NCBI RefSeq assembly: GCF_008000775.2 | Contig: NZ_CP042905.2 | Span: 2,580,001-2,612,000, forward strand | Origin: Promethearchaeum syntrophicum | GTDB lineage: Archaea; Asgardarchaeota; Lokiarchaeia; Sigyniarchaeales; Promethearchaeaceae | Length of the DNA stretch: 32,000 nt | Reading direction: 5' to 3' | Position numbers and translations under genes: made by a program | Part shown: in pieces, positions 1 through 32,000 of the stretch | Layout of the letters: every line of letters starts with the position of its first letter | How positions within the stretch are numbered: position 1 is the first letter of the stretch | The notes under the pieces: model-generated | Databases searched by the model: none | The model's input: the letters and a program-made list of their open reading frames with translations, nothing else | What the model was told of the DNA's origin: nothing

Positions 1-2
1 TT

Positions 3-977
3 TCTTTTAACTCTTTGGATTCTGTCCCAGCTCCTTATGCTTTTCTAAATAATTTACTTAACCGATTTTTTCCCCCCTCAGAAAAAGATCCTATCATTCC
101 TCTTGATAACCACGAATTCCGGGTAAATTTATATACCGGAATTTATGAATTAACTCGTAGACCTTATTCAACTATTGATAAGATATTACATCGAACCTAT
201 AGTGAAGATATTTATGAAATTACAGCGAATTCAAATGGAGAATTAAATGTTTTTGGTATTCCTTTTATTGAAATTGAACCTTTTCTTCTGCAAGATACAT
301 CTGGATATGGTCTTTATTTAGCATTTATTGTTGATGAAGAGGGTAAAATTACTCATTTCTATATGAATGACTCTCCTGTGGTAGCCTTTGAAAAATTAGC
401 TGATTATGATACAAATTCATTTCAGCTTGGTTTCTTTATTTTTATTTCTTCAATATTTGGATTGAGTATTATTTATTGGTTAAGTAAAGGAATTTTTGAA
501 CTAATCAAAGAGCGAAAGGAGCGAAAAGAACAAAAATCAAGAGATATAACAAAAGAAACGATTAATCAAAAAAACACATCAAAATCTGATGTTCAGATAT
601 CTAATGTATTCAAAGAGAAAAATAAACCAAAAATCACTTCCGGTCTTCCTTATTTATTGGTTTTTGCAGAAATCCTCATTAATATAATCTTTGGATTGCT
701 TTTATTTCCCAATTTGACGACGAGGTTTATTCCAGGATACGATTTTGAGACAAATATAAATAAAATCTTAATAATGCCAATTTTCTTCATAGTAATGGTA
801 ATTGGGACAATTATTTATGCGGTTTTAGGGTGGTTTGAATTAACAGTTGATAAATCAAAACGAAAATGGTCCCATTGGGATCAAATTCATTATACAATAA
901 TTGCGATAGCAGGCATTGGATGGATTTGGTTCCTCAATTACTGGAATCTTATAGGCTTATTCTCTGAAGGAATATAA
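3..977 (+). CDS. Membrane protein of unknown function, 5'-truncated by the window edge (soluble N-part, then ~4 TM helices with a K/E-rich linker)
   Basis: The frame is open from nt 3, with no in-frame stop before the TTG at 15 used by the ORF track, so the true start lies upstream of the window. Hydrophobic segments: FQLGFFIFISSIFGLSIIYWL, LPYLLVFAEILINIIFGLLLF, ILIMPIFFIVMVIGTIIYAVLGWF, YTIIAIAGIGWIWFLNYW. No family motif recognised. Confidence 0.6.
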   Translation, partial: SFNSLDSVPAPYAFLNNLLNRFFPPSEKDPIIPLDNHEFRVNLYTGIYELTRRPYSTIDKILHRTYSEDIYEITANSNGELNVFGIPFIEIEPFLLQDTSGYGLYLAFIVDEEGKITHFYMNDSPVVAFEKLADYDTNSFQLGFFIFISSIFGLSIIYWLSKGIFELIKERKERKEQKSRDITKETINQKNTSKSDVQISNVFKEKNKPKITSGLPYLLVFAEILINIIFGLLLFPNLTTRFIPGYDFETNINKILIMPIFFIVMVIGTIIYAVLGWFELTVDKSKRKWSHWDQIHYTIIAIAGIGWIWFLNYWNLIGLFSEGI

Positions 978-1074
978 AATAACCAGCTAAGAATTCTAGA
1001 CTAAATAAATTGAAATTTCATACGTAAACAATTTTTTTTTAAAAGTGTAAAAATAAACGGAAAGGAAAAAAATA

Positions 1075-1872
1075 ATGGAAAATAATGAATCTGTATTGGT
1101 AAATGTCGAATCATTATCAAAATCTTTTGAAAATGTGCAAGCTGTAGATAATCTCTCATTTCAAATTCGAAAAGGAGAAATTTATGGATTGTTAGGACCA
1201 AACGGGGCAGGAAAAACAACCACGATTAAATTAATTTTAGGTTTATTAGAGGCTGATGCTGGAGATATAACAGTTTTAGGTCTTAAACCAGAAAATGATG
1301 AGGTTGAAATTAAGAACCAGATTGGATATGTCTCTGAAGAACCATTAATTTACAAATCTTTGACACCGAAGGAATTATTTAATTTTATTGCTTCTATTCG
1401 TAAATTAGATGGTGCTAAAGTTACAATGAAGTTAGCTGAATATTTAGAAGGTTTGGGTGCAATTGAGTATTATGAACGCTTAATTTCTACTTTATCAAGA
1501 GGAAATAAACAAAAAGTACAAATAATTGCAGCAATTTTACATGATCCAGAAATTCTGATAATGGATGAACCTTTAGCAGGATTAGATGCCAAATCGGTTA
1601 AAGTTGTAAAAGAAATTGTAGATTTACATACTAAAAGAGGAGGATCTGTTCTGTTTTCCACACATATCATGGAAGTCGCTGAAGATATTTGTGATCGCAT
1701 CGGAATTATTAATGAAGGAAAATTAGTTGCAGAAGGTAATTTTGAAGAACTCCGCCAAAAAGCCAATGCTCTTGGAGAAAATGTCGATTTAGAAGACATA
1801 TTCCTAAAACTCACAGAACAAGACGAATCAATAAATGAAATTGTTGAAAAACTCCGAACCACAATGATATGA
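1075..1872 (+). CDS. ABC transporter ATP-binding protein (ABC-2-like single NBD)
   Basis: Walker A GPNGAGKTT, ABC signature LSRGNKQKV, Walker B ILIMDEP, H-loop FSTHIM; 265 aa, a typical NBD length. Confidence 0.93.
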   Translation: MENNESVLVNVESLSKSFENVQAVDNLSFQIRKGEIYGLLGPNGAGKTTTIKLILGLLEADAGDITVLGLKPENDEVEIKNQIGYVSEEPLIYKSLTPKELFNFIASIRKLDGAKVTMKLAEYLEGLGAIEYYERLISTLSRGNKQKVQIIAAILHDPEILIMDEPLAGLDAKSVKVVKEIVDLHTKRGGSVLFSTHIMEVAEDICDRIGIINEGKLVAEGNFEELRQKANALGENVDLEDIFLKLTEQDESINEIVEKLRTTMI

Positions 1873-1882
1873 GGTAAAATAA

Positions 1883-3601
1883 ATGAAAAGTAAAGAACTC
1901 TACAAAATATCGAATTATGTTTATAATGAATCTTTTTTACAATCGCATTTAGATATGTCGGGAGCGAATGTTTCTTCAGTCATGGAAAAAATGGAAAAGA
2001 ATAAGAAGTATATTAAAAATCAAGTTATTTTTACGAAAATAATAATGGTATTATATGTTTCCTTCTTAATTTTCCTTCCAATTACAGGTTATCTTCAGAT
2101 CCAAAATGCAATAAACGAAGGAGTTTCAATAACATGGGTCCTTTTTTTAGGGGGGGCAGTAAATGGAGCTTATTTTCTTTTTCAATTTGCATATCTATTA
2201 ATGTTTGGAATGTTTAGTTCTACAGGACTGTTCACAGGGAATTTATTTCACTGGATATCTACTTTGCCAATAAAAAGAAAGGACATGAATAAAATTGGAA
2301 TGATGACATTATTCCGTGTTATTGATGCACAATTTATTGCCTTAATGTTAATATTTCCCCTTGCAACTGCCATTATCACCAAAAGTATAATAATTACTCT
2401 CATTAGTCTAGGATTATCTACTCTAAATACAATTTTTTCCTTTAATGTATTGATAATTTTATCGAAAAAATTTGCAGGAGTTATTAAAGGGGCAGATTCC
2501 AATGCTAAAGGCTCTAATTTAGCGCGAATTTTATTCTTGGTTGGTTATCTAGCAACAACTATGTTTGCAGTAATAGGGATACAATTTCTTCCTGAAGTTA
2601 TCAATTCGCTATATTATCAAGTACCTCCAAACCTAGCTTTATTTGAAACTTTAAATCAATGGATTAGTTTAATCCCCTTTCCTGTAAGTGGAGGTTATTT
2701 ATTAACTAGCTTTCTAATTGGATTAAATAATGTCGGAATGAATTTAATTCTACCAATATTAGTTGGTTTGGCCATTTTCGCTCTTATAGACTATGTTATG
2801 CTTAAAAAATCTCTTAAAATCATGAATGATGTCATTATTTCAAGATCAGATTCAAAAAAGCAAAATTTCAAGGTTTCTACTGTATCAGATGTTTCAGTTA
2901 CTGTTGTTTCCCCCATTAAAGCTTTTTTTCAAAGAGATAAAAGCATGATATTAAGAGATATCCAAGCTATCATTTTTATAATTATTCCTGTGATTTTACC
3001 ATGGATACCCTTTTTTATCATGATAAGACCTGAAACAGGATTTGTTGAAATTGAAGGATTTGGGGTTATGGAATTGATTTATTGCGTGATGGGAGCAACT
3101 ATGAATATATTGGGTTTAACAATGGTTGAGAAATCCGGAGCAACGATTAATGCTTCATTACCTATCATTGTACGTGATCAAGTTAAAGCAAGGTTGAAAT
3201 GGGCATTTAGTATAATACCTTTGGGTACTTTACTTCCAGTTGTTATGTACATTGGAAATTCTCTTTTTTGGGATGTCTTCATTATCCAAATTTCAATTTC
3301 TTTTGTTGGCTTACTAATTGGAACATTCTCATTATTATTGTGGATTAGATTATTTGGAAAAATGAAAAAAAAATATGTTTTAGACGAAATCCATTTTAGA
3401 TATAAGATTGCAAAAAATATTTTAATTGTTGTTATAGACTTCATTCTCTTGGTGCTTCTTACTATCGGTTTTGTAATATTGTTAAATTCTTGGAATCTTA
3501 GTAAATTTTCTATAATAATTTTCCCGATTGAATTAGTTCTGGCATTAATTTTATATCTTGTATATAACAAAATGTTTCCCAAACCAAAAAAAATCAATTA
3601 A
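1883..3601 (+). CDS. Large polytopic membrane protein, putative permease partner of the ABC ATPase
   Basis: The ATG lies 11 nt after the ATPase stop, with GAGGT about 8 nt upstream, which suggests operon coupling. The 572-aa protein has ten or more hydrophobic helices. The permease role is inferred from context only; no family motif recognised. Confidence 0.7.
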   Translation: MKSKELYKISNYVYNESFLQSHLDMSGANVSSVMEKMEKNKKYIKNQVIFTKIIMVLYVSFLIFLPITGYLQIQNAINEGVSITWVLFLGGAVNGAYFLFQFAYLLMFGMFSSTGLFTGNLFHWISTLPIKRKDMNKIGMMTLFRVIDAQFIALMLIFPLATAIITKSIIITLISLGLSTLNTIFSFNVLIILSKKFAGVIKGADSNAKGSNLARILFLVGYLATTMFAVIGIQFLPEVINSLYYQVPPNLALFETLNQWISLIPFPVSGGYLLTSFLIGLNNVGMNLILPILVGLAIFALIDYVMLKKSLKIMNDVIISRSDSKKQNFKVSTVSDVSVTVVSPIKAFFQRDKSMILRDIQAIIFIIIPVILPWIPFFIMIRPETGFVEIEGFGVMELIYCVMGATMNILGLTMVEKSGATINASLPIIVRDQVKARLKWAFSIIPLGTLLPVVMYIGNSLFWDVFIIQISISFVGLLIGTFSLLLWIRLFGKMKKKYVLDEIHFRYKIAKNILIVVIDFILLVLLTIGFVILLNSWNLSKFSIIIFPIELVLALILYLVYNKMFPKPKKIN

Positions 3602-3908
3602 AATCCTAATATAGTGACTTTTGTCATTATTTTTTCTTTTTAAATTTAGCTTTCTTCTTCTTAATCTTAATTTTTCTCAGAAGTCAATCCATTTTTTCAG
3701 TCTCGAACTTTAAGATGTTTTTTGAAAATTTTTCATAATGTTATAATTTATAGCGCTAGGACCAATTATTATAACTAATTAAATAATTGGTTAGTCTGCT
3801 GTAACTCAATTAAAGAATTTATTACAGCTTGTAGAATTCGATATAAATAATCATTGAATTCGACTTATGACCTATAATTATTTGAACTACTAGAAGGAAA
3901 AGATTAAA

Positions 3909-6900
3909 ATGATTTTAACCAAGATTTTGAAAGGGAAAATCTTTCATAAAGTAAAGAAAAGATCACCTCTTACGAAATATTTATTTTCATTTTTGCTTTT
4001 TCTCTCATTTTCTGCTGTATTATCGGGAATTCAAATATATCCCACAACTCTCGATAATTTTGAAAATGGAGACCAAGCAAAAGAAGATATTTCTCATGAT
4101 TTTCTCGCAATGATTCCAAAAGCAAGTATCGGACCAACCATTGAGAATTTAACCAAAACTGATCTACTTGAATTGGGAGATTATGCAAATATTACAGTCG
4201 ACATAAACCACACCAATGGAGTGGATACAGCTTTCATCGAGATCGGTGGTACTAATTATACCATGACAAAAGGAGCTGGGGTTAACGAATATAACTATAC
4301 ATGGCAACCAAGCGCAGTGGGAAACATCCCTTTCACAATTTATGCTAATGATAGCGTTGGGGGAGAATGGAGTTCACTCCCAGAAGATTCAATCAATGTT
4401 CAAGATACAACTGGACCTTCATTATCATTTTTAACTAAAGTTAATGGTGATCCAACCGAGTTAGGAGTAAATGTTACAATTCGAATCACAGCAACCGATT
4501 TATCAACAGTTGATAGAGTATGGATCAATTTCGATGGAACTAATTACTCAATGAACTCTCTACCGGCTGATGTATACAATTATTCCGCACCACATCCAGT
4601 CGGGACTTATGGATTTACCATTTATGCCAATGATACAGAGGGGAATGAAGCAACTCCAGTTGTAAACTCCATCAGCGTTGAAGACACAATCATCCCAGAC
4701 ATAAATAATGTAGTGGAAGTTAGTGGAGATCCGGTCGAATTTGGAGATTCCATTTATATCCGAGTAAATGTAACCGATTTATCAACGATTGATGATGTCT
4801 GGATTGATTTAGATGGAACTAATTATACTATGAACTACATCAGTGATGATATGTATTATTACACTGCATCTCCGGCAGTTGGGTTACACACCTATACCAT
4901 TTATGCTAATGATACTACAGGAAATGAAGGTTCTACAGGTCCTTATACTATTACTGTATCAGATACAATTGCCCCAACAATATCGAATGTTGTGGAAGTG
5001 AGTGGAGATCCAGTCGAATTTAATGGAGCTATCTATATCAGAGTTAATGTAACCGATTTATCAGGTGTTGATGATGTCTGGATTGATTTAGATGGAACCA
5101 ATTATACTATGATCTACATCAGTGATGATATGTATTATTACACTACATCTCCGGCAATTGGGTTGCACACCTATACAATTTATGCTAACGATACTGAAGG
5201 AAATGAAGGTTCTACAATTGCTTATACTATTACTGTATCAGATACAATTGCCCCAACAATATCGAATGTTGTGGAAGTGAGTGGAGATCCAGTCGAATTT
5301 AATGGAGCTATCTATATCAGAGTTAATGTAACCGATTTATCAGGTGTTGATGATGTCTGGATTGATTTAGATGGAACCAATTATACTATGATCTACATCA
5401 GTGATGATATGTATTATTACACTACATCTCCGGCAATTGGGTTGCACACCTATACCATTTATGCTAACGATACTGAAGGAAATGAAGGTTCTACAATTGC
5501 TTATACTATTACTGTATCAGATACAATTGCCCCAACAATATCGAATGTTGTGGAAGTGAGTGGAGATCCAGTCGAATTTAATGGAGCTATCTATATCAGA
5601 GTTAATGTAACCGATTTATCGGGTGTTGATGATGTCTGGATTGATTTAGATGGAACCAATTATACTATGATCTACATCAGTGATGATATGTATTATTACA
5701 CTACATCTCCGGCAATTGGGTTGCACACCTATACCATTTATGCTAACGATACTGAAGGAAATGAAGGAGCCACATTGGCTGATACAATCACCGTGGAAGA
5801 CACTATCGATCCGGTATTAGATGTTCCGGTTGAAGTGAGTGGAGATCCTGTCGAATTTAATGGAGCCATCTATATCAGAGTTAATGTAACCGATTTATCA
5901 ACGATTGATGATGTGTGGATCGATTTAGATGGGACCAATTACACCATGATCTACATCAGTGATGATATGTATTATTACACTACATCTCCGGCAGTTGGGT
6001 TACACACTTATACCATTTATGCTAACGATACTGAAGGAAATGAAGGTTCTACAGGTCCTTATACAATCACCGTAGAAGACACTATCGATCCGGTATTAGA
6101 TGTTCCGGTTGAAGTGAGTGGAGATCCGGTTGAATTTAATGGAGCCATCTATATCAGAGTTAATGTAACCGATTTATCAACGATTGATGATGTCTGGATT
6201 GATTTAGATGGAACTAATTATACTATGAACTACATCAGTGATGATATGTATTATTACACTGCATCTCCGGCAGTTGGGTTACACACTTATACAATATATG
6301 CTAATGATACTTCAGGAAATGAAGGTTCTACAGGTCCTTATACTATTACTGTATCAGATACAATTGCCCCAACAATATCGAATGTTGAGGAAGTGAGTGG
6401 AGATCCGGTTGAATTTAATGGAGCCATCTATATCAGAGTAAACGTGACCGATATATCAGGTGTTGATGATGTCTGGATTGATTTCGATGGAACCAATTAT
6501 ACTATGATCTACATTAGTGATGATATGTATTATTACACTACATCTCCGGCAATTGGGTTGCACACCTATACCATTTATGCTAACGATACTGAAGGAAATG
6601 AAGGTTCTACAATTGCTTATACTATTACTGTATCAGATACAATTGCCCCAACAATATCGAATGTTGTGGAAGTGAGTGGAGATCCGGTTGAATTTAATGG
6701 AGCTATCTATATCAGAGTTAATGTAACCGATTTATCAGGTGTAGATGATGTCTGGATTGATTTAGATGGAACCAATTATACTATGATCTACATCAGTGAT
6801 GATATGTATTATTACACTGCATCTCCAGCAGTTGGGTTACACACCTATACCATTTATGCTAATGATACCGAAGGAAATGAAGGAGCCACATTGGCTGATA

Positions 6901-9900
6901 CAATCACCGTAGAAGACACTATCGATCCGGTATTAGATGTTCCGGTTGAAGTGAGTGGTGATCCTGTCGAATTTAATGGAGCCATCTATATCAGAGTTAA
7001 TGTAACCGATTTATCAACGATTGATGATGTGTGGATCGATTTAGATGGGACCAATTACACCATGATCTACATCAGTGATGATATGTATTATTACACTACA
7101 TCTCCGGCAGTTGGGTTACACACTTATACCATTTATGCTAACGATACTGAAGGAAATGAAGGTTCTACAGGTCCTTATACAATCACCGTAGAAGACACTA
7201 TCGATCCGGTATTAGATGTTCCGGTTGAAGTGAGTGGTGATCCTGTCGAATTTAATGGAGCCATCTATATCAGAGTTAATGTAACCGATTTATCAACGAT
7301 TGATGATGTGTGGATCGATTTAGATGGGACCAATTACACCATGATCTACATCAGTGATGATATGTATTATTACACTACATCTCCGGCAGTTGGGTTACAC
7401 ACTTATACCATTTATGCTAACGATACTGAAGGAAATGAAGGTTCTACAGGTCCTTATACAATCACCGTAGAAGACACTATCGATCCGGTATTAGATGTTC
7501 CGGTTGAAGTGAGTGGAGATCCGGTTGAATTTAATGGAGCCATCTATATCAGAGTTAATGTAACCGATTTATCAACGATTGATGATGTCTGGATTGATTT
7601 AGATGGAACTAATTATACTATGAACTACATCAGTGATGATATGTATTATTACACTGCATCTCCGGCAGTTGGGTTACACACTTATACAATATATGCTAAT
7701 GATACTTCAGGAAATGAAGGTTCTACAGGTCCTTATACTATTACTGTATCAGATACAATTGCCCCAACAATATCGAATGTTGAGGAAGTGAGTGGAGACC
7801 CGACCCAATCAGGATCAAATGTCTATATTCGAGTAAATGTGTCCGATTTATCAACGATTGATGATGTCTGGATCGATTTCGATGGAACCAATTATACTAT
7901 GATCTACATTAGTGATGATATGTATTACTTCTCTAGCTTGTATGTTATCGGAACATATCCTTATTCAATTTATGCTAATGATACATACGGTAACCAAGAT
8001 TCACTTACTGGTTTCGATATTGAGGTTTCAGATACAACACCACCTATAATCTCAAATATTGTTGAAGTAAGTAATGATCCAACAGAATTCAATAGTGATA
8101 TTTATATACGTGTTAATGTAACCCATCCTGTTGGAGTTGATGATGTATGGATTGAATTTAATGGAATTAATTTCACTATGACACCATTGGGAGGGATTAT
8201 GTATTATTACACGGCAACATACGGTATAAACACCTACTCATATACAATTTATTCGAATAGTACAATCGGAATTGAAGGTTCCTCAGGACCTTATACTATC
8301 ACTGTTTCAGACAATACTGATCCTTCCTTAGATATTCCTGTTGAAGTGAGTGGAGATCCAGTCGAATTTAATGGAGCCATCTATATCCGAGTTAATGTAA
8401 CCGATTTATCAACAATTGATGATGTCTGGATTGATTTAGATGGAACCAATTATACTATGATCTACATCAGTGATGATATGTATTATTACACTGCATCTCC
8501 AGCGGTTGGAATATACACTTATACCATTTATGCCAACGACACCTACGAGAATGAAGGTTCTACAGGTCCTTATACAATCACCATAGAAGACACTATCGAT
8601 CCAGTTTTATCCAATGTTGTGGAAGTGAGTGGAGATCCAGTCGAATTTAATGGAGCCATCTATATCAGAGTTAATGTAACCGATTTATCAACGATTGATG
8701 ATGTGTGGATCGATTTAGATGGGACCAATTACACCATGATCTACATCAGTGATGATATGTATTATTACACTACATCTCCGGCAGTTGGGTTACACACTTA
8801 TACCATTTATGCTAACGATACTGAAGGAAATGAAGGTTCTACAGGTCCTTATACAATCACCGTAGAAGACACTATCGATCCGGTATTAGATGTTCCGGTT
8901 GAAGTGAGTGGAGATCCGGTTGAATTTAATGGAGCCATCTATATCAGAGTTAATGTAACCGATTTATCAACGATTGATGATGTGTGGATCGATTTAGATG
9001 GGACCAATTACACCATGATCTACATCAGTGATGATATGTATTATTACACTACATCTCCGGCAGTTGGGTTACACACTTATACCATTTATGCTAACGATAC
9101 TGAAGGAAATGAAGGTTCTACAGGTCCTTATACAATCACCGTAGAAGACACTATCGATCCGGTATTAGATGTTCCGGTTGAAGTGAGTGGAGATCCGGTT
9201 GAATTTAATGGAGCCATCTATATCAGAGTTAATGTAACCGATTTATCAACGATTGATGATGTGTGGATCGATTTAGATGGGACCAATTACACCATGATCT
9301 ACATCAGTGATGATATGTATTATTACACTACATCTCCGGCAGTTGGGTTACACACTTATACCATTTATGCTAACGATACTGAAGGAAATGAAGGTTCTAC
9401 AGGTCCTTATACAATCACCGTAGAAGACACTATCGATCCGGTATTAGATGTTCCGGTTGAAGTGAGTGGAGATCCGGTTGAATTTAATGGAGCCATCTAT
9501 ATCAGAGTTAATGTAACCGATTTATCAACGATTGATGATGTGTGGATCGATTTAGATGGGACCAATTACACCATGATCTACATCAGTGATGATATGTATT
9601 ATTACACTACATCTCCGGCAGTTGGGTTACACACTTATACCATTTATGCTAACGATACTGAAGGAAATGAAGGTTCTACAGGTCCTTATACAATCACCGT
9701 AGAAGACACTATCGATCCGGTATTAGATGTTCCGGTTGAAGTGAGTGGAGATCCGGTTGAATTTAATGGAGCCATCTATATCAGAGTTAATGTAACCGAT
9801 TTATCAACGATTGATGATGTGTGGATCGATTTAGATGGGACCAATTACACCATGATCTACATCAGTGATGATATGTATTATTACACTACATCTCCGGCAG

Positions 9901-12900
9901 TTGGGTTACACACTTATACCATTTATGCTAACGATACTGAAGGAAATGAAGGTTCTACAGGTCCTTATACAATCACCGTAGAAGACACTATCGATCCGGT
10001 ATTAGATGTTCCGGTTGAAGTGAGTGGAGATCCGGTTGAATTTAATGGAGCCATCTATATCAGAGTTAATGTAACCGATTTATCAACGATTGATGATGTG
10101 TGGATCGATTTAGATGGGACCAATTACACCATGATCTACATCAGTGATGATATGTATTATTACACTACATCTCCGGCAGTTGGGTTACACACCTATACCA
10201 TTTATGCTAATGATACCGAAGGAAATGAAGGAGCCACATTGGCTGATACAATCACCGTAGAAGACACTATCGATCCGGTATTAGATGTTCCGGTTGAAGT
10301 GAGTGGAGATCCGGTTGAATTTAATGGAGCCATCTATATCAGAGTTAATGTAACCGATTTATCAACGATTGATGATGTCTGGATTGATTTAGATGGAACT
10401 AATTATACTATGAACTACATCAGTGATGATATGTATTATTACACTGCATCTCCGGCAGTTGGGTTACACACTTATACAATATATGCTAATGATACTTCAG
10501 GAAATGAAGGTTCTACAGGTCCTTATACTATTACTGTATCAGATACAATTGCCCCAACAATATCGAATGTTGAGGAAGTGAGTGGAGACCCGACCCAATC
10601 AGGATCAAATGTCTATATTCGAGTAAATGTGTCCGATTTATCAACGATTGATGATGTCTGGATCGATTTCGATGGAACCAATTATACTATGATCTACATT
10701 AGTGATGATATGTATTACTTCTCTAGCTTGTATGTTATCGGAACATATCCTTATTCAATTTATGCTAATGATACATACGGTAACCAAGATTCACTTACTG
10801 GTTTCGATATTGAGGTTTCAGATACAACACCACCTATAATCTCAAATATTGTTGAAGTAAGTAATGATCCAACAGAATTCAATAGTGATATTTATATACG
10901 TGTTAATGTAACCCATCCTGTTGGAGTTGATGATGTATGGATTGAATTTAATGGAATTAATTTCACTATGACACCATTGGGAGGGATTATGTATTATTAC
11001 ACGGCAACATACGGTATAAACACCTACTCATATACAATTTATTCGAATAGTACAATCGGAATTGAAGGTTCCTCAGGACCTTATACTATCACTGTTTCAG
11101 ACAATACTGATCCTTCCTTAGATATTCCTGTTGAAGTGAGTGGAGATCCAGTCGAATTTAATGGAGCCATCTATATCAGAGTTAATGTAACCGATTTATC
11201 AACGATTGATGATGTGTGGATCGATTTAGATGGGACCAATTACACCATGATCTACATCAGTGATGATATGTATTATTACACTGCATCTCCGGCAGTTGGG
11301 TTACACACTTATACCATTTATGCTAACGATACCGAAGGAAATGAAGGTTCTACAGGTCCTTATACAATCACCGTAGAAGACACTATCGATCCGGTCTTAT
11401 CCAATGTTGTGGAAGTGAGTGGAGATCCAGTCGAATTTAATGGAGCCATCTATATCAGAGTTAATGTAACCGATTTATCAACAATTAATGATGTCTGGAT
11501 TGATTTAGATGGAACCAATTATACTATGATCTACATCAGTGATGATATGTATTATTACACCACATCTCCGGCAGTTGCGGTGCACACCTATACCATTTAT
11601 GCTAATGATACTGAAGGAAATGAAGGTTCTACAGGTCCTTATACAATCACCATAGAAGACACTATTGGCCCTATTTTATCAAACTTAGTCGAAGTGAGTG
11701 GTGATCCAACCCAATCCGGTCAAGATATATATATCCGTCTAAATGTATCTGATTTCTCAACTTTAGACGATGTATGGATCGATTTTGATGGAATAAATTA
11801 TACGATGACTCCACTGAGTGGTGATATGTATTACTACACAGATTCTTATGGTTTCGGTGTGTATTCGTATACAATCTATGCTAATGATACTTATGGTAAC
11901 ACAGCCTCAATATTAGGCCCAGATATTACAGTTACGGATATAACTGCACCTATTATATCTAATTTAGTTGAAGTTAGTGGCGATCCTGTTGAATTTAATG
12001 GATCAATTTATATTCGGATAAATGTGACAGATCCATCAGGAGTAGATTCTGTGTGGATCGATTTCGATGGGACAAATTACACGATGACTTCACTAAGTGG
12101 TGATATGTATTATTACTCTACTTCACCTGCTGTTGGTACCCATAATTATACTATATATGCAAATGATACATATGGAAATGAGGGTATGATTTCAGGAGAT
12201 ATTTCAGTATCAGAAATTGTCCAATCTATTATCATCTTCGACCTTACTGATTATGCTACAGATTCATTAGCTGCTGATTCTGATTTTAATGTATCCTTAC
12301 CAATTGATAATAGCAGTACGATGGACTGGGCAAAAGTATATTTTATAATTGTTTCTGGACCTAGTTCTGCAGCACCAGGTGATAATTGGACGCCAATTGA
12401 TCTTGTAAATGGCCAAGCAACTATTTCATCAGAATACTATGATTCTGGAGATACACTATCCTACTATTTTGAAATCAGAGATACTGATGGGAATATCTTT
12501 TATGTTTTCAGTTCGGGAATAAGTACGAGTAATGCTACAGCTCAGACAGCTGCCTTTTCATTCGAAATAACCAATGCTACAGGAGGAACACCACTACCTT
12601 TTGATATCATGCAATATCTGCCTTATATATTAGGAGGTGTGGGAGTATTAGCGGTCATTTTAGTTTCTGTAGGAATCAAAAAATCGGCATCAAAGAGATC
12701 TATTTCTAAGAAAGATCTCCGCAATATGAAGGAAGCGGGTGATGCTGCAAAAGAATTACTTGAACGACAGAAAACCATACAAAAAGAAGCGAGTTATGCA
12801 GAGAAGAATAAGGATTATTACACAGTGGTTTTATTGTATGAAAAATTAATCGAAATTGCCGATGCCTTGTTCAAATTTGGTCGACCGGAAGCAGCAGATG

Positions 12901-13349
12901 ATATTAAGACCTATAAAGCCAAAATTATTAAATATCAAGAAAAGGTCCAAGAAGAACCAAAAACACAGGGAAAACCCAGTAATAAGCAAGTAGCTCAACA
13001 AAAAGCAGCTGAGTATTTGAAGATGGCCGATGATGCAGAAAATTCTAATGATTTTCTGCAAGCTCTCGCCATTCATCATCAAATTTTAATATTACGGGAA
13101 GAAATTAAAGAAAAATCTTTAGTTTCAGCTACCAAAGCGAAAATTAAAACAATAATTGCCAAAATCCCTAATATAAAAGAGATTAGCGCCGGAATTGTCA
13201 AAGAAGCAGAAAACAAATATAAAGAAAAAGATTATATGACAGCTTACGCCAATTATCGCTATTTGAAGACTATTTTTGAAGCGCTCGAGGATAAGACTTT
13301 AATTAAAACCGTAGACAAATTGATATCGGATGTTTCTAAATATATTTAA
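3909..13349 (+). CDS. Giant (3,146 aa) type-I membrane-anchored surface/adhesin-like protein with 29 tandem 93-aa beta-sandwich-like repeats and a helical cytoplasmic tail
   Basis: Single uninterrupted 9,441-nt ORF. It has an N-terminal basic region plus a hydrophobic signal/anchor (LTKYLFSFLLFLSFSAVLSG), then a 279-nt periodic coding array. A C-terminal TM helix (LPYILGGVGVLAVILVSVGI) is followed by KKSASKR and 222 aa of K/E/A-rich helical sequence. NxS/T sequons are dense throughout. Confidence 0.9.
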   Translation: MILTKILKGKIFHKVKKRSPLTKYLFSFLLFLSFSAVLSGIQIYPTTLDNFENGDQAKEDISHDFLAMIPKASIGPTIENLTKTDLLELGDYANITVDINHTNGVDTAFIEIGGTNYTMTKGAGVNEYNYTWQPSAVGNIPFTIYANDSVGGEWSSLPEDSINVQDTTGPSLSFLTKVNGDPTELGVNVTIRITATDLSTVDRVWINFDGTNYSMNSLPADVYNYSAPHPVGTYGFTIYANDTEGNEATPVVNSISVEDTIIPDINNVVEVSGDPVEFGDSIYIRVNVTDLSTIDDVWIDLDGTNYTMNYISDDMYYYTASPAVGLHTYTIYANDTTGNEGSTGPYTITVSDTIAPTISNVVEVSGDPVEFNGAIYIRVNVTDLSGVDDVWIDLDGTNYTMIYISDDMYYYTTSPAIGLHTYTIYANDTEGNEGSTIAYTITVSDTIAPTISNVVEVSGDPVEFNGAIYIRVNVTDLSGVDDVWIDLDGTNYTMIYISDDMYYYTTSPAIGLHTYTIYANDTEGNEGSTIAYTITVSDTIAPTISNVVEVSGDPVEFNGAIYIRVNVTDLSGVDDVWIDLDGTNYTMIYISDDMYYYTTSPAIGLHTYTIYANDTEGNEGATLADTITVEDTIDPVLDVPVEVSGDPVEFNGAIYIRVNVTDLSTIDDVWIDLDGTNYTMIYISDDMYYYTTSPAVGLHTYTIYANDTEGNEGSTGPYTITVEDTIDPVLDVPVEVSGDPVEFNGAIYIRVNVTDLSTIDDVWIDLDGTNYTMNYISDDMYYYTASPAVGLHTYTIYANDTSGNEGSTGPYTITVSDTIAPTISNVEEVSGDPVEFNGAIYIRVNVTDISGVDDVWIDFDGTNYTMIYISDDMYYYTTSPAIGLHTYTIYANDTEGNEGSTIAYTITVSDTIAPTISNVVEVSGDPVEFNGAIYIRVNVTDLSGVDDVWIDLDGTNYTMIYISDDMYYYTASPAVGLHTYTIYANDTEGNEGATLADTITVEDTIDPVLDVPVEVSGDPVEFNGAIYIRVNVTDLSTIDDVWIDLDGTNYTMIYISDDMYYYTTSPAVGLHTYTIYANDTEGNEGSTGPYTITVEDTIDPVLDVPVEVSGDPVEFNGAIYIRVNVTDLSTIDDVWIDLDGTNYTMIYISDDMYYYTTSPAVGLHTYTIYANDTEGNEGSTGPYTITVEDTIDPVLDVPVEVSGDPVEFNGAIYIRVNVTDLSTIDDVWIDLDGTNYTMNYISDDMYYYTASPAVGLHTYTIYANDTSGNEGSTGPYTITVSDTIAPTISNVEEVSGDPTQSGSNVYIRVNVSDLSTIDDVWIDFDGTNYTMIYISDDMYYFSSLYVIGTYPYSIYANDTYGNQDSLTGFDIEVSDTTPPIISNIVEVSNDPTEFNSDIYIRVNVTHPVGVDDVWIEFNGINFTMTPLGGIMYYYTATYGINTYSYTIYSNSTIGIEGSSGPYTITVSDNTDPSLDIPVEVSGDPVEFNGAIYIRVNVTDLSTIDDVWIDLDGTNYTMIYISDDMYYYTASPAVGIYTYTIYANDTYENEGSTGPYTITIEDTIDPVLSNVVEVSGDPVEFNGAIYIRVNVTDLSTIDDVWIDLDGTNYTMIYISDDMYYYTTSPAVGLHTYTIYANDTEGNEGSTGPYTITVEDTIDPVLDVPVEVSGDPVEFNGAIYIRVNVTDLSTIDDVWIDLDGTNYTMIYISDDMYYYTTSPAVGLHTYTIYANDTEGNEGSTGPYTITVEDTIDPVLDVPVEVSGDPVEFNGAIYIRVNVTDLSTIDDVWIDLDGTNYTMIYISDDMYYYTTSPAVGLHTYTIYANDTEGNEGSTGPYTITVEDTIDPVLDVPVEVSGDPVEFNGAIYIRVNVTDLSTIDDVWIDLDGTNYTMIYISDDMYYYTTSPAVGLHTYTIYANDTEGNEGSTGPYTITVEDTIDPVLDVPVEVSGDPVEFNGAIYIRVNVTDLSTIDDVWIDLDGTNYTMIYISDDMYYYTTSPAVGLHTYTIYANDTEGNEGSTGPYTITVEDTIDPVLDVPVEVSGDPVEFNGAIYIRVNVTDLSTIDDVWIDLDGTNYTMIYISDDMYYYTTSPAVGLHTYTIYANDTEGNEGATLADTITVEDTIDPVLDVPVEVSGDPVEFNGAIYIRVNVTDLSTIDDVWIDLDGTNYTMNYISDDMYYYTASPAVGLHTYTIYANDTSGNEGSTGPYTITVSDTIAPTISNVEEVSGDPTQSGSNVYIRVNVSDLSTIDDVWIDFDGTNYTMIYISDDMYYFSSLYVIGTYPYSIYANDTYGNQDSLTGFDIEVSDTTPPIISNIVEVSNDPTEFNSDIYIRVNVTHPVGVDDVWIEFNGINFTMTPLGGIMYYYTATYGINTYSYTIYSNSTIGIEGSSGPYTITVSDNTDPSLDIPVEVSGDPVEFNGAIYIRVNVTDLSTIDDVWIDLDGTNYTMIYISDDMYYYTASPAVGLHTYTIYANDTEGNEGSTGPYTITVEDTIDPVLSNVVEVSGDPVEFNGAIYIRVNVTDLSTINDVWIDLDGTNYTMIYISDDMYYYTTSPAVAVHTYTIYANDTEGNEGSTGPYTITIEDTIGPILSNLVEVSGDPTQSGQDIYIRLNVSDFSTLDDVWIDFDGINYTMTPLSGDMYYYTDSYGFGVYSYTIYANDTYGNTASILGPDITVTDITAPIISNLVEVSGDPVEFNGSIYIRINVTDPSGVDSVWIDFDGTNYTMTSLSGDMYYYSTSPAVGTHNYTIYANDTYGNEGMISGDISVSEIVQSIIIFDLTDYATDSLAADSDFNVSLPIDNSSTMDWAKVYFIIVSGPSSAAPGDNWTPIDLVNGQATISSEYYDSGDTLSYYFEIRDTDGNIFYVFSSGISTSNATAQTAAFSFEITNATGGTPLPFDIMQYLPYILGGVGVLAVILVSVGIKKSASKRSISKKDLRNMKEAGDAAKELLERQKTIQKEASYAEKNKDYYTVVLLYEKLIEIADALFKFGRPEAADDIKTYKAKIIKYQEKVQEEPKTQGKPSNKQVAQQKAAEYLKMADDAENSNDFLQALAIHHQILILREEIKEKSLVSATKAKIKTIIAKIPNIKEISAGIVKEAENKYKEKDYMTAYANYRYLKTIFEALEDKTLIKTVDKLISDVSKYI
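4155..12245 (+). repeat. In-frame tandem array, 29 x 279 nt (93 aa), inside the giant gene
   Basis: Hand alignment shows unit starts at 4713 + 279k (checked at 4992, 5271, 8619, 8898, 9177, 9456, 9735, 10014, 10293). Two degenerate units lie upstream (4155, 4434) and three diverged units at the 3' end (11409, 11688, 11967). The span 8091 nt equals 29 x 279 exactly. Confidence 0.95.
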
Positions 13350-13356
13350 TCGGAAC

Positions 13357-13406
13357 CTCCCCTTTTTTGATTAGATTTTATATTTTTTTCTTTTATTCTT
13401 TTTTTG
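13357..13406 (+). terminator. Oligo-T tracts downstream of the giant gene (archaeal-type termination signal)
   Basis: T6 at 13363-13368, T7 at 13383-13389 and T7 at 13399-13405, all within 60 nt of the stop codon. Confidence 0.4.
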
Positions 13407-13519
13407 TCCATGCTTTCTTTTACTCTGGTGTTCTAAGGAGATTAAATAAAAACTTCTATCAGACTACATCCTAGACATTTAAATAACTCGCACAGATATG
13501 TATATTACGTTAAAAAAAA

Positions 13520-13540
13520 CATGATTTTTCAAGTTAATCT
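13520..13540. repeat. IS terminal inverted repeat (end nearest the transposase stop)
   Basis: Perfect 21-nt reverse complement of 15268-15288. Confidence 0.9.
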
Positions 13541-15202
13541 TTTTTCATAAAATTGTGCTTGGACTTTACTAATTCCTAAAAATTTCAATGTTTTTTTTAA
13601 CCAATTTTCACTTAAAACCTTCTTACGTCCATCATGCATAGATTTAAGCAACCGCCAATTTAGATTACTCGCTTCTTCCCAAATATCACTTTCTAATTCT
13701 TCATCTCTACAGAATACAAAACGCAAATGGTAATCTCCTTCAGTAAGGATCAGCCTTCCCACTTGTTTCTTAGCACTACGACTGTAAAAATGCGATTTTT
13801 GGCGTCCAAAGGCTTGCTCTAAAGTATTATTTGTCAAAATCGGTTTTTCAAATTTACGATAACTGAATAGACCATTACGATAACTTTCCCACAATCTTAG
13901 CCACTCTCCCATTATTTCCAAATATGTACTAGACGATCGCGGTAAATAGGCCCGCAAATTCGTTTTAACAAAATTTTGATCGGTTTCAAGTAGTTTTTGC
14001 TCCAAATTGACAAATAATGTTGCCATGTTGTCCTCGATCTCTGATGAACTTACATTTTTTGCAAAGTATCCTGAATAAATTTCTTTGAAGATCTCAAAAA
14101 GTTCGTTACAATCAGAATAGAGAGAATATAATGAACTTAATGATTCTGTCCATTTTTCTCCCTCTCTACGATATATTTTGTGAATTCGATAGTTTTGAGG
14201 TACTTGACTCATGATTTCAAACATTTGAGCTGTGTAATCGTCTAAATGTTCGAAAAATTTAATCCCCCTAAGTTGTTCAAATTTTTTGTTTCTGAAGCGT
14301 TTCATTTTTTTTAAATCAGCAATTATCGGAGAAAAAACCGTTTTTGGGGCAATTTTTCCATGTTCTTCAATATATATTGGGGAATTAGGACCTGTGTTCA
14401 AAAAATAGCTATTTTGTATTACTTGAGATAATCTTTTATGGAGTTTTCCATCAAGTAATTCCAAATGATTCCAAATATTATTCATAAAATGGTACCCACA
14501 GTATTGATGGGGTATTTTGGGATAATATTTGGAGATGCAACTCGTTATATTGTTTTGTTTATCGCTAATAAATCCACTTATCTTCACAGAATAAAGAGAG
14601 ATAATTTTTTCAATCTCATCATGCAGAATATCTGCTGTTGCACTTTCTAGGTAAACCGTGGATAGTAATCGGTTCGAAATTAAATCAACAAAGAGCCACA
14701 ATCCTGGACCCTCAACCAATGGATCCTCTCCATCTAAACCCATTAAAATGACTTTTTGTTTCTTTATAATTTCTAAAGTTTTTTGATCAATAGCTTCAGA
14801 TTTGACTACAGTCACCACATTAATCATTCTTCGGATTGTACTTTCAGAAATTTTCAATTTATATTCTGTTTGAAGCACATCTAAAATATATGCTGCCTTA
14901 AAATGTTTCTTCAAAGCGTAAAATGCTACCTTTTGTACAACATCTTTTCCATAATAGAAACCTTCAAATTCAAACCGAGATTGAGGATTAAATACAATAT
15001 CGTGCATTTTACAATTTGGATTAATGCAATGATAATAGATTGTGATTTGATTTATGTCTCCAGCAAGAGAATGCACGATTTTACCATTGTCTGCATATTT
15101 TTTGATTACTTTTTCCTGACAGACAGGACATTCTTTTGGTAAATTCTGGGGCCATTTTAGATAAACGGTACAATAATCCCCCGACTGAGCATGATATTTC
15201 AT
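13529..15202 (-). CDS. DDE-type transposase with N-terminal zinc ribbon (IS256/IS66-like D...D...CxxH pattern; family not resolved)
   Basis: N-terminus has CPVCQEK...CINPNCKMH (CxxC...CxxxxC). Candidate catalytic motifs are LMGLDGEDP (D1) and GFISDKQNNITSCISKYYPKIPHQYCGYHFMNN (D2 followed by a HQxCxxH..N block). As I recall, this resembles the IS256/MULE and IS66 signatures. The ORF is bounded by terminal IRs. Confidence 0.75.
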   Translation of the reverse strand: MKYHAQSGDYCTVYLKWPQNLPKECPVCQEKVIKKYADNGKIVHSLAGDINQITIYYHCINPNCKMHDIVFNPQSRFEFEGFYYGKDVVQKVAFYALKKHFKAAYILDVLQTEYKLKISESTIRRMINVVTVVKSEAIDQKTLEIIKKQKVILMGLDGEDPLVEGPGLWLFVDLISNRLLSTVYLESATADILHDEIEKIISLYSVKISGFISDKQNNITSCISKYYPKIPHQYCGYHFMNNIWNHLELLDGKLHKRLSQVIQNSYFLNTGPNSPIYIEEHGKIAPKTVFSPIIADLKKMKRFRNKKFEQLRGIKFFEHLDDYTAQMFEIMSQVPQNYRIHKIYRREGEKWTESLSSLYSLYSDCNELFEIFKEIYSGYFAKNVSSSEIEDNMATLFVNLEQKLLETDQNFVKTNLRAYLPRSSSTYLEIMGEWLRLWESYRNGLFSYRKFEKPILTNNTLEQAFGRQKSHFYSRSAKKQVGRLILTEGDYHLRFVFCRDEELESDIWEEASNLNWRLLKSMHDGRKKVLSENWLKKTLKFLGISKVQAQFYEKRLT

Positions 15203-15267
15203 TAATTTAACAAAAGAAAAAAAGTGATTTATAGTTTTTGTTTTGTTCCAATCTTTTTGTCGGATGG

Positions 15268-15288
15268 AGATTAACTTGAAAAATCATG
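15268..15288. repeat. IS terminal inverted repeat (end nearest the transposase start)
   Basis: Perfect 21-nt reverse complement of 13520-13540. Confidence 0.9.
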
Positions 15289-15342
15289 AAAAAAAAATTT
15301 TTTTTTTTAAGAAAAAATATATTAAAACTAAAAGTGTTGATT

Positions 15343-18336
15343 ATGAAAAATAAAACGTTAAAAATTATAGGTGTCATGGTTATTACGACATTTATTCTAA
15401 GCTATTTAAGCACTACGGCCTTAGTTTCAGCAGCGAATGGAGAACCGAATTTTATTTTGGAGACCTCAGAAGCAAAAAATTATGGAATGGGGGTTATACA
15501 GACTGAAAGATCAGTAGCAGCTACTCTTCAAATGAATGGAGAAGTCTCTGGGGGATTTACATATACAGATTTCTTGGGTAATCCTCAAGTGGCTGAAGAC
15601 TCTGTTTTTGAAACGGAAAATTCTCACCTCTATTATCCAGTTAATTTACGATATGAGAATTATTGGAATACGGAACTTTTGAGGGAATTTAGTACACATT
15701 ATGCAAGGGCACGAAATGTCTCAGATCTACCAGATCAACATGGAAATTACACAGCTTCTTTTGTAACTGAACAATATGAATTATCTGTAGATACTAGTTG
15801 TGAAATTTCTGTATCAGATTTAACCTCTGAAATTCTTTTTGATGTCTCCTCTAAAGGAATTTATCAAATTTGGATGAACAATATTAACCTAATCGGAAGT
15901 CCAGTCATTTTGTCTCCAACAGATAAATTTGTTATTCCCGTAGAAAATGAGTTACCACCGGTGATTGATGGAGGGGATTCTTTAGGCAAATATTTCTTTT
16001 TTGCTGCATATGAAACTGGGATTTATAGAATTTACCTTCAAACTGGTGACCCAATTATTACTTTAAGAGCAGAACATCATAAAGGGCAATCGATTAAATT
16101 AGGTGAAGCGATTCGTGGAGGAAAAGATCCAAGTGATCCAACATTCTTTGATACAGTCTATTCAATGGATGTTTATCAACTGGATGTAAAAAATTTAGAA
16201 ACTGTATACAAATATCTTTTAGATTTTGAATATGGATCACCTTCTTTATATTATTTTGTTGAAGATAGTCTGACGTCATATTCCTCAAGTTTGAACCCAG
16301 GTATTAATCGAGTTTTACCTTCTGTTACCGATAGTAAAGTATATATTGTAATCGATAATCCAAATTATTTCTCTTGGGCAGACCCTGGAATTGATGAAGC
16401 AGATCCACTAAAATATACTATGAAATTTGATGAGGTAGAACCTATAGAACATATAATTGGCGGAAATCAAACAATAAATTTAGCCAAATCAATAGGAGTT
16501 ACTGCAAGAACTTTTGAAATTGTAAATACATCTTTAGTATCATTCCATTTTGAAGATTTAGGCGCAAATTCACCAAATGTTTTTGGAAATAAAATTATAA
16601 AAATTGATGAAGAACAAGCACGGGATGCTTCAATACCGTCAACAATTTCTTCATCAAATGGAACTTTCATGAGTGCACTTTTAGAACCAGGAAAATATAA
16701 AGTTATTTTTCAGCATTCAGGATCAATGGGCCCAGAATATCTTCATTTCTATACAAAATTAGTAGAATTTCAACCATTAAATGTCGAAGGTATGGATTTA
16801 TCCGGAACCTTACCTTATAATTTTACTGGTCTAAATTTTGAAGATGTCACATTACCAGCATGGGAAGGCTATCCAAATACCTATGGGGCAACCTATCCGC
16901 TTGGTTTCAATATTTCAATTGATGAAAACTTTTGGGATTATGGTTATAATGTTTCAATTCATGCAGACAAAAATGCAGAAATTTTTGATGACTATATTAC
17001 TCCCGATTTGGCAGTTCTCTGGGACGATGATGGTAATGATTTTACAGATTATACTGAGGCAATCCAACCAGGAAATGCAACAAAAGTCCCTGTAAAAACA
17101 ATTCCTAGTGGTGATGTTGGAGATGCTTTGATTATTGGTGCTTATGATAAATTTGATCGTATTGAAGTTACATTGGCTGATCCATCAGATAGAGATGCTT
17201 TTGAATGGCAATATTACCGTGAATTCTGGGGATGGAGAGATTTTGATGCAGAGGATCCAAATTTCGATGATGGAACTCTAACTGCTACAGGAAGTTTAAA
17301 TAAGAGTGGAACATTATCTTGGGATCCGGAGGAATTAACTAATTGGAACTTTTTCTCTTCTGGTTCAGATGATATTGGTTCTGAAAGACCAAATACAGAT
17401 GATGAAAATTATTACTTAATTAGAGTTAGATGTACTGATGATGCAGCCGATATCGCTAATATTACCTCAGTAAGATTAAGGAAATTTACTAAGATCAATC
17501 TTGATTTAGGTAGTAAACTGGCTTTTAATATTGGGACTCCAGAAAAGCCTGTTTATTATAGAGCCAGTTCGGGCTCATCTTCGAATTTAAAATTCGCATC
17601 GAGTTATAACCAATCAAGTTATTTAGATGTAGTTCATACAATAGATAAGAATTATTATTCAGAAGAGGCAATTCTATATCTCTATGCTAGTGATATTCAA
17701 TTATATGACTATAATGGATCCAATAACGGAGTTTATGTTCCATTGGAAAAACCTTTGACATACTCGGTTTGTGTTTTTCAACCAGAAGCGAATTATAAAC
17801 AAATTATCCCGTATAATATCAGTTTAAATGTTCCAACAACTCATTCGAATCAGTTGAATTTATCCGCACTTCCAAGTGATCAATCAAATACCATAATAGT
17901 ACCTGATAGACGTACAGTGTACCTTAATATTACACCACGAACTATGTACGATTGGACACAAATTAATGTGCAATTTATCAACGCAAGTGTATTATCAACC
18001 CGTCTCATTGCTCCAGCAATGTATGATTTAGACACAGCAAGTACATATACGAGTACTTATGGTAATGGTCAATTTAATTTAGGCTATACTGGAGTCAATA
18101 TGAATGCGTCCATCGAATTCGGGTTTATTACTGAGACACTTTATCTTGAATTTGTTATTGAAAACACAACGAATAATTCTCCAATTATGAAAACCTATGG
18201 AGGACAATTTAACTACCCAATGTTAACAATATTAGAAGCATCAGTAAAATCTAATACGGGATTATACGTTGGAATTGGTGCCGGGGTAGTTGTTTTGATT
18301 GCAGTTTCAGTTGTACTCTATAAAAAGAAACATTAA
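15343..18336 (+). CDS. Secreted, C-terminally membrane-anchored surface protein of unknown function (997 aa from the preferred start)
   Basis: A signal peptide follows the internal ATG at 15343 (MKNKTLKIIGVMVITTFILSYLSTTALVSAANG). A C-terminal TM helix (GLYVGIGAGVVVLIAVSVVLY) is followed by KKKH. Many NxS/T sequons are present. The ORF-track start at 15286 lies inside the IS inverted repeat and an A/T homopolymer, so it is disfavoured. Confidence 0.8.
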   Translation: MKNKTLKIIGVMVITTFILSYLSTTALVSAANGEPNFILETSEAKNYGMGVIQTERSVAATLQMNGEVSGGFTYTDFLGNPQVAEDSVFETENSHLYYPVNLRYENYWNTELLREFSTHYARARNVSDLPDQHGNYTASFVTEQYELSVDTSCEISVSDLTSEILFDVSSKGIYQIWMNNINLIGSPVILSPTDKFVIPVENELPPVIDGGDSLGKYFFFAAYETGIYRIYLQTGDPIITLRAEHHKGQSIKLGEAIRGGKDPSDPTFFDTVYSMDVYQLDVKNLETVYKYLLDFEYGSPSLYYFVEDSLTSYSSSLNPGINRVLPSVTDSKVYIVIDNPNYFSWADPGIDEADPLKYTMKFDEVEPIEHIIGGNQTINLAKSIGVTARTFEIVNTSLVSFHFEDLGANSPNVFGNKIIKIDEEQARDASIPSTISSSNGTFMSALLEPGKYKVIFQHSGSMGPEYLHFYTKLVEFQPLNVEGMDLSGTLPYNFTGLNFEDVTLPAWEGYPNTYGATYPLGFNISIDENFWDYGYNVSIHADKNAEIFDDYITPDLAVLWDDDGNDFTDYTEAIQPGNATKVPVKTIPSGDVGDALIIGAYDKFDRIEVTLADPSDRDAFEWQYYREFWGWRDFDAEDPNFDDGTLTATGSLNKSGTLSWDPEELTNWNFFSSGSDDIGSERPNTDDENYYLIRVRCTDDAADIANITSVRLRKFTKINLDLGSKLAFNIGTPEKPVYYRASSGSSSNLKFASSYNQSSYLDVVHTIDKNYYSEEAILYLYASDIQLYDYNGSNNGVYVPLEKPLTYSVCVFQPEANYKQIIPYNISLNVPTTHSNQLNLSALPSDQSNTIIVPDRRTVYLNITPRTMYDWTQINVQFINASVLSTRLIAPAMYDLDTASTYTSTYGNGQFNLGYTGVNMNASIEFGFITETLYLEFVIENTTNNSPIMKTYGGQFNYPMLTILEASVKSNTGLYVGIGAGVVVLIAVSVVLYKKKH

Positions 18337-18340
18337 GTTT

Positions 18341-18395
18341 AAGATAGGATCTTTTTTTCTTATCTTTTACATTTTTTTTTCACTTTTTTCTCATT
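18341..18395 (+). terminator. Weak hairpin plus oligo-T tracts after the surface-protein gene
   Basis: aagatagga..ttttttt..cttatctt forms an imperfect stem around T7 (18352-18358). Further T9 and T6 runs follow. Confidence 0.4.
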
Positions 18396-18471
18396 TTATC
18401 TCCTGCCTCTTCTCATATAATATCATTAGAATTATCAAAATCTAAAAAAAGAAAAATTGAAATAAAATGAA

Positions 18472-19347
18472 CTAAACTTCATATTTTGATTTAAAATATA
18501 ATAGATCTGATTGAATATCCTCAAAATCATAAATTTGGATTCTACTTTTTACCCCCATTTCAGTTGAATCTTGTGCTAAAATCGAAATTAAATTGAAATC
18601 TGATTTTATATGCTTAAAATCCTTATAACTAAGTTGTGGTCGAAACTTTCCGTCTCTTTTTATTTTAACAATTACCCATAACAAATACATTAAGATAATC
18701 CCCATATTAAATTCTATGAGGGTATTCACAACCATCAGCTCTAAACTCCAAGTTCCTTGCTCCAAACGTATTCCCGATACGGATAGGGAAAGCTCTAAAC
18801 AAAATTCAACCAGGATTCCAACAATAAAGAGATAAATAACATCTTCAAGTCTCAATTTTTTAAAGAGATACAATATGGTTGCAATGAGAATATTTCCTAT
18901 AGTCATTAAAGTAAATGTCAATCTCTGACGGTCAGCATTCATATTACGACTCACCCGTATAATTCGATCATCTAGCGGTATAAGTTGCGAGCCTACCCCT
19001 ACAAGGATCCACCCAAGGTAAAATATAATTGTCCAAACCCACAGCTCTCTCCAATTTCGTTTTTCAAACATCAATGCAACGTAGGAAAATTGAACGAAAC
19101 CTGCAGAAAAGCAAAACCAAAGAAAAAAAAGAATATTGTTGATGGGACCATCATACGTGCGGCTCTGCATGACTGTATACCAGATGTAATAATCTGCGAT
19201 TAAATATGCAATCCAACCAAAGAATCCCCAAATAATAGGAATCCAATATCTCTTTTTAATGAGAAAATATATCCAAATTGATAGAAAAAGAAGATCAAAA
19301 TAGATGAAATCAACCCCCAATGTTCGGGTTACTATCGAGTCAACCAT
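18472..19347 (-). CDS. Multi-pass integral membrane protein, unknown function
   Basis: The 291-aa protein has about 7-8 W/Y/F-rich hydrophobic helices and a soluble C-terminal segment of about 60 aa. No motif recognised. Confidence 0.7.
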   Translation of the reverse strand: MVDSIVTRTLGVDFIYFDLLFLSIWIYFLIKKRYWIPIIWGFFGWIAYLIADYYIWYTVMQSRTYDGPINNILFFLWFCFSAGFVQFSYVALMFEKRNWRELWVWTIIFYLGWILVGVGSQLIPLDDRIIRVSRNMNADRQRLTFTLMTIGNILIATILYLFKKLRLEDVIYLFIVGILVEFCLELSLSVSGIRLEQGTWSLELMVVNTLIEFNMGIILMYLLWVIVKIKRDGKFRPQLSYKDFKHIKSDFNLISILAQDSTEMGVKSRIQIYDFEDIQSDLLYFKSKYEV

Positions 19348-19408
19348 GTTTAATATTTACTGTCTCATAATATAAAACATTATTTACAGATTCTGATTAA
19401 TTTAAAAT

Positions 19409-20530
19409 ATGAAAAAAAATGTTGTTGTTTTTGGAGCGGGTCTTGTTGGAAACGCTATTGCGATTGATTTAAGTAAAAATCACAATGTTACTTCAGTTGA
19501 TATCAGCCCAGAACCCTTGGAAATTTTAAAAACAAAATATAACATTGATATTATGATAGCCGACCTTTCTAAAAAAGATGTTATTCAAGATATTGTAAAG
19601 GATTTTGATCTGGTTATAGGAGCCGTTCCAGGATTTATGGGGTATTCAATGGTAAAATCTGTTATTGAAGCGGGAAAAAATATAGTAGATATCTCATTTT
19701 TCCCAGAAGACGCCTTAAAATTGGATAAACTTGCAAAAAAGCATGGAATTATTGCTGTTACGGATTGTGGTGTTGCTCCTGGTATGGGAAATATTATACT
19801 TGGATATCATAATGCAAGAATGGTTGTGGATAAATATATATGCTATGTGGGTGGTTTACCGCTTATACGAGAGTGGCCGTATGAATATAAAGCCGTTTTT
19901 TCACCGATTGATGTAATTGAAGAATATCTTCGGCTTGCAAGATATGTAGAAAATTCTCATATAATCACGAAAGAAGCTTTGTCGGATCCTGAATTAATTC
20001 ATTTCAAAGAAGTAGGTACACTCGAAGCTTTCAACACAGACGGATTAAGATCACTTATATCTACTATGAAAATTCCAAACATGATTGAGAAGACGATGCG
20101 TTATCCAGGTTGTATTGAGTATTTACGCGTTTTACGCGAGAGTGGATTTTTTTCGTATGATGAAATTGATGTCAAAGGAAAAAAAGTAAGACCAATAGAT
20201 GTCACTGCAAAATTGCTATTTCCAAAATGGAAGTTAAAACCCGGTGAAGGAGATTTTACGATCATGCGAATAATAATAGAAGGTCAAGAAAACCAGCAAG
20301 AAAAAACATATAATTACAATCTTTATGATGAATACGATAAAGAAACCAAAACAATATCAATGGCGCGTACTACGGGTTATACTTGTTCAGCAGTAGCTAA
20401 TCTTGTATTAGATGGAAAATTTAATAGAGTTGGCATATCTCCACCAGAATTTGTTGGAATAGAGGAAGAAAATTTTAGATATGTTCTTAAATATTTAAAA
20501 GACAGAAATGTTAATTACCAAATCCAATAA
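19409..20530 (+). CDS. Saccharopine dehydrogenase-like NAD(P)-binding oxidoreductase
   Basis: N-terminal Rossmann motif VVVFGAGLVGNAIA. DCGVAPGMGN and MARTTGYTCSAVANLVLDG resemble the conserved blocks of the saccharopine/lysine-6-dehydrogenase family as I recall them. Confidence 0.75.
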   Translation: MKKNVVVFGAGLVGNAIAIDLSKNHNVTSVDISPEPLEILKTKYNIDIMIADLSKKDVIQDIVKDFDLVIGAVPGFMGYSMVKSVIEAGKNIVDISFFPEDALKLDKLAKKHGIIAVTDCGVAPGMGNIILGYHNARMVVDKYICYVGGLPLIREWPYEYKAVFSPIDVIEEYLRLARYVENSHIITKEALSDPELIHFKEVGTLEAFNTDGLRSLISTMKIPNMIEKTMRYPGCIEYLRVLRESGFFSYDEIDVKGKKVRPIDVTAKLLFPKWKLKPGEGDFTIMRIIIEGQENQQEKTYNYNLYDEYDKETKTISMARTTGYTCSAVANLVLDGKFNRVGISPPEFVGIEEENFRYVLKYLKDRNVNYQIQ

Positions 20531-20576
20531 TATCGAGAACCATCAATTTACTTCAAGACTTAGATTACAAAAAATA

Positions 20577-21461
20577 TTAATCTTTTTCGAGATCGGTTAA
20601 AAATTCTTCTTCACATTGAGGGCAAAGACCGTGACTAAATCTGATGTCAGAGTTATGAAGGAAATAATCTTCCAAATGTTGCCAATTTCCTTCATTGTCT
20701 CGGATTTTTTTGCATTTTGAGCAGATTGGAAAAATTTTATTAATATATTTCAGTTTGGAAATTTCTCCTGATTTTATAACAAATTTAATTATTTCTGGAG
20801 ATTTGAGAAACGAAATACTGAAAATAAAAGAACCTAAAGATAAAGTTAACATTTCTAATCCTGGCACATAATCGGTCATACGAAAAATAAAAAATAGAAC
20901 GGTAACAATTCCAAATAGAATACTGCTCCCGCAAATAATTTTCACAGTTTTTCTTAGATTCGGAGGTGTTCTTTTAAAAATTAAAATGAAATTATATAAT
21001 AAATAAGAAATTGTGATGGAAATCATAATTAAAAGCCAAATATTTAAGGAATTACCTGGCCGGAAACTTTTTTCTCCCGAACTTAATTCCAGTTCAATTA
21101 TACAGTTAGGATTAAAAAGACAAAAAATTACTCCAGTGGAACATACTCCAAAAATAAAAATTTTAACAGGATCTAATGAAAATCGATTGATCATATCTAT
21201 TACTAATATTCCGAAATAGGTACTGGGAATAACGGTGAGGATATGTATTTCAAAAAATAATTCAAATTCTAATAATAGCGACAACAATCGAGCAAGAATA
21301 GAAATGAACATCGATCCAATGCAATACATTAAATTTAAAAAAAATTTTATCTTAGTTGTTCTATATTCTTTCAAACTTAAACCAAAACTCAAAATTAAAA
21401 ATAGATCTGATAGAAGTAGAAGGATGATCTCAAAACTCCAATTTAATGAAATTAAAAACAT
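20577..21461 (-). CDS. Seven-TM membrane protein with C-terminal CxxC...CxxC zinc-ribbon module (putative sensor/receptor)
   Basis: Seven hydrophobic helices are followed by a cytoplasmic tail: ICSKCKKIRDNEGNWQHLEDYFLHNSDIRFSHGLCPQCEEEF. Confidence 0.8.
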   Translation of the reverse strand: MFLISLNWSFEIILLLLSDLFLILSFGLSLKEYRTTKIKFFLNLMYCIGSMFISILARLLSLLLEFELFFEIHILTVIPSTYFGILVIDMINRFSLDPVKIFIFGVCSTGVIFCLFNPNCIIELELSSGEKSFRPGNSLNIWLLIMISITISYLLYNFILIFKRTPPNLRKTVKIICGSSILFGIVTVLFFIFRMTDYVPGLEMLTLSLGSFIFSISFLKSPEIIKFVIKSGEISKLKYINKIFPICSKCKKIRDNEGNWQHLEDYFLHNSDIRFSHGLCPQCEEEFLTDLEKD

Positions 21462-21565
21462 TATTAAGGATTAAATATCCTTTTTGCATATTAATAAATA
21501 TTCTCATTTTTACAGATAGAAATCTATAAATTTACAGTATGAAACAAGGGAATAAAACAGTTTTT

Positions 21566-22069
21566 CTATTTTGGATTTTCCATAAAAGGCAATTTCTTAA
21601 CTTCATACAAGTTTTTGGTTTCAAGAATGAGCTTTTGAAACGCTTTATTTAAAATCTGAAGAGTTTCTGTATTAATATTAGGGTGGCAACAAATTATATT
21701 TGAAACCCAAACTTCCTCATCCACTATAAAGATTGTTTCTTTTTTTTTATCGTTTATAAGCCCTAATGGTGAAACGGAACCAGGTTCTAAACCTAAAATA
21801 TCCATCAAATCTTCTGATCCAGCAAATCTGATTTTATATGCCCCCATCATCTTTCTAAATTGTTTCAAATCTAGGATTTTATTATGAGGAATAGTAACTA
21901 AATAGAAAATGCCCTTTTTTTTGTCTTTTAAGAATAAATTCTTGCAATGTGTTCCCGGAATATGTCCACAATGAATTTTAGCTTCAGGAACGGTAAAGAC
22001 GGCTGGATGTTTATGTAGAACATATTTTATTCTATGATTTTCTAACCATGAGTCCAATTCTTTATCCAT
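21566..22069 (-). CDS. YbaK/ProX-type aminoacyl-tRNA deacylase (prolyl-tRNA editing domain family)
   Basis: 167 aa. The blocks HPAVFTVPEA...CKNLFLKDKK...FYLV...DLK...GSVSPLGLIND match the pattern I recall for the free-standing YbaK/ProX editing domain. Confidence 0.7.
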   Translation of the reverse strand: MDKELDSWLENHRIKYVLHKHPAVFTVPEAKIHCGHIPGTHCKNLFLKDKKKGIFYLVTIPHNKILDLKQFRKMMGAYKIRFAGSEDLMDILGLEPGSVSPLGLINDKKKETIFIVDEEVWVSNIICCHPNINTETLQILNKAFQKLILETKNLYEVKKLPFMENPK

Positions 22070-22135
22070 AATATTAACCCCAATGAAAATTAAAAAAGAA
22101 ATAAAAAAGAAGAGTAATTCACCAAATATTTCTCT

Positions 22136-23218
22136 TTAAAGATTTCCTTCAATCTTTTCCCAAATATCAGCAACATCTAACGGTTCAAAATTGGGTTTTG
22201 CAAATTCTTCTTTGCAAACATCATATATTCCTTGATTATAGGGTGCTTTTACACCTACTTTATTGGCTAATTCTAAGAAATATCCATTAAAATAATCTAG
22301 CTCTGATTGATTTCCTTTATGTAAAATTATATCTTGTTGCATAGAATTCATTGGATAGTGTTTTACCTTTTTTTGAAAGATAAATTTAGAAATAGAAGCG
22401 GGTAATTTTGCACCTAATCCAACCAAACCCCATGAAGTCACTCCATCCATTGGATATTCGGAATATCCTGCAGCTTTTAATATTTGAACACCTTCATTAA
22501 GAACATTAGTAGTTATCTTGGCTAATGTCTTCATAGAAGAAATTTCTCGGAATTTATGACCTGCTAAGGTAAGAACACAATTGCCGAGGTTAGTAACCAT
22601 CTTGGTATGGATTGTATTTTGAAAATCATTACTAATTTGTGCGTCAAAGCCTTTATTGAAAATATTTACAATATTCTTCATTATCCCTTCAAGTTCAGGA
22701 TTTTTATCACCCACTGTTCCTAAGAAAAGAGATCCCGTTTTAGGCTTTCCTTCTTCTGGTTTTTGCCACGAACTAAATCCAAGCACTGAGGGAGAATCTT
22801 TCCAAGCGTTCCAACAGATAGTTCCATAGATAATTTTTGAAAAATACTTGGGTAATATCTTTTGGTTTTCTACTCCATTTTGCAAAGCTATTATTATTGG
22901 ATCCCCAAGTTTGGCTTTGATTTCTTGTGCTACAGCATCGAGTGAATAATTTTTTGTTGCTAAAATTACCACATCGGTATCTGGCTTTTCATTTAAATCC
23001 TCAATAACTGGAACGTTAATCTTTTGGATTTTATCTTTTTCTTCATTTAAGTAAATGTTTATTCCTTTTTCCTTTAATTCATTAGCAATTTCCTTTCGAT
23101 CTAGAAAGCAAACTTTATTATAATGAGGATATAACCATGCCCCTATCGAAGATCCTATTGCCCCCGCACCAAAGATCACAAAATCATATTCTTTCTCATT
23201 CATATTATTTCCATCCAT
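22136..23218 (-). CDS. 2-dehydropantoate 2-reductase (ketopantoate reductase, PanE/ApbA) family oxidoreductase
   Basis: Rossmann motif FVIFGAGAIGSSIG, LQNGVEN, a K..TN...N block (HTKMVTNLGNCVLT), and the C-terminal SMQQDI...SELDYFNGYF...GVKAPYN pattern typical of the ApbA/PanE family. The start could instead be the Met 5 codons downstream. Confidence 0.8.
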   Translation of the reverse strand: MDGNNMNEKEYDFVIFGAGAIGSSIGAWLYPHYNKVCFLDRKEIANELKEKGINIYLNEEKDKIQKINVPVIEDLNEKPDTDVVILATKNYSLDAVAQEIKAKLGDPIIIALQNGVENQKILPKYFSKIIYGTICWNAWKDSPSVLGFSSWQKPEEGKPKTGSLFLGTVGDKNPELEGIMKNIVNIFNKGFDAQISNDFQNTIHTKMVTNLGNCVLTLAGHKFREISSMKTLAKITTNVLNEGVQILKAAGYSEYPMDGVTSWGLVGLGAKLPASISKFIFQKKVKHYPMNSMQQDIILHKGNQSELDYFNGYFLELANKVGVKAPYNQGIYDVCKEEFAKPNFEPLDVADIWEKIEGNL

Positions 23219-23427
23219 TATTTACTAATTTGTAGATTTATAATCCTATAGGATAATCTACATAGCTATAATATATATAATATATATAACATGATTAATT
23301 AATTAATTAAAAATGTGTTTAATTAAATCTCTTAAAAATTGATTTAAAAATTTTCAGATTCCAAATTTTTTGGAAAAAAATGATCAATTTTCAGAATTAA
23401 TGAAACATAAATTAAGGATTTTTAAAA

Positions 23428-23676
23428 ATGCCTGAATTATACAGAGATGAATCAAAAAATAAGCGACTTCTTCTCCAATTTGAATTCTGTAAAGGATGCA
23501 ATTTGTGTTTTGAAGTCTGCCCGGTGAAATGCATTCAAATGGGAACTGAATTGAACAATAGAGTAGTCTATCCACCAAAATATTTACCGATTGATGGAAA
23601 AGATTGTACTTTTTGCGAACAATGTATGATCGTATGCCCAGATTTCGCCATATATGTTGTGGAGGGAATGGAATAA
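23428..23676 (+). CDS. 2-oxoacid:ferredoxin oxidoreductase, delta (2x[4Fe-4S] ferredoxin-like) subunit
   Basis: Two CxxCxxCxxxCP motifs (CKGCNLCFEVCP, CTFCEQCMIVCP) in an 82-aa protein that is first in the operon. Confidence 0.88.
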   Translation: MPELYRDESKNKRLLLQFEFCKGCNLCFEVCPVKCIQMGTELNNRVVYPPKYLPIDGKDCTFCEQCMIVCPDFAIYVVEGME

Positions 23677-24890
23677 TGAGCGAAGATAAATATTTAAAGA
23701 GAAGTGTGCTAACTGGCACTCATTTACTTGAAGGAAACGTAGCAATGGCAGAAGGTTGTATCGCTGCAGGATGTAGGTTCTTTGCTGGTTATCCAATTAC
23801 CCCACAGAGCGAAGTCCCTGAACATATGGCCAAAAGACTACCTGAAGTTGGAGGAGTTTTTATGCAGATGGAGGACGAAATAGCTTCCATAAGCGCGGTT
23901 GTTGGAGCTACTATATCTGGTAAAAAAGCGATGTCTTCTACATCTGGTCCAGGGTTTGCATTAATGCAAGAGACTCTATCATGGGCAAATTTGATTGAAA
24001 TGCCTCTGGTAGTTGCTGATGTTCAACGTGTCGGTCCAGGATCTGGAGTTGTAAGCCTCCCAACACACGGGGATGTCACACAAATTAAACGAGGGGGGAA
24101 TGGAGAATATGAAGTAATTGCAATTGCACCAAGCTCTTGTCAAGAATTATTTGATCTTTCTATTGAAGCTTTTAATCTTGCAGAAAAATGGCGGACTCCT
24201 ACTTTTATATTGAGTGACGCGTGGCTTGGACATATGAGAGAAAAAGTAATTATTCCTGAACCTGAGGAGATTGCAAAACGGATTGTTCCTCGGCCAAAAT
24301 ATGTTCCGAAAGAAAACGAGACCGAAGGAAGACCTCAAATATATACTATTGCAAAGAACAACTATACAGAATTTAACATTCCAGCATTTCCTCCTTTAGG
24401 ATCAAAAGAATTTCCATATTGGTGGATATCTTTAACTCACAGTCAAATTTCTGGAATGATTACTGAAACTCCATCAGTTGCAGATGATACAAACAAGACA
24501 ATTAATTACAAAATTTCGAAAAATGAAGCGAAAATTTCGATTGTCAAACGTTATGAATTAGAAGATGCAGAAATTGCAATAATAACCTACGGAACGCCGA
24601 CTCGAAGCTCACTTGAAGCTATGAAAATGTGTCGAAAAGAAGGAATAAAAGTCGGAATTTTAAGATTAGTTACCGTTTGGCCTATTGCAGAGACTGCAAT
24701 TCGTGAAGTCGCGCTTAAGGTAAATCAAATTATTGTTCCAGAAATTAATCTTGGACAAATTGCAGAACAAATAGAGCGTTTTGCGTTCCATGAAGATGGT
24801 AAAAAAATACCAGTTCATCGTATATCGCATACAGCGATACTTCACACACCAATGGAAATAGTTAAAAAAATCAAGGAGGTAATACAATGA
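23676..24890 (+). CDS. 2-oxoacid:ferredoxin oxidoreductase, alpha subunit
   Basis: Preferred start is the ATG at 23676, overlapping the delta stop (TAATG) and giving MSEDKYLKRS... (404 aa). It contains the YPITPQSE block typical of OFOR alpha subunits. The ORF-track start at 23604 would overlap the delta subunit by 73 nt. Confidence 0.88.
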   Translation: MSEDKYLKRSVLTGTHLLEGNVAMAEGCIAAGCRFFAGYPITPQSEVPEHMAKRLPEVGGVFMQMEDEIASISAVVGATISGKKAMSSTSGPGFALMQETLSWANLIEMPLVVADVQRVGPGSGVVSLPTHGDVTQIKRGGNGEYEVIAIAPSSCQELFDLSIEAFNLAEKWRTPTFILSDAWLGHMREKVIIPEPEEIAKRIVPRPKYVPKENETEGRPQIYTIAKNNYTEFNIPAFPPLGSKEFPYWWISLTHSQISGMITETPSVADDTNKTINYKISKNEAKISIVKRYELEDAEIAIITYGTPTRSSLEAMKMCRKEGIKVGILRLVTVWPIAETAIREVALKVNQIIVPEINLGQIAEQIERFAFHEDGKKIPVHRISHTAILHTPMEIVKKIKEVIQ

Positions 24891-25747
24891 GTTATTCAGC
24901 ACCTAGAGGTAAGGAAAATATTACTCCACACCCATATGGTAAAGCTACACAAATGTTTAAGCTTATGGGGTTCCCTTTTACTATGTTTTGTAAAGGATGT
25001 GGCTATGGATCGGTTGCCCAAGCCATATGTCGAGTATACACAGAAGAAAAACTACAAGAAGAATTATATCCATTTATTGTTAATATTGGATGTTATAGCA
25101 GTATGCCAACAGTTTTACCAGGAAAAATATTGATGACATTGCATGGCAGAGGAATAGCGGTAGCTACAGGAGTCAAAATGGCAAATCCTAATATTAAACC
25201 TATTAGTATTCATGGAGATGGAGATTTACTATCTATTGGAACAAATCATTTCATACATGGTGCCCGACGAAATATAGATATGATTGTAATTTTATTAAAC
25301 AATAATATTTATGGAATGACTGGAGGTCAACATGCACCTACAACTCCAATGGGCTCGAAAACAAGCACAACCCCACGTAGATACGGAGAACAGCCGATAG
25401 ATGCAGTAGAATTAGCAAAGGTAGCTGGAGCGACATATGTTGCACGTTGGACAACAAATACGATGAGAGAATTTATGAAATCCTTTAAAAAAGCCATTCA
25501 TCGAAAAGGTTTTTCATTTATTGAAATAGTTAGTCAGTGTCCAACACAATACGGAAGTAAAAATGCACTTCCGAAAGCGCTAGATGGATTCAATTTCATC
25601 AAGAATAACTCAGTACGAATCAATAAAGCCAAAGATATGAGTCCTGATGAGTTGAAGGGTAAGTATATCATTGGGGAACATCTGGAGATTGATCGACCTA
25701 CTTTATGGGATAGAAAATCTGAACTTATAGAAAAAGCAAAGGAGTGA
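24887..25747 (+). CDS. 2-oxoacid:ferredoxin oxidoreductase, beta (TPP-binding) subunit
   Basis: TPP motif GDGDLLSIGTNHFIHGARRNIDMIVILLNNNIYGMTGGQ and CKGCGYG near the N-terminus. There is an ATGA start/stop overlap with alpha, and AAGGAGGT lies upstream. Confidence 0.9.
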   Translation: MSYSAPRGKENITPHPYGKATQMFKLMGFPFTMFCKGCGYGSVAQAICRVYTEEKLQEELYPFIVNIGCYSSMPTVLPGKILMTLHGRGIAVATGVKMANPNIKPISIHGDGDLLSIGTNHFIHGARRNIDMIVILLNNNIYGMTGGQHAPTTPMGSKTSTTPRRYGEQPIDAVELAKVAGATYVARWTTNTMREFMKSFKKAIHRKGFSFIEIVSQCPTQYGSKNALPKALDGFNFIKNNSVRINKAKDMSPDELKGKYIIGEHLEIDRPTLWDRKSELIEKAKE

Positions 25748-26331
25748 AAACAATGGTTAGAACAGAATTAAAATTCGCAGGTTATGGAGGACAAGGTGTA
25801 ATTACATTAGCCTTATTAGCAGCAAAAGCTGCTTTAGAAGAAGATAAAGAAGTGTCTCAAAGCCAAGCATACACTGCTGTAGCCAGAGGAGGAAGTGTAT
25901 GGGCAGAAACAGTAATTAGCGATGAAGAAATCAATTATCCAAGAGCTATGGATCCAGATTTCCTTATTTTACTATCGGTTGATGCTTCAAAAAATCATAA
26001 AAAAGATCTTAAAAAAAAAAATGGGGTTTTTATTACAGATCCAACATCTTTGAAGAAATTTAAAACGAAGAAAACTCATTATCAAATCCCAGCAGCACAA
26101 ATAGCTATTGAACAATTTAAGATGCCAGTTATTTCAAATGTAATTCTTTTTGGATCGATTGTAGAAATTACAGGTATTGTATCAAGGGAATCAGCTCGAA
26201 ACACAATTGCGAGCACAGTTCCTCCTAAAACATTAGAAATGAACTTGAAAGCATTGGATGAAGGATTTAGATATGCCGAGCAATTGAAGTTAGAGATTAA
26301 AAAAGAACAAGCAGTTAACGTTACAGCATAA
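25744..26331 (+). CDS. 2-oxoacid:ferredoxin oxidoreductase, gamma subunit
   Basis: FAGYGGQGV motif in a 195-aa protein. The start is either GTG at 25744 (GTGA overlap with the beta stop) or ATG at 25753; AGGAG lies upstream. Confidence 0.85.
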   Translation: MKTMVRTELKFAGYGGQGVITLALLAAKAALEEDKEVSQSQAYTAVARGGSVWAETVISDEEINYPRAMDPDFLILLSVDASKNHKKDLKKKNGVFITDPTSLKKFKTKKTHYQIPAAQIAIEQFKMPVISNVILFGSIVEITGIVSRESARNTIASTVPPKTLEMNLKALDEGFRYAEQLKLEIKKEQAVNVTA

Positions 26332-26350
26332 TTTTTTTTAGTTTTTTTTT
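26332..26350 (+). terminator. Oligo-T tracts after the OFOR operon
   Basis: T8 (26332-26339) and T9 (26342-26350) immediately follow the stop codon. Confidence 0.45.
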
Positions 26351-26503
26351 CATCCTTTTATTCTTGAATAATAAAATATTTGCCTAATCTTTTTGAAAGT
26401 GAAATAATTAAACAAAATATTGATAGTTTTTATAAATTCATTTACATGAACTATAATTTTTCTACGAATTTTTATTCTATCCATAATTTTGAGTTAAACC
26501 AAT

Positions 26504-27748
26504 ATGCAGAACCTACAAAAACACTCATTTAACCGTATGGTCTTTACTTTAATGGTTATTAACTTCACGGAAATCTTAGGATTTAGTTTAATGATGCCAG
26601 TCTTACCATTTCTTGCTAAATTCTTAGGATTAAATATAGTTCAAATTGGTCTCCTGGGAAGTATATTTAGTTTCTGTCAATTTTTTGCAAGTCCGATTAC
26701 GGGGAAATTGAGTGATCGTTATGGTAGAAAACCTTTGTTAATCATAAGTCAATTGAGTACATTTACAGGATTTCTCCTTTTAGGCTTAGCCGATTCAGTT
26801 CCTCTTTTAATTATTGCAAGAGTTGTTGATGGATTATTTGGGAGTAATATGACAGTGATTCAAGCCACTATAAGTGATATTACTGAACCGAAAGATCGCA
26901 CTCGCATCTATTCTATCTCCTCAGGAGTATTTGGAGCAGGACTGATTATTGGTCCCGCCTTGGGAGGAATTCTTGCAGAAATAAACTATTCCATTCCAAT
27001 GTATAGTGCAGCTGCAATTTCTCTTGTCTCCATTCTTTTAGTAATTATATTCCTTCCAGAAACATATCATGGAAAATCTCAAAGTTTTTCATTAAAATTC
27101 AGCGATATAATTCCTACCAAATCTCTTTATAAATATTGGAAGAATCGCACTATTCGGTATCAAATAATTATGATGATCAGCTATACATTTGGATTTATGT
27201 TGTTTATCAATAACTTTACATTAATAGCCATCGAGGATTACAGTATTACAACCTTATATGCGGGATATTATCGAACATATATTGGGATCCTTCGAGTAAT
27301 CCTTCAATTTCTCTTTATAAATCGTTTATTATCTAAATTTGGAGAAAATAGAACTTTAGTTTCTGGTATAATAGCACTTATGATTAGTATGATTCTAATG
27401 ATTTTTTCATCTGAAAAATGGATGGTTTTCATCCCAATGACGTTTTTAGCATACGGTACCGGGGTAGCGCGCCCAATTTTAACAAGTCAACTTACTAAAA
27501 GTGTCTCCAAATCAGAATTTGCAACCGTTTTAGGTGTTAATAATTCTCTTAATAGTTTGGGTCAAATTATTACTCCCATATTAGGAGGCGCAATGCTCAT
27601 GTATCTTGGATCAATGTGGATTATGGTTTCTTCGATCTTGATTTACGTATTATTTCTCATTTCGAAAAAAAAGAGAGATATTCATATCAATGATATATCT
27701 CTAAAAAAAGATTCAATTGTACCAGATACAATAATTGAGCAATTCTAA
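26504..27748 (+). CDS. Major facilitator superfamily transporter (DHA1/tetracycline-efflux-like)
   Basis: About 12 TM helices. MFS motif A GKLSDRYGRKPLL lies between TM2 and TM3, and motif-C-like GPALGG is in TM5. Confidence 0.85.
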   Translation: MQNLQKHSFNRMVFTLMVINFTEILGFSLMMPVLPFLAKFLGLNIVQIGLLGSIFSFCQFFASPITGKLSDRYGRKPLLIISQLSTFTGFLLLGLADSVPLLIIARVVDGLFGSNMTVIQATISDITEPKDRTRIYSISSGVFGAGLIIGPALGGILAEINYSIPMYSAAAISLVSILLVIIFLPETYHGKSQSFSLKFSDIIPTKSLYKYWKNRTIRYQIIMMISYTFGFMLFINNFTLIAIEDYSITTLYAGYYRTYIGILRVILQFLFINRLLSKFGENRTLVSGIIALMISMILMIFSSEKWMVFIPMTFLAYGTGVARPILTSQLTKSVSKSEFATVLGVNNSLNSLGQIITPILGGAMLMYLGSMWIMVSSILIYVLFLISKKKRDIHINDISLKKDSIVPDTIIEQF

Positions 27749-27986
27749 AGAGCATAGCTTTATTTTATCTAATAGAATTGCAAAATTAAATCAAAACTCA
27801 TCTTTACCTTCTTTATTATTGATAATGAAATAAATTTCAAATTTAGTAAAAATTTTTTTGAAAATATATTTGAAGATATTGTGCCAAGAAAAGAACGTCG
27901 GAATATATTATATTAAAAATTACACAGTGTATTTTCTCGATATTCTCGCCTTTTAAATATAAATTTTTATGAAAGGAAAAATGATT

Positions 27987-28622
27987 TTAAGCCATTTTGC
28001 TTGACATCAATTTAAGGGGAAGTCCCCCAAATAAATAGACTAAAAATTCAAAGAAAAATGATCCGTCAACAACTTGAATACCATTTATACGACTATTAAA
28101 TGCATCAATAGTATTTCCCATTAAGTTACCTATGGTGATCATTCTACAATGATTTATAATATCAACAGCTTTTTGATTTCCGTATTCCTTCACAAGATTT
28201 ATGACCGCTGTCTTTGAAGGATTTTCTTTACTTTCTGCGAAATGTTGTGCAAATGCTAGAGCAGTAATTTCTTCTTTTTTTAACCCTATAAAATCTAAAT
28301 CCAGGATATTTTTGATTTCTTCATCCGTACATCCTGATTCAATTGCCATTTTGGTATGCGCCCATTCACAAATTCTACAGCCATTTACTGCAGTTACGGC
28401 GAGCATGATTCGTTCAGAAAAATCATAGCTAATTCGTTTGGATTTCATTGTATCCATTATGATTCTTCTATTTCTTATTATAGATTGCACGGTTTTCATG
28501 AAAGAACGAAAATTAAATACTCTTTTTGTAAAATAGTGACTATTTCCATGAATTATGTTATAGGTTCTGTTCATTGGTTCATTGGTTAAACAATCATTTA
28601 GAGATATGTCGATTTCTTTCAT
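27987..28622 (-). CDS. AhpD-like / carboxymuconolactone decarboxylase family protein
   Basis: VNGCRICEWAH (CxxC..H) lies in a helical context, followed by EEI..IL, which resembles the CMD/AhpD core. The N-terminal ~70 aa are unassigned and the true start is uncertain. Confidence 0.55.
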   Translation of the reverse strand: MKEIDISLNDCLTNEPMNRTYNIIHGNSHYFTKRVFNFRSFMKTVQSIIRNRRIIMDTMKSKRISYDFSERIMLAVTAVNGCRICEWAHTKMAIESGCTDEEIKNILDLDFIGLKKEEITALAFAQHFAESKENPSKTAVINLVKEYGNQKAVDIINHCRMITIGNLMGNTIDAFNSRINGIQVVDGSFFFEFLVYLFGGLPLKLMSSKMA

Positions 28623-28808
28623 ATTAAAATCACTTATTGATTAAAAGTACAAATATAGATAATTTTATCTGAAAAATCATAAATAAATTTTTTTTTTCTT
28701 TTTAAAAAAACTTCAATTTTTATGCAAAAATCATGTATTATCTAGATGTCATCCAATTACGTGAAACAGCAACTTTATTCTTAAAACCTACCTATTTTAT
28801 ACATTAAA

Positions 28809-28816
28809 TTTATAAA
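28809..28816 (+). promoter_or_regulatory. Candidate archaeal TATA box for a leaderless transcript of the RHH-integrase pair
   Basis: tttataaa is centred about 27 nt upstream of the ATG at 28839, and there is no Shine-Dalgarno-like sequence in between. Confidence 0.3.
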
Positions 28817-28838
28817 TTTAAACTTCCTAATATTATAT

Positions 28839-29300
28839 ATGGCTAAACCAAAACCAAGTGAAAAAATGGATAGTATAAGATTTACGATACCTGAATCAGA
28901 AAAGAAAATCTGGAAAGAGTATGCCAAAGGATTAGGTTTTCCTTTAGCACGAATAATTAAAGAAACCATGAATCAAAGGATTAATAATTTTAAAGCGAAT
29001 TCATCAAAGACAGAAAACGAAATAATGAAAGAACTTCAAAATCTCAGTGAAAAAATAAATTTTTTAAATGTGAAAGTTGAAAAAAAGATAATAGAAGCCC
29101 CAATTCCAAAAATTGAGATTGATAAAGATGAAATCAGATCTCGAATAGAAATGTTCCTTTCAGAATTTCCCAATGGATTAACCAGGAAGAAACTTATTAC
29201 ATTTCTAAATATTGATTCTAAGATAGTTAGAAAGATATTGGTTGAAATGAAGAATGATAATATTATCTATAATGAAGATTTGAAATGGAGATTGGTATAA
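28839..29300 (+). CDS. Small DNA-binding protein: N-terminal ribbon-helix-helix-like, coiled-coil linker, C-terminal winged-helix-like (putative element regulator/excisionase-like)
   Basis: SIRFTIPESEKKIWKEYAKGLGFPLARIIKETMNQ fits a strand-helix-helix pattern. The C-terminal LTRKKLITFLNIDSKIVRKILVEMKNDNIIYNEDLKWRLV looks wHTH-like. The 3' end overlaps the integrase start by 16 nt. Confidence 0.5.
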   Translation: MAKPKPSEKMDSIRFTIPESEKKIWKEYAKGLGFPLARIIKETMNQRINNFKANSSKTENEIMKELQNLSEKINFLNVKVEKKIIEAPIPKIEIDKDEIRSRIEMFLSEFPNGLTRKKLITFLNIDSKIVRKILVEMKNDNIIYNEDLKWRLV

Positions 29301-30247
29301 TGGATTATTTAAAATTGTTTTTAGATAACCGATCAACCTCAGGATCGGGGACTGTGAAAGTTTATAAAAGTGCTATTCTTCGTTTCTTAAAATTTATTCA
29401 AAAAACCGATTTGGAAGACATAAATCGCGAAGATTGGGAGAAGTATAGAAAATATTTAGATGGAAGAAACCTGAAAAAGAGTTATAAATTAAATCAAGCA
29501 AAATATCTCAGGTCTTTCTTTGATTTTGTGGAAGATAATTTACGATCTAAACATATTGACTTCTTTAATCCAATTCCAAAAATAAAATTTGTTAGATTTA
29601 ACCCTGATCAAGGACTAAATTTAAAGGAAAAGGAAGAAAAAGAAAAGGATGAATTTTATACCATAGAACAAATGAAATTAATCTTTAGTAAATCCAATCT
29701 AGTAGATTACGAACATTTTATGCAAATAATCCTACTAACTTTTTGTGGAATGAGAGGCAGTGAAGTAATGAGCATAAAAAAGGATAATCTTGATTTGGAT
29801 AATAGATACCTGGTAACTGGTCAAGAAATGAATGCTCGTAAATCCCAAAAAGATCTTTATTATGTATTCCCCGAATTAGTAGCAAATATGTTATGGGATT
29901 ATCTTCAAATCCATGAAAAGAAATATGGAAAAGATGTAAATTGGTTATTTCCTTCTCATTTTTACAATCATAAAAATTATGCAAAAATCAGAAGCCTTCA
30001 ATCGTTCTTAACTTCTTTGAATGTTCCTTTCAAATGTAGAACCCATAAATTTAGGCATTCAATTTCAAGATTTAGAAGAGCAAATAACTTTTCTCGTGGA
30101 GATCGAGAAACATTAAGTAATCATTCAAGTTTATCTTTGGAAGATCGAATATATGCAAAAATTCCGATTGAAAAAAGAATAAAAATATATGATGAATGTT
30201 TTCCCAAAGAATACAAAGCATTACTGTTACATATTGATTCGCTTTGA
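29285..30247 (+). CDS. Tyrosine recombinase / phage-type integrase
   Basis: An N-terminal SAM-like core-binding region is followed by catalytic-domain blocks: CGMRGSEVMSI (Arg I), HKFRHSISRF (H-x-x-R) and SNHSSLSLEDRIYAKI (His/Tyr nucleophile). Confidence 0.85.
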   Translation: MEIGIMDYLKLFLDNRSTSGSGTVKVYKSAILRFLKFIQKTDLEDINREDWEKYRKYLDGRNLKKSYKLNQAKYLRSFFDFVEDNLRSKHIDFFNPIPKIKFVRFNPDQGLNLKEKEEKEKDEFYTIEQMKLIFSKSNLVDYEHFMQIILLTFCGMRGSEVMSIKKDNLDLDNRYLVTGQEMNARKSQKDLYYVFPELVANMLWDYLQIHEKKYGKDVNWLFPSHFYNHKNYAKIRSLQSFLTSLNVPFKCRTHKFRHSISRFRRANNFSRGDRETLSNHSSLSLEDRIYAKIPIEKRIKIYDECFPKEYKALLLHIDSL

Positions 30248-30400
30248 ATACTATAACATTCAGATGTCATGTATCTTCGCGAAATACCTATTTCACGTAG
30301 AATCCTATAGTTCTAGATAACATTTAGAAATATTTTTTTCTTAGACAAGATAAAAATTGAAAAAAATATTGATTTATCTTGGCTAATTTTTTTTTCATTA

Positions 30401-30415
30401 ATTTTGTGGGAAATT
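30401..30415. repeat. 15-bp direct repeat attttgtgggaaatt (left copy) bounding the iteron module
   Basis: Exact copy at 30903-30917, 502 bp away. Confidence 0.85.
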
Positions 30416-30479
30416 ATTTTTTGGATTTAGTAACAGAAATTATTTTTTAATTTTTATTTCCTGATTTCTTAAAAAACAT

Positions 30480-30904
30480 GGTAGCAATGGTAGCAATGGT
30501 AGCAACTTTTTTTTCCATCTAAAACTGTTTAGTATGGGATAAAAAAATTAAATTATAATACGATAATGAAATTTATGTTAAAAAAATACTAAATTTGTTT
30601 AGGTATTGAAGTAATATTCTTCTAAAAATAGTTCTTGAGAATTCGAAAAAATATTAAAATTGGTAGCAATGAAAGTAACAATGGTAGCAATTTCTAATTT
30701 TGTTACTAAATGTTACTATTTGCTACTTTTTTTTGGTAGCAATTTTTCTTTCTAATACACTTTATTTTTAATTTATTTTTGATAAAATTGTTTATTTTTA
30801 TAGTTGCTACCATGCTACCATAAATTTTTAAATTTTTTTTCCCAGATATTTTTCAAACAATATTTATCTTTTTGGAAATCGGTAGACAAAACTATTGGTA
30901 GTAT
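30480..30904. repeat. Iteron cluster: GGTAGCAA core in direct and inverted orientation in a gene-free AT-rich region
   Basis: Perfect direct copies at 30480, 30489 and 30498 (9-bp tandem triplet), 30662, 30683 and 30735. Perfect inverted copy ttgctacc at 30804, followed by atgctacc at 30812. Degenerate inverted copies at 30701, 30711 and 30721 have 10-bp phasing. Degenerate direct copies lie at 30671, 30881 and 30897. Confidence 0.85.
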
Positions 30905-30917
30905 TTTGTGGGAAATT
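30903..30917. repeat. 15-bp direct repeat attttgtgggaaatt (right copy)
   Basis: Exact copy of 30401-30415. Confidence 0.85.
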
Positions 30918-31013
30918 TTCTTGAAATCTTCCCTTTAGTTATTTTATAATCATAAGAAAATAAATCAAAAATGTAGAAGAAATTGAACTGTTTTCAATCT
31001 TTAAATTTTCAAA

Positions 31014-32000
31014 TTAATTCATAATCGAAAAAAAATCTCCTTTCTCTTGAAGATATTTCTCGTTAATCCATTTTTCAAAAAGTAAACTTAAATTGTCTTC
31101 GGTTAGATTTGGTTTCCTGGCTATTGTCTCCCAAATATCTTCAAAAGTAAATCTGTTTTGATTATTTTTCGCAAATTCTTTTATAAATTCCTTTATTTCT
31201 ACTTGAATTTCTTTGGATAAAATATTTTTAGATATTGAATTTAAAGTAATTCCATCATCATCTTTCTTGATTTCTTCCATTTTAGAATCTGGGATTTTAT
31301 TTCCAGTTAACTTCCGATATTCTAAATTTACTCCCCTTTTTGACTTTCCACATGATTCCCATCGAAAGTTTACAGTAATTTTTACTTCAGGATCAATTTG
31401 TTCAAAATATTCTCCTAATTGAGGTAAACTCCTAAAAATTCTAAACGATTTTCTTCTTGCATAATCATTATACTCTCCTAAAAAACGGTGTGTTAAATAG
31501 ATCACTTCTTTTATCCGATCAACCATTAAAATCGGAATTTTTGTTTCATAATTATACTCGCTTTCTATAAATGATAAAATTGCATAAAGATCTTCTTTCT
31601 TTTTTTCTATTGTGGCATCTTCAAACTCTTTAATAAAATCAAGTAAATGATCTGACTTATTTTCTAAGAACTTATCTAAAATTATATTTGGATATTCAGG
31701 GAGATATTTATTAAAAATAAATTTCCAAATTGACAAACTAACAAGTATGAAGGCATTTATTGTAATTCTTCTTGGATCCGATAAACGAATATTATTGGAT
31801 TTACATAATTGAGCAATATATTTTCTCTTCTCCAATATAATATATTCTAAAACATCCAAATCATTTCTTATTTTTACTTGATCTTTTTTATCAATCCCGA
31901 ATTTTCCAAAATCTTTAATATATTTTATTGCTTCGGAAAGAAATAGATATCCACACGCTTTTGAATCTTTTATTGAATAAGAAATGTCTTCAAATATTGA
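31014..32000 (-). CDS. Hypothetical protein, 5'-truncated by the window edge (possible C-terminal winged-helix); candidate mobile-element gene
   Basis: The ORF-track start at 31859 is a TTG. The frame stays open for all 47 codons up to nt 32000 (SIFEDISYSIKDSKACGYLFLSEAIKYIKDFGKFGIDKKDQVKIRND...), so the gene continues beyond the window. No catalytic motif recognised. Confidence 0.6.
   Translation of the reverse strand, partial: SIFEDISYSIKDSKACGYLFLSEAIKYIKDFGKFGIDKKDQVKIRNDLDVLEYIILEKRKYIAQLCKSNNIRLSDPRRITINAFILVSLSIWKFIFNKYLPEYPNIILDKFLENKSDHLLDFIKEFEDATIEKKKEDLYAILSFIESEYNYETKIPILMVDRIKEVIYLTHRFLGEYNDYARRKSFRIFRSLPQLGEYFEQIDPEVKITVNFRWESCGKSKRGVNLEYRKLTGNKIPDSKMEEIKKDDDGITLNSISKNILSKEIQVEIKEFIKEFAKNNQNRFTFEDIWETIARKPNLTEDNLSLLFEKWINEKYLQEKGDFFSIMN

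Follow-up and report, generated by a model that had tools for sequence, protein, structure and literature searches.

The giant gene described here encodes the protein DSAG12_02882 of Promethearchaeum syntrophicum MK-D1 (QEE17050.2, UniProt A0A5B9DE30; exact match), which is probably a glycosylated surface rod of variable length, comparable to bacterial periscope proteins and fibrillar adhesins, with a protein-interaction module on the cytoplasmic side of the membrane. The gene lies in a window of 32,000 nt, by which we mean the whole stretch of DNA that was analysed. Its product is annotated as "hypothetical protein", and our literature search found no paper that mentions it. The type-I architecture proposed by the sequence-only reading (a signal or anchor, a long ectodomain, one C-terminal transmembrane helix and a structured tail) is upheld by the hydropathy scan and by the AlphaFold2 model of the tail. 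The features are as follows, with the evidence in brackets.

3840..3852, + strand: TATA-like box GATATAAATAATC, putative promoter (sequence reading)
3909..13349, + strand: complete CDS (ORF, stop counts in other frames, pN/pS)
3909..4040, + strand: N-terminal signal peptide or signal-anchor, aa 1-44 (hydropathy scan)
4146..4712, + strand: two diverged distal Ig-like units, aa ~80-268 (35-50% identity to the canonical unit)
4713..12245, + strand: 27 tandem 279-bp / 93-aa Big_7 Ig-like units, aa 269-2779 (TRF, repeat search, Pfam, unit comparison)
7503..8339, + strand: units 13-15 (100% DNA identity to units 23-25, 10293-11129)
8898..10013, + strand: units 18-21, four identical 279-bp copies forming a perfect tandem repeat of 1116 bp (DNA comparison)
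12246..12605, + strand: membrane-proximal non-repeat domain, aa 2780-2899 (no match to the unit profile; AlphaFold2 all-β, pLDDT ~50-60)
12615..12677, + strand: single transmembrane helix YLPYILGGVGVLAVILVSVGI, aa ~2903-2923 (hydropathy scan)
12681..13346, + strand: cytoplasmic tail, aa 2925-3146, pI 9.3 (AlphaFold2, profile searches)
~12762-12965, 12972-13169 and 13167-13346, + strand: three related three-helix TPR-like modules (AlphaFold2 and profile comparison)
13362..13405, + strand: T-rich runs CCCCTTTTTTG and TTTTTTTCTTTTATTCTTTTTTTG directly past the stop codon, putative archaeal oligo-T terminator (sequence reading)

The extracellular region

The repeat had been read as an Ig- or cadherin-like unit that could not be placed in a named family, and only the second half of that statement has to be revised. 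The whole protein matches the Pfam family Big_7 (PF17957, bacterial Ig-like, E-set) with 209.6 bits (E=7e-63) over 25 stretches, and most homologues carry a precomputed PF17957 assignment; a single canonical unit is a borderline match, with 24.9 bits against a gathering cut-off of 24.1. Judged by these profiles, the unit belongs to Big_7. Its matches in the PDB are weak and comprise the BIg domain of SiiE (E=2e-4), SraP and a bacterial Ig domain, and the NCBIfam model LapB_rpt_80 (NF033932) gives a sum score of 171.5 bits (cut-off 45), with no individually significant stretch reported. AlphaFold2 modelling, which had been suggested for the unit and for aa ~2780-2900, shows seven strands in the last unit (at a low pLDDT of ~50-70), and the mean pLDDT of the last unit and the proximal domain is only 54, so that the β-sandwich fold of the unit rests on the profile matches.

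The array has a period of 279 bp (24.9 copies by TRF), and a repeat search places 28 copies at a spacing of exactly 279 bp from 4434 to 12266. At the protein level, the 27 exact 93-aa units and the two diverged distal ones make up the 29 tandem units that had been counted in the translation, a number that depends on the assembly version because the record versions differ and the repeats are up to 100% identical. The exact units comprise 19 different sequences at the DNA level and 15 at the protein level, the commonest of which, present in eight copies, is the unit previously taken as canonical; the DNA identity among most units is 84-100%. Units 13-15 constitute one arm of a 10-unit higher-order duplication, and units 18-21 are the part of the array most prone to assembly collapse or recombination, the perfectly identical blocks measuring 837 bp and 1116 bp. 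Orthologous fragments conserve the two diverged units (63-78% identity), which would form the membrane-distal tip.

N-glycosylated surface proteins with a type-I anchor are the norm in Asgard archaea. In DSAG12_02882, the hydropathy scan places hydrophobic segments at aa 21-44 and at aa ~2903-2923 and nowhere else. Within aa 1-44, a basic n-region with seven K/R is followed by the hydrophobic stretch LFSFLLFLSFSAVLSGI, and the transmembrane helix is followed by KKSASKRSISKK, which provides positive-inside residues. All 98 N-x-S/T sequons lie ahead of this helix, and three per unit (NVT, NYT and NDT) are conserved across the Asgard homologues; the ectodomain contains no Cys, and 457 D+E vs 36 K+R. 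Between the array and the membrane, the domain described earlier as non-repeat is indeed without a match to the unit profile and has only a DTDGN motif in common with the unit; its interpretation as a thirtieth, diverged unit was not supported by hhalign (probability of 0.2%). The 377-aa C-terminal query that includes this domain is 75% identical to the fragment P0001, and its comparison with genome contigs, a set from which its own genome was apparently missing, found no relative.

At the distal end, Pfam reveals no adhesive or ligand-binding tip domain: the N-terminal 82 aa are without hit, the next 186 aa are the two diverged Big_7 units, and only a 38-aa linker accompanies these units at the tip. 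The giant adhesin suggested by the sequence-only reading is retained as a membrane-anchored Ig-like stalk, with adhesion as a candidate role. The protein could accordingly be viewed as a passive surface coat or spacer, a glycocalyx-like and non-adhesive part of the irregular envelope of Asgard cells that would ensure protection, hydration or a barrier to viruses, and whose tail would do no more than anchor, cluster or sort it. Besides the missing adhesive domain, the very high sequon density, the strongly acidic charge, the habit of cells that have many surface proteins and no S-layer, and a second type-I surface protein gene located 2 kb downstream are in agreement with such a coat. We nevertheless judge it rather unlikely: a single chain extending as a rod over ~100 nm, its distal tip conserved at 63-78% identity in the orthologous fragments, resembles a projecting stalk more, and the conserved 222-aa tail exceeds the need for anchoring, for which relatives manage with ~8 residues.

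The cytoplasmic tail and its relatives

The tail was expected to be helical, and AlphaFold2 folds its 222 residues into nine helices with a mean pLDDT of 87. Its three modules are mutually related (E ~1e-5) and repeat with a period of ~65 aa and three helices each, not with the 34-residue periodicity of TPR. A profile built from the modules (A7) finds consensus TPR proteins (E=3e-21 summed, ~10-12 bits per repeat), the module consensus motif x-E-K-x-x-D-Y-x-x-A-x-x-x-Y-Q agrees with that of consensus TPR, generic TPR proteins match tail positions 117-154, and the best Foldseek matches of the tail model are TPR proteins; TPR_1, TPR_2 and TPR_12 are matched in 6-7 of the 18 family tails. For the whole-tail family profile, MITD1 provides the best natural PDB match through its MIT domain (E=1.5e-3), and the tails of the relatives score 20.2-30.1 bits against Pfam MIT, 30.1 in a single relative for a cut-off of 30. 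The tail of DSAG12_02882 has no match to Pfam MIT (PF04212) even at E<=10, and none to Pfam TPR. Its hhalign comparison with a small MIT alignment of four sequences yields a probability of 1-26%, the pooled module profile reaches the VPS4A MIT domain with E ~0.7 only, and the subdomain-1 and pooled module profiles match consensus TPR rather than MIT. The identification of the tail as an MIT domain was discarded on the absence of a Pfam match of its own, the weak hhalign result and the preference of the profiles for TPR. These comparisons suggest a TPR-like tail with an MIT-like topology, whose membership in the MIT family is doubtful.

The word-indexed homologue searches with the tail gave two matches each, and it is an exhaustive representative search that revealed the family. 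In this search, the tail recurs only in other large membrane proteins of Lokiarchaeia, always at their C-terminus: P0004, P0005, P0015 (Lokiarchaeum ossiferum WP_371805894.1), P0016-P0018 and P0022. Their C-terminal ~200 aa are homologous to the tail (22-32% identity, E from 3e-31 to 2.7e-6), and they too are type-I proteins whose large ectodomain is rich in sequons. They differ from DSAG12_02882 by ectodomains unrelated to the Big_7 repeats, by a cytoplasmic part of ~650 aa that includes an extra conserved juxtamembrane domain and more helical modules, and by the conserved presence of an ATP-grasp_5 gene in synteny with theirs, no such gene occurring in the window. Of three loci examined, two have Arf-like GTPase genes next to that of the giant protein. 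The juxtamembrane domain has no Pfam or PDB match, and the longin or roadblock identity considered for it was dropped, as neither database supported it.

A second set of relatives is defined by the Ig unit. The Big_7 surface proteins found in MAGs of Promethearchaeota/Lokiarchaeota (P0031, P0034, P0041 and P0046) share with DSAG12_02882 the ~93-aa unit, the NVT/NYT/NDT sequons, the D-T-x-x-P linker and the C-terminal transmembrane anchor. Several of them possess an N-terminal GEGHxSCHG domain (PF15418) that DSAG12_02882 lacks, and among the Asgard same-unit proteins whose sequence reaches the C-terminus, to which this contrast applies, all end ~8 basic residues past the transmembrane helix (e.g. 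LRPKRFLK) and none has a TPR-like tail; nearly every Ig-unit homologue from a MAG is incomplete. The structured tail is therefore as unusual as it first appeared.

The properties of the tail raise the question of an outside-in coupling receptor, in which the engagement of the rod, or the tension exerted on it, would be transmitted across the membrane to the tail, which would then recruit machinery of the ESCRT-III/Vps4, cytoskeletal or small-GTPase kind, in functional analogy with the tails of cadherins or integrins. In favour of this reading, the tail is a conserved and folded interaction module, the MITD1 domain is its best natural PDB match, one relative attains 30.1 bits against Pfam MIT, and the same module terminates giant Lokiarchaeial proteins whose genes adjoin those of Arf-like GTPases in two loci out of three. 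However, besides the uncertain MIT membership, the analysis revealed neither a partner nor a MIM-binding groove or signalling domain, and the genes around it in the window are uninformative; we consider this receptor improbable. We would give the same small chance to its generalization, according to which DSAG12_02882 would belong to a Lokiarchaeia-specific set of giant type-I receptors whose shared TPR/MIT-like module docks on a common machine (ESCRT-III/Vps4, the lokiactin cytoskeleton or small-GTPase regulators). If this were true, a ~100-nm Ig rod touching a partner cell or surface would be coupled, mechanically or functionally, to membrane remodelling inside the cell, and the protein would represent, by analogy and within the closest lineage to eukaryotes, a prokaryotic forerunner of adhesion receptors of the cadherin/integrin style.

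Gene integrity, repeat number and neighbourhood

The reading frame is intact from its ATG start and encodes 3146 aa (346 kDa), as had been proposed from the translation. It remains open over 9.4 kb in a genome of 30% GC, each of the other five frames containing 178-359 stop codons across 3909-13349. In all of the 171 pairs of distinct units pN is lower than pS (ratio of means 0.33), which marks the array as a coding sequence maintained by purifying selection. The GC content of the gene (37% vs 30% for the genome) results from the amino-acid composition of the protein. The TATA-like box is found in the 307-bp AT-rich intergenic region upstream, and an AGGA located 11 nt ahead of the ATG is, on a reading of the sequence, the putative ribosome-binding site.

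The earlier record QEE17050.1 contains 15 units and the revised QEE17050.2 contains 29, both in frame. QEE17050.1 holds chimeric junction units (P and Q), and one of its substitutions is absent from every unit of QEE17050.2. From the comparison of the units, such chimeras appear to be the signature of repeat collapse and not of an expansion of the longer version, and they point to assembly collapse in preference to biological variation as the origin of the two counts. One could conversely suspect that the array is over-expanded or mis-assembled, or that the ORF is silent and decaying, in view of the 14 units that separate the record versions, of exact repeats of 837-1116 bp that are longer than short reads, and of the partial state of the MAG homologues; the long open frame at 30% GC, its stop-rich alternative frames, the pN<pS of every unit pair, and the collapse signature in a shorter version that is itself in frame make this highly improbable.

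The neighbouring genes in the window provide no functional clue, and their synteny is not conserved. MAGs of Promethearchaeum sp. encode counterparts with 88-90% identity to the neighbouring POR beta subunit, in line with the identity of the organism. The window contains no tRNA or Rfam feature. A functional link to the upstream ABC transporter was rejected, because the orthologous fragment P0039 has other upstream genes. A transposase-like ORF (13529-15202, weak MULE/IS256 similarity) abuts the 3' end of the gene, an integrase is encoded at 29285-30247, and giant genes have been noted in Asgard mobile elements (Wu et al. 2022, PMC8813620), but that the gene is the cargo of such an element is hardly credible, since no tRNA gene or terminal repeats were found, the housekeeping genes YbaK, PanE and POR separate it from the integrase, orthologous fragments are present in related MAGs, and its higher GC content is accounted for by amino-acid composition.

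Model and significance

The model that we favour is that of a surface rod connected to the cytoplasm. The strongly acidic protein would be heavily N-glycosylated, exported by the Sec pathway thanks to its N-terminal signal, and retained by its single C-terminal transmembrane helix. Some 30 β-sandwich domains, the 29 Big_7 units and the proximal domain, would build the rod; bacterial BIg stalks such as that of SiiE extend ~3.5-4 nm per domain, and with this value the rod would reach roughly 100-120 nm. Divalent cations may stiffen it. Projecting from a cell devoid of S-layer, the rod may serve for contact with, or spacing from, surfaces or syntrophic partner cells such as Methanogenium and Halodesulfovibrio, the likeliest site of interaction being the two conserved diverged distal units. 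Because the DNA repeats are near-identical, the length of the stalk could be changed by homologous recombination, as in periscope proteins. Inside the cell, the three TPR-like modules would act as a protein-protein interaction platform tying the rod to a cytoplasmic partner, which may be common to the other giant Lokiarchaeial membrane proteins that possess the same terminal module.

To our knowledge, none of the complex surface structures of Lokiarchaeia has received a molecular identity. Cryo-tomography of cultured Lokiarchaeal cells shows no ordered S-layer and many complex surface proteins on the cell bodies and protrusions, which were proposed to mediate cell-cell contacts relevant to eukaryogenesis (PMC9834061). 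In MK-D1, N-glycosylation occurs at N-X-S/T, and the predicted S-layer candidates, encoded by other genes, were undetected by proteomics (PMC11284389). DSAG12_02882 is a concrete candidate for these structures, its predicted rod of ~346 kDa being long enough to be seen in tomograms, and its intracellular module could be used as bait for the cytoplasmic partners of Asgard surface proteins. The protein would extend the principle of periscope proteins and fibrillar stalks from bacteria to archaea. It also illustrates how genes of this type escape notice, being collapsed or truncated when assembled from short reads, as seen here with the passage from 15 to 29 units and with MAG homologues that are mostly partial.

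Comparison with known systems

With eukaryotic cadherins, the analogy is purely functional: DSAG12_02882 has in common with them a type-I topology, tandem acidic ectodomains (predicted β-sandwiches), D-x-x-D/P-type linkers and a cytoplasmic tail potentially able to recruit partners, but no homology to cadherin domains or catenin-binding tails was detected. The tail resembles the MIT domains of Vps4 and MITD1 and the TPR repeats by its three-helix modules built on a TPR-like hairpin, and is distinguished from them by its longer period and by the lack of its own Pfam matches noted above. The giant RTX/T1SS adhesins of the SiiE, LapA and MpIBP type are characterized by RTX repeats or a T1SS secretion signal at the C-terminus and by the lack of an N-terminal signal peptide; DSAG12_02882 has instead an N-terminal signal and a C-terminal transmembrane helix with a helical tail; Pfam finds no RTX match in it, and its similarity to SiiE is confined to the BIg fold.

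The closest parallel is offered by the bacterial periscope proteins and fibrillar adhesins such as SasG, Rib, SiiE, LapB and SraP (PMC9704523, PMC8286594), in which a single chain likewise strings together many near-identical Ig-like repeats that fold individually and should together give a rod, and whose modules (Big_7, the LapB repeat, the SiiE BIg domain and SraP) are similar to the unit in sequence. As in periscope proteins, the DNA identity of the repeats attains 100%, which permits a recombinational change of length. Set against the repeat criterion of periscope proteins (Whelan et al., PMC9704523), the gene presents 27 units at exact 279-bp spacing in a protein with a signal peptide and a transmembrane helix, from which we infer its attachment to the surface; of the stalk and the adhesive domain that define a fibrillar adhesin (Monzon & Bateman, PMC8286594), it presents the stalk alone. 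DSAG12_02882 departs from this bacterial group by its archaeal host, by its dense N-glycosylation sequons without a detected adhesive tip, and by its anchorage through a C-terminal transmembrane helix in place of sortase/LPXTG, T1SS retention or an autotransporter. It also carries into the cytoplasm a folded tail of 222 aa that has no equivalent in the bacterial proteins.

Results

The giant surface-protein gene is read as a single open frame:

3909-13349, + strand, giant surface-protein CDS (DSAG12_02882), ATG start, 3146 aa

Against a background of ~30% GC around the ORF, the other five frames of 3909-13349 contain 178-359 stop codons, and non-synonymous differences per site are fewer than synonymous ones in all 171 pairwise comparisons between distinct repeat units (ratio of means 0.33); the ORF is therefore a real coding sequence and the gene is intact. 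Its product is identical to QEE17050.2 / WP_369019452.1 / UniProt A0A5B9DE30, encoded on a 4,324,194-bp contig, and the neighbouring pyruvate:ferredoxin oxidoreductase beta subunit shows 88-90% identity with Promethearchaeum sp. MAGs, in agreement with that record. This exact match and the neighbouring gene thus identify the host as strain MK-D1, an Asgard (Lokiarchaeial) archaeon and the first one cultured. The literature searched contained no mention of the locus tag DSAG12_02882 and no description of the protein or of its tail family. ORF, repeat, hydropathy and AlphaFold2 analyses confirmed the overall architecture proposed by the sequence-only reading, namely an ORF with repeats, an anchor and a tail.

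Tandem Repeats Finder (TRF) detects a period of 279 bp with 24.9 copies, and a repeat-finder search yields 28 copies at an exact 279-bp spacing from 4434 to 12266. At the protein level, 27 exact 93-aa units (aa 269-2779) follow two diverged ones (aa ~80-268), which gives the 29 tandem units counted previously; the canonical unit chosen then is the most frequent variant (8 copies). A three-unit block (7503-8339) has a second copy, of 100% identical DNA sequence, ten units farther on (10293-11129), and four consecutive identical units occupy 8898-10013. At eight sites between 6104 and 10329, TRF also reports an imperfect 21-bp internal duplication (TCCGGTTGAAGTGAATGGAGA x 2) located at D-type unit junctions and encoding ...PVEVSGDPVEF...; this sub-repeat at the unit boundary could guide in-register recombination.

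An exhaustive profile search returned P0003, a protein of 1844 aa which is QEE17050.1, the prior version of the same record. The two versions have their first 526 and last 687 residues in common, QEE17050.1 (15 units) being 14 units shorter than QEE17050.2 (3146 aa, 29 units). The unit-type string is ABBCDEFGDDEHIJDDDDDKEHILMNO in the long version and ABPDEHIJDQMNO in the short one; the long version lacks the chimeric units P and Q of the latter, as well as one substitution seen there. Missing units and chimeric units are the pattern expected of a repeat collapse in the earlier assembly, and the passage from QEE17050.1 to QEE17050.2 is a documented collapse corrected by genome revision; 29 units, the submitters' revised count, is probably a better figure than 15. 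Nearly all the unit homologues in public MAGs are annotated "partial" and one orthologous N-terminal fragment lies at a contig end, which indicates that such genes break short-read assemblies.

The sequence-only reading recognized Ig/cadherin-like features in the unit and did not place it in a named family. The first point holds, and the Pfam search now assigns the unit to Big_7 (PF17957, bacterial Ig domain), with 209.6 bits (E=7e-63, 25 stretches) for the whole protein and 24.9 bits, for a cut-off of 24.1, for one canonical unit. Sequence comparisons of lesser strength agree with this membership: the SiiE BIg domains (2yn3) in the PDB at E=2e-4, weak PDB matches to a bacterial Ig domain and to the cadherin-like module of SraP, and the NCBIfam LapB adhesin repeat, which sums to 171.5 bits with no individually significant stretch. 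The AlphaFold2 model of the last unit and proximal domain, of low confidence (pLDDT 54), shows an all-beta structure in which the unit has seven strands. No relation to the unit is detectable in the proximal 120 aa (12246-12605), as had been claimed for a non-repeat membrane-proximal domain.

The ectodomain is extremely acidic (457 D+E vs 36 K+R, pI about 4) and free of cysteine, and each of the 98 N-x-S/T sequons of the protein is upstream of the TM helix. The NVT, NYT and NDT sequons, three to a unit, are conserved among Asgard homologues. N-glycosylation at this type of sequon has been described in MK-D1 (PMC11284389). After the signal come 38 residues and the two diverged distal units, which show 63-78% identity in orthologous fragments; a Pfam search of the N-terminal region revealed no adhesive tip domain. 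Four proteins from Promethearchaeota/Hermodarchaeota MAGs (P0033, P0035, P0037, P0043) join the Big_7 unit to an N-terminal ~170-aa domain (precomputed PF15418/DUF4625), absent in the giant protein, whose GEGHxSCHG motif is reminiscent of metal- or haem-binding sites.

Only two hydrophobic segments are present, aa 21-44 and aa ~2903-2923, the latter followed by KKSASKRSISKK; they correspond to the signal/anchor and single TM helix deduced earlier. The last 222 aa form nine helices in the AlphaFold2 model (mean pLDDT 87; pI 9.3), in accordance with the helical cytoplasmic tail announced. Pfam gave no match to this tail alone. Among 1.84 billion representatives, HMMER returned 28 matches, about 20 of which are true homologues and carry the tail always at the extreme C-terminus; the others are generic TPR proteins that match tail positions 117-154 only. 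By this distribution among homologous sequences, the tail qualifies as a conserved domain.

Three ~65-aa three-helix modules inside the tail are mutually related (hhalign E about 1e-5, probability 79-82%). Their pooled profile matches consensus TPR proteins in the PDB (summed E=3e-21) and the VPS4A MIT domain at E about 0.7, and Foldseek places TPR proteins such as LGN first, with low TM-scores. The best natural PDB match of the whole-tail family profile is the MITD1 MIT domain (E=1.5e-3); Pfam MIT scores 20-30 bits on the relatives' tails (cut-off 30), and a local hhalign comparison with a small set of aligned MIT sequences gives 1-26% probability. These profile, fold and hhalign results lead us to regard the tail as a helical-repeat interaction domain of TPR-like kind, with an MIT-like three-helix topology, its membership of the MIT family being unestablished.

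The complete tail-bearing homologues, including WP_371805894.1 of Lokiarchaeum ossiferum, are membrane proteins of large size (1611-2640 aa). Three of their loci were examined:

L082, 3291-8126, tail-sharing giant type-I protein
L083, 10001-17923, tail-sharing giant type-I protein
L084, 8402-13333, tail-sharing giant type-I protein

This conserved Lokiarchaeial type-I family combines a sequon-rich ectodomain, a TM helix and a cytoplasmic region of ~650 aa with several helical modules, ending in the same C-terminal tail. Its conserved ~150-aa juxtamembrane cytoplasmic domain (IFDDAIN...DPDLISGFLSAVQSFGKE) has no Pfam or PDB match; a resemblance by eye to longin/roadblock domains found no support in either database and was discarded. 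An ATP-grasp_5 gene precedes the giant gene in all three loci, Arf/Ras-like GTPase and P-type cation ATPase genes are nearby in two of the three, and in L. ossiferum the RNA polymerase A' gene comes directly after the giant gene. In contrast to the window protein, P0031, P0034, P0041 and P0046, the Asgard and other archaeal proteins which are built from the same Ig unit and whose C-terminus is reached, stop after the TM helix and ~eight basic residues, and the neighbouring 1016-aa surface protein (15286-18336) also stops shortly after its TM segment; the structured intracellular tail is indeed unusual, as suggested earlier. Since the Ig-unit relatives end short and the tail belongs to the other family, the window protein seems to join, by domain shuffling, an Ig-repeat stalk to a lineage-specific cytoplasmic module.

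The neighbouring genes are the following:

15-977, + strand, 320-aa membrane protein without family match, on one side of the ABC-type ATPase
1075-1872, + strand, ABC-type ATPase (within 15-3601)
1883-3601, + strand, 572-aa multi-pass membrane protein without family match, on the other side of the ATPase
13529-15202, - strand, 557-aa ORF with an N-terminal Cys-rich (zinc-ribbon-like) region
15286-18336, + strand, second type-I surface protein, 1016 aa, with an N-terminal signal and many N-x-S/T sequons
29285-30247, tyrosine recombinase (phage integrase family)

The 1016-aa protein, which has no Pfam or NCBIfam match, ends in a TM segment (GLYVGIGAGVVVLIAVSVVLY) followed by KKKH only, and forms with the giant gene a small surface-protein gene cluster. 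Its gene is directly followed by tandem copies of an 11-bp T-rich sequence (TTTTTTTCATT x 4.2, 18352-18397), probably a series of oligo-T terminators. The 557-aa ORF between the two surface-protein genes may encode a transposase, judging from weak similarity to MULE and IS256 transposases (22 bits each, below cut-offs). The genes at 15-3601 probably encode an ABC-2-like exporter, probably unrelated to the giant gene since synteny with the orthologous fragment of the latter is lacking. The recombinase gene and the very AT-rich stretch after it (30000-32000, GC 24-26%, in which a 9-bp sequence is perfectly repeated three times in tandem at 30478-30505) may mark the border of an integrated element; the search for tRNA genes in the window was negative.

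Discussion

The mechanism that we infer from these features is as follows. Export would take place by the Sec pathway, the protein would carry N-glycans, and its tandem BIg-type domains would form a rod. A BIg-type domain of SiiE measures about 3.5-4 nm, so that 30 domains would extend over some 100-120 nm. Divalent cations may bind to the acidic linkers (E/S-D-T-I-D/A-P), homologous recombination between the nearly identical DNA repeats could change the length of the stalk, and the TPR-like tail would bind a cytoplasmic partner. The most likely role would be that of a projecting contact or spacing rod in an S-layer-less archaeon dependent on syntrophic partners (PMC9834061).

The main rival is a passive component of a glycocalyx-like coat, with which the many sequons and the want of a detected tip domain are consistent, and for which a conserved, folded tail would be more than is needed. 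A more ambitious reading makes the protein a receptor coupling outside to inside; the TPR-like tail invites it. Two other readings are unlikely: an artefactual array or gene, which the collapsed record might suggest and the substitution pattern of the units contradicts, and mobile-element cargo, for which the putative transposase and the recombinase could be invoked. An RTX/T1SS adhesin was rejected, and a nature as S-layer protein is unestablished.

Earlier work had already pointed out giant genes in Asgard genomes (PMC8813620); the rod-like contact or spacing protein proposed here is a concrete molecular candidate for Asgard surface structures and a handle on their intracellular connections. 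It would work like a bacterial periscope protein, for which length change by repeat recombination is the defining logic (PMC9704523), or like the stalk of a fibrillar adhesin, but it shows no adhesive domain, a criterion of the latter. Unlike all these bacterial examples, it combines TM anchoring, glycosylation sequons and a cytoplasmic tail.

Follow-up and report, generated by a model that had tools for sequence, protein, structure and literature searches.

Three MIT/TPR-like helical modules in the cytoplasmic tail of a giant Lokiarchaeial surface protein

The cytoplasmic tail of a giant single-pass surface protein, encoded in the 32,000-nucleotide stretch of Promethearchaeum syntrophicum DNA analysed here (the window), consists of three three-helix modules that belong to the MIT/TPR-like class, about 55-70 residues each. 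The reading favoured here, with a probability of roughly 0.55, is an MIT-like docking array of three homologous three-helix bundles, for which the tails of ESCRT-III proteins would be the most likely ligand class. A tail of this kind on a giant Lokiarchaeial surface protein represents a new architecture for MIT-like domains, and no MIT-like tails on Asgard surface proteins were found in the literature.

Topology and modular layout of the protein

The protein is the 3146-residue product of the ORF at 3909..13349 (ORF list and translation; window coordinates, with all features on the + strand), and its closest named match, WP_147663969.1 of Ca. Prometheoarchaeum syntrophicum, has the same termini. 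Translation of 12501-13400 (+) reproduced exactly the tail sequence quoted in the original prediction, as the C-terminus of this ORF. Only two hydrophobic segments were found in the whole protein by a hydropathy scan, one at residues ~25-43 (3981..4037), which by its sequence is a signal or anchor segment, and one at residues 2903-2923 (12615..12677; translation and hydropathy scan), the transmembrane helix YLPYILGGVGVLAVILVSVGI. In the extracellular part, a unit of 279 nt is repeated in tandem about 25 times (4716..11665); it encodes Ig-like repeats (Pfam Big_7) with many N-glycosylation sequons. In total, the ectodomain holds 98 N-x-S/T sequons and 0.2% Lys, while the tail (12678..13346, about 222 residues; composition and alignments) holds no sequons and 17.5% Lys. 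The tail was assigned to the cytoplasm because of this difference in composition and because it begins with the basic stretch KKSASKRSISKK, directly after the transmembrane helix. Judging from its sequence, the repeat-rich surface protein is probably N-glycosylated.

The original prediction had described three similar modules following the transmembrane helix, and their coordinates, their mutual similarity and the AF2 model all agree with this description. Modelling of the whole tail (mean pLDDT 87.7) gave nine helices, laid out as three times three. Module 1 (12708..12953; AF2, Foldseek and alignments), with an MIT-like fold and the family-invariant motifs LFKFG and IK(K)Y, has helices at tail residues 10-42, 46-65 and 70-91. 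It is followed by the linker EPKTQGKPS (12954..12980; AF2 and alignment), which differs in sequence and length among relatives and is predicted to be disordered (pLDDT <50 at tail residues 92-98). Module 2 (12981..13160; AF2, alignments and family profile) has helices at tail residues 101-121, 125-141 and 145-160 and the family consensus LL..A..AE...D...AL.AYQQ.L.IY..(GD..NA)..KI. A conserved (K)IPN(L/I) turn joins it to module 3 (13173..13337; AF2 and alignments; helices at tail residues 165-181, 185-202 and 205-219), which is the most divergent of the three in distant relatives. The internal repeat period is accordingly three helices, or ~55-70 residues. Module-to-module Smith-Waterman comparisons with 2000 shuffles gave z = 2.6 (M1/M2), 3.8 (M1/M3) and 5.1 (M2/M3), the last over 46 ungapped residues across all three helices, and hhalign comparisons between the modules (three-sequence alignments) gave E = 0.007, 0.0005 and 0.018 in a common helix1-turn-helix2 register. 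This similarity is modest and above chance, weak but consistent, and on these alignments the three modules are homologous to one another.

Conservation of the array in Lokiarchaeia

The family defined by the tail comprises 24 representatives, and its named members are all Promethearchaeota (Lokiarchaeia), namely Ca. P. syntrophicum, Ca. L. ossiferum and Promethearchaeota MAGs; both cultured Lokiarchaeia carry the array. It is found on large single-pass proteins with differing ectodomains, at the extreme C-terminus of every full-length member and of most fragments, with the tail match ending a few to ~40 residues from the C-terminus. The window protein has the layout characteristic of the family, a single transmembrane helix near the C-terminus followed by a terminal M1-M2(-M3) array. 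Tail identity to close relatives is 64% in P0001 and P0002 and 78% in P0004, and searches still detect the tail in distant relatives with different ectodomains (E 1e-8 to 1e-31). The alignment columns F64, G67, K76 and E120 are invariant, and the motifs LFKFG, IKKY and KIPNL are strongly conserved. Long-form relatives contain five or more modules together with other conserved cytoplasmic domains; their conserved juxtamembrane region gave no Pfam or PDB sequence match.

This conservation bears on the simplest alternative, a structural spacer or coiled coil that binds nothing specific, or a chance likeness of Lys/Glu/Ala-rich helices. The charged, low-complexity helical composition of the tail would fit such a reading, as would the spurious matches of the family profile in the PDB (GCN4 fusions, coiled-coil proteins) and the near-chance pairwise Smith-Waterman scores of the window modules against VPS4A/B, MITD1 and yeast Vps4 (z 0.2-3.5, with similar values for consensus TPR). 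The alternative is nevertheless very improbable and largely refuted by the degree of tail conservation, the invariant columns and the AF2 models, which show helix-turn-helix bundles and no single long helix. A continuous coiled coil, which the original prediction had named as the outcome that would speak against it, was ruled out by these models and by helix breaks at conserved Gly/Pro positions.

Comparison with MIT and TPR domains

MIT belongs to the TPR clan in Pfam. With HMMER, neither the window's tail nor its three single modules matched Pfam MIT or TPR even at E<=10, so that the profile search put forward as a check in the original prediction did not bear it out for the window itself. 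The Pfam scan of the tail gave no family above cut-off (only weak unrelated matches, for example CCDC24 at E 0.0037), the scan of the three single modules gave no match, and a phmmer search of the tail against the PDB returned designed repeat proteins only. Among the relatives, 5 of 21 tails matched Pfam MIT (best E 5.1e-7, tail-only scan), which was the top or near-top family in one register (P0007 module 1 at profile positions 6-62 of 66; P0009 module 2 at 6-54). No relative reached the Pfam MIT gathering threshold of 30 bits, the highest score among the matches listed being 26.2 bits (P0009), and single modules of relatives scored 14.7-21.2 bits (E 3.2e-4 and 1.1e-3 for modules 1 and 2 of P0007, 0.034 for module 3 of P0005). 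TPR_1, TPR_2 and TPR_12 matched as many family members as MIT did across the same 21 tails; P0008 scored 28.1 bits with TPR_2 against a cut-off of 27, while all other relatives were below the TPR thresholds and the window gave no match.

Profile comparisons were similarly divided. The best non-coiled-coil match of the family profile in the PDB was the MIT domain of MITD1 (E 0.0015, over all three helices of module 2), and the module-1 family profile matched consensus-TPR proteins only, via the helix1-turn-helix2 motif. Alignments of the family modules to small MIT and TPR alignments by hhalign were weak for both and above reversed-sequence controls; against the 6-sequence MIT alignment P was 0.012, 0.0013 and 0.0084, and consensus TPR did equally well or better. 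However, a genuine MIT domain, that of Sulfolobus, itself matches CTPR at E 9e-7, and since genuine MIT domains also match consensus TPR, the TPR signal is no argument against MIT. At the level of sequence, MIT and TPR cannot be separated for the tail modules. The original prediction had also likened the third helix of module 1 to helix 3 of VPS4: a third helix is indeed predicted, but the Vps4-type motif Y-L-x-R-A-E-x-L-K of the MIM1 groove is absent from it. This helix reads IKTYKAKIIKYQEKVQE, with KIIKYQEKV at the place of Y-L-x-R-A-E (family consensus IKKY..KI..LK.K), and in this it differs from eukaryotic Vps4. The genuine Sulfolobus MIT also lacks the motif (EYKRRIEVLKE), which is therefore not universal among MIT domains.

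Structural comparison separated the two classes more clearly for module 1. Modelled alone (pLDDT 92.6, pTM 0.81; helices 3-23, 27-46 and 52-72), it forms a compact antiparallel three-helix bundle, as MIT domains do, and MIT or MIT-like domains made up 17 of its top 50 Foldseek matches in the PDB. Ranks 1, 2 and 4 were taken by Sulfolobus Vps4 MIT (2v6y, and 2w2u, which is a complex with ESCRT-III) with TM 0.81-0.83, rmsd 1.3-1.5 Å and 19-24% identity over 72-73 columns, followed by VPS4A/B, MITD1, USP8 and yeast Vps4. The best natural non-MIT class, bS20 ribosomal protein, reached TM 0.61-0.69 (query-normalised) and TPR fragments TM 0.42-0.50, so module 1 superposes better on solved MIT domains than on other folds; the Foldseek E-values are weak (at least 0.15) because the domain is short. 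Like the MIT domains of Vps4/CdvC (PF04212; S. solfataricus 2v6y, S. acidocaldarius 2w2u, human VPS4A/B 2jq9 and 4u7y), module 1 is an antiparallel three-helix bundle of ~70 residues with the helix1-turn-helix2 motif A..A....(D/N)(Y/F)..A...Y, and it can be aligned with Sulfolobus MIT without gaps (about 21% identity by hand count). As modelled, it is MIT-like, with a fold that cannot be told apart from that of Vps4-type MIT domains. Modules 2 and 3, each with three helices within the whole-tail model, probably share this fold. The MIT likeness proposed originally thus stands for the fold of module 1, where modelling and Foldseek bore it out, and for the sub-threshold matches of relatives; it is tempered by the lack of an MIT match in the window and by TPR models matching about as well.

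Much of the above would also be expected from a generic scaffold of the TPR clan whose partner lies outside ESCRT, such as a component of the actin cytoskeleton, a small GTPase or its regulator, or a chaperone-like factor; the MIT likeness would then reflect shared 1.5-TPR geometry only. Such a scaffold is a serious possibility, if one that falls short of even odds. In addition to the Pfam, module-1 profile and hhalign results, the best Foldseek matches of the whole-tail model were TPR proteins, including the TPR domains of LGN and KLC, and one family member carries the JGI name 'TPR repeat protein'. TPR domains (LGN/Pins, KLC, PP5, CTPR) share with the tail modules the sequence motif of helices 1 and 2, and with the relatives the sub-threshold TPR_1/2/12 matches. 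Their unit, however, is a 34-residue helix pair and not three helices of ~55-70 residues, and the whole tail superposed poorly on TPR solenoids (TM about 0.3, rmsd 12-16 Å), unlike a TPR superhelix of tandem helix pairs. The much better superposition of module 1 on MIT than on TPR fragments, and the match of real MIT domains to consensus TPRs, likewise speak against it.

The whole-tail model had a pTM of only 0.54 despite its high pLDDT, so the arrangement of the modules relative to each other is undefined. This would be compatible with self-association, in which the bundles pair within or between molecules, giving lateral clustering or an auto-inhibited state in place of recruitment. MIT-like domains can dimerise, Pfam USP8_dimer was matched by 2 of 21 tails, and the N-terminal domain of USP8 is among the structural matches of module 1. 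Self-association is nonetheless improbable: the conserved LFKFG, IKKY and KIPNL motifs fit a hetero-partner equally well, and the additional modules and cytoplasmic domains of the long-form relatives suggest a multi-partner platform.

ESCRT context and possible partners

The original prediction had called the coupling especially interesting if the host were an ESCRT-bearing archaeon, and the organism of the closest named match does have ESCRT-III and Vps4. MK-D1 (Ca. Prometheoarchaeum syntrophicum) expresses ESCRT-III and makes vesicles, blebs and constricted protrusions (PMC7015854), and Asgard ESCRT-III is bound by the MIT domains of Asgard Vps4 (PMC7240154). Lokiarchaeia have no ordered S-layer; their single membrane bears "complex surface proteins" (PMC9834061). 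Vps4 (DSAG12_03699) is listed among the proteins encoded by MK-D1 (supplementary table); a search of genome contigs with human VPS4B for Lokiarchaeial Vps4 yielded only generic loci of the AAA and Cdc48 kinds (L056 being Cdc48). No ESCRT genes were present in the window or beside the gene in the four relatives whose gene neighbourhoods were examined, and this absence of a genomic link is a further point in favour of a TPR-type scaffold.

For the favoured docking array, the position directly after the single transmembrane helix would make the tail a membrane-proximal docking platform. The inter-helix grooves of each bundle would hold a short motif, amphipathic-helical or proline-rich, from a partner in the cytoplasm, and the extracellular Ig-repeat stalk would thereby be tied to machinery beneath the membrane. 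We infer that the grooves bind peptides, and that ESCRT-III, most likely through the MIM-type C-terminal tails of host subunits, would be the ligand. Binding would concentrate the surface protein at ESCRT-III assemblies or recruit the assemblies to the protein, with the necks of blebs, vesicles or protrusions as candidate sites. Coupling of the tail to ESCRT-III is plausible. The fuller proposition is more doubtful and on balance rather unlikely, namely that the bundles bind MIM-type ESCRT-III tails and so wire a giant adhesin-like protein to ESCRT membrane remodelling, either as a cargo equipped with an ESCRT-III reader or as a signal at the surface by which ESCRT-III is placed at the necks of vesicles, blebs or protrusions.

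Eukaryotes have non-Vps4 MIT proteins and tandem-MIT proteins (MITD1, calpain-7, Vta1/LIP5, ULK3, USP8), and the reading of ESCRT-III tails by MIT modules in tandem is well established there; the likeness of the array to these proteins is seen at the level of fold and clan. Those proteins are soluble, cytosolic and recruited to ESCRT-III, whereas a covalent link holds the array at the membrane, under a giant ectodomain. The array also differs from the MIT domain of Vps4, which is N-terminal on an AAA ATPase, in being C-terminal on a transmembrane surface protein, in occurring as three tandem copies and in scoring below the Pfam threshold. Membrane-anchored MIT proteins of eukaryotes include the M1 isoform of spastin and chitin synthases of oomycetes or fungi in which an MIT domain lies at the N-terminus. 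As in the array, the domain is held at the membrane through the protein's own hydrophobic segments, but these proteins are enzymes or severing ATPases, anchored by a hairpin or by several membrane passes. To our knowledge, neither a giant single-pass adhesin-like protein nor an archaeal protein is among such membrane-anchored examples.

If the modules read ESCRT-III tails, the prokaryotes most closely related to eukaryotes would have a link between adhesion and membrane scission, a pre-eukaryotic coupling of cargo to ESCRT in which ubiquitin and ESCRT-I/II are bypassed. If they bind another partner, they would still mark a Lokiarchaeia-specific system of transmembrane coupling that is new to the literature. 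The family provides a concrete molecular handle on the link between the Lokiarchaeial surface proteome and the eukaryote-like machinery inside the cell.

Topology of the giant surface protein and its tail

The ORF at 3909-13349 (+) encodes a giant surface protein of 3,146 amino acids, in whose sequence an N-terminal hydrophobic segment is followed by an array of about 25 near-identical 279-nt repeats encoding Ig-like Big_7 domains (4716-11665; 24.9 copies, 85% match). Big_7 was matched in Pfam by 27 stretches of the protein (E = 7e-63). Only one further hydrophobic stretch, a transmembrane (TM) segment at residues 2903-2923, precedes the tail (12678-13346 (+), 222-223 residues, beginning with KKSASKRSISKK); the tail sequence quoted in the original prediction was an exact translation of 12681-13346 (+). 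Composition was split to an extreme degree across the membrane, the ectodomain (3909-12614) having 98 N-x-S/T sequons, 0.2% Lys, 11.5% Asp and 13% Thr, whereas the tail had 17.5% Lys and no sequons. The split in sequons and lysine gives good support to a predicted single pass through the membrane, with the tail in the cytoplasm.

Three mutually similar modules had been proposed within the tail, and this was borne out: alignments of module pairs scored above shuffled sequences (z = 2.6, 3.8 and 5.1), and hhalign at the profile level placed the modules in one shared register (E = 0.007, 0.0005 and 0.018). AlphaFold2 modelling of the tail (with two homologues) gave a mean pLDDT of 87.7 and nine helices arranged as 3 + 3 + 3, which ruled out one continuous coiled coil; helix 1 began about nine residues past the TM segment, and a disordered linker lay behind the first helix triplet. 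Mutual placement of the modules was undefined, since the pTM of the whole-tail model was only 0.54. Three homologous three-helix bundles make up the tail, a conserved array lying in the cytoplasm immediately under the membrane. For such an array, self-association of the bundles would be an improbable role, and that of a non-specific spacer a very improbable one.

Fold and sequence affinities of the modules

Modelled by itself (12738-12965, a 76-residue query), module 1 formed three helices (pLDDT 92.6, pTM 0.81). In a Foldseek search of this model against 350,542 PDB chains, MIT domains ranked first: the Vps4 MIT of S. solfataricus (2v6y_A; TM 0.81/0.82, rmsd 1.5 Å, 73 columns) and the MIT of S. 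acidocaldarius bound to ESCRT-III (2w2u_A and 2w2u_B; TM 0.81-0.83, rmsd 1.3 Å, 23-24% identity, about 21% in an ungapped hand alignment), followed by VPS4B (0.72-0.76), MITD1 (0.73-0.75), USP8-N, VPS4A and yeast Vps4. MIT or MIT-like domains made up 17 of the best 50 matches, and other classes were clearly worse (ribosomal bS20 0.61-0.69, query-normalised; designed minibinders 0.67-0.78; TPR fragments 0.42-0.50). No Foldseek E-value was better than 0.15, a weakness to be expected of a query so short (76 residues) and all-helical. In its modelled fold, module 1 is MIT-like.

By HMMER, neither the window tail nor any module singly matched MIT (PF04212) or TPR in Pfam, even at E ≤ 10, nor any other family above its cut-off. 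Among 21 family tails scanned singly, five matched MIT (best E of any family, 5.1e-7) and two matched USP8_dimer, an MIT-like domain, while TPR_12, TPR_2 and TPR_1 had seven, six and six matches, respectively. MIT was the top Pfam match of module 1 alone in relatives P0007 (E = 3.2e-4, profile positions 6-62 of 66), P0005 (3.7e-4) and P0009 (0.01), came first or second for module 2 in P0007 and P0009 (1-2e-3, positions 6-54 of 66), and appeared once for module 3 (P0005, 0.034); all MIT matches with a bit score given fell below the 30-bit cut-off (best 26.2). When the 21-sequence family profile was compared with all PDB sequences, the MITD1 MIT domain led once GCN4-fusion artefacts were set aside (2ymb, E = 0.0015; 4a5x, 0.009), spanning all three helices of module 2; with a profile built from module 1 alone, the helix1-turn-helix2 motif brought up consensus-TPR proteins. 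MIT domains are ambiguous in this way by nature: in calibration searches the PP5 TPR (0.004) outscored the ULK3 MIT (0.039) for human VPS4A MIT, and consensus TPRs (9e-7) were far ahead of human VPS4B MIT (0.005) for Sulfolobus Vps4 MIT. Alignment of the modules to small alignments by hhalign was weak for both classes (P = 0.012-0.0013 for MIT and 0.005-0.00016 for TPR; reversed-sequence controls, 0.02-0.58). Such weak, two-way matches place the modules in the MIT/TPR clan, within which sequence cannot choose.

Of the MIT-likeness originally proposed, the fold stood, in module 1; the sequence resemblance was not supported as put forward, MIT and TPR being inseparable and the window tail lacking a Pfam match. 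The main rival reading, a TPR-type scaffold with a partner other than ESCRT-III, is consistent with the TPR matches of the family tails and ill-suited to the low scores of TPR fragments in the structural search; it is a lesser possibility, albeit likelier than self-association or a spacer.

The tail family and its long forms

Only two close homologues of the tail (about 64% identity), one of them in a Promethearchaeota MAG, were found by word-indexed search; exhaustive HMMER with a three-sequence profile against 1.84 billion representatives gave a family of 24 proteins (E ≤ 1e-3). The tail match lay at the extreme C-terminus in all full-length members and nearly all fragments, and longer members (973-2640 aa) had a TM helix upstream of it. 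Named relatives were WP_147663969.1 of Ca. Prometheoarchaeum syntrophicum (1844 aa), WP_371805894.1, WP_457919335.1 and UYP45289.1 of Ca. Lokiarchaeum ossiferum, and Promethearchaeota MAG proteins, all annotated as hypothetical. With this placement and named members all from Lokiarchaeia, the tail marks out a small family, restricted among named members to Lokiarchaeia, whose proteins are giant and lie at the cell surface. WP_147663969.1 shares both termini with the 3,146-aa window protein and has fewer of the 279-nt Ig-like repeats, reflecting either a collapsed array in the public assembly or strain-level copy-number variation. One 164-aa relative (P0023) is probably a chimera produced by assembly or gene calling: it joins a lipoprotein-like signal sequence to 55 residues that almost repeat those at the module 1-2 junction in P0004, with unrelated sequence after them.

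In the short form (the window protein, P0001, P0002 and P0004) the TM segment is followed by three modules; in the long form (for example, locus L002, 10001-17923) by a conserved cytoplasmic region of about 330 residues and then five or more modules. This region, strongly conserved in P0005, P0006, P0014, P0015, P0016, P0019, P0020 and P0024, including Ca. Lokiarchaeum ossiferum, bears the signature ILIIYK.TG..LFFKSF...DPDLISGFLSA.QSF, had no sequence match in Pfam or PDB, and by eye recalls a longin or roadblock-type alpha/beta domain. Long-form genes have a P-type ATPase plus ATP-grasp gene on one side and an RNA polymerase A'/ribosomal protein cluster on the other, housekeeping neighbours that are unusual for a surface protein. 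The order P-type cation ATPase, ATP-grasp_5, giant surface protein, RNA polymerase A'/A'', L7Ae, S12, S7 was kept at three loci (L002, L004 and L005), with an Arf/Ras-family GTPase gene also nearby at L005.

ESCRT context and possible role

The closest named match to the window protein is from Ca. P. syntrophicum MK-D1. Absence of ESCRT-III from the genome was rejected, because MK-D1 expresses Vps2/24/46-like and Vps20/32/60-like ESCRT-III proteins (PMC7015854) and encodes Vps4 (DSAG12_03699; supplementary table). MIM1-like and MIM2-like motifs occur in Asgard ESCRT-III proteins and are bound by Asgard Vps4 MIT domains (PMC7240154). No ESCRT gene association was found in the window or the long-form gene neighbourhoods. 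Window genes encode an ABC ATPase, a MULE-like transposase, metabolic enzymes, a 2-oxoacid:ferredoxin oxidoreductase, an MFS transporter and an integrase; seven sizeable ORFs, one of 1016 aa, had no Pfam match at E ≤ 1e-3 (15-977, 1883-3601, 15286-18336, 18472-19347, 20577-21461, 28839-29300 and 31014-31859). Mobile elements may flank the locus: a 557-aa ORF directly downstream on the opposite strand (13529-15202 (-)) weakly matched a MULE transposase (E = 2e-4, below threshold), and a tyrosine integrase lies farther along (29285-30247 (+)).

The bundles would act as peptide- or helix-docking modules, for which ESCRT-III MIM tails would be the most specific hypothesis among candidate ligands. 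An MIT-like fold with an adaptor role, ESCRT-III being the leading ligand class, is the reading we prefer, at a probability of roughly 0.55; that ESCRT-III is the actual ligand is rather doubtful. Fold-level likeness is the whole basis of the functional claim. Such tails go unmentioned in a broad ESCRT survey (PMC10936438) and in targeted literature searches. The domain class is already known; as far as found, the architecture is undescribed, in which giant single-pass surface proteins, with named members only from Lokiarchaeia and in both cultured species, have a cytoplasmic tail that finishes in tandem MIT-like bundles. To specialists, an Asgard surface protein with an ESCRT-reader-like tail would be noteworthy, and the question is testable with existing reagents.

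Follow-up and report, generated by a model that had tools for sequence, protein, structure and literature searches.

A candidate iteron replication origin beside an initiator-helicase-like gene in a mobile element of Promethearchaeum syntrophicum

What is an array of 8-bp repeats, set in both orientations in gene-free DNA between an integrase gene and the gene for a large "hypothetical protein", doing in the chromosome of the cultured lokiarchaeon Promethearchaeum syntrophicum MK-D1? An earlier note on the window, by which we mean the whole 32-kb stretch of DNA analyzed here, had offered two answers: the array could be a replication origin of the iteron type, or it could be a field of arm-type binding sites for the neighboring recombinase or its small partner protein. 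To our knowledge, little is known of how the mobile elements of Asgard archaea replicate, and no genetic system has been published for any Asgard archaeon. Replication of skuldviruses by Topo mini-A has been put forward as a hypothesis only, and no replication protein has been identified in Fylgjavirus 1 (preprint 10.64898/2026.02.13.705702). Here we present the evidence that the array is, with good probability, where a chromosomally integrated mobile element starts its vegetative replication, and that the Rep protein encoded beside it is the candidate initiator.

The gene-free gap and its repeats

The array lies within a 766-bp gap (30248–31013) of 22% GC that we propose as the origin region. 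The list of open reading frames bears out the claim of the earlier note that no ORF of 60 aa or more is present here, and a search of Rfam found no RNA family in 28000–32000. The gap is flanked by the 3′ ends of the integrase and rep genes, which converge on it from either side, so that it is the promoter region of neither gene.

Across the 32 kb of the window, we observed seven perfect copies of GGTAGCAA in total, all of them within the 332 bp of 30480–30811. Six are on the plus strand (30480, 30489, 30498, 30662, 30683 and 30735) and one is on the minus strand (30804). The expected number is 0.39 per 32 kb, none of 100 dinucleotide-preserving shuffles of the window reaches seven, and the clustering, judged against the density outside the array, has a Poisson probability of ~1e-18. 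The extended consensus of the iteron, WTGGTAGCAAT, is a near-palindrome, and TTGGTAGCAA almost equals its own reverse complement. Overall, the array spans ~430 bp with two AT-rich spacers inside it; read from the rep side, the iterons run from 30904 down to 30480, with the first lying ~110 bp past the rep stop (31014).

The iterons are grouped into distinct blocks. The outer block (30480–30505, plus strand) consists of three perfect copies of GGTAGCAA arranged head to tail with a period of 9 bp. The central cluster (30662–30742) holds copies in both orientations: direct copies at 30662 (perfect), at 30674–30681 (AGTAACAA, two mismatches), at 30683 (perfect) and at 30735 (perfect), and, between the last two of these, three inverted degenerate copies on the minus strand at 30700, 30710 and 30720 that advance in 10-bp steps and carry two, three and one mismatches, respectively. 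Nearer to rep is an inverted pair (30804–30819, minus strand), in which the perfect copy at 30804 is followed 8 bp away by a seven-of-eight match at 30812; this copy and that at 30720, both on the minus strand, are the one-mismatch copies. Finally, a degenerate direct pair, GGTAGACA and GGTAGTAT, occupies 30881–30904 on the plus strand with two mismatches in each. At up to two mismatches, copies of GGTAGCAA occur at 19.6 per kb in the array and 6.5 per kb otherwise, an enrichment of only ~3-fold, so that single degenerate copies, this pair included, are weak evidence.

These counts agree closely with the description given in the earlier note. The seven perfect 8-mers stand at the sites claimed for them, as the window count and the shuffles bear out, and so does the inverted copy at 30812. 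The exact 10-bp spacing of the inverted degenerate trio is likewise correct, although its starts had been placed one base too far to the right (30701, 30711 and 30721). Among the degenerate direct copies, those at 30881 and 30897 are present with two mismatches each, but the copy assigned to 30671 is in fact the one at 30674–30681.

The two spacers differ in how the flanking iterons are oriented. Spacer 1 (30506–30661, 156 bp) has iterons of the same direction on either side, and 30530–30629 within it (16% GC) is the fourth least stable 100-bp stretch of the 32 kb. Spacer 2 (30743–30803, 61 bp) lies between iterons that face one another, 30735 on the plus strand and 30804/30812 on the minus strand, and contains the lowest-GC 50 bp of the gap, with 10% GC at 30750–30799. 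The AT-rich stretches that the earlier note described between the clusters are therefore present, but they are not exceptional: other intergenic DNA here is just as AT-rich, and AT-richness alone consequently carries little weight.

The gap also contains a second motif, ATTTTGTGGGAAATT, the left copy of which (30401–30420, plus strand) is a direct repeat of the right copy (30903–30922, plus strand) at 18 of 20 positions; an inverted TGGGAAA is found at 30838. This ORB-like motif (TGGGAAA/TGGAAA) is enriched in the gap of the window and is inconsistent across the rep family. We found no att-like repeat of 13 nt or more common to the left junction (28600–28850) and the origin region.

The Rep protein and its relatives

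The right edge of the window is occupied by the 3′ end of the rep gene (31014–32000, minus strand), which would extend to ~34055, past the window edge. Exhaustive HMMER searching identified this ORF as residues 686–1013, the C-terminal 328 aa, of P0005, a 1013-aa protein that NCBI lists as "hypothetical protein" DSAG12_04345. The family to which it belongs was recovered by exhaustive HMMER only, as a word-indexed search with either the fragment or the full-length protein returned P0005 alone. P0005 and its homologues are ~1000–1040 aa long, and they share a conserved Walker A motif (GMGGVGKST) and Walker B motif (LYVDEID), with G558, G563, K564, D606, N654 and R669 invariant.

Sequence-level searches place this family only faintly. 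Over the Walker A region there are weak sub-threshold Pfam matches of VapE-like, DUF5906 and AAA type and one sub-threshold PHROG match to "DNA primase", and no member reaches any Pfam gathering score. DUF927 (PF06048) gave no match at E ≤0.01 for P0005–P0009, P0013 and P0016, NCBIfam gave no relevant match, and a sequence profile search of the PDB returned nothing significant. The searches revealed neither a prim-pol domain in P0005 nor any primase or polymerase. In tblastn searches of deposited phage and plasmid records, we found no homologue of Rep, and a scan of viral contigs likewise gave no match.

The predicted structure is more informative. An AlphaFold2 model of P0005 built on a 10-sequence alignment has a mean pLDDT of 75, compared with an uninformative pLDDT of 50 for a single-sequence model of the 328-aa fragment. 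In the full-length model, a mixed, uncharacterized N-terminal domain (residues 1–297) is followed by a beta-rich, OB-like domain (298–400) and then by the ATPase, beyond which a helical region leads to a terminal winged helix. The winged helix (948–1013, pLDDT ~70–83) is predicted to comprise three helices (948–964, 971–978 and 986–998) and a beta hairpin (1002–1011). Its codons lie at 31017–31214 on the minus strand, and it is the part of the protein that we propose as the iteron reader. This segment is the least conserved of the family, at 17–23% identity compared with 29–45% in the ATPase.

A Foldseek search of the PDB with the model placed the SCCmec Cch helicase 5dgk at the top (E 1e-14, TM score 0.61 when normalized to the target), with MCMs next. 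Among the predicted viral structures of BFVD, the top named matches are DUF927 proteins, "replication protein B" and primase-helicases. Judged from the model, the right-edge gene is predicted to encode an initiator helicase of the Cch/SaPI-Rep class, a link that is structural and does not come from sequence. Such a protein, with its predicted C-terminal winged helix, supports the iteron-origin answer of the earlier note.

Further support for that answer comes from the relatives of rep. Nine homologue loci, which represent seven distinct elements besides the window, were available for comparison, and in all seven the rep homologue precedes an iteron array of its own. Each has a gene-free gap of 570–1950 bp after rep, either directly or past one or two small ORFs; in those measured (L021–L024), the gap has 28–33% GC. 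Within each gap is a distinct 7–8-bp repeat that occurs in both orientations with a tandem spacing of 9–11 bp. L021 has three tandem copies of GCTGACGC at 11 bp together with dispersed TGACG/CGTCA, whereas L022 and L023 have nine perfect copies of AAGTCACA and eight of TGTAAGCT, respectively, with none elsewhere in the locus in either case. The remaining repeats are AAATACG in L024 (~7 copies), TGTTAGAA in L025 (10 copies), YTTACAA in L026/L027 (~10 copies) and GGAACATT in L028/L029 (nine copies).

An unbiased scan of each locus for its densest cluster of one 8-mer falls in the gap after rep for the window, L022, L023, L028 and L029. For L021 the gap is reached with 7-mers, and for L025 a relaxed scan confined to the DNA downstream of rep finds the cluster. 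The window, L022 and L023 also have a block pattern in common, in which a run of three direct copies has inverted copies beside it and further pairs lie farther out, beyond spacers of 60–150 bp. Judged from these sequences, at least eight distinct elements share the arrangement of rep followed by iterons.

The relatives are located on small virus- or plasmid-like contigs. In L021, L023 and L024, rep is directly preceded by an integrase gene, and the arrays are 3–5 kb away from the latter; in L022 and L025–L029, the arrays are present with no integrase gene called beside rep. L021 additionally encodes an RHH/wH protein that, with its integrase, is distantly homologous to the corresponding pair of the window, so that the order RHH/wH, int, rep, ori is a shared module. 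In MK-D1 the rep–ori segment is inverted relative to the module of the relatives, and the origin consequently has int on one side and rep on the other. Separately, L022 comes from the same sample as an integrase-bearing contig, L004, and the two have no common 20-mers and could not be joined.

Evidence that Rep and the iterons belong together is also seen in two of these relatives, L026 and L028, rather than in the window itself. Their Rep proteins are 87% identical overall. In blocks of 60 residues, the identity is 93–98% up to residue 720 and 72–80% beyond it, and over the last 120 aa it falls to 47–58%. The origin regions are collinear, at 75–84% nucleotide identity. All nine of the iteron cores that can be aligned are changed from xTTAC in L026 to GTTCC in L028, with matching orientations, and the unique DNA between the iterons is conserved. 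A concerted change of the iterons together with a focal divergence of the Rep C terminus is the signature that would be expected of a reader and a site that co-evolve. The pair may thus represent a natural specificity swap, one that predicts which residues read the iterons.

In the same comparison, the small ORF between rep and ori has also been replaced by an unrelated one, and in L025 the small ORF at the corresponding place encodes a wHTH protein. In those elements, a separate small protein could therefore be the iteron reader. In the window, L021 and L022, rep and the array have no such small ORF between them.

The integrase module and other readings of the array

On the left, the gap is bordered by the gene for a tyrosine recombinase (29285–30247, plus strand), a 320-aa protein that is 100% identical to an NCBI protein of Promethearchaeum syntrophicum. 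The catalytic residues R...HxxR...H...Y are invariant among its relatives. The start of this gene is overlapped by 16 nt by that of a 153-aa protein (28839–29300, plus strand) with a weak RHH match at its N terminus and a weak wHTH match at its C terminus. Domain matches confirm both neighbors named in the earlier note. The two genes are kept as a pair in four relatives and, distantly, in L021. Scans for the integrase family in metagenome and viral contigs gave no match.

How far this module extends can be seen from L001, a contig of a sister species of Promethearchaeum. Its integrase is 84% identical to that of the window and its 153-aa protein 73% identical, and the two loci are collinear through the oxidoreductase (POR), CMD, the 153-aa gene and int at ~83–85% nucleotide identity. 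The homology ends 13 bp past the int stop, with the breakpoint at 30260/30261, and relative to this contig everything to the right of 30260 is specific to MK-D1. Downstream of int, L001 continues into unrelated DNA in which we found no perfect copy of GGTAGCAA, two one-mismatch copies compared with 3.3 expected, and no other repeat array. The array thus does not travel with the integrase module, and its position within MK-D1-specific DNA counts in favor of an origin borne by the element.

This comparison bears directly on the second answer of the earlier note, in which the repeats would be arm-type or accessory sites for the recombinase or its RHH/wHTH partner, building an intasome at an att site beside int. 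The array does begin ~230 bp past the int stop, the break in synteny with L001 falls where att could be, and RHH proteins typically read short tandem repeats. In addition, a 49%-identical integrase in L003 directly precedes three ATAACAACAAnTGTTTC repeats. Yet a closely related module in the sister species lacks any such array, and the arrays of the relatives either lie after rep at a distance from int or occur with no integrase gene called beside rep. The iterons of L026 and L028 change with the C terminus of Rep, and the N terminus of the integrase matches SAM-like core-binding domains only, the remainder of its Pfam matches being to catalytic domains (although an arm-binding domain may escape Pfam). 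The arm-site answer was thus not borne out, and we consider it improbable.

That the repeats serve in partition, as a centromere-like site, or in copy control, bound by a centromere-binding protein of RHH or wHTH type and in a role either separate from the origin or added to it, seems no better than an outside chance. Centromeres of the ParR, ParG and omega kinds are typically arrays of short repeats in direct and inverted orientation, and an RHH/wHTH gene is nearby. Plasmid iterons, moreover, commonly double as copy-control sites (PMC4980987). Across the family, however, the array goes with rep and not with RHH genes, and L001, which encodes a close ortholog of the 153-aa protein, has no such sites. 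The part of the element inside the window also contains no gene for a NTPase of the ParA or ParM type.

Two further possibilities can be dealt with briefly. The array is very unlikely to be the host's chromosomal oriC, in which the repeats would act as origin-recognition boxes: the AT-rich, gene-free DNA, the two orientations of the repeats and the second motif GTGGGAAAT, which we take to be vaguely reminiscent of ORB cores, are set against the absence of an orc1/cdc6 gene adjacent to the gap, the lack of the region from the collinear contig of the sister species, and neighbors (an integrase and a Rep of mobile-element type) whose relatives are on small virus- or plasmid-like contigs. Just as unlikely is a provirus packaging site (cos/pac) read by a small terminase, for although the 10-mer TGGTAGCAAT recurs in a two-orientation array between HNH endonuclease and TerS-like genes of a viral contig (L012), there are no terminase, HNH or capsid genes in the window and no protein similarity between it and L012, convergence is plausible for a contig that came from a motif scan of 2.9 million, and the rep-linked pattern explains the window better. 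That scan of viral contigs returned mostly coding Gly-Ser-Asn repeats, with L012 as the one non-coding look-alike, and we set L012 aside as a relative on the grounds that it has no proteins in common with the window and is probably a case of convergence.

A proposed mechanism and its known counterparts

For the replication origin that we favor, we infer a mechanism from analogous systems, namely SaPI Rep, Cch/Cch2 of SCCmec and the alpha protein of phage P4; binding of Rep to the iterons, the site of melting and present-day activity are all presumed on this basis. The winged helix of Rep would read the 8-bp iterons, and by binding cooperatively to the blocks, tandem and inverted alike, Rep would assemble into oligomers that flank an AT-rich spacer. 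That spacer would then melt. Spacer 2 is the more likely site, since it is flanked by facing iterons and contains the lowest-GC 50 bp of the gap, with spacer 1 as the alternative. Rep would load itself as the replicative helicase, and enzymes of the host or the element would prime and extend. The integrase and its RHH/wHTH partner would serve in integration and excision and not in origin recognition.

Iteron origins that are read by self-loading initiator helicases are familiar from the integrative elements of bacteria, and our finding extends existing knowledge without overturning any, as this kind of mechanism is known already. The novelty lies in the Lokiarchaeal host and in a set of ~1000-aa unannotated initiators that have no family assignment at the level of sequence. 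In the literature searched, we found no description of the element or its origin. The locus offers a concrete candidate origin–initiator pair in the first cultured Asgard species, and its main practical value is as a candidate native replicon for that archaeon. It also suggests a putative function for ~1000-aa "hypothetical proteins" that have no qualifying match in Pfam, PHROG or NCBIfam, and indicates that the layout of the staphylococcal islands, a self-loading helicase followed by iterons, is present in Lokiarchaeia as well.

We further propose, more tentatively and with somewhat less than even confidence, that rep and the 766-bp gap together make up a self-sufficient minimal replicon, native to a cultured Asgard archaeon, of an undescribed family of Lokiarchaeal integrative elements. 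The initiator of this family would be a self-loading helicase of MCM/Cch-like type in which the C-terminal module that confers specificity can be swapped. If this were true and the replicon active, it would provide the first experimentally usable origin–initiator pair for an Asgard shuttle vector. It would also be an archaeal counterpart of SaPI/SCCmec replication, with a bearing on how MCM-like helicases have moved between mobile elements and cells.

Among the known systems, the classical iteron plasmids (pSC101, R6K, RK2, F and P1) resemble the window in having element-specific repeats next to an AT-rich region and a rep gene. Their iterons, however, are 17–22 bp long, compared with a core of 8 bp and a spacing of 9–10 bp in the window, and their Rep proteins are small, helicase-free, tandem winged-helix proteins that recruit host DnaA/DnaB, in contrast to the 1013-aa helicase-type initiator found here. 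The 8-bp core and the type of initiator together set the array apart from origins of the RepA, pi or TrfA type. Closer in size and host are the ORF904-type Reps of pRN1, in which a prim-pol domain, an SF3 helicase and a winged helix are combined and the origin, a stem-loop, is downstream of the gene. The likeness lies in an archaeal mobile element with a Rep of ~900–1000 aa, a helicase core and winged helix, and an origin 3′ of rep. The window differs from pRN1 in having an iteron field in place of the stem-loop and no detected prim-pol domain, and there is no sequence similarity.

The alpha protein of satellite phage P4 is a multidomain initiator helicase with a primase of the DnaG/toprim type at its N terminus, and it needs a second cis site, crr. 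In studies of ori/crr from 1993 by Ziegelin et al. and from 2002 by Yeo et al., its C-terminal winged helix reportedly binds octamer iterons that are both direct and inverted. Both P4 and the element of the window are integrative, with a multidomain initiator helicase and octamer iterons in both orientations. They differ in that neither a primase N terminus nor a crr-like site was identified here, and there is no detectable sequence similarity.

The closest agreement is with the SaPI (Staphylococcus aureus pathogenicity island) and SCCmec elements, as described in two accounts (PMC9371898; PMC7581432, drawing on Ubeda et al. 2007 and 2012). There, iterons of five or six nucleotides lie just downstream of rep and are bound by the C-terminal winged helix of Rep; they flank an AT-rich center, with at least two per side in opposite directions (PMC9371898, PMC7581432). 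Two hexamers are thought to assemble, melting is ATP-free, and the helicase loads itself; in pattern 2 of SCCmec, the helicase gene and the recombinase gene have the putative origin between them (PMC9371898, PMC7581432). The locus described here is similarly part of an integrative element with a site-specific recombinase, and its initiator has a P-loop/AAA+ helicase core (with Walker motifs and Cch 5dgk as the top fold) and a predicted C-terminal winged helix as the candidate origin reader. The proposed origin lies right downstream of rep, with opposed iterons around an AT-rich region, and the array, as in SCCmec pattern 2, is situated between helicase and recombinase genes. The 6–12 short iterons of SaPI/SCCmec origins are element-specific, as is the array of the window.

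Set against these likenesses are several differences. The host is an archaeon of the Lokiarchaeia, and Rep is about twice as long, has ~300 extra N-terminal residues and matches neither DUF927 nor Primase_Cterm at the level of sequence. Each iteron has a length of 8 bp, compared with 5–6 bp, and together they form a ~430-bp array with two AT-rich spacers; no primase gene is adjacent to the array within the window. As the window nonetheless matches each architectural point of the SaPI/SCCmec account, we propose that the Rep protein of MK-D1 binds GGTAGCAA, melts the spacer and loads itself as the helicase.

Putative origins and gene content of elements with Rep homologues

Among the loci that carry a homologue of Rep, the helicase-type initiator encoded beside the iteron array, L026 and L028 have collinear origins (L026:4860-5470 and L028:6825-7495) and represent two closely related elements. 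All alignable iteron cores have been switched in concert, from xTTAC in L026 to GTTCC in L028. Between the iterons, long stretches of unique sequence are conserved, as is a G9 tract. Divergence of the two Rep proteins is confined to the C-terminal ~240 residues and is strongest over the final ~120; the small ORF that separates rep from the origin has been replaced.

On L021, a 28-kb contig that also bears the Rep homologue P0006, we observed a protein with a weak match to the Topo VI-A/Spo11 Toprim domain (L021:3469-4371). The 'Topo mini-A' type to which this match belongs has been proposed as a skuldvirus replication protein (bioRxiv 10.64898/2026.02.13.705702). This contig additionally codes for a serine resolvase and for a Laminin_G_3 protein of 1307 aa.

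The integrase operon and its surroundings

The 153-aa RHH/wHTH gene, which overlaps the start of the integrase gene, has a palindromic, TATA-like element, TTAAATTTATAAATTTAA, approximately 25 bp ahead of its own start; AAACAGCAA precedes this element. The element is found at ~28795-28812 in the window, at ~5000-5020 in the sister-species contig L001 and at ~625-645 in L004, another locus with an integrase relative, and is conserved at the nucleotide level among elements whose integrases share just 45% identity. It probably serves the RHH/wHTH-integrase operon as a promoter or an operator. In another Lokiarchaeal MAG (L003:11024-11085), three ~21-bp repeats, ATAACAACAAnTGTTTC, directly follow a 49%-identical integrase and are themselves followed by a non-coding stretch of unusually high GC; this contig runs out before any rep gene would be visible.

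Relative to the sister-species contig, the MFS transporter gene of the window (26504-27748; segment 26349-27846) is an insertion, the oxidoreductase gamma subunit directly adjoining the CMD gene in the sister species. That contig also has a UPF0175 gene between the CMD and 153-aa genes, which MK-D1 lacks. Elsewhere in the window, a 3146-aa ORF (3909-13349) has a GC content of 36-39%, clearly above its surroundings (~30%).

A similar array in a viral contig

Eight perfect copies of GGTAGCAA occur at L012:1907-2065 (IMGVR_UViG_3300005282_000174), in a viral contig of 43% GC. This array shares the 10-mer TGGTAGCAAT with that of the window and includes a triplet with 9-bp spacing and copies in both orientations. 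The copies sit in a 585-bp gap bordered on one side by the gene of an HNH endonuclease and on the other by a TerS-like gene, where a cos or terminase recognition site would be expected. No protein similarity was found between L012 and the window, and the likeness of the arrays, though striking, is probably convergent.

Second repeat classes around iteron fields

The iteron field of the window is flanked by a second motif, ATTTTGTGGGAAATT, present as a direct repeat (18/20) at 30401-30420 and 30903-30922, with TGGGAAA also inverted at 30838. The density of TGGGAAA is 3.9/kb in the gap between integrase and rep, versus 0.3/kb outside. ATTTTGTGGGAAATT is possibly a site for a second protein; neither it nor TGGGAAA is consistently present across the homologous origins. 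The origin of L022, another locus with a Rep homologue, likewise has a second repeat class, the palindrome GTTGGAAAYTTTCCAA, three copies of which (L022:4470, 4491 and 5008) flank the AAGTCACA iteron array and are reminiscent of dyad ORB-like elements.
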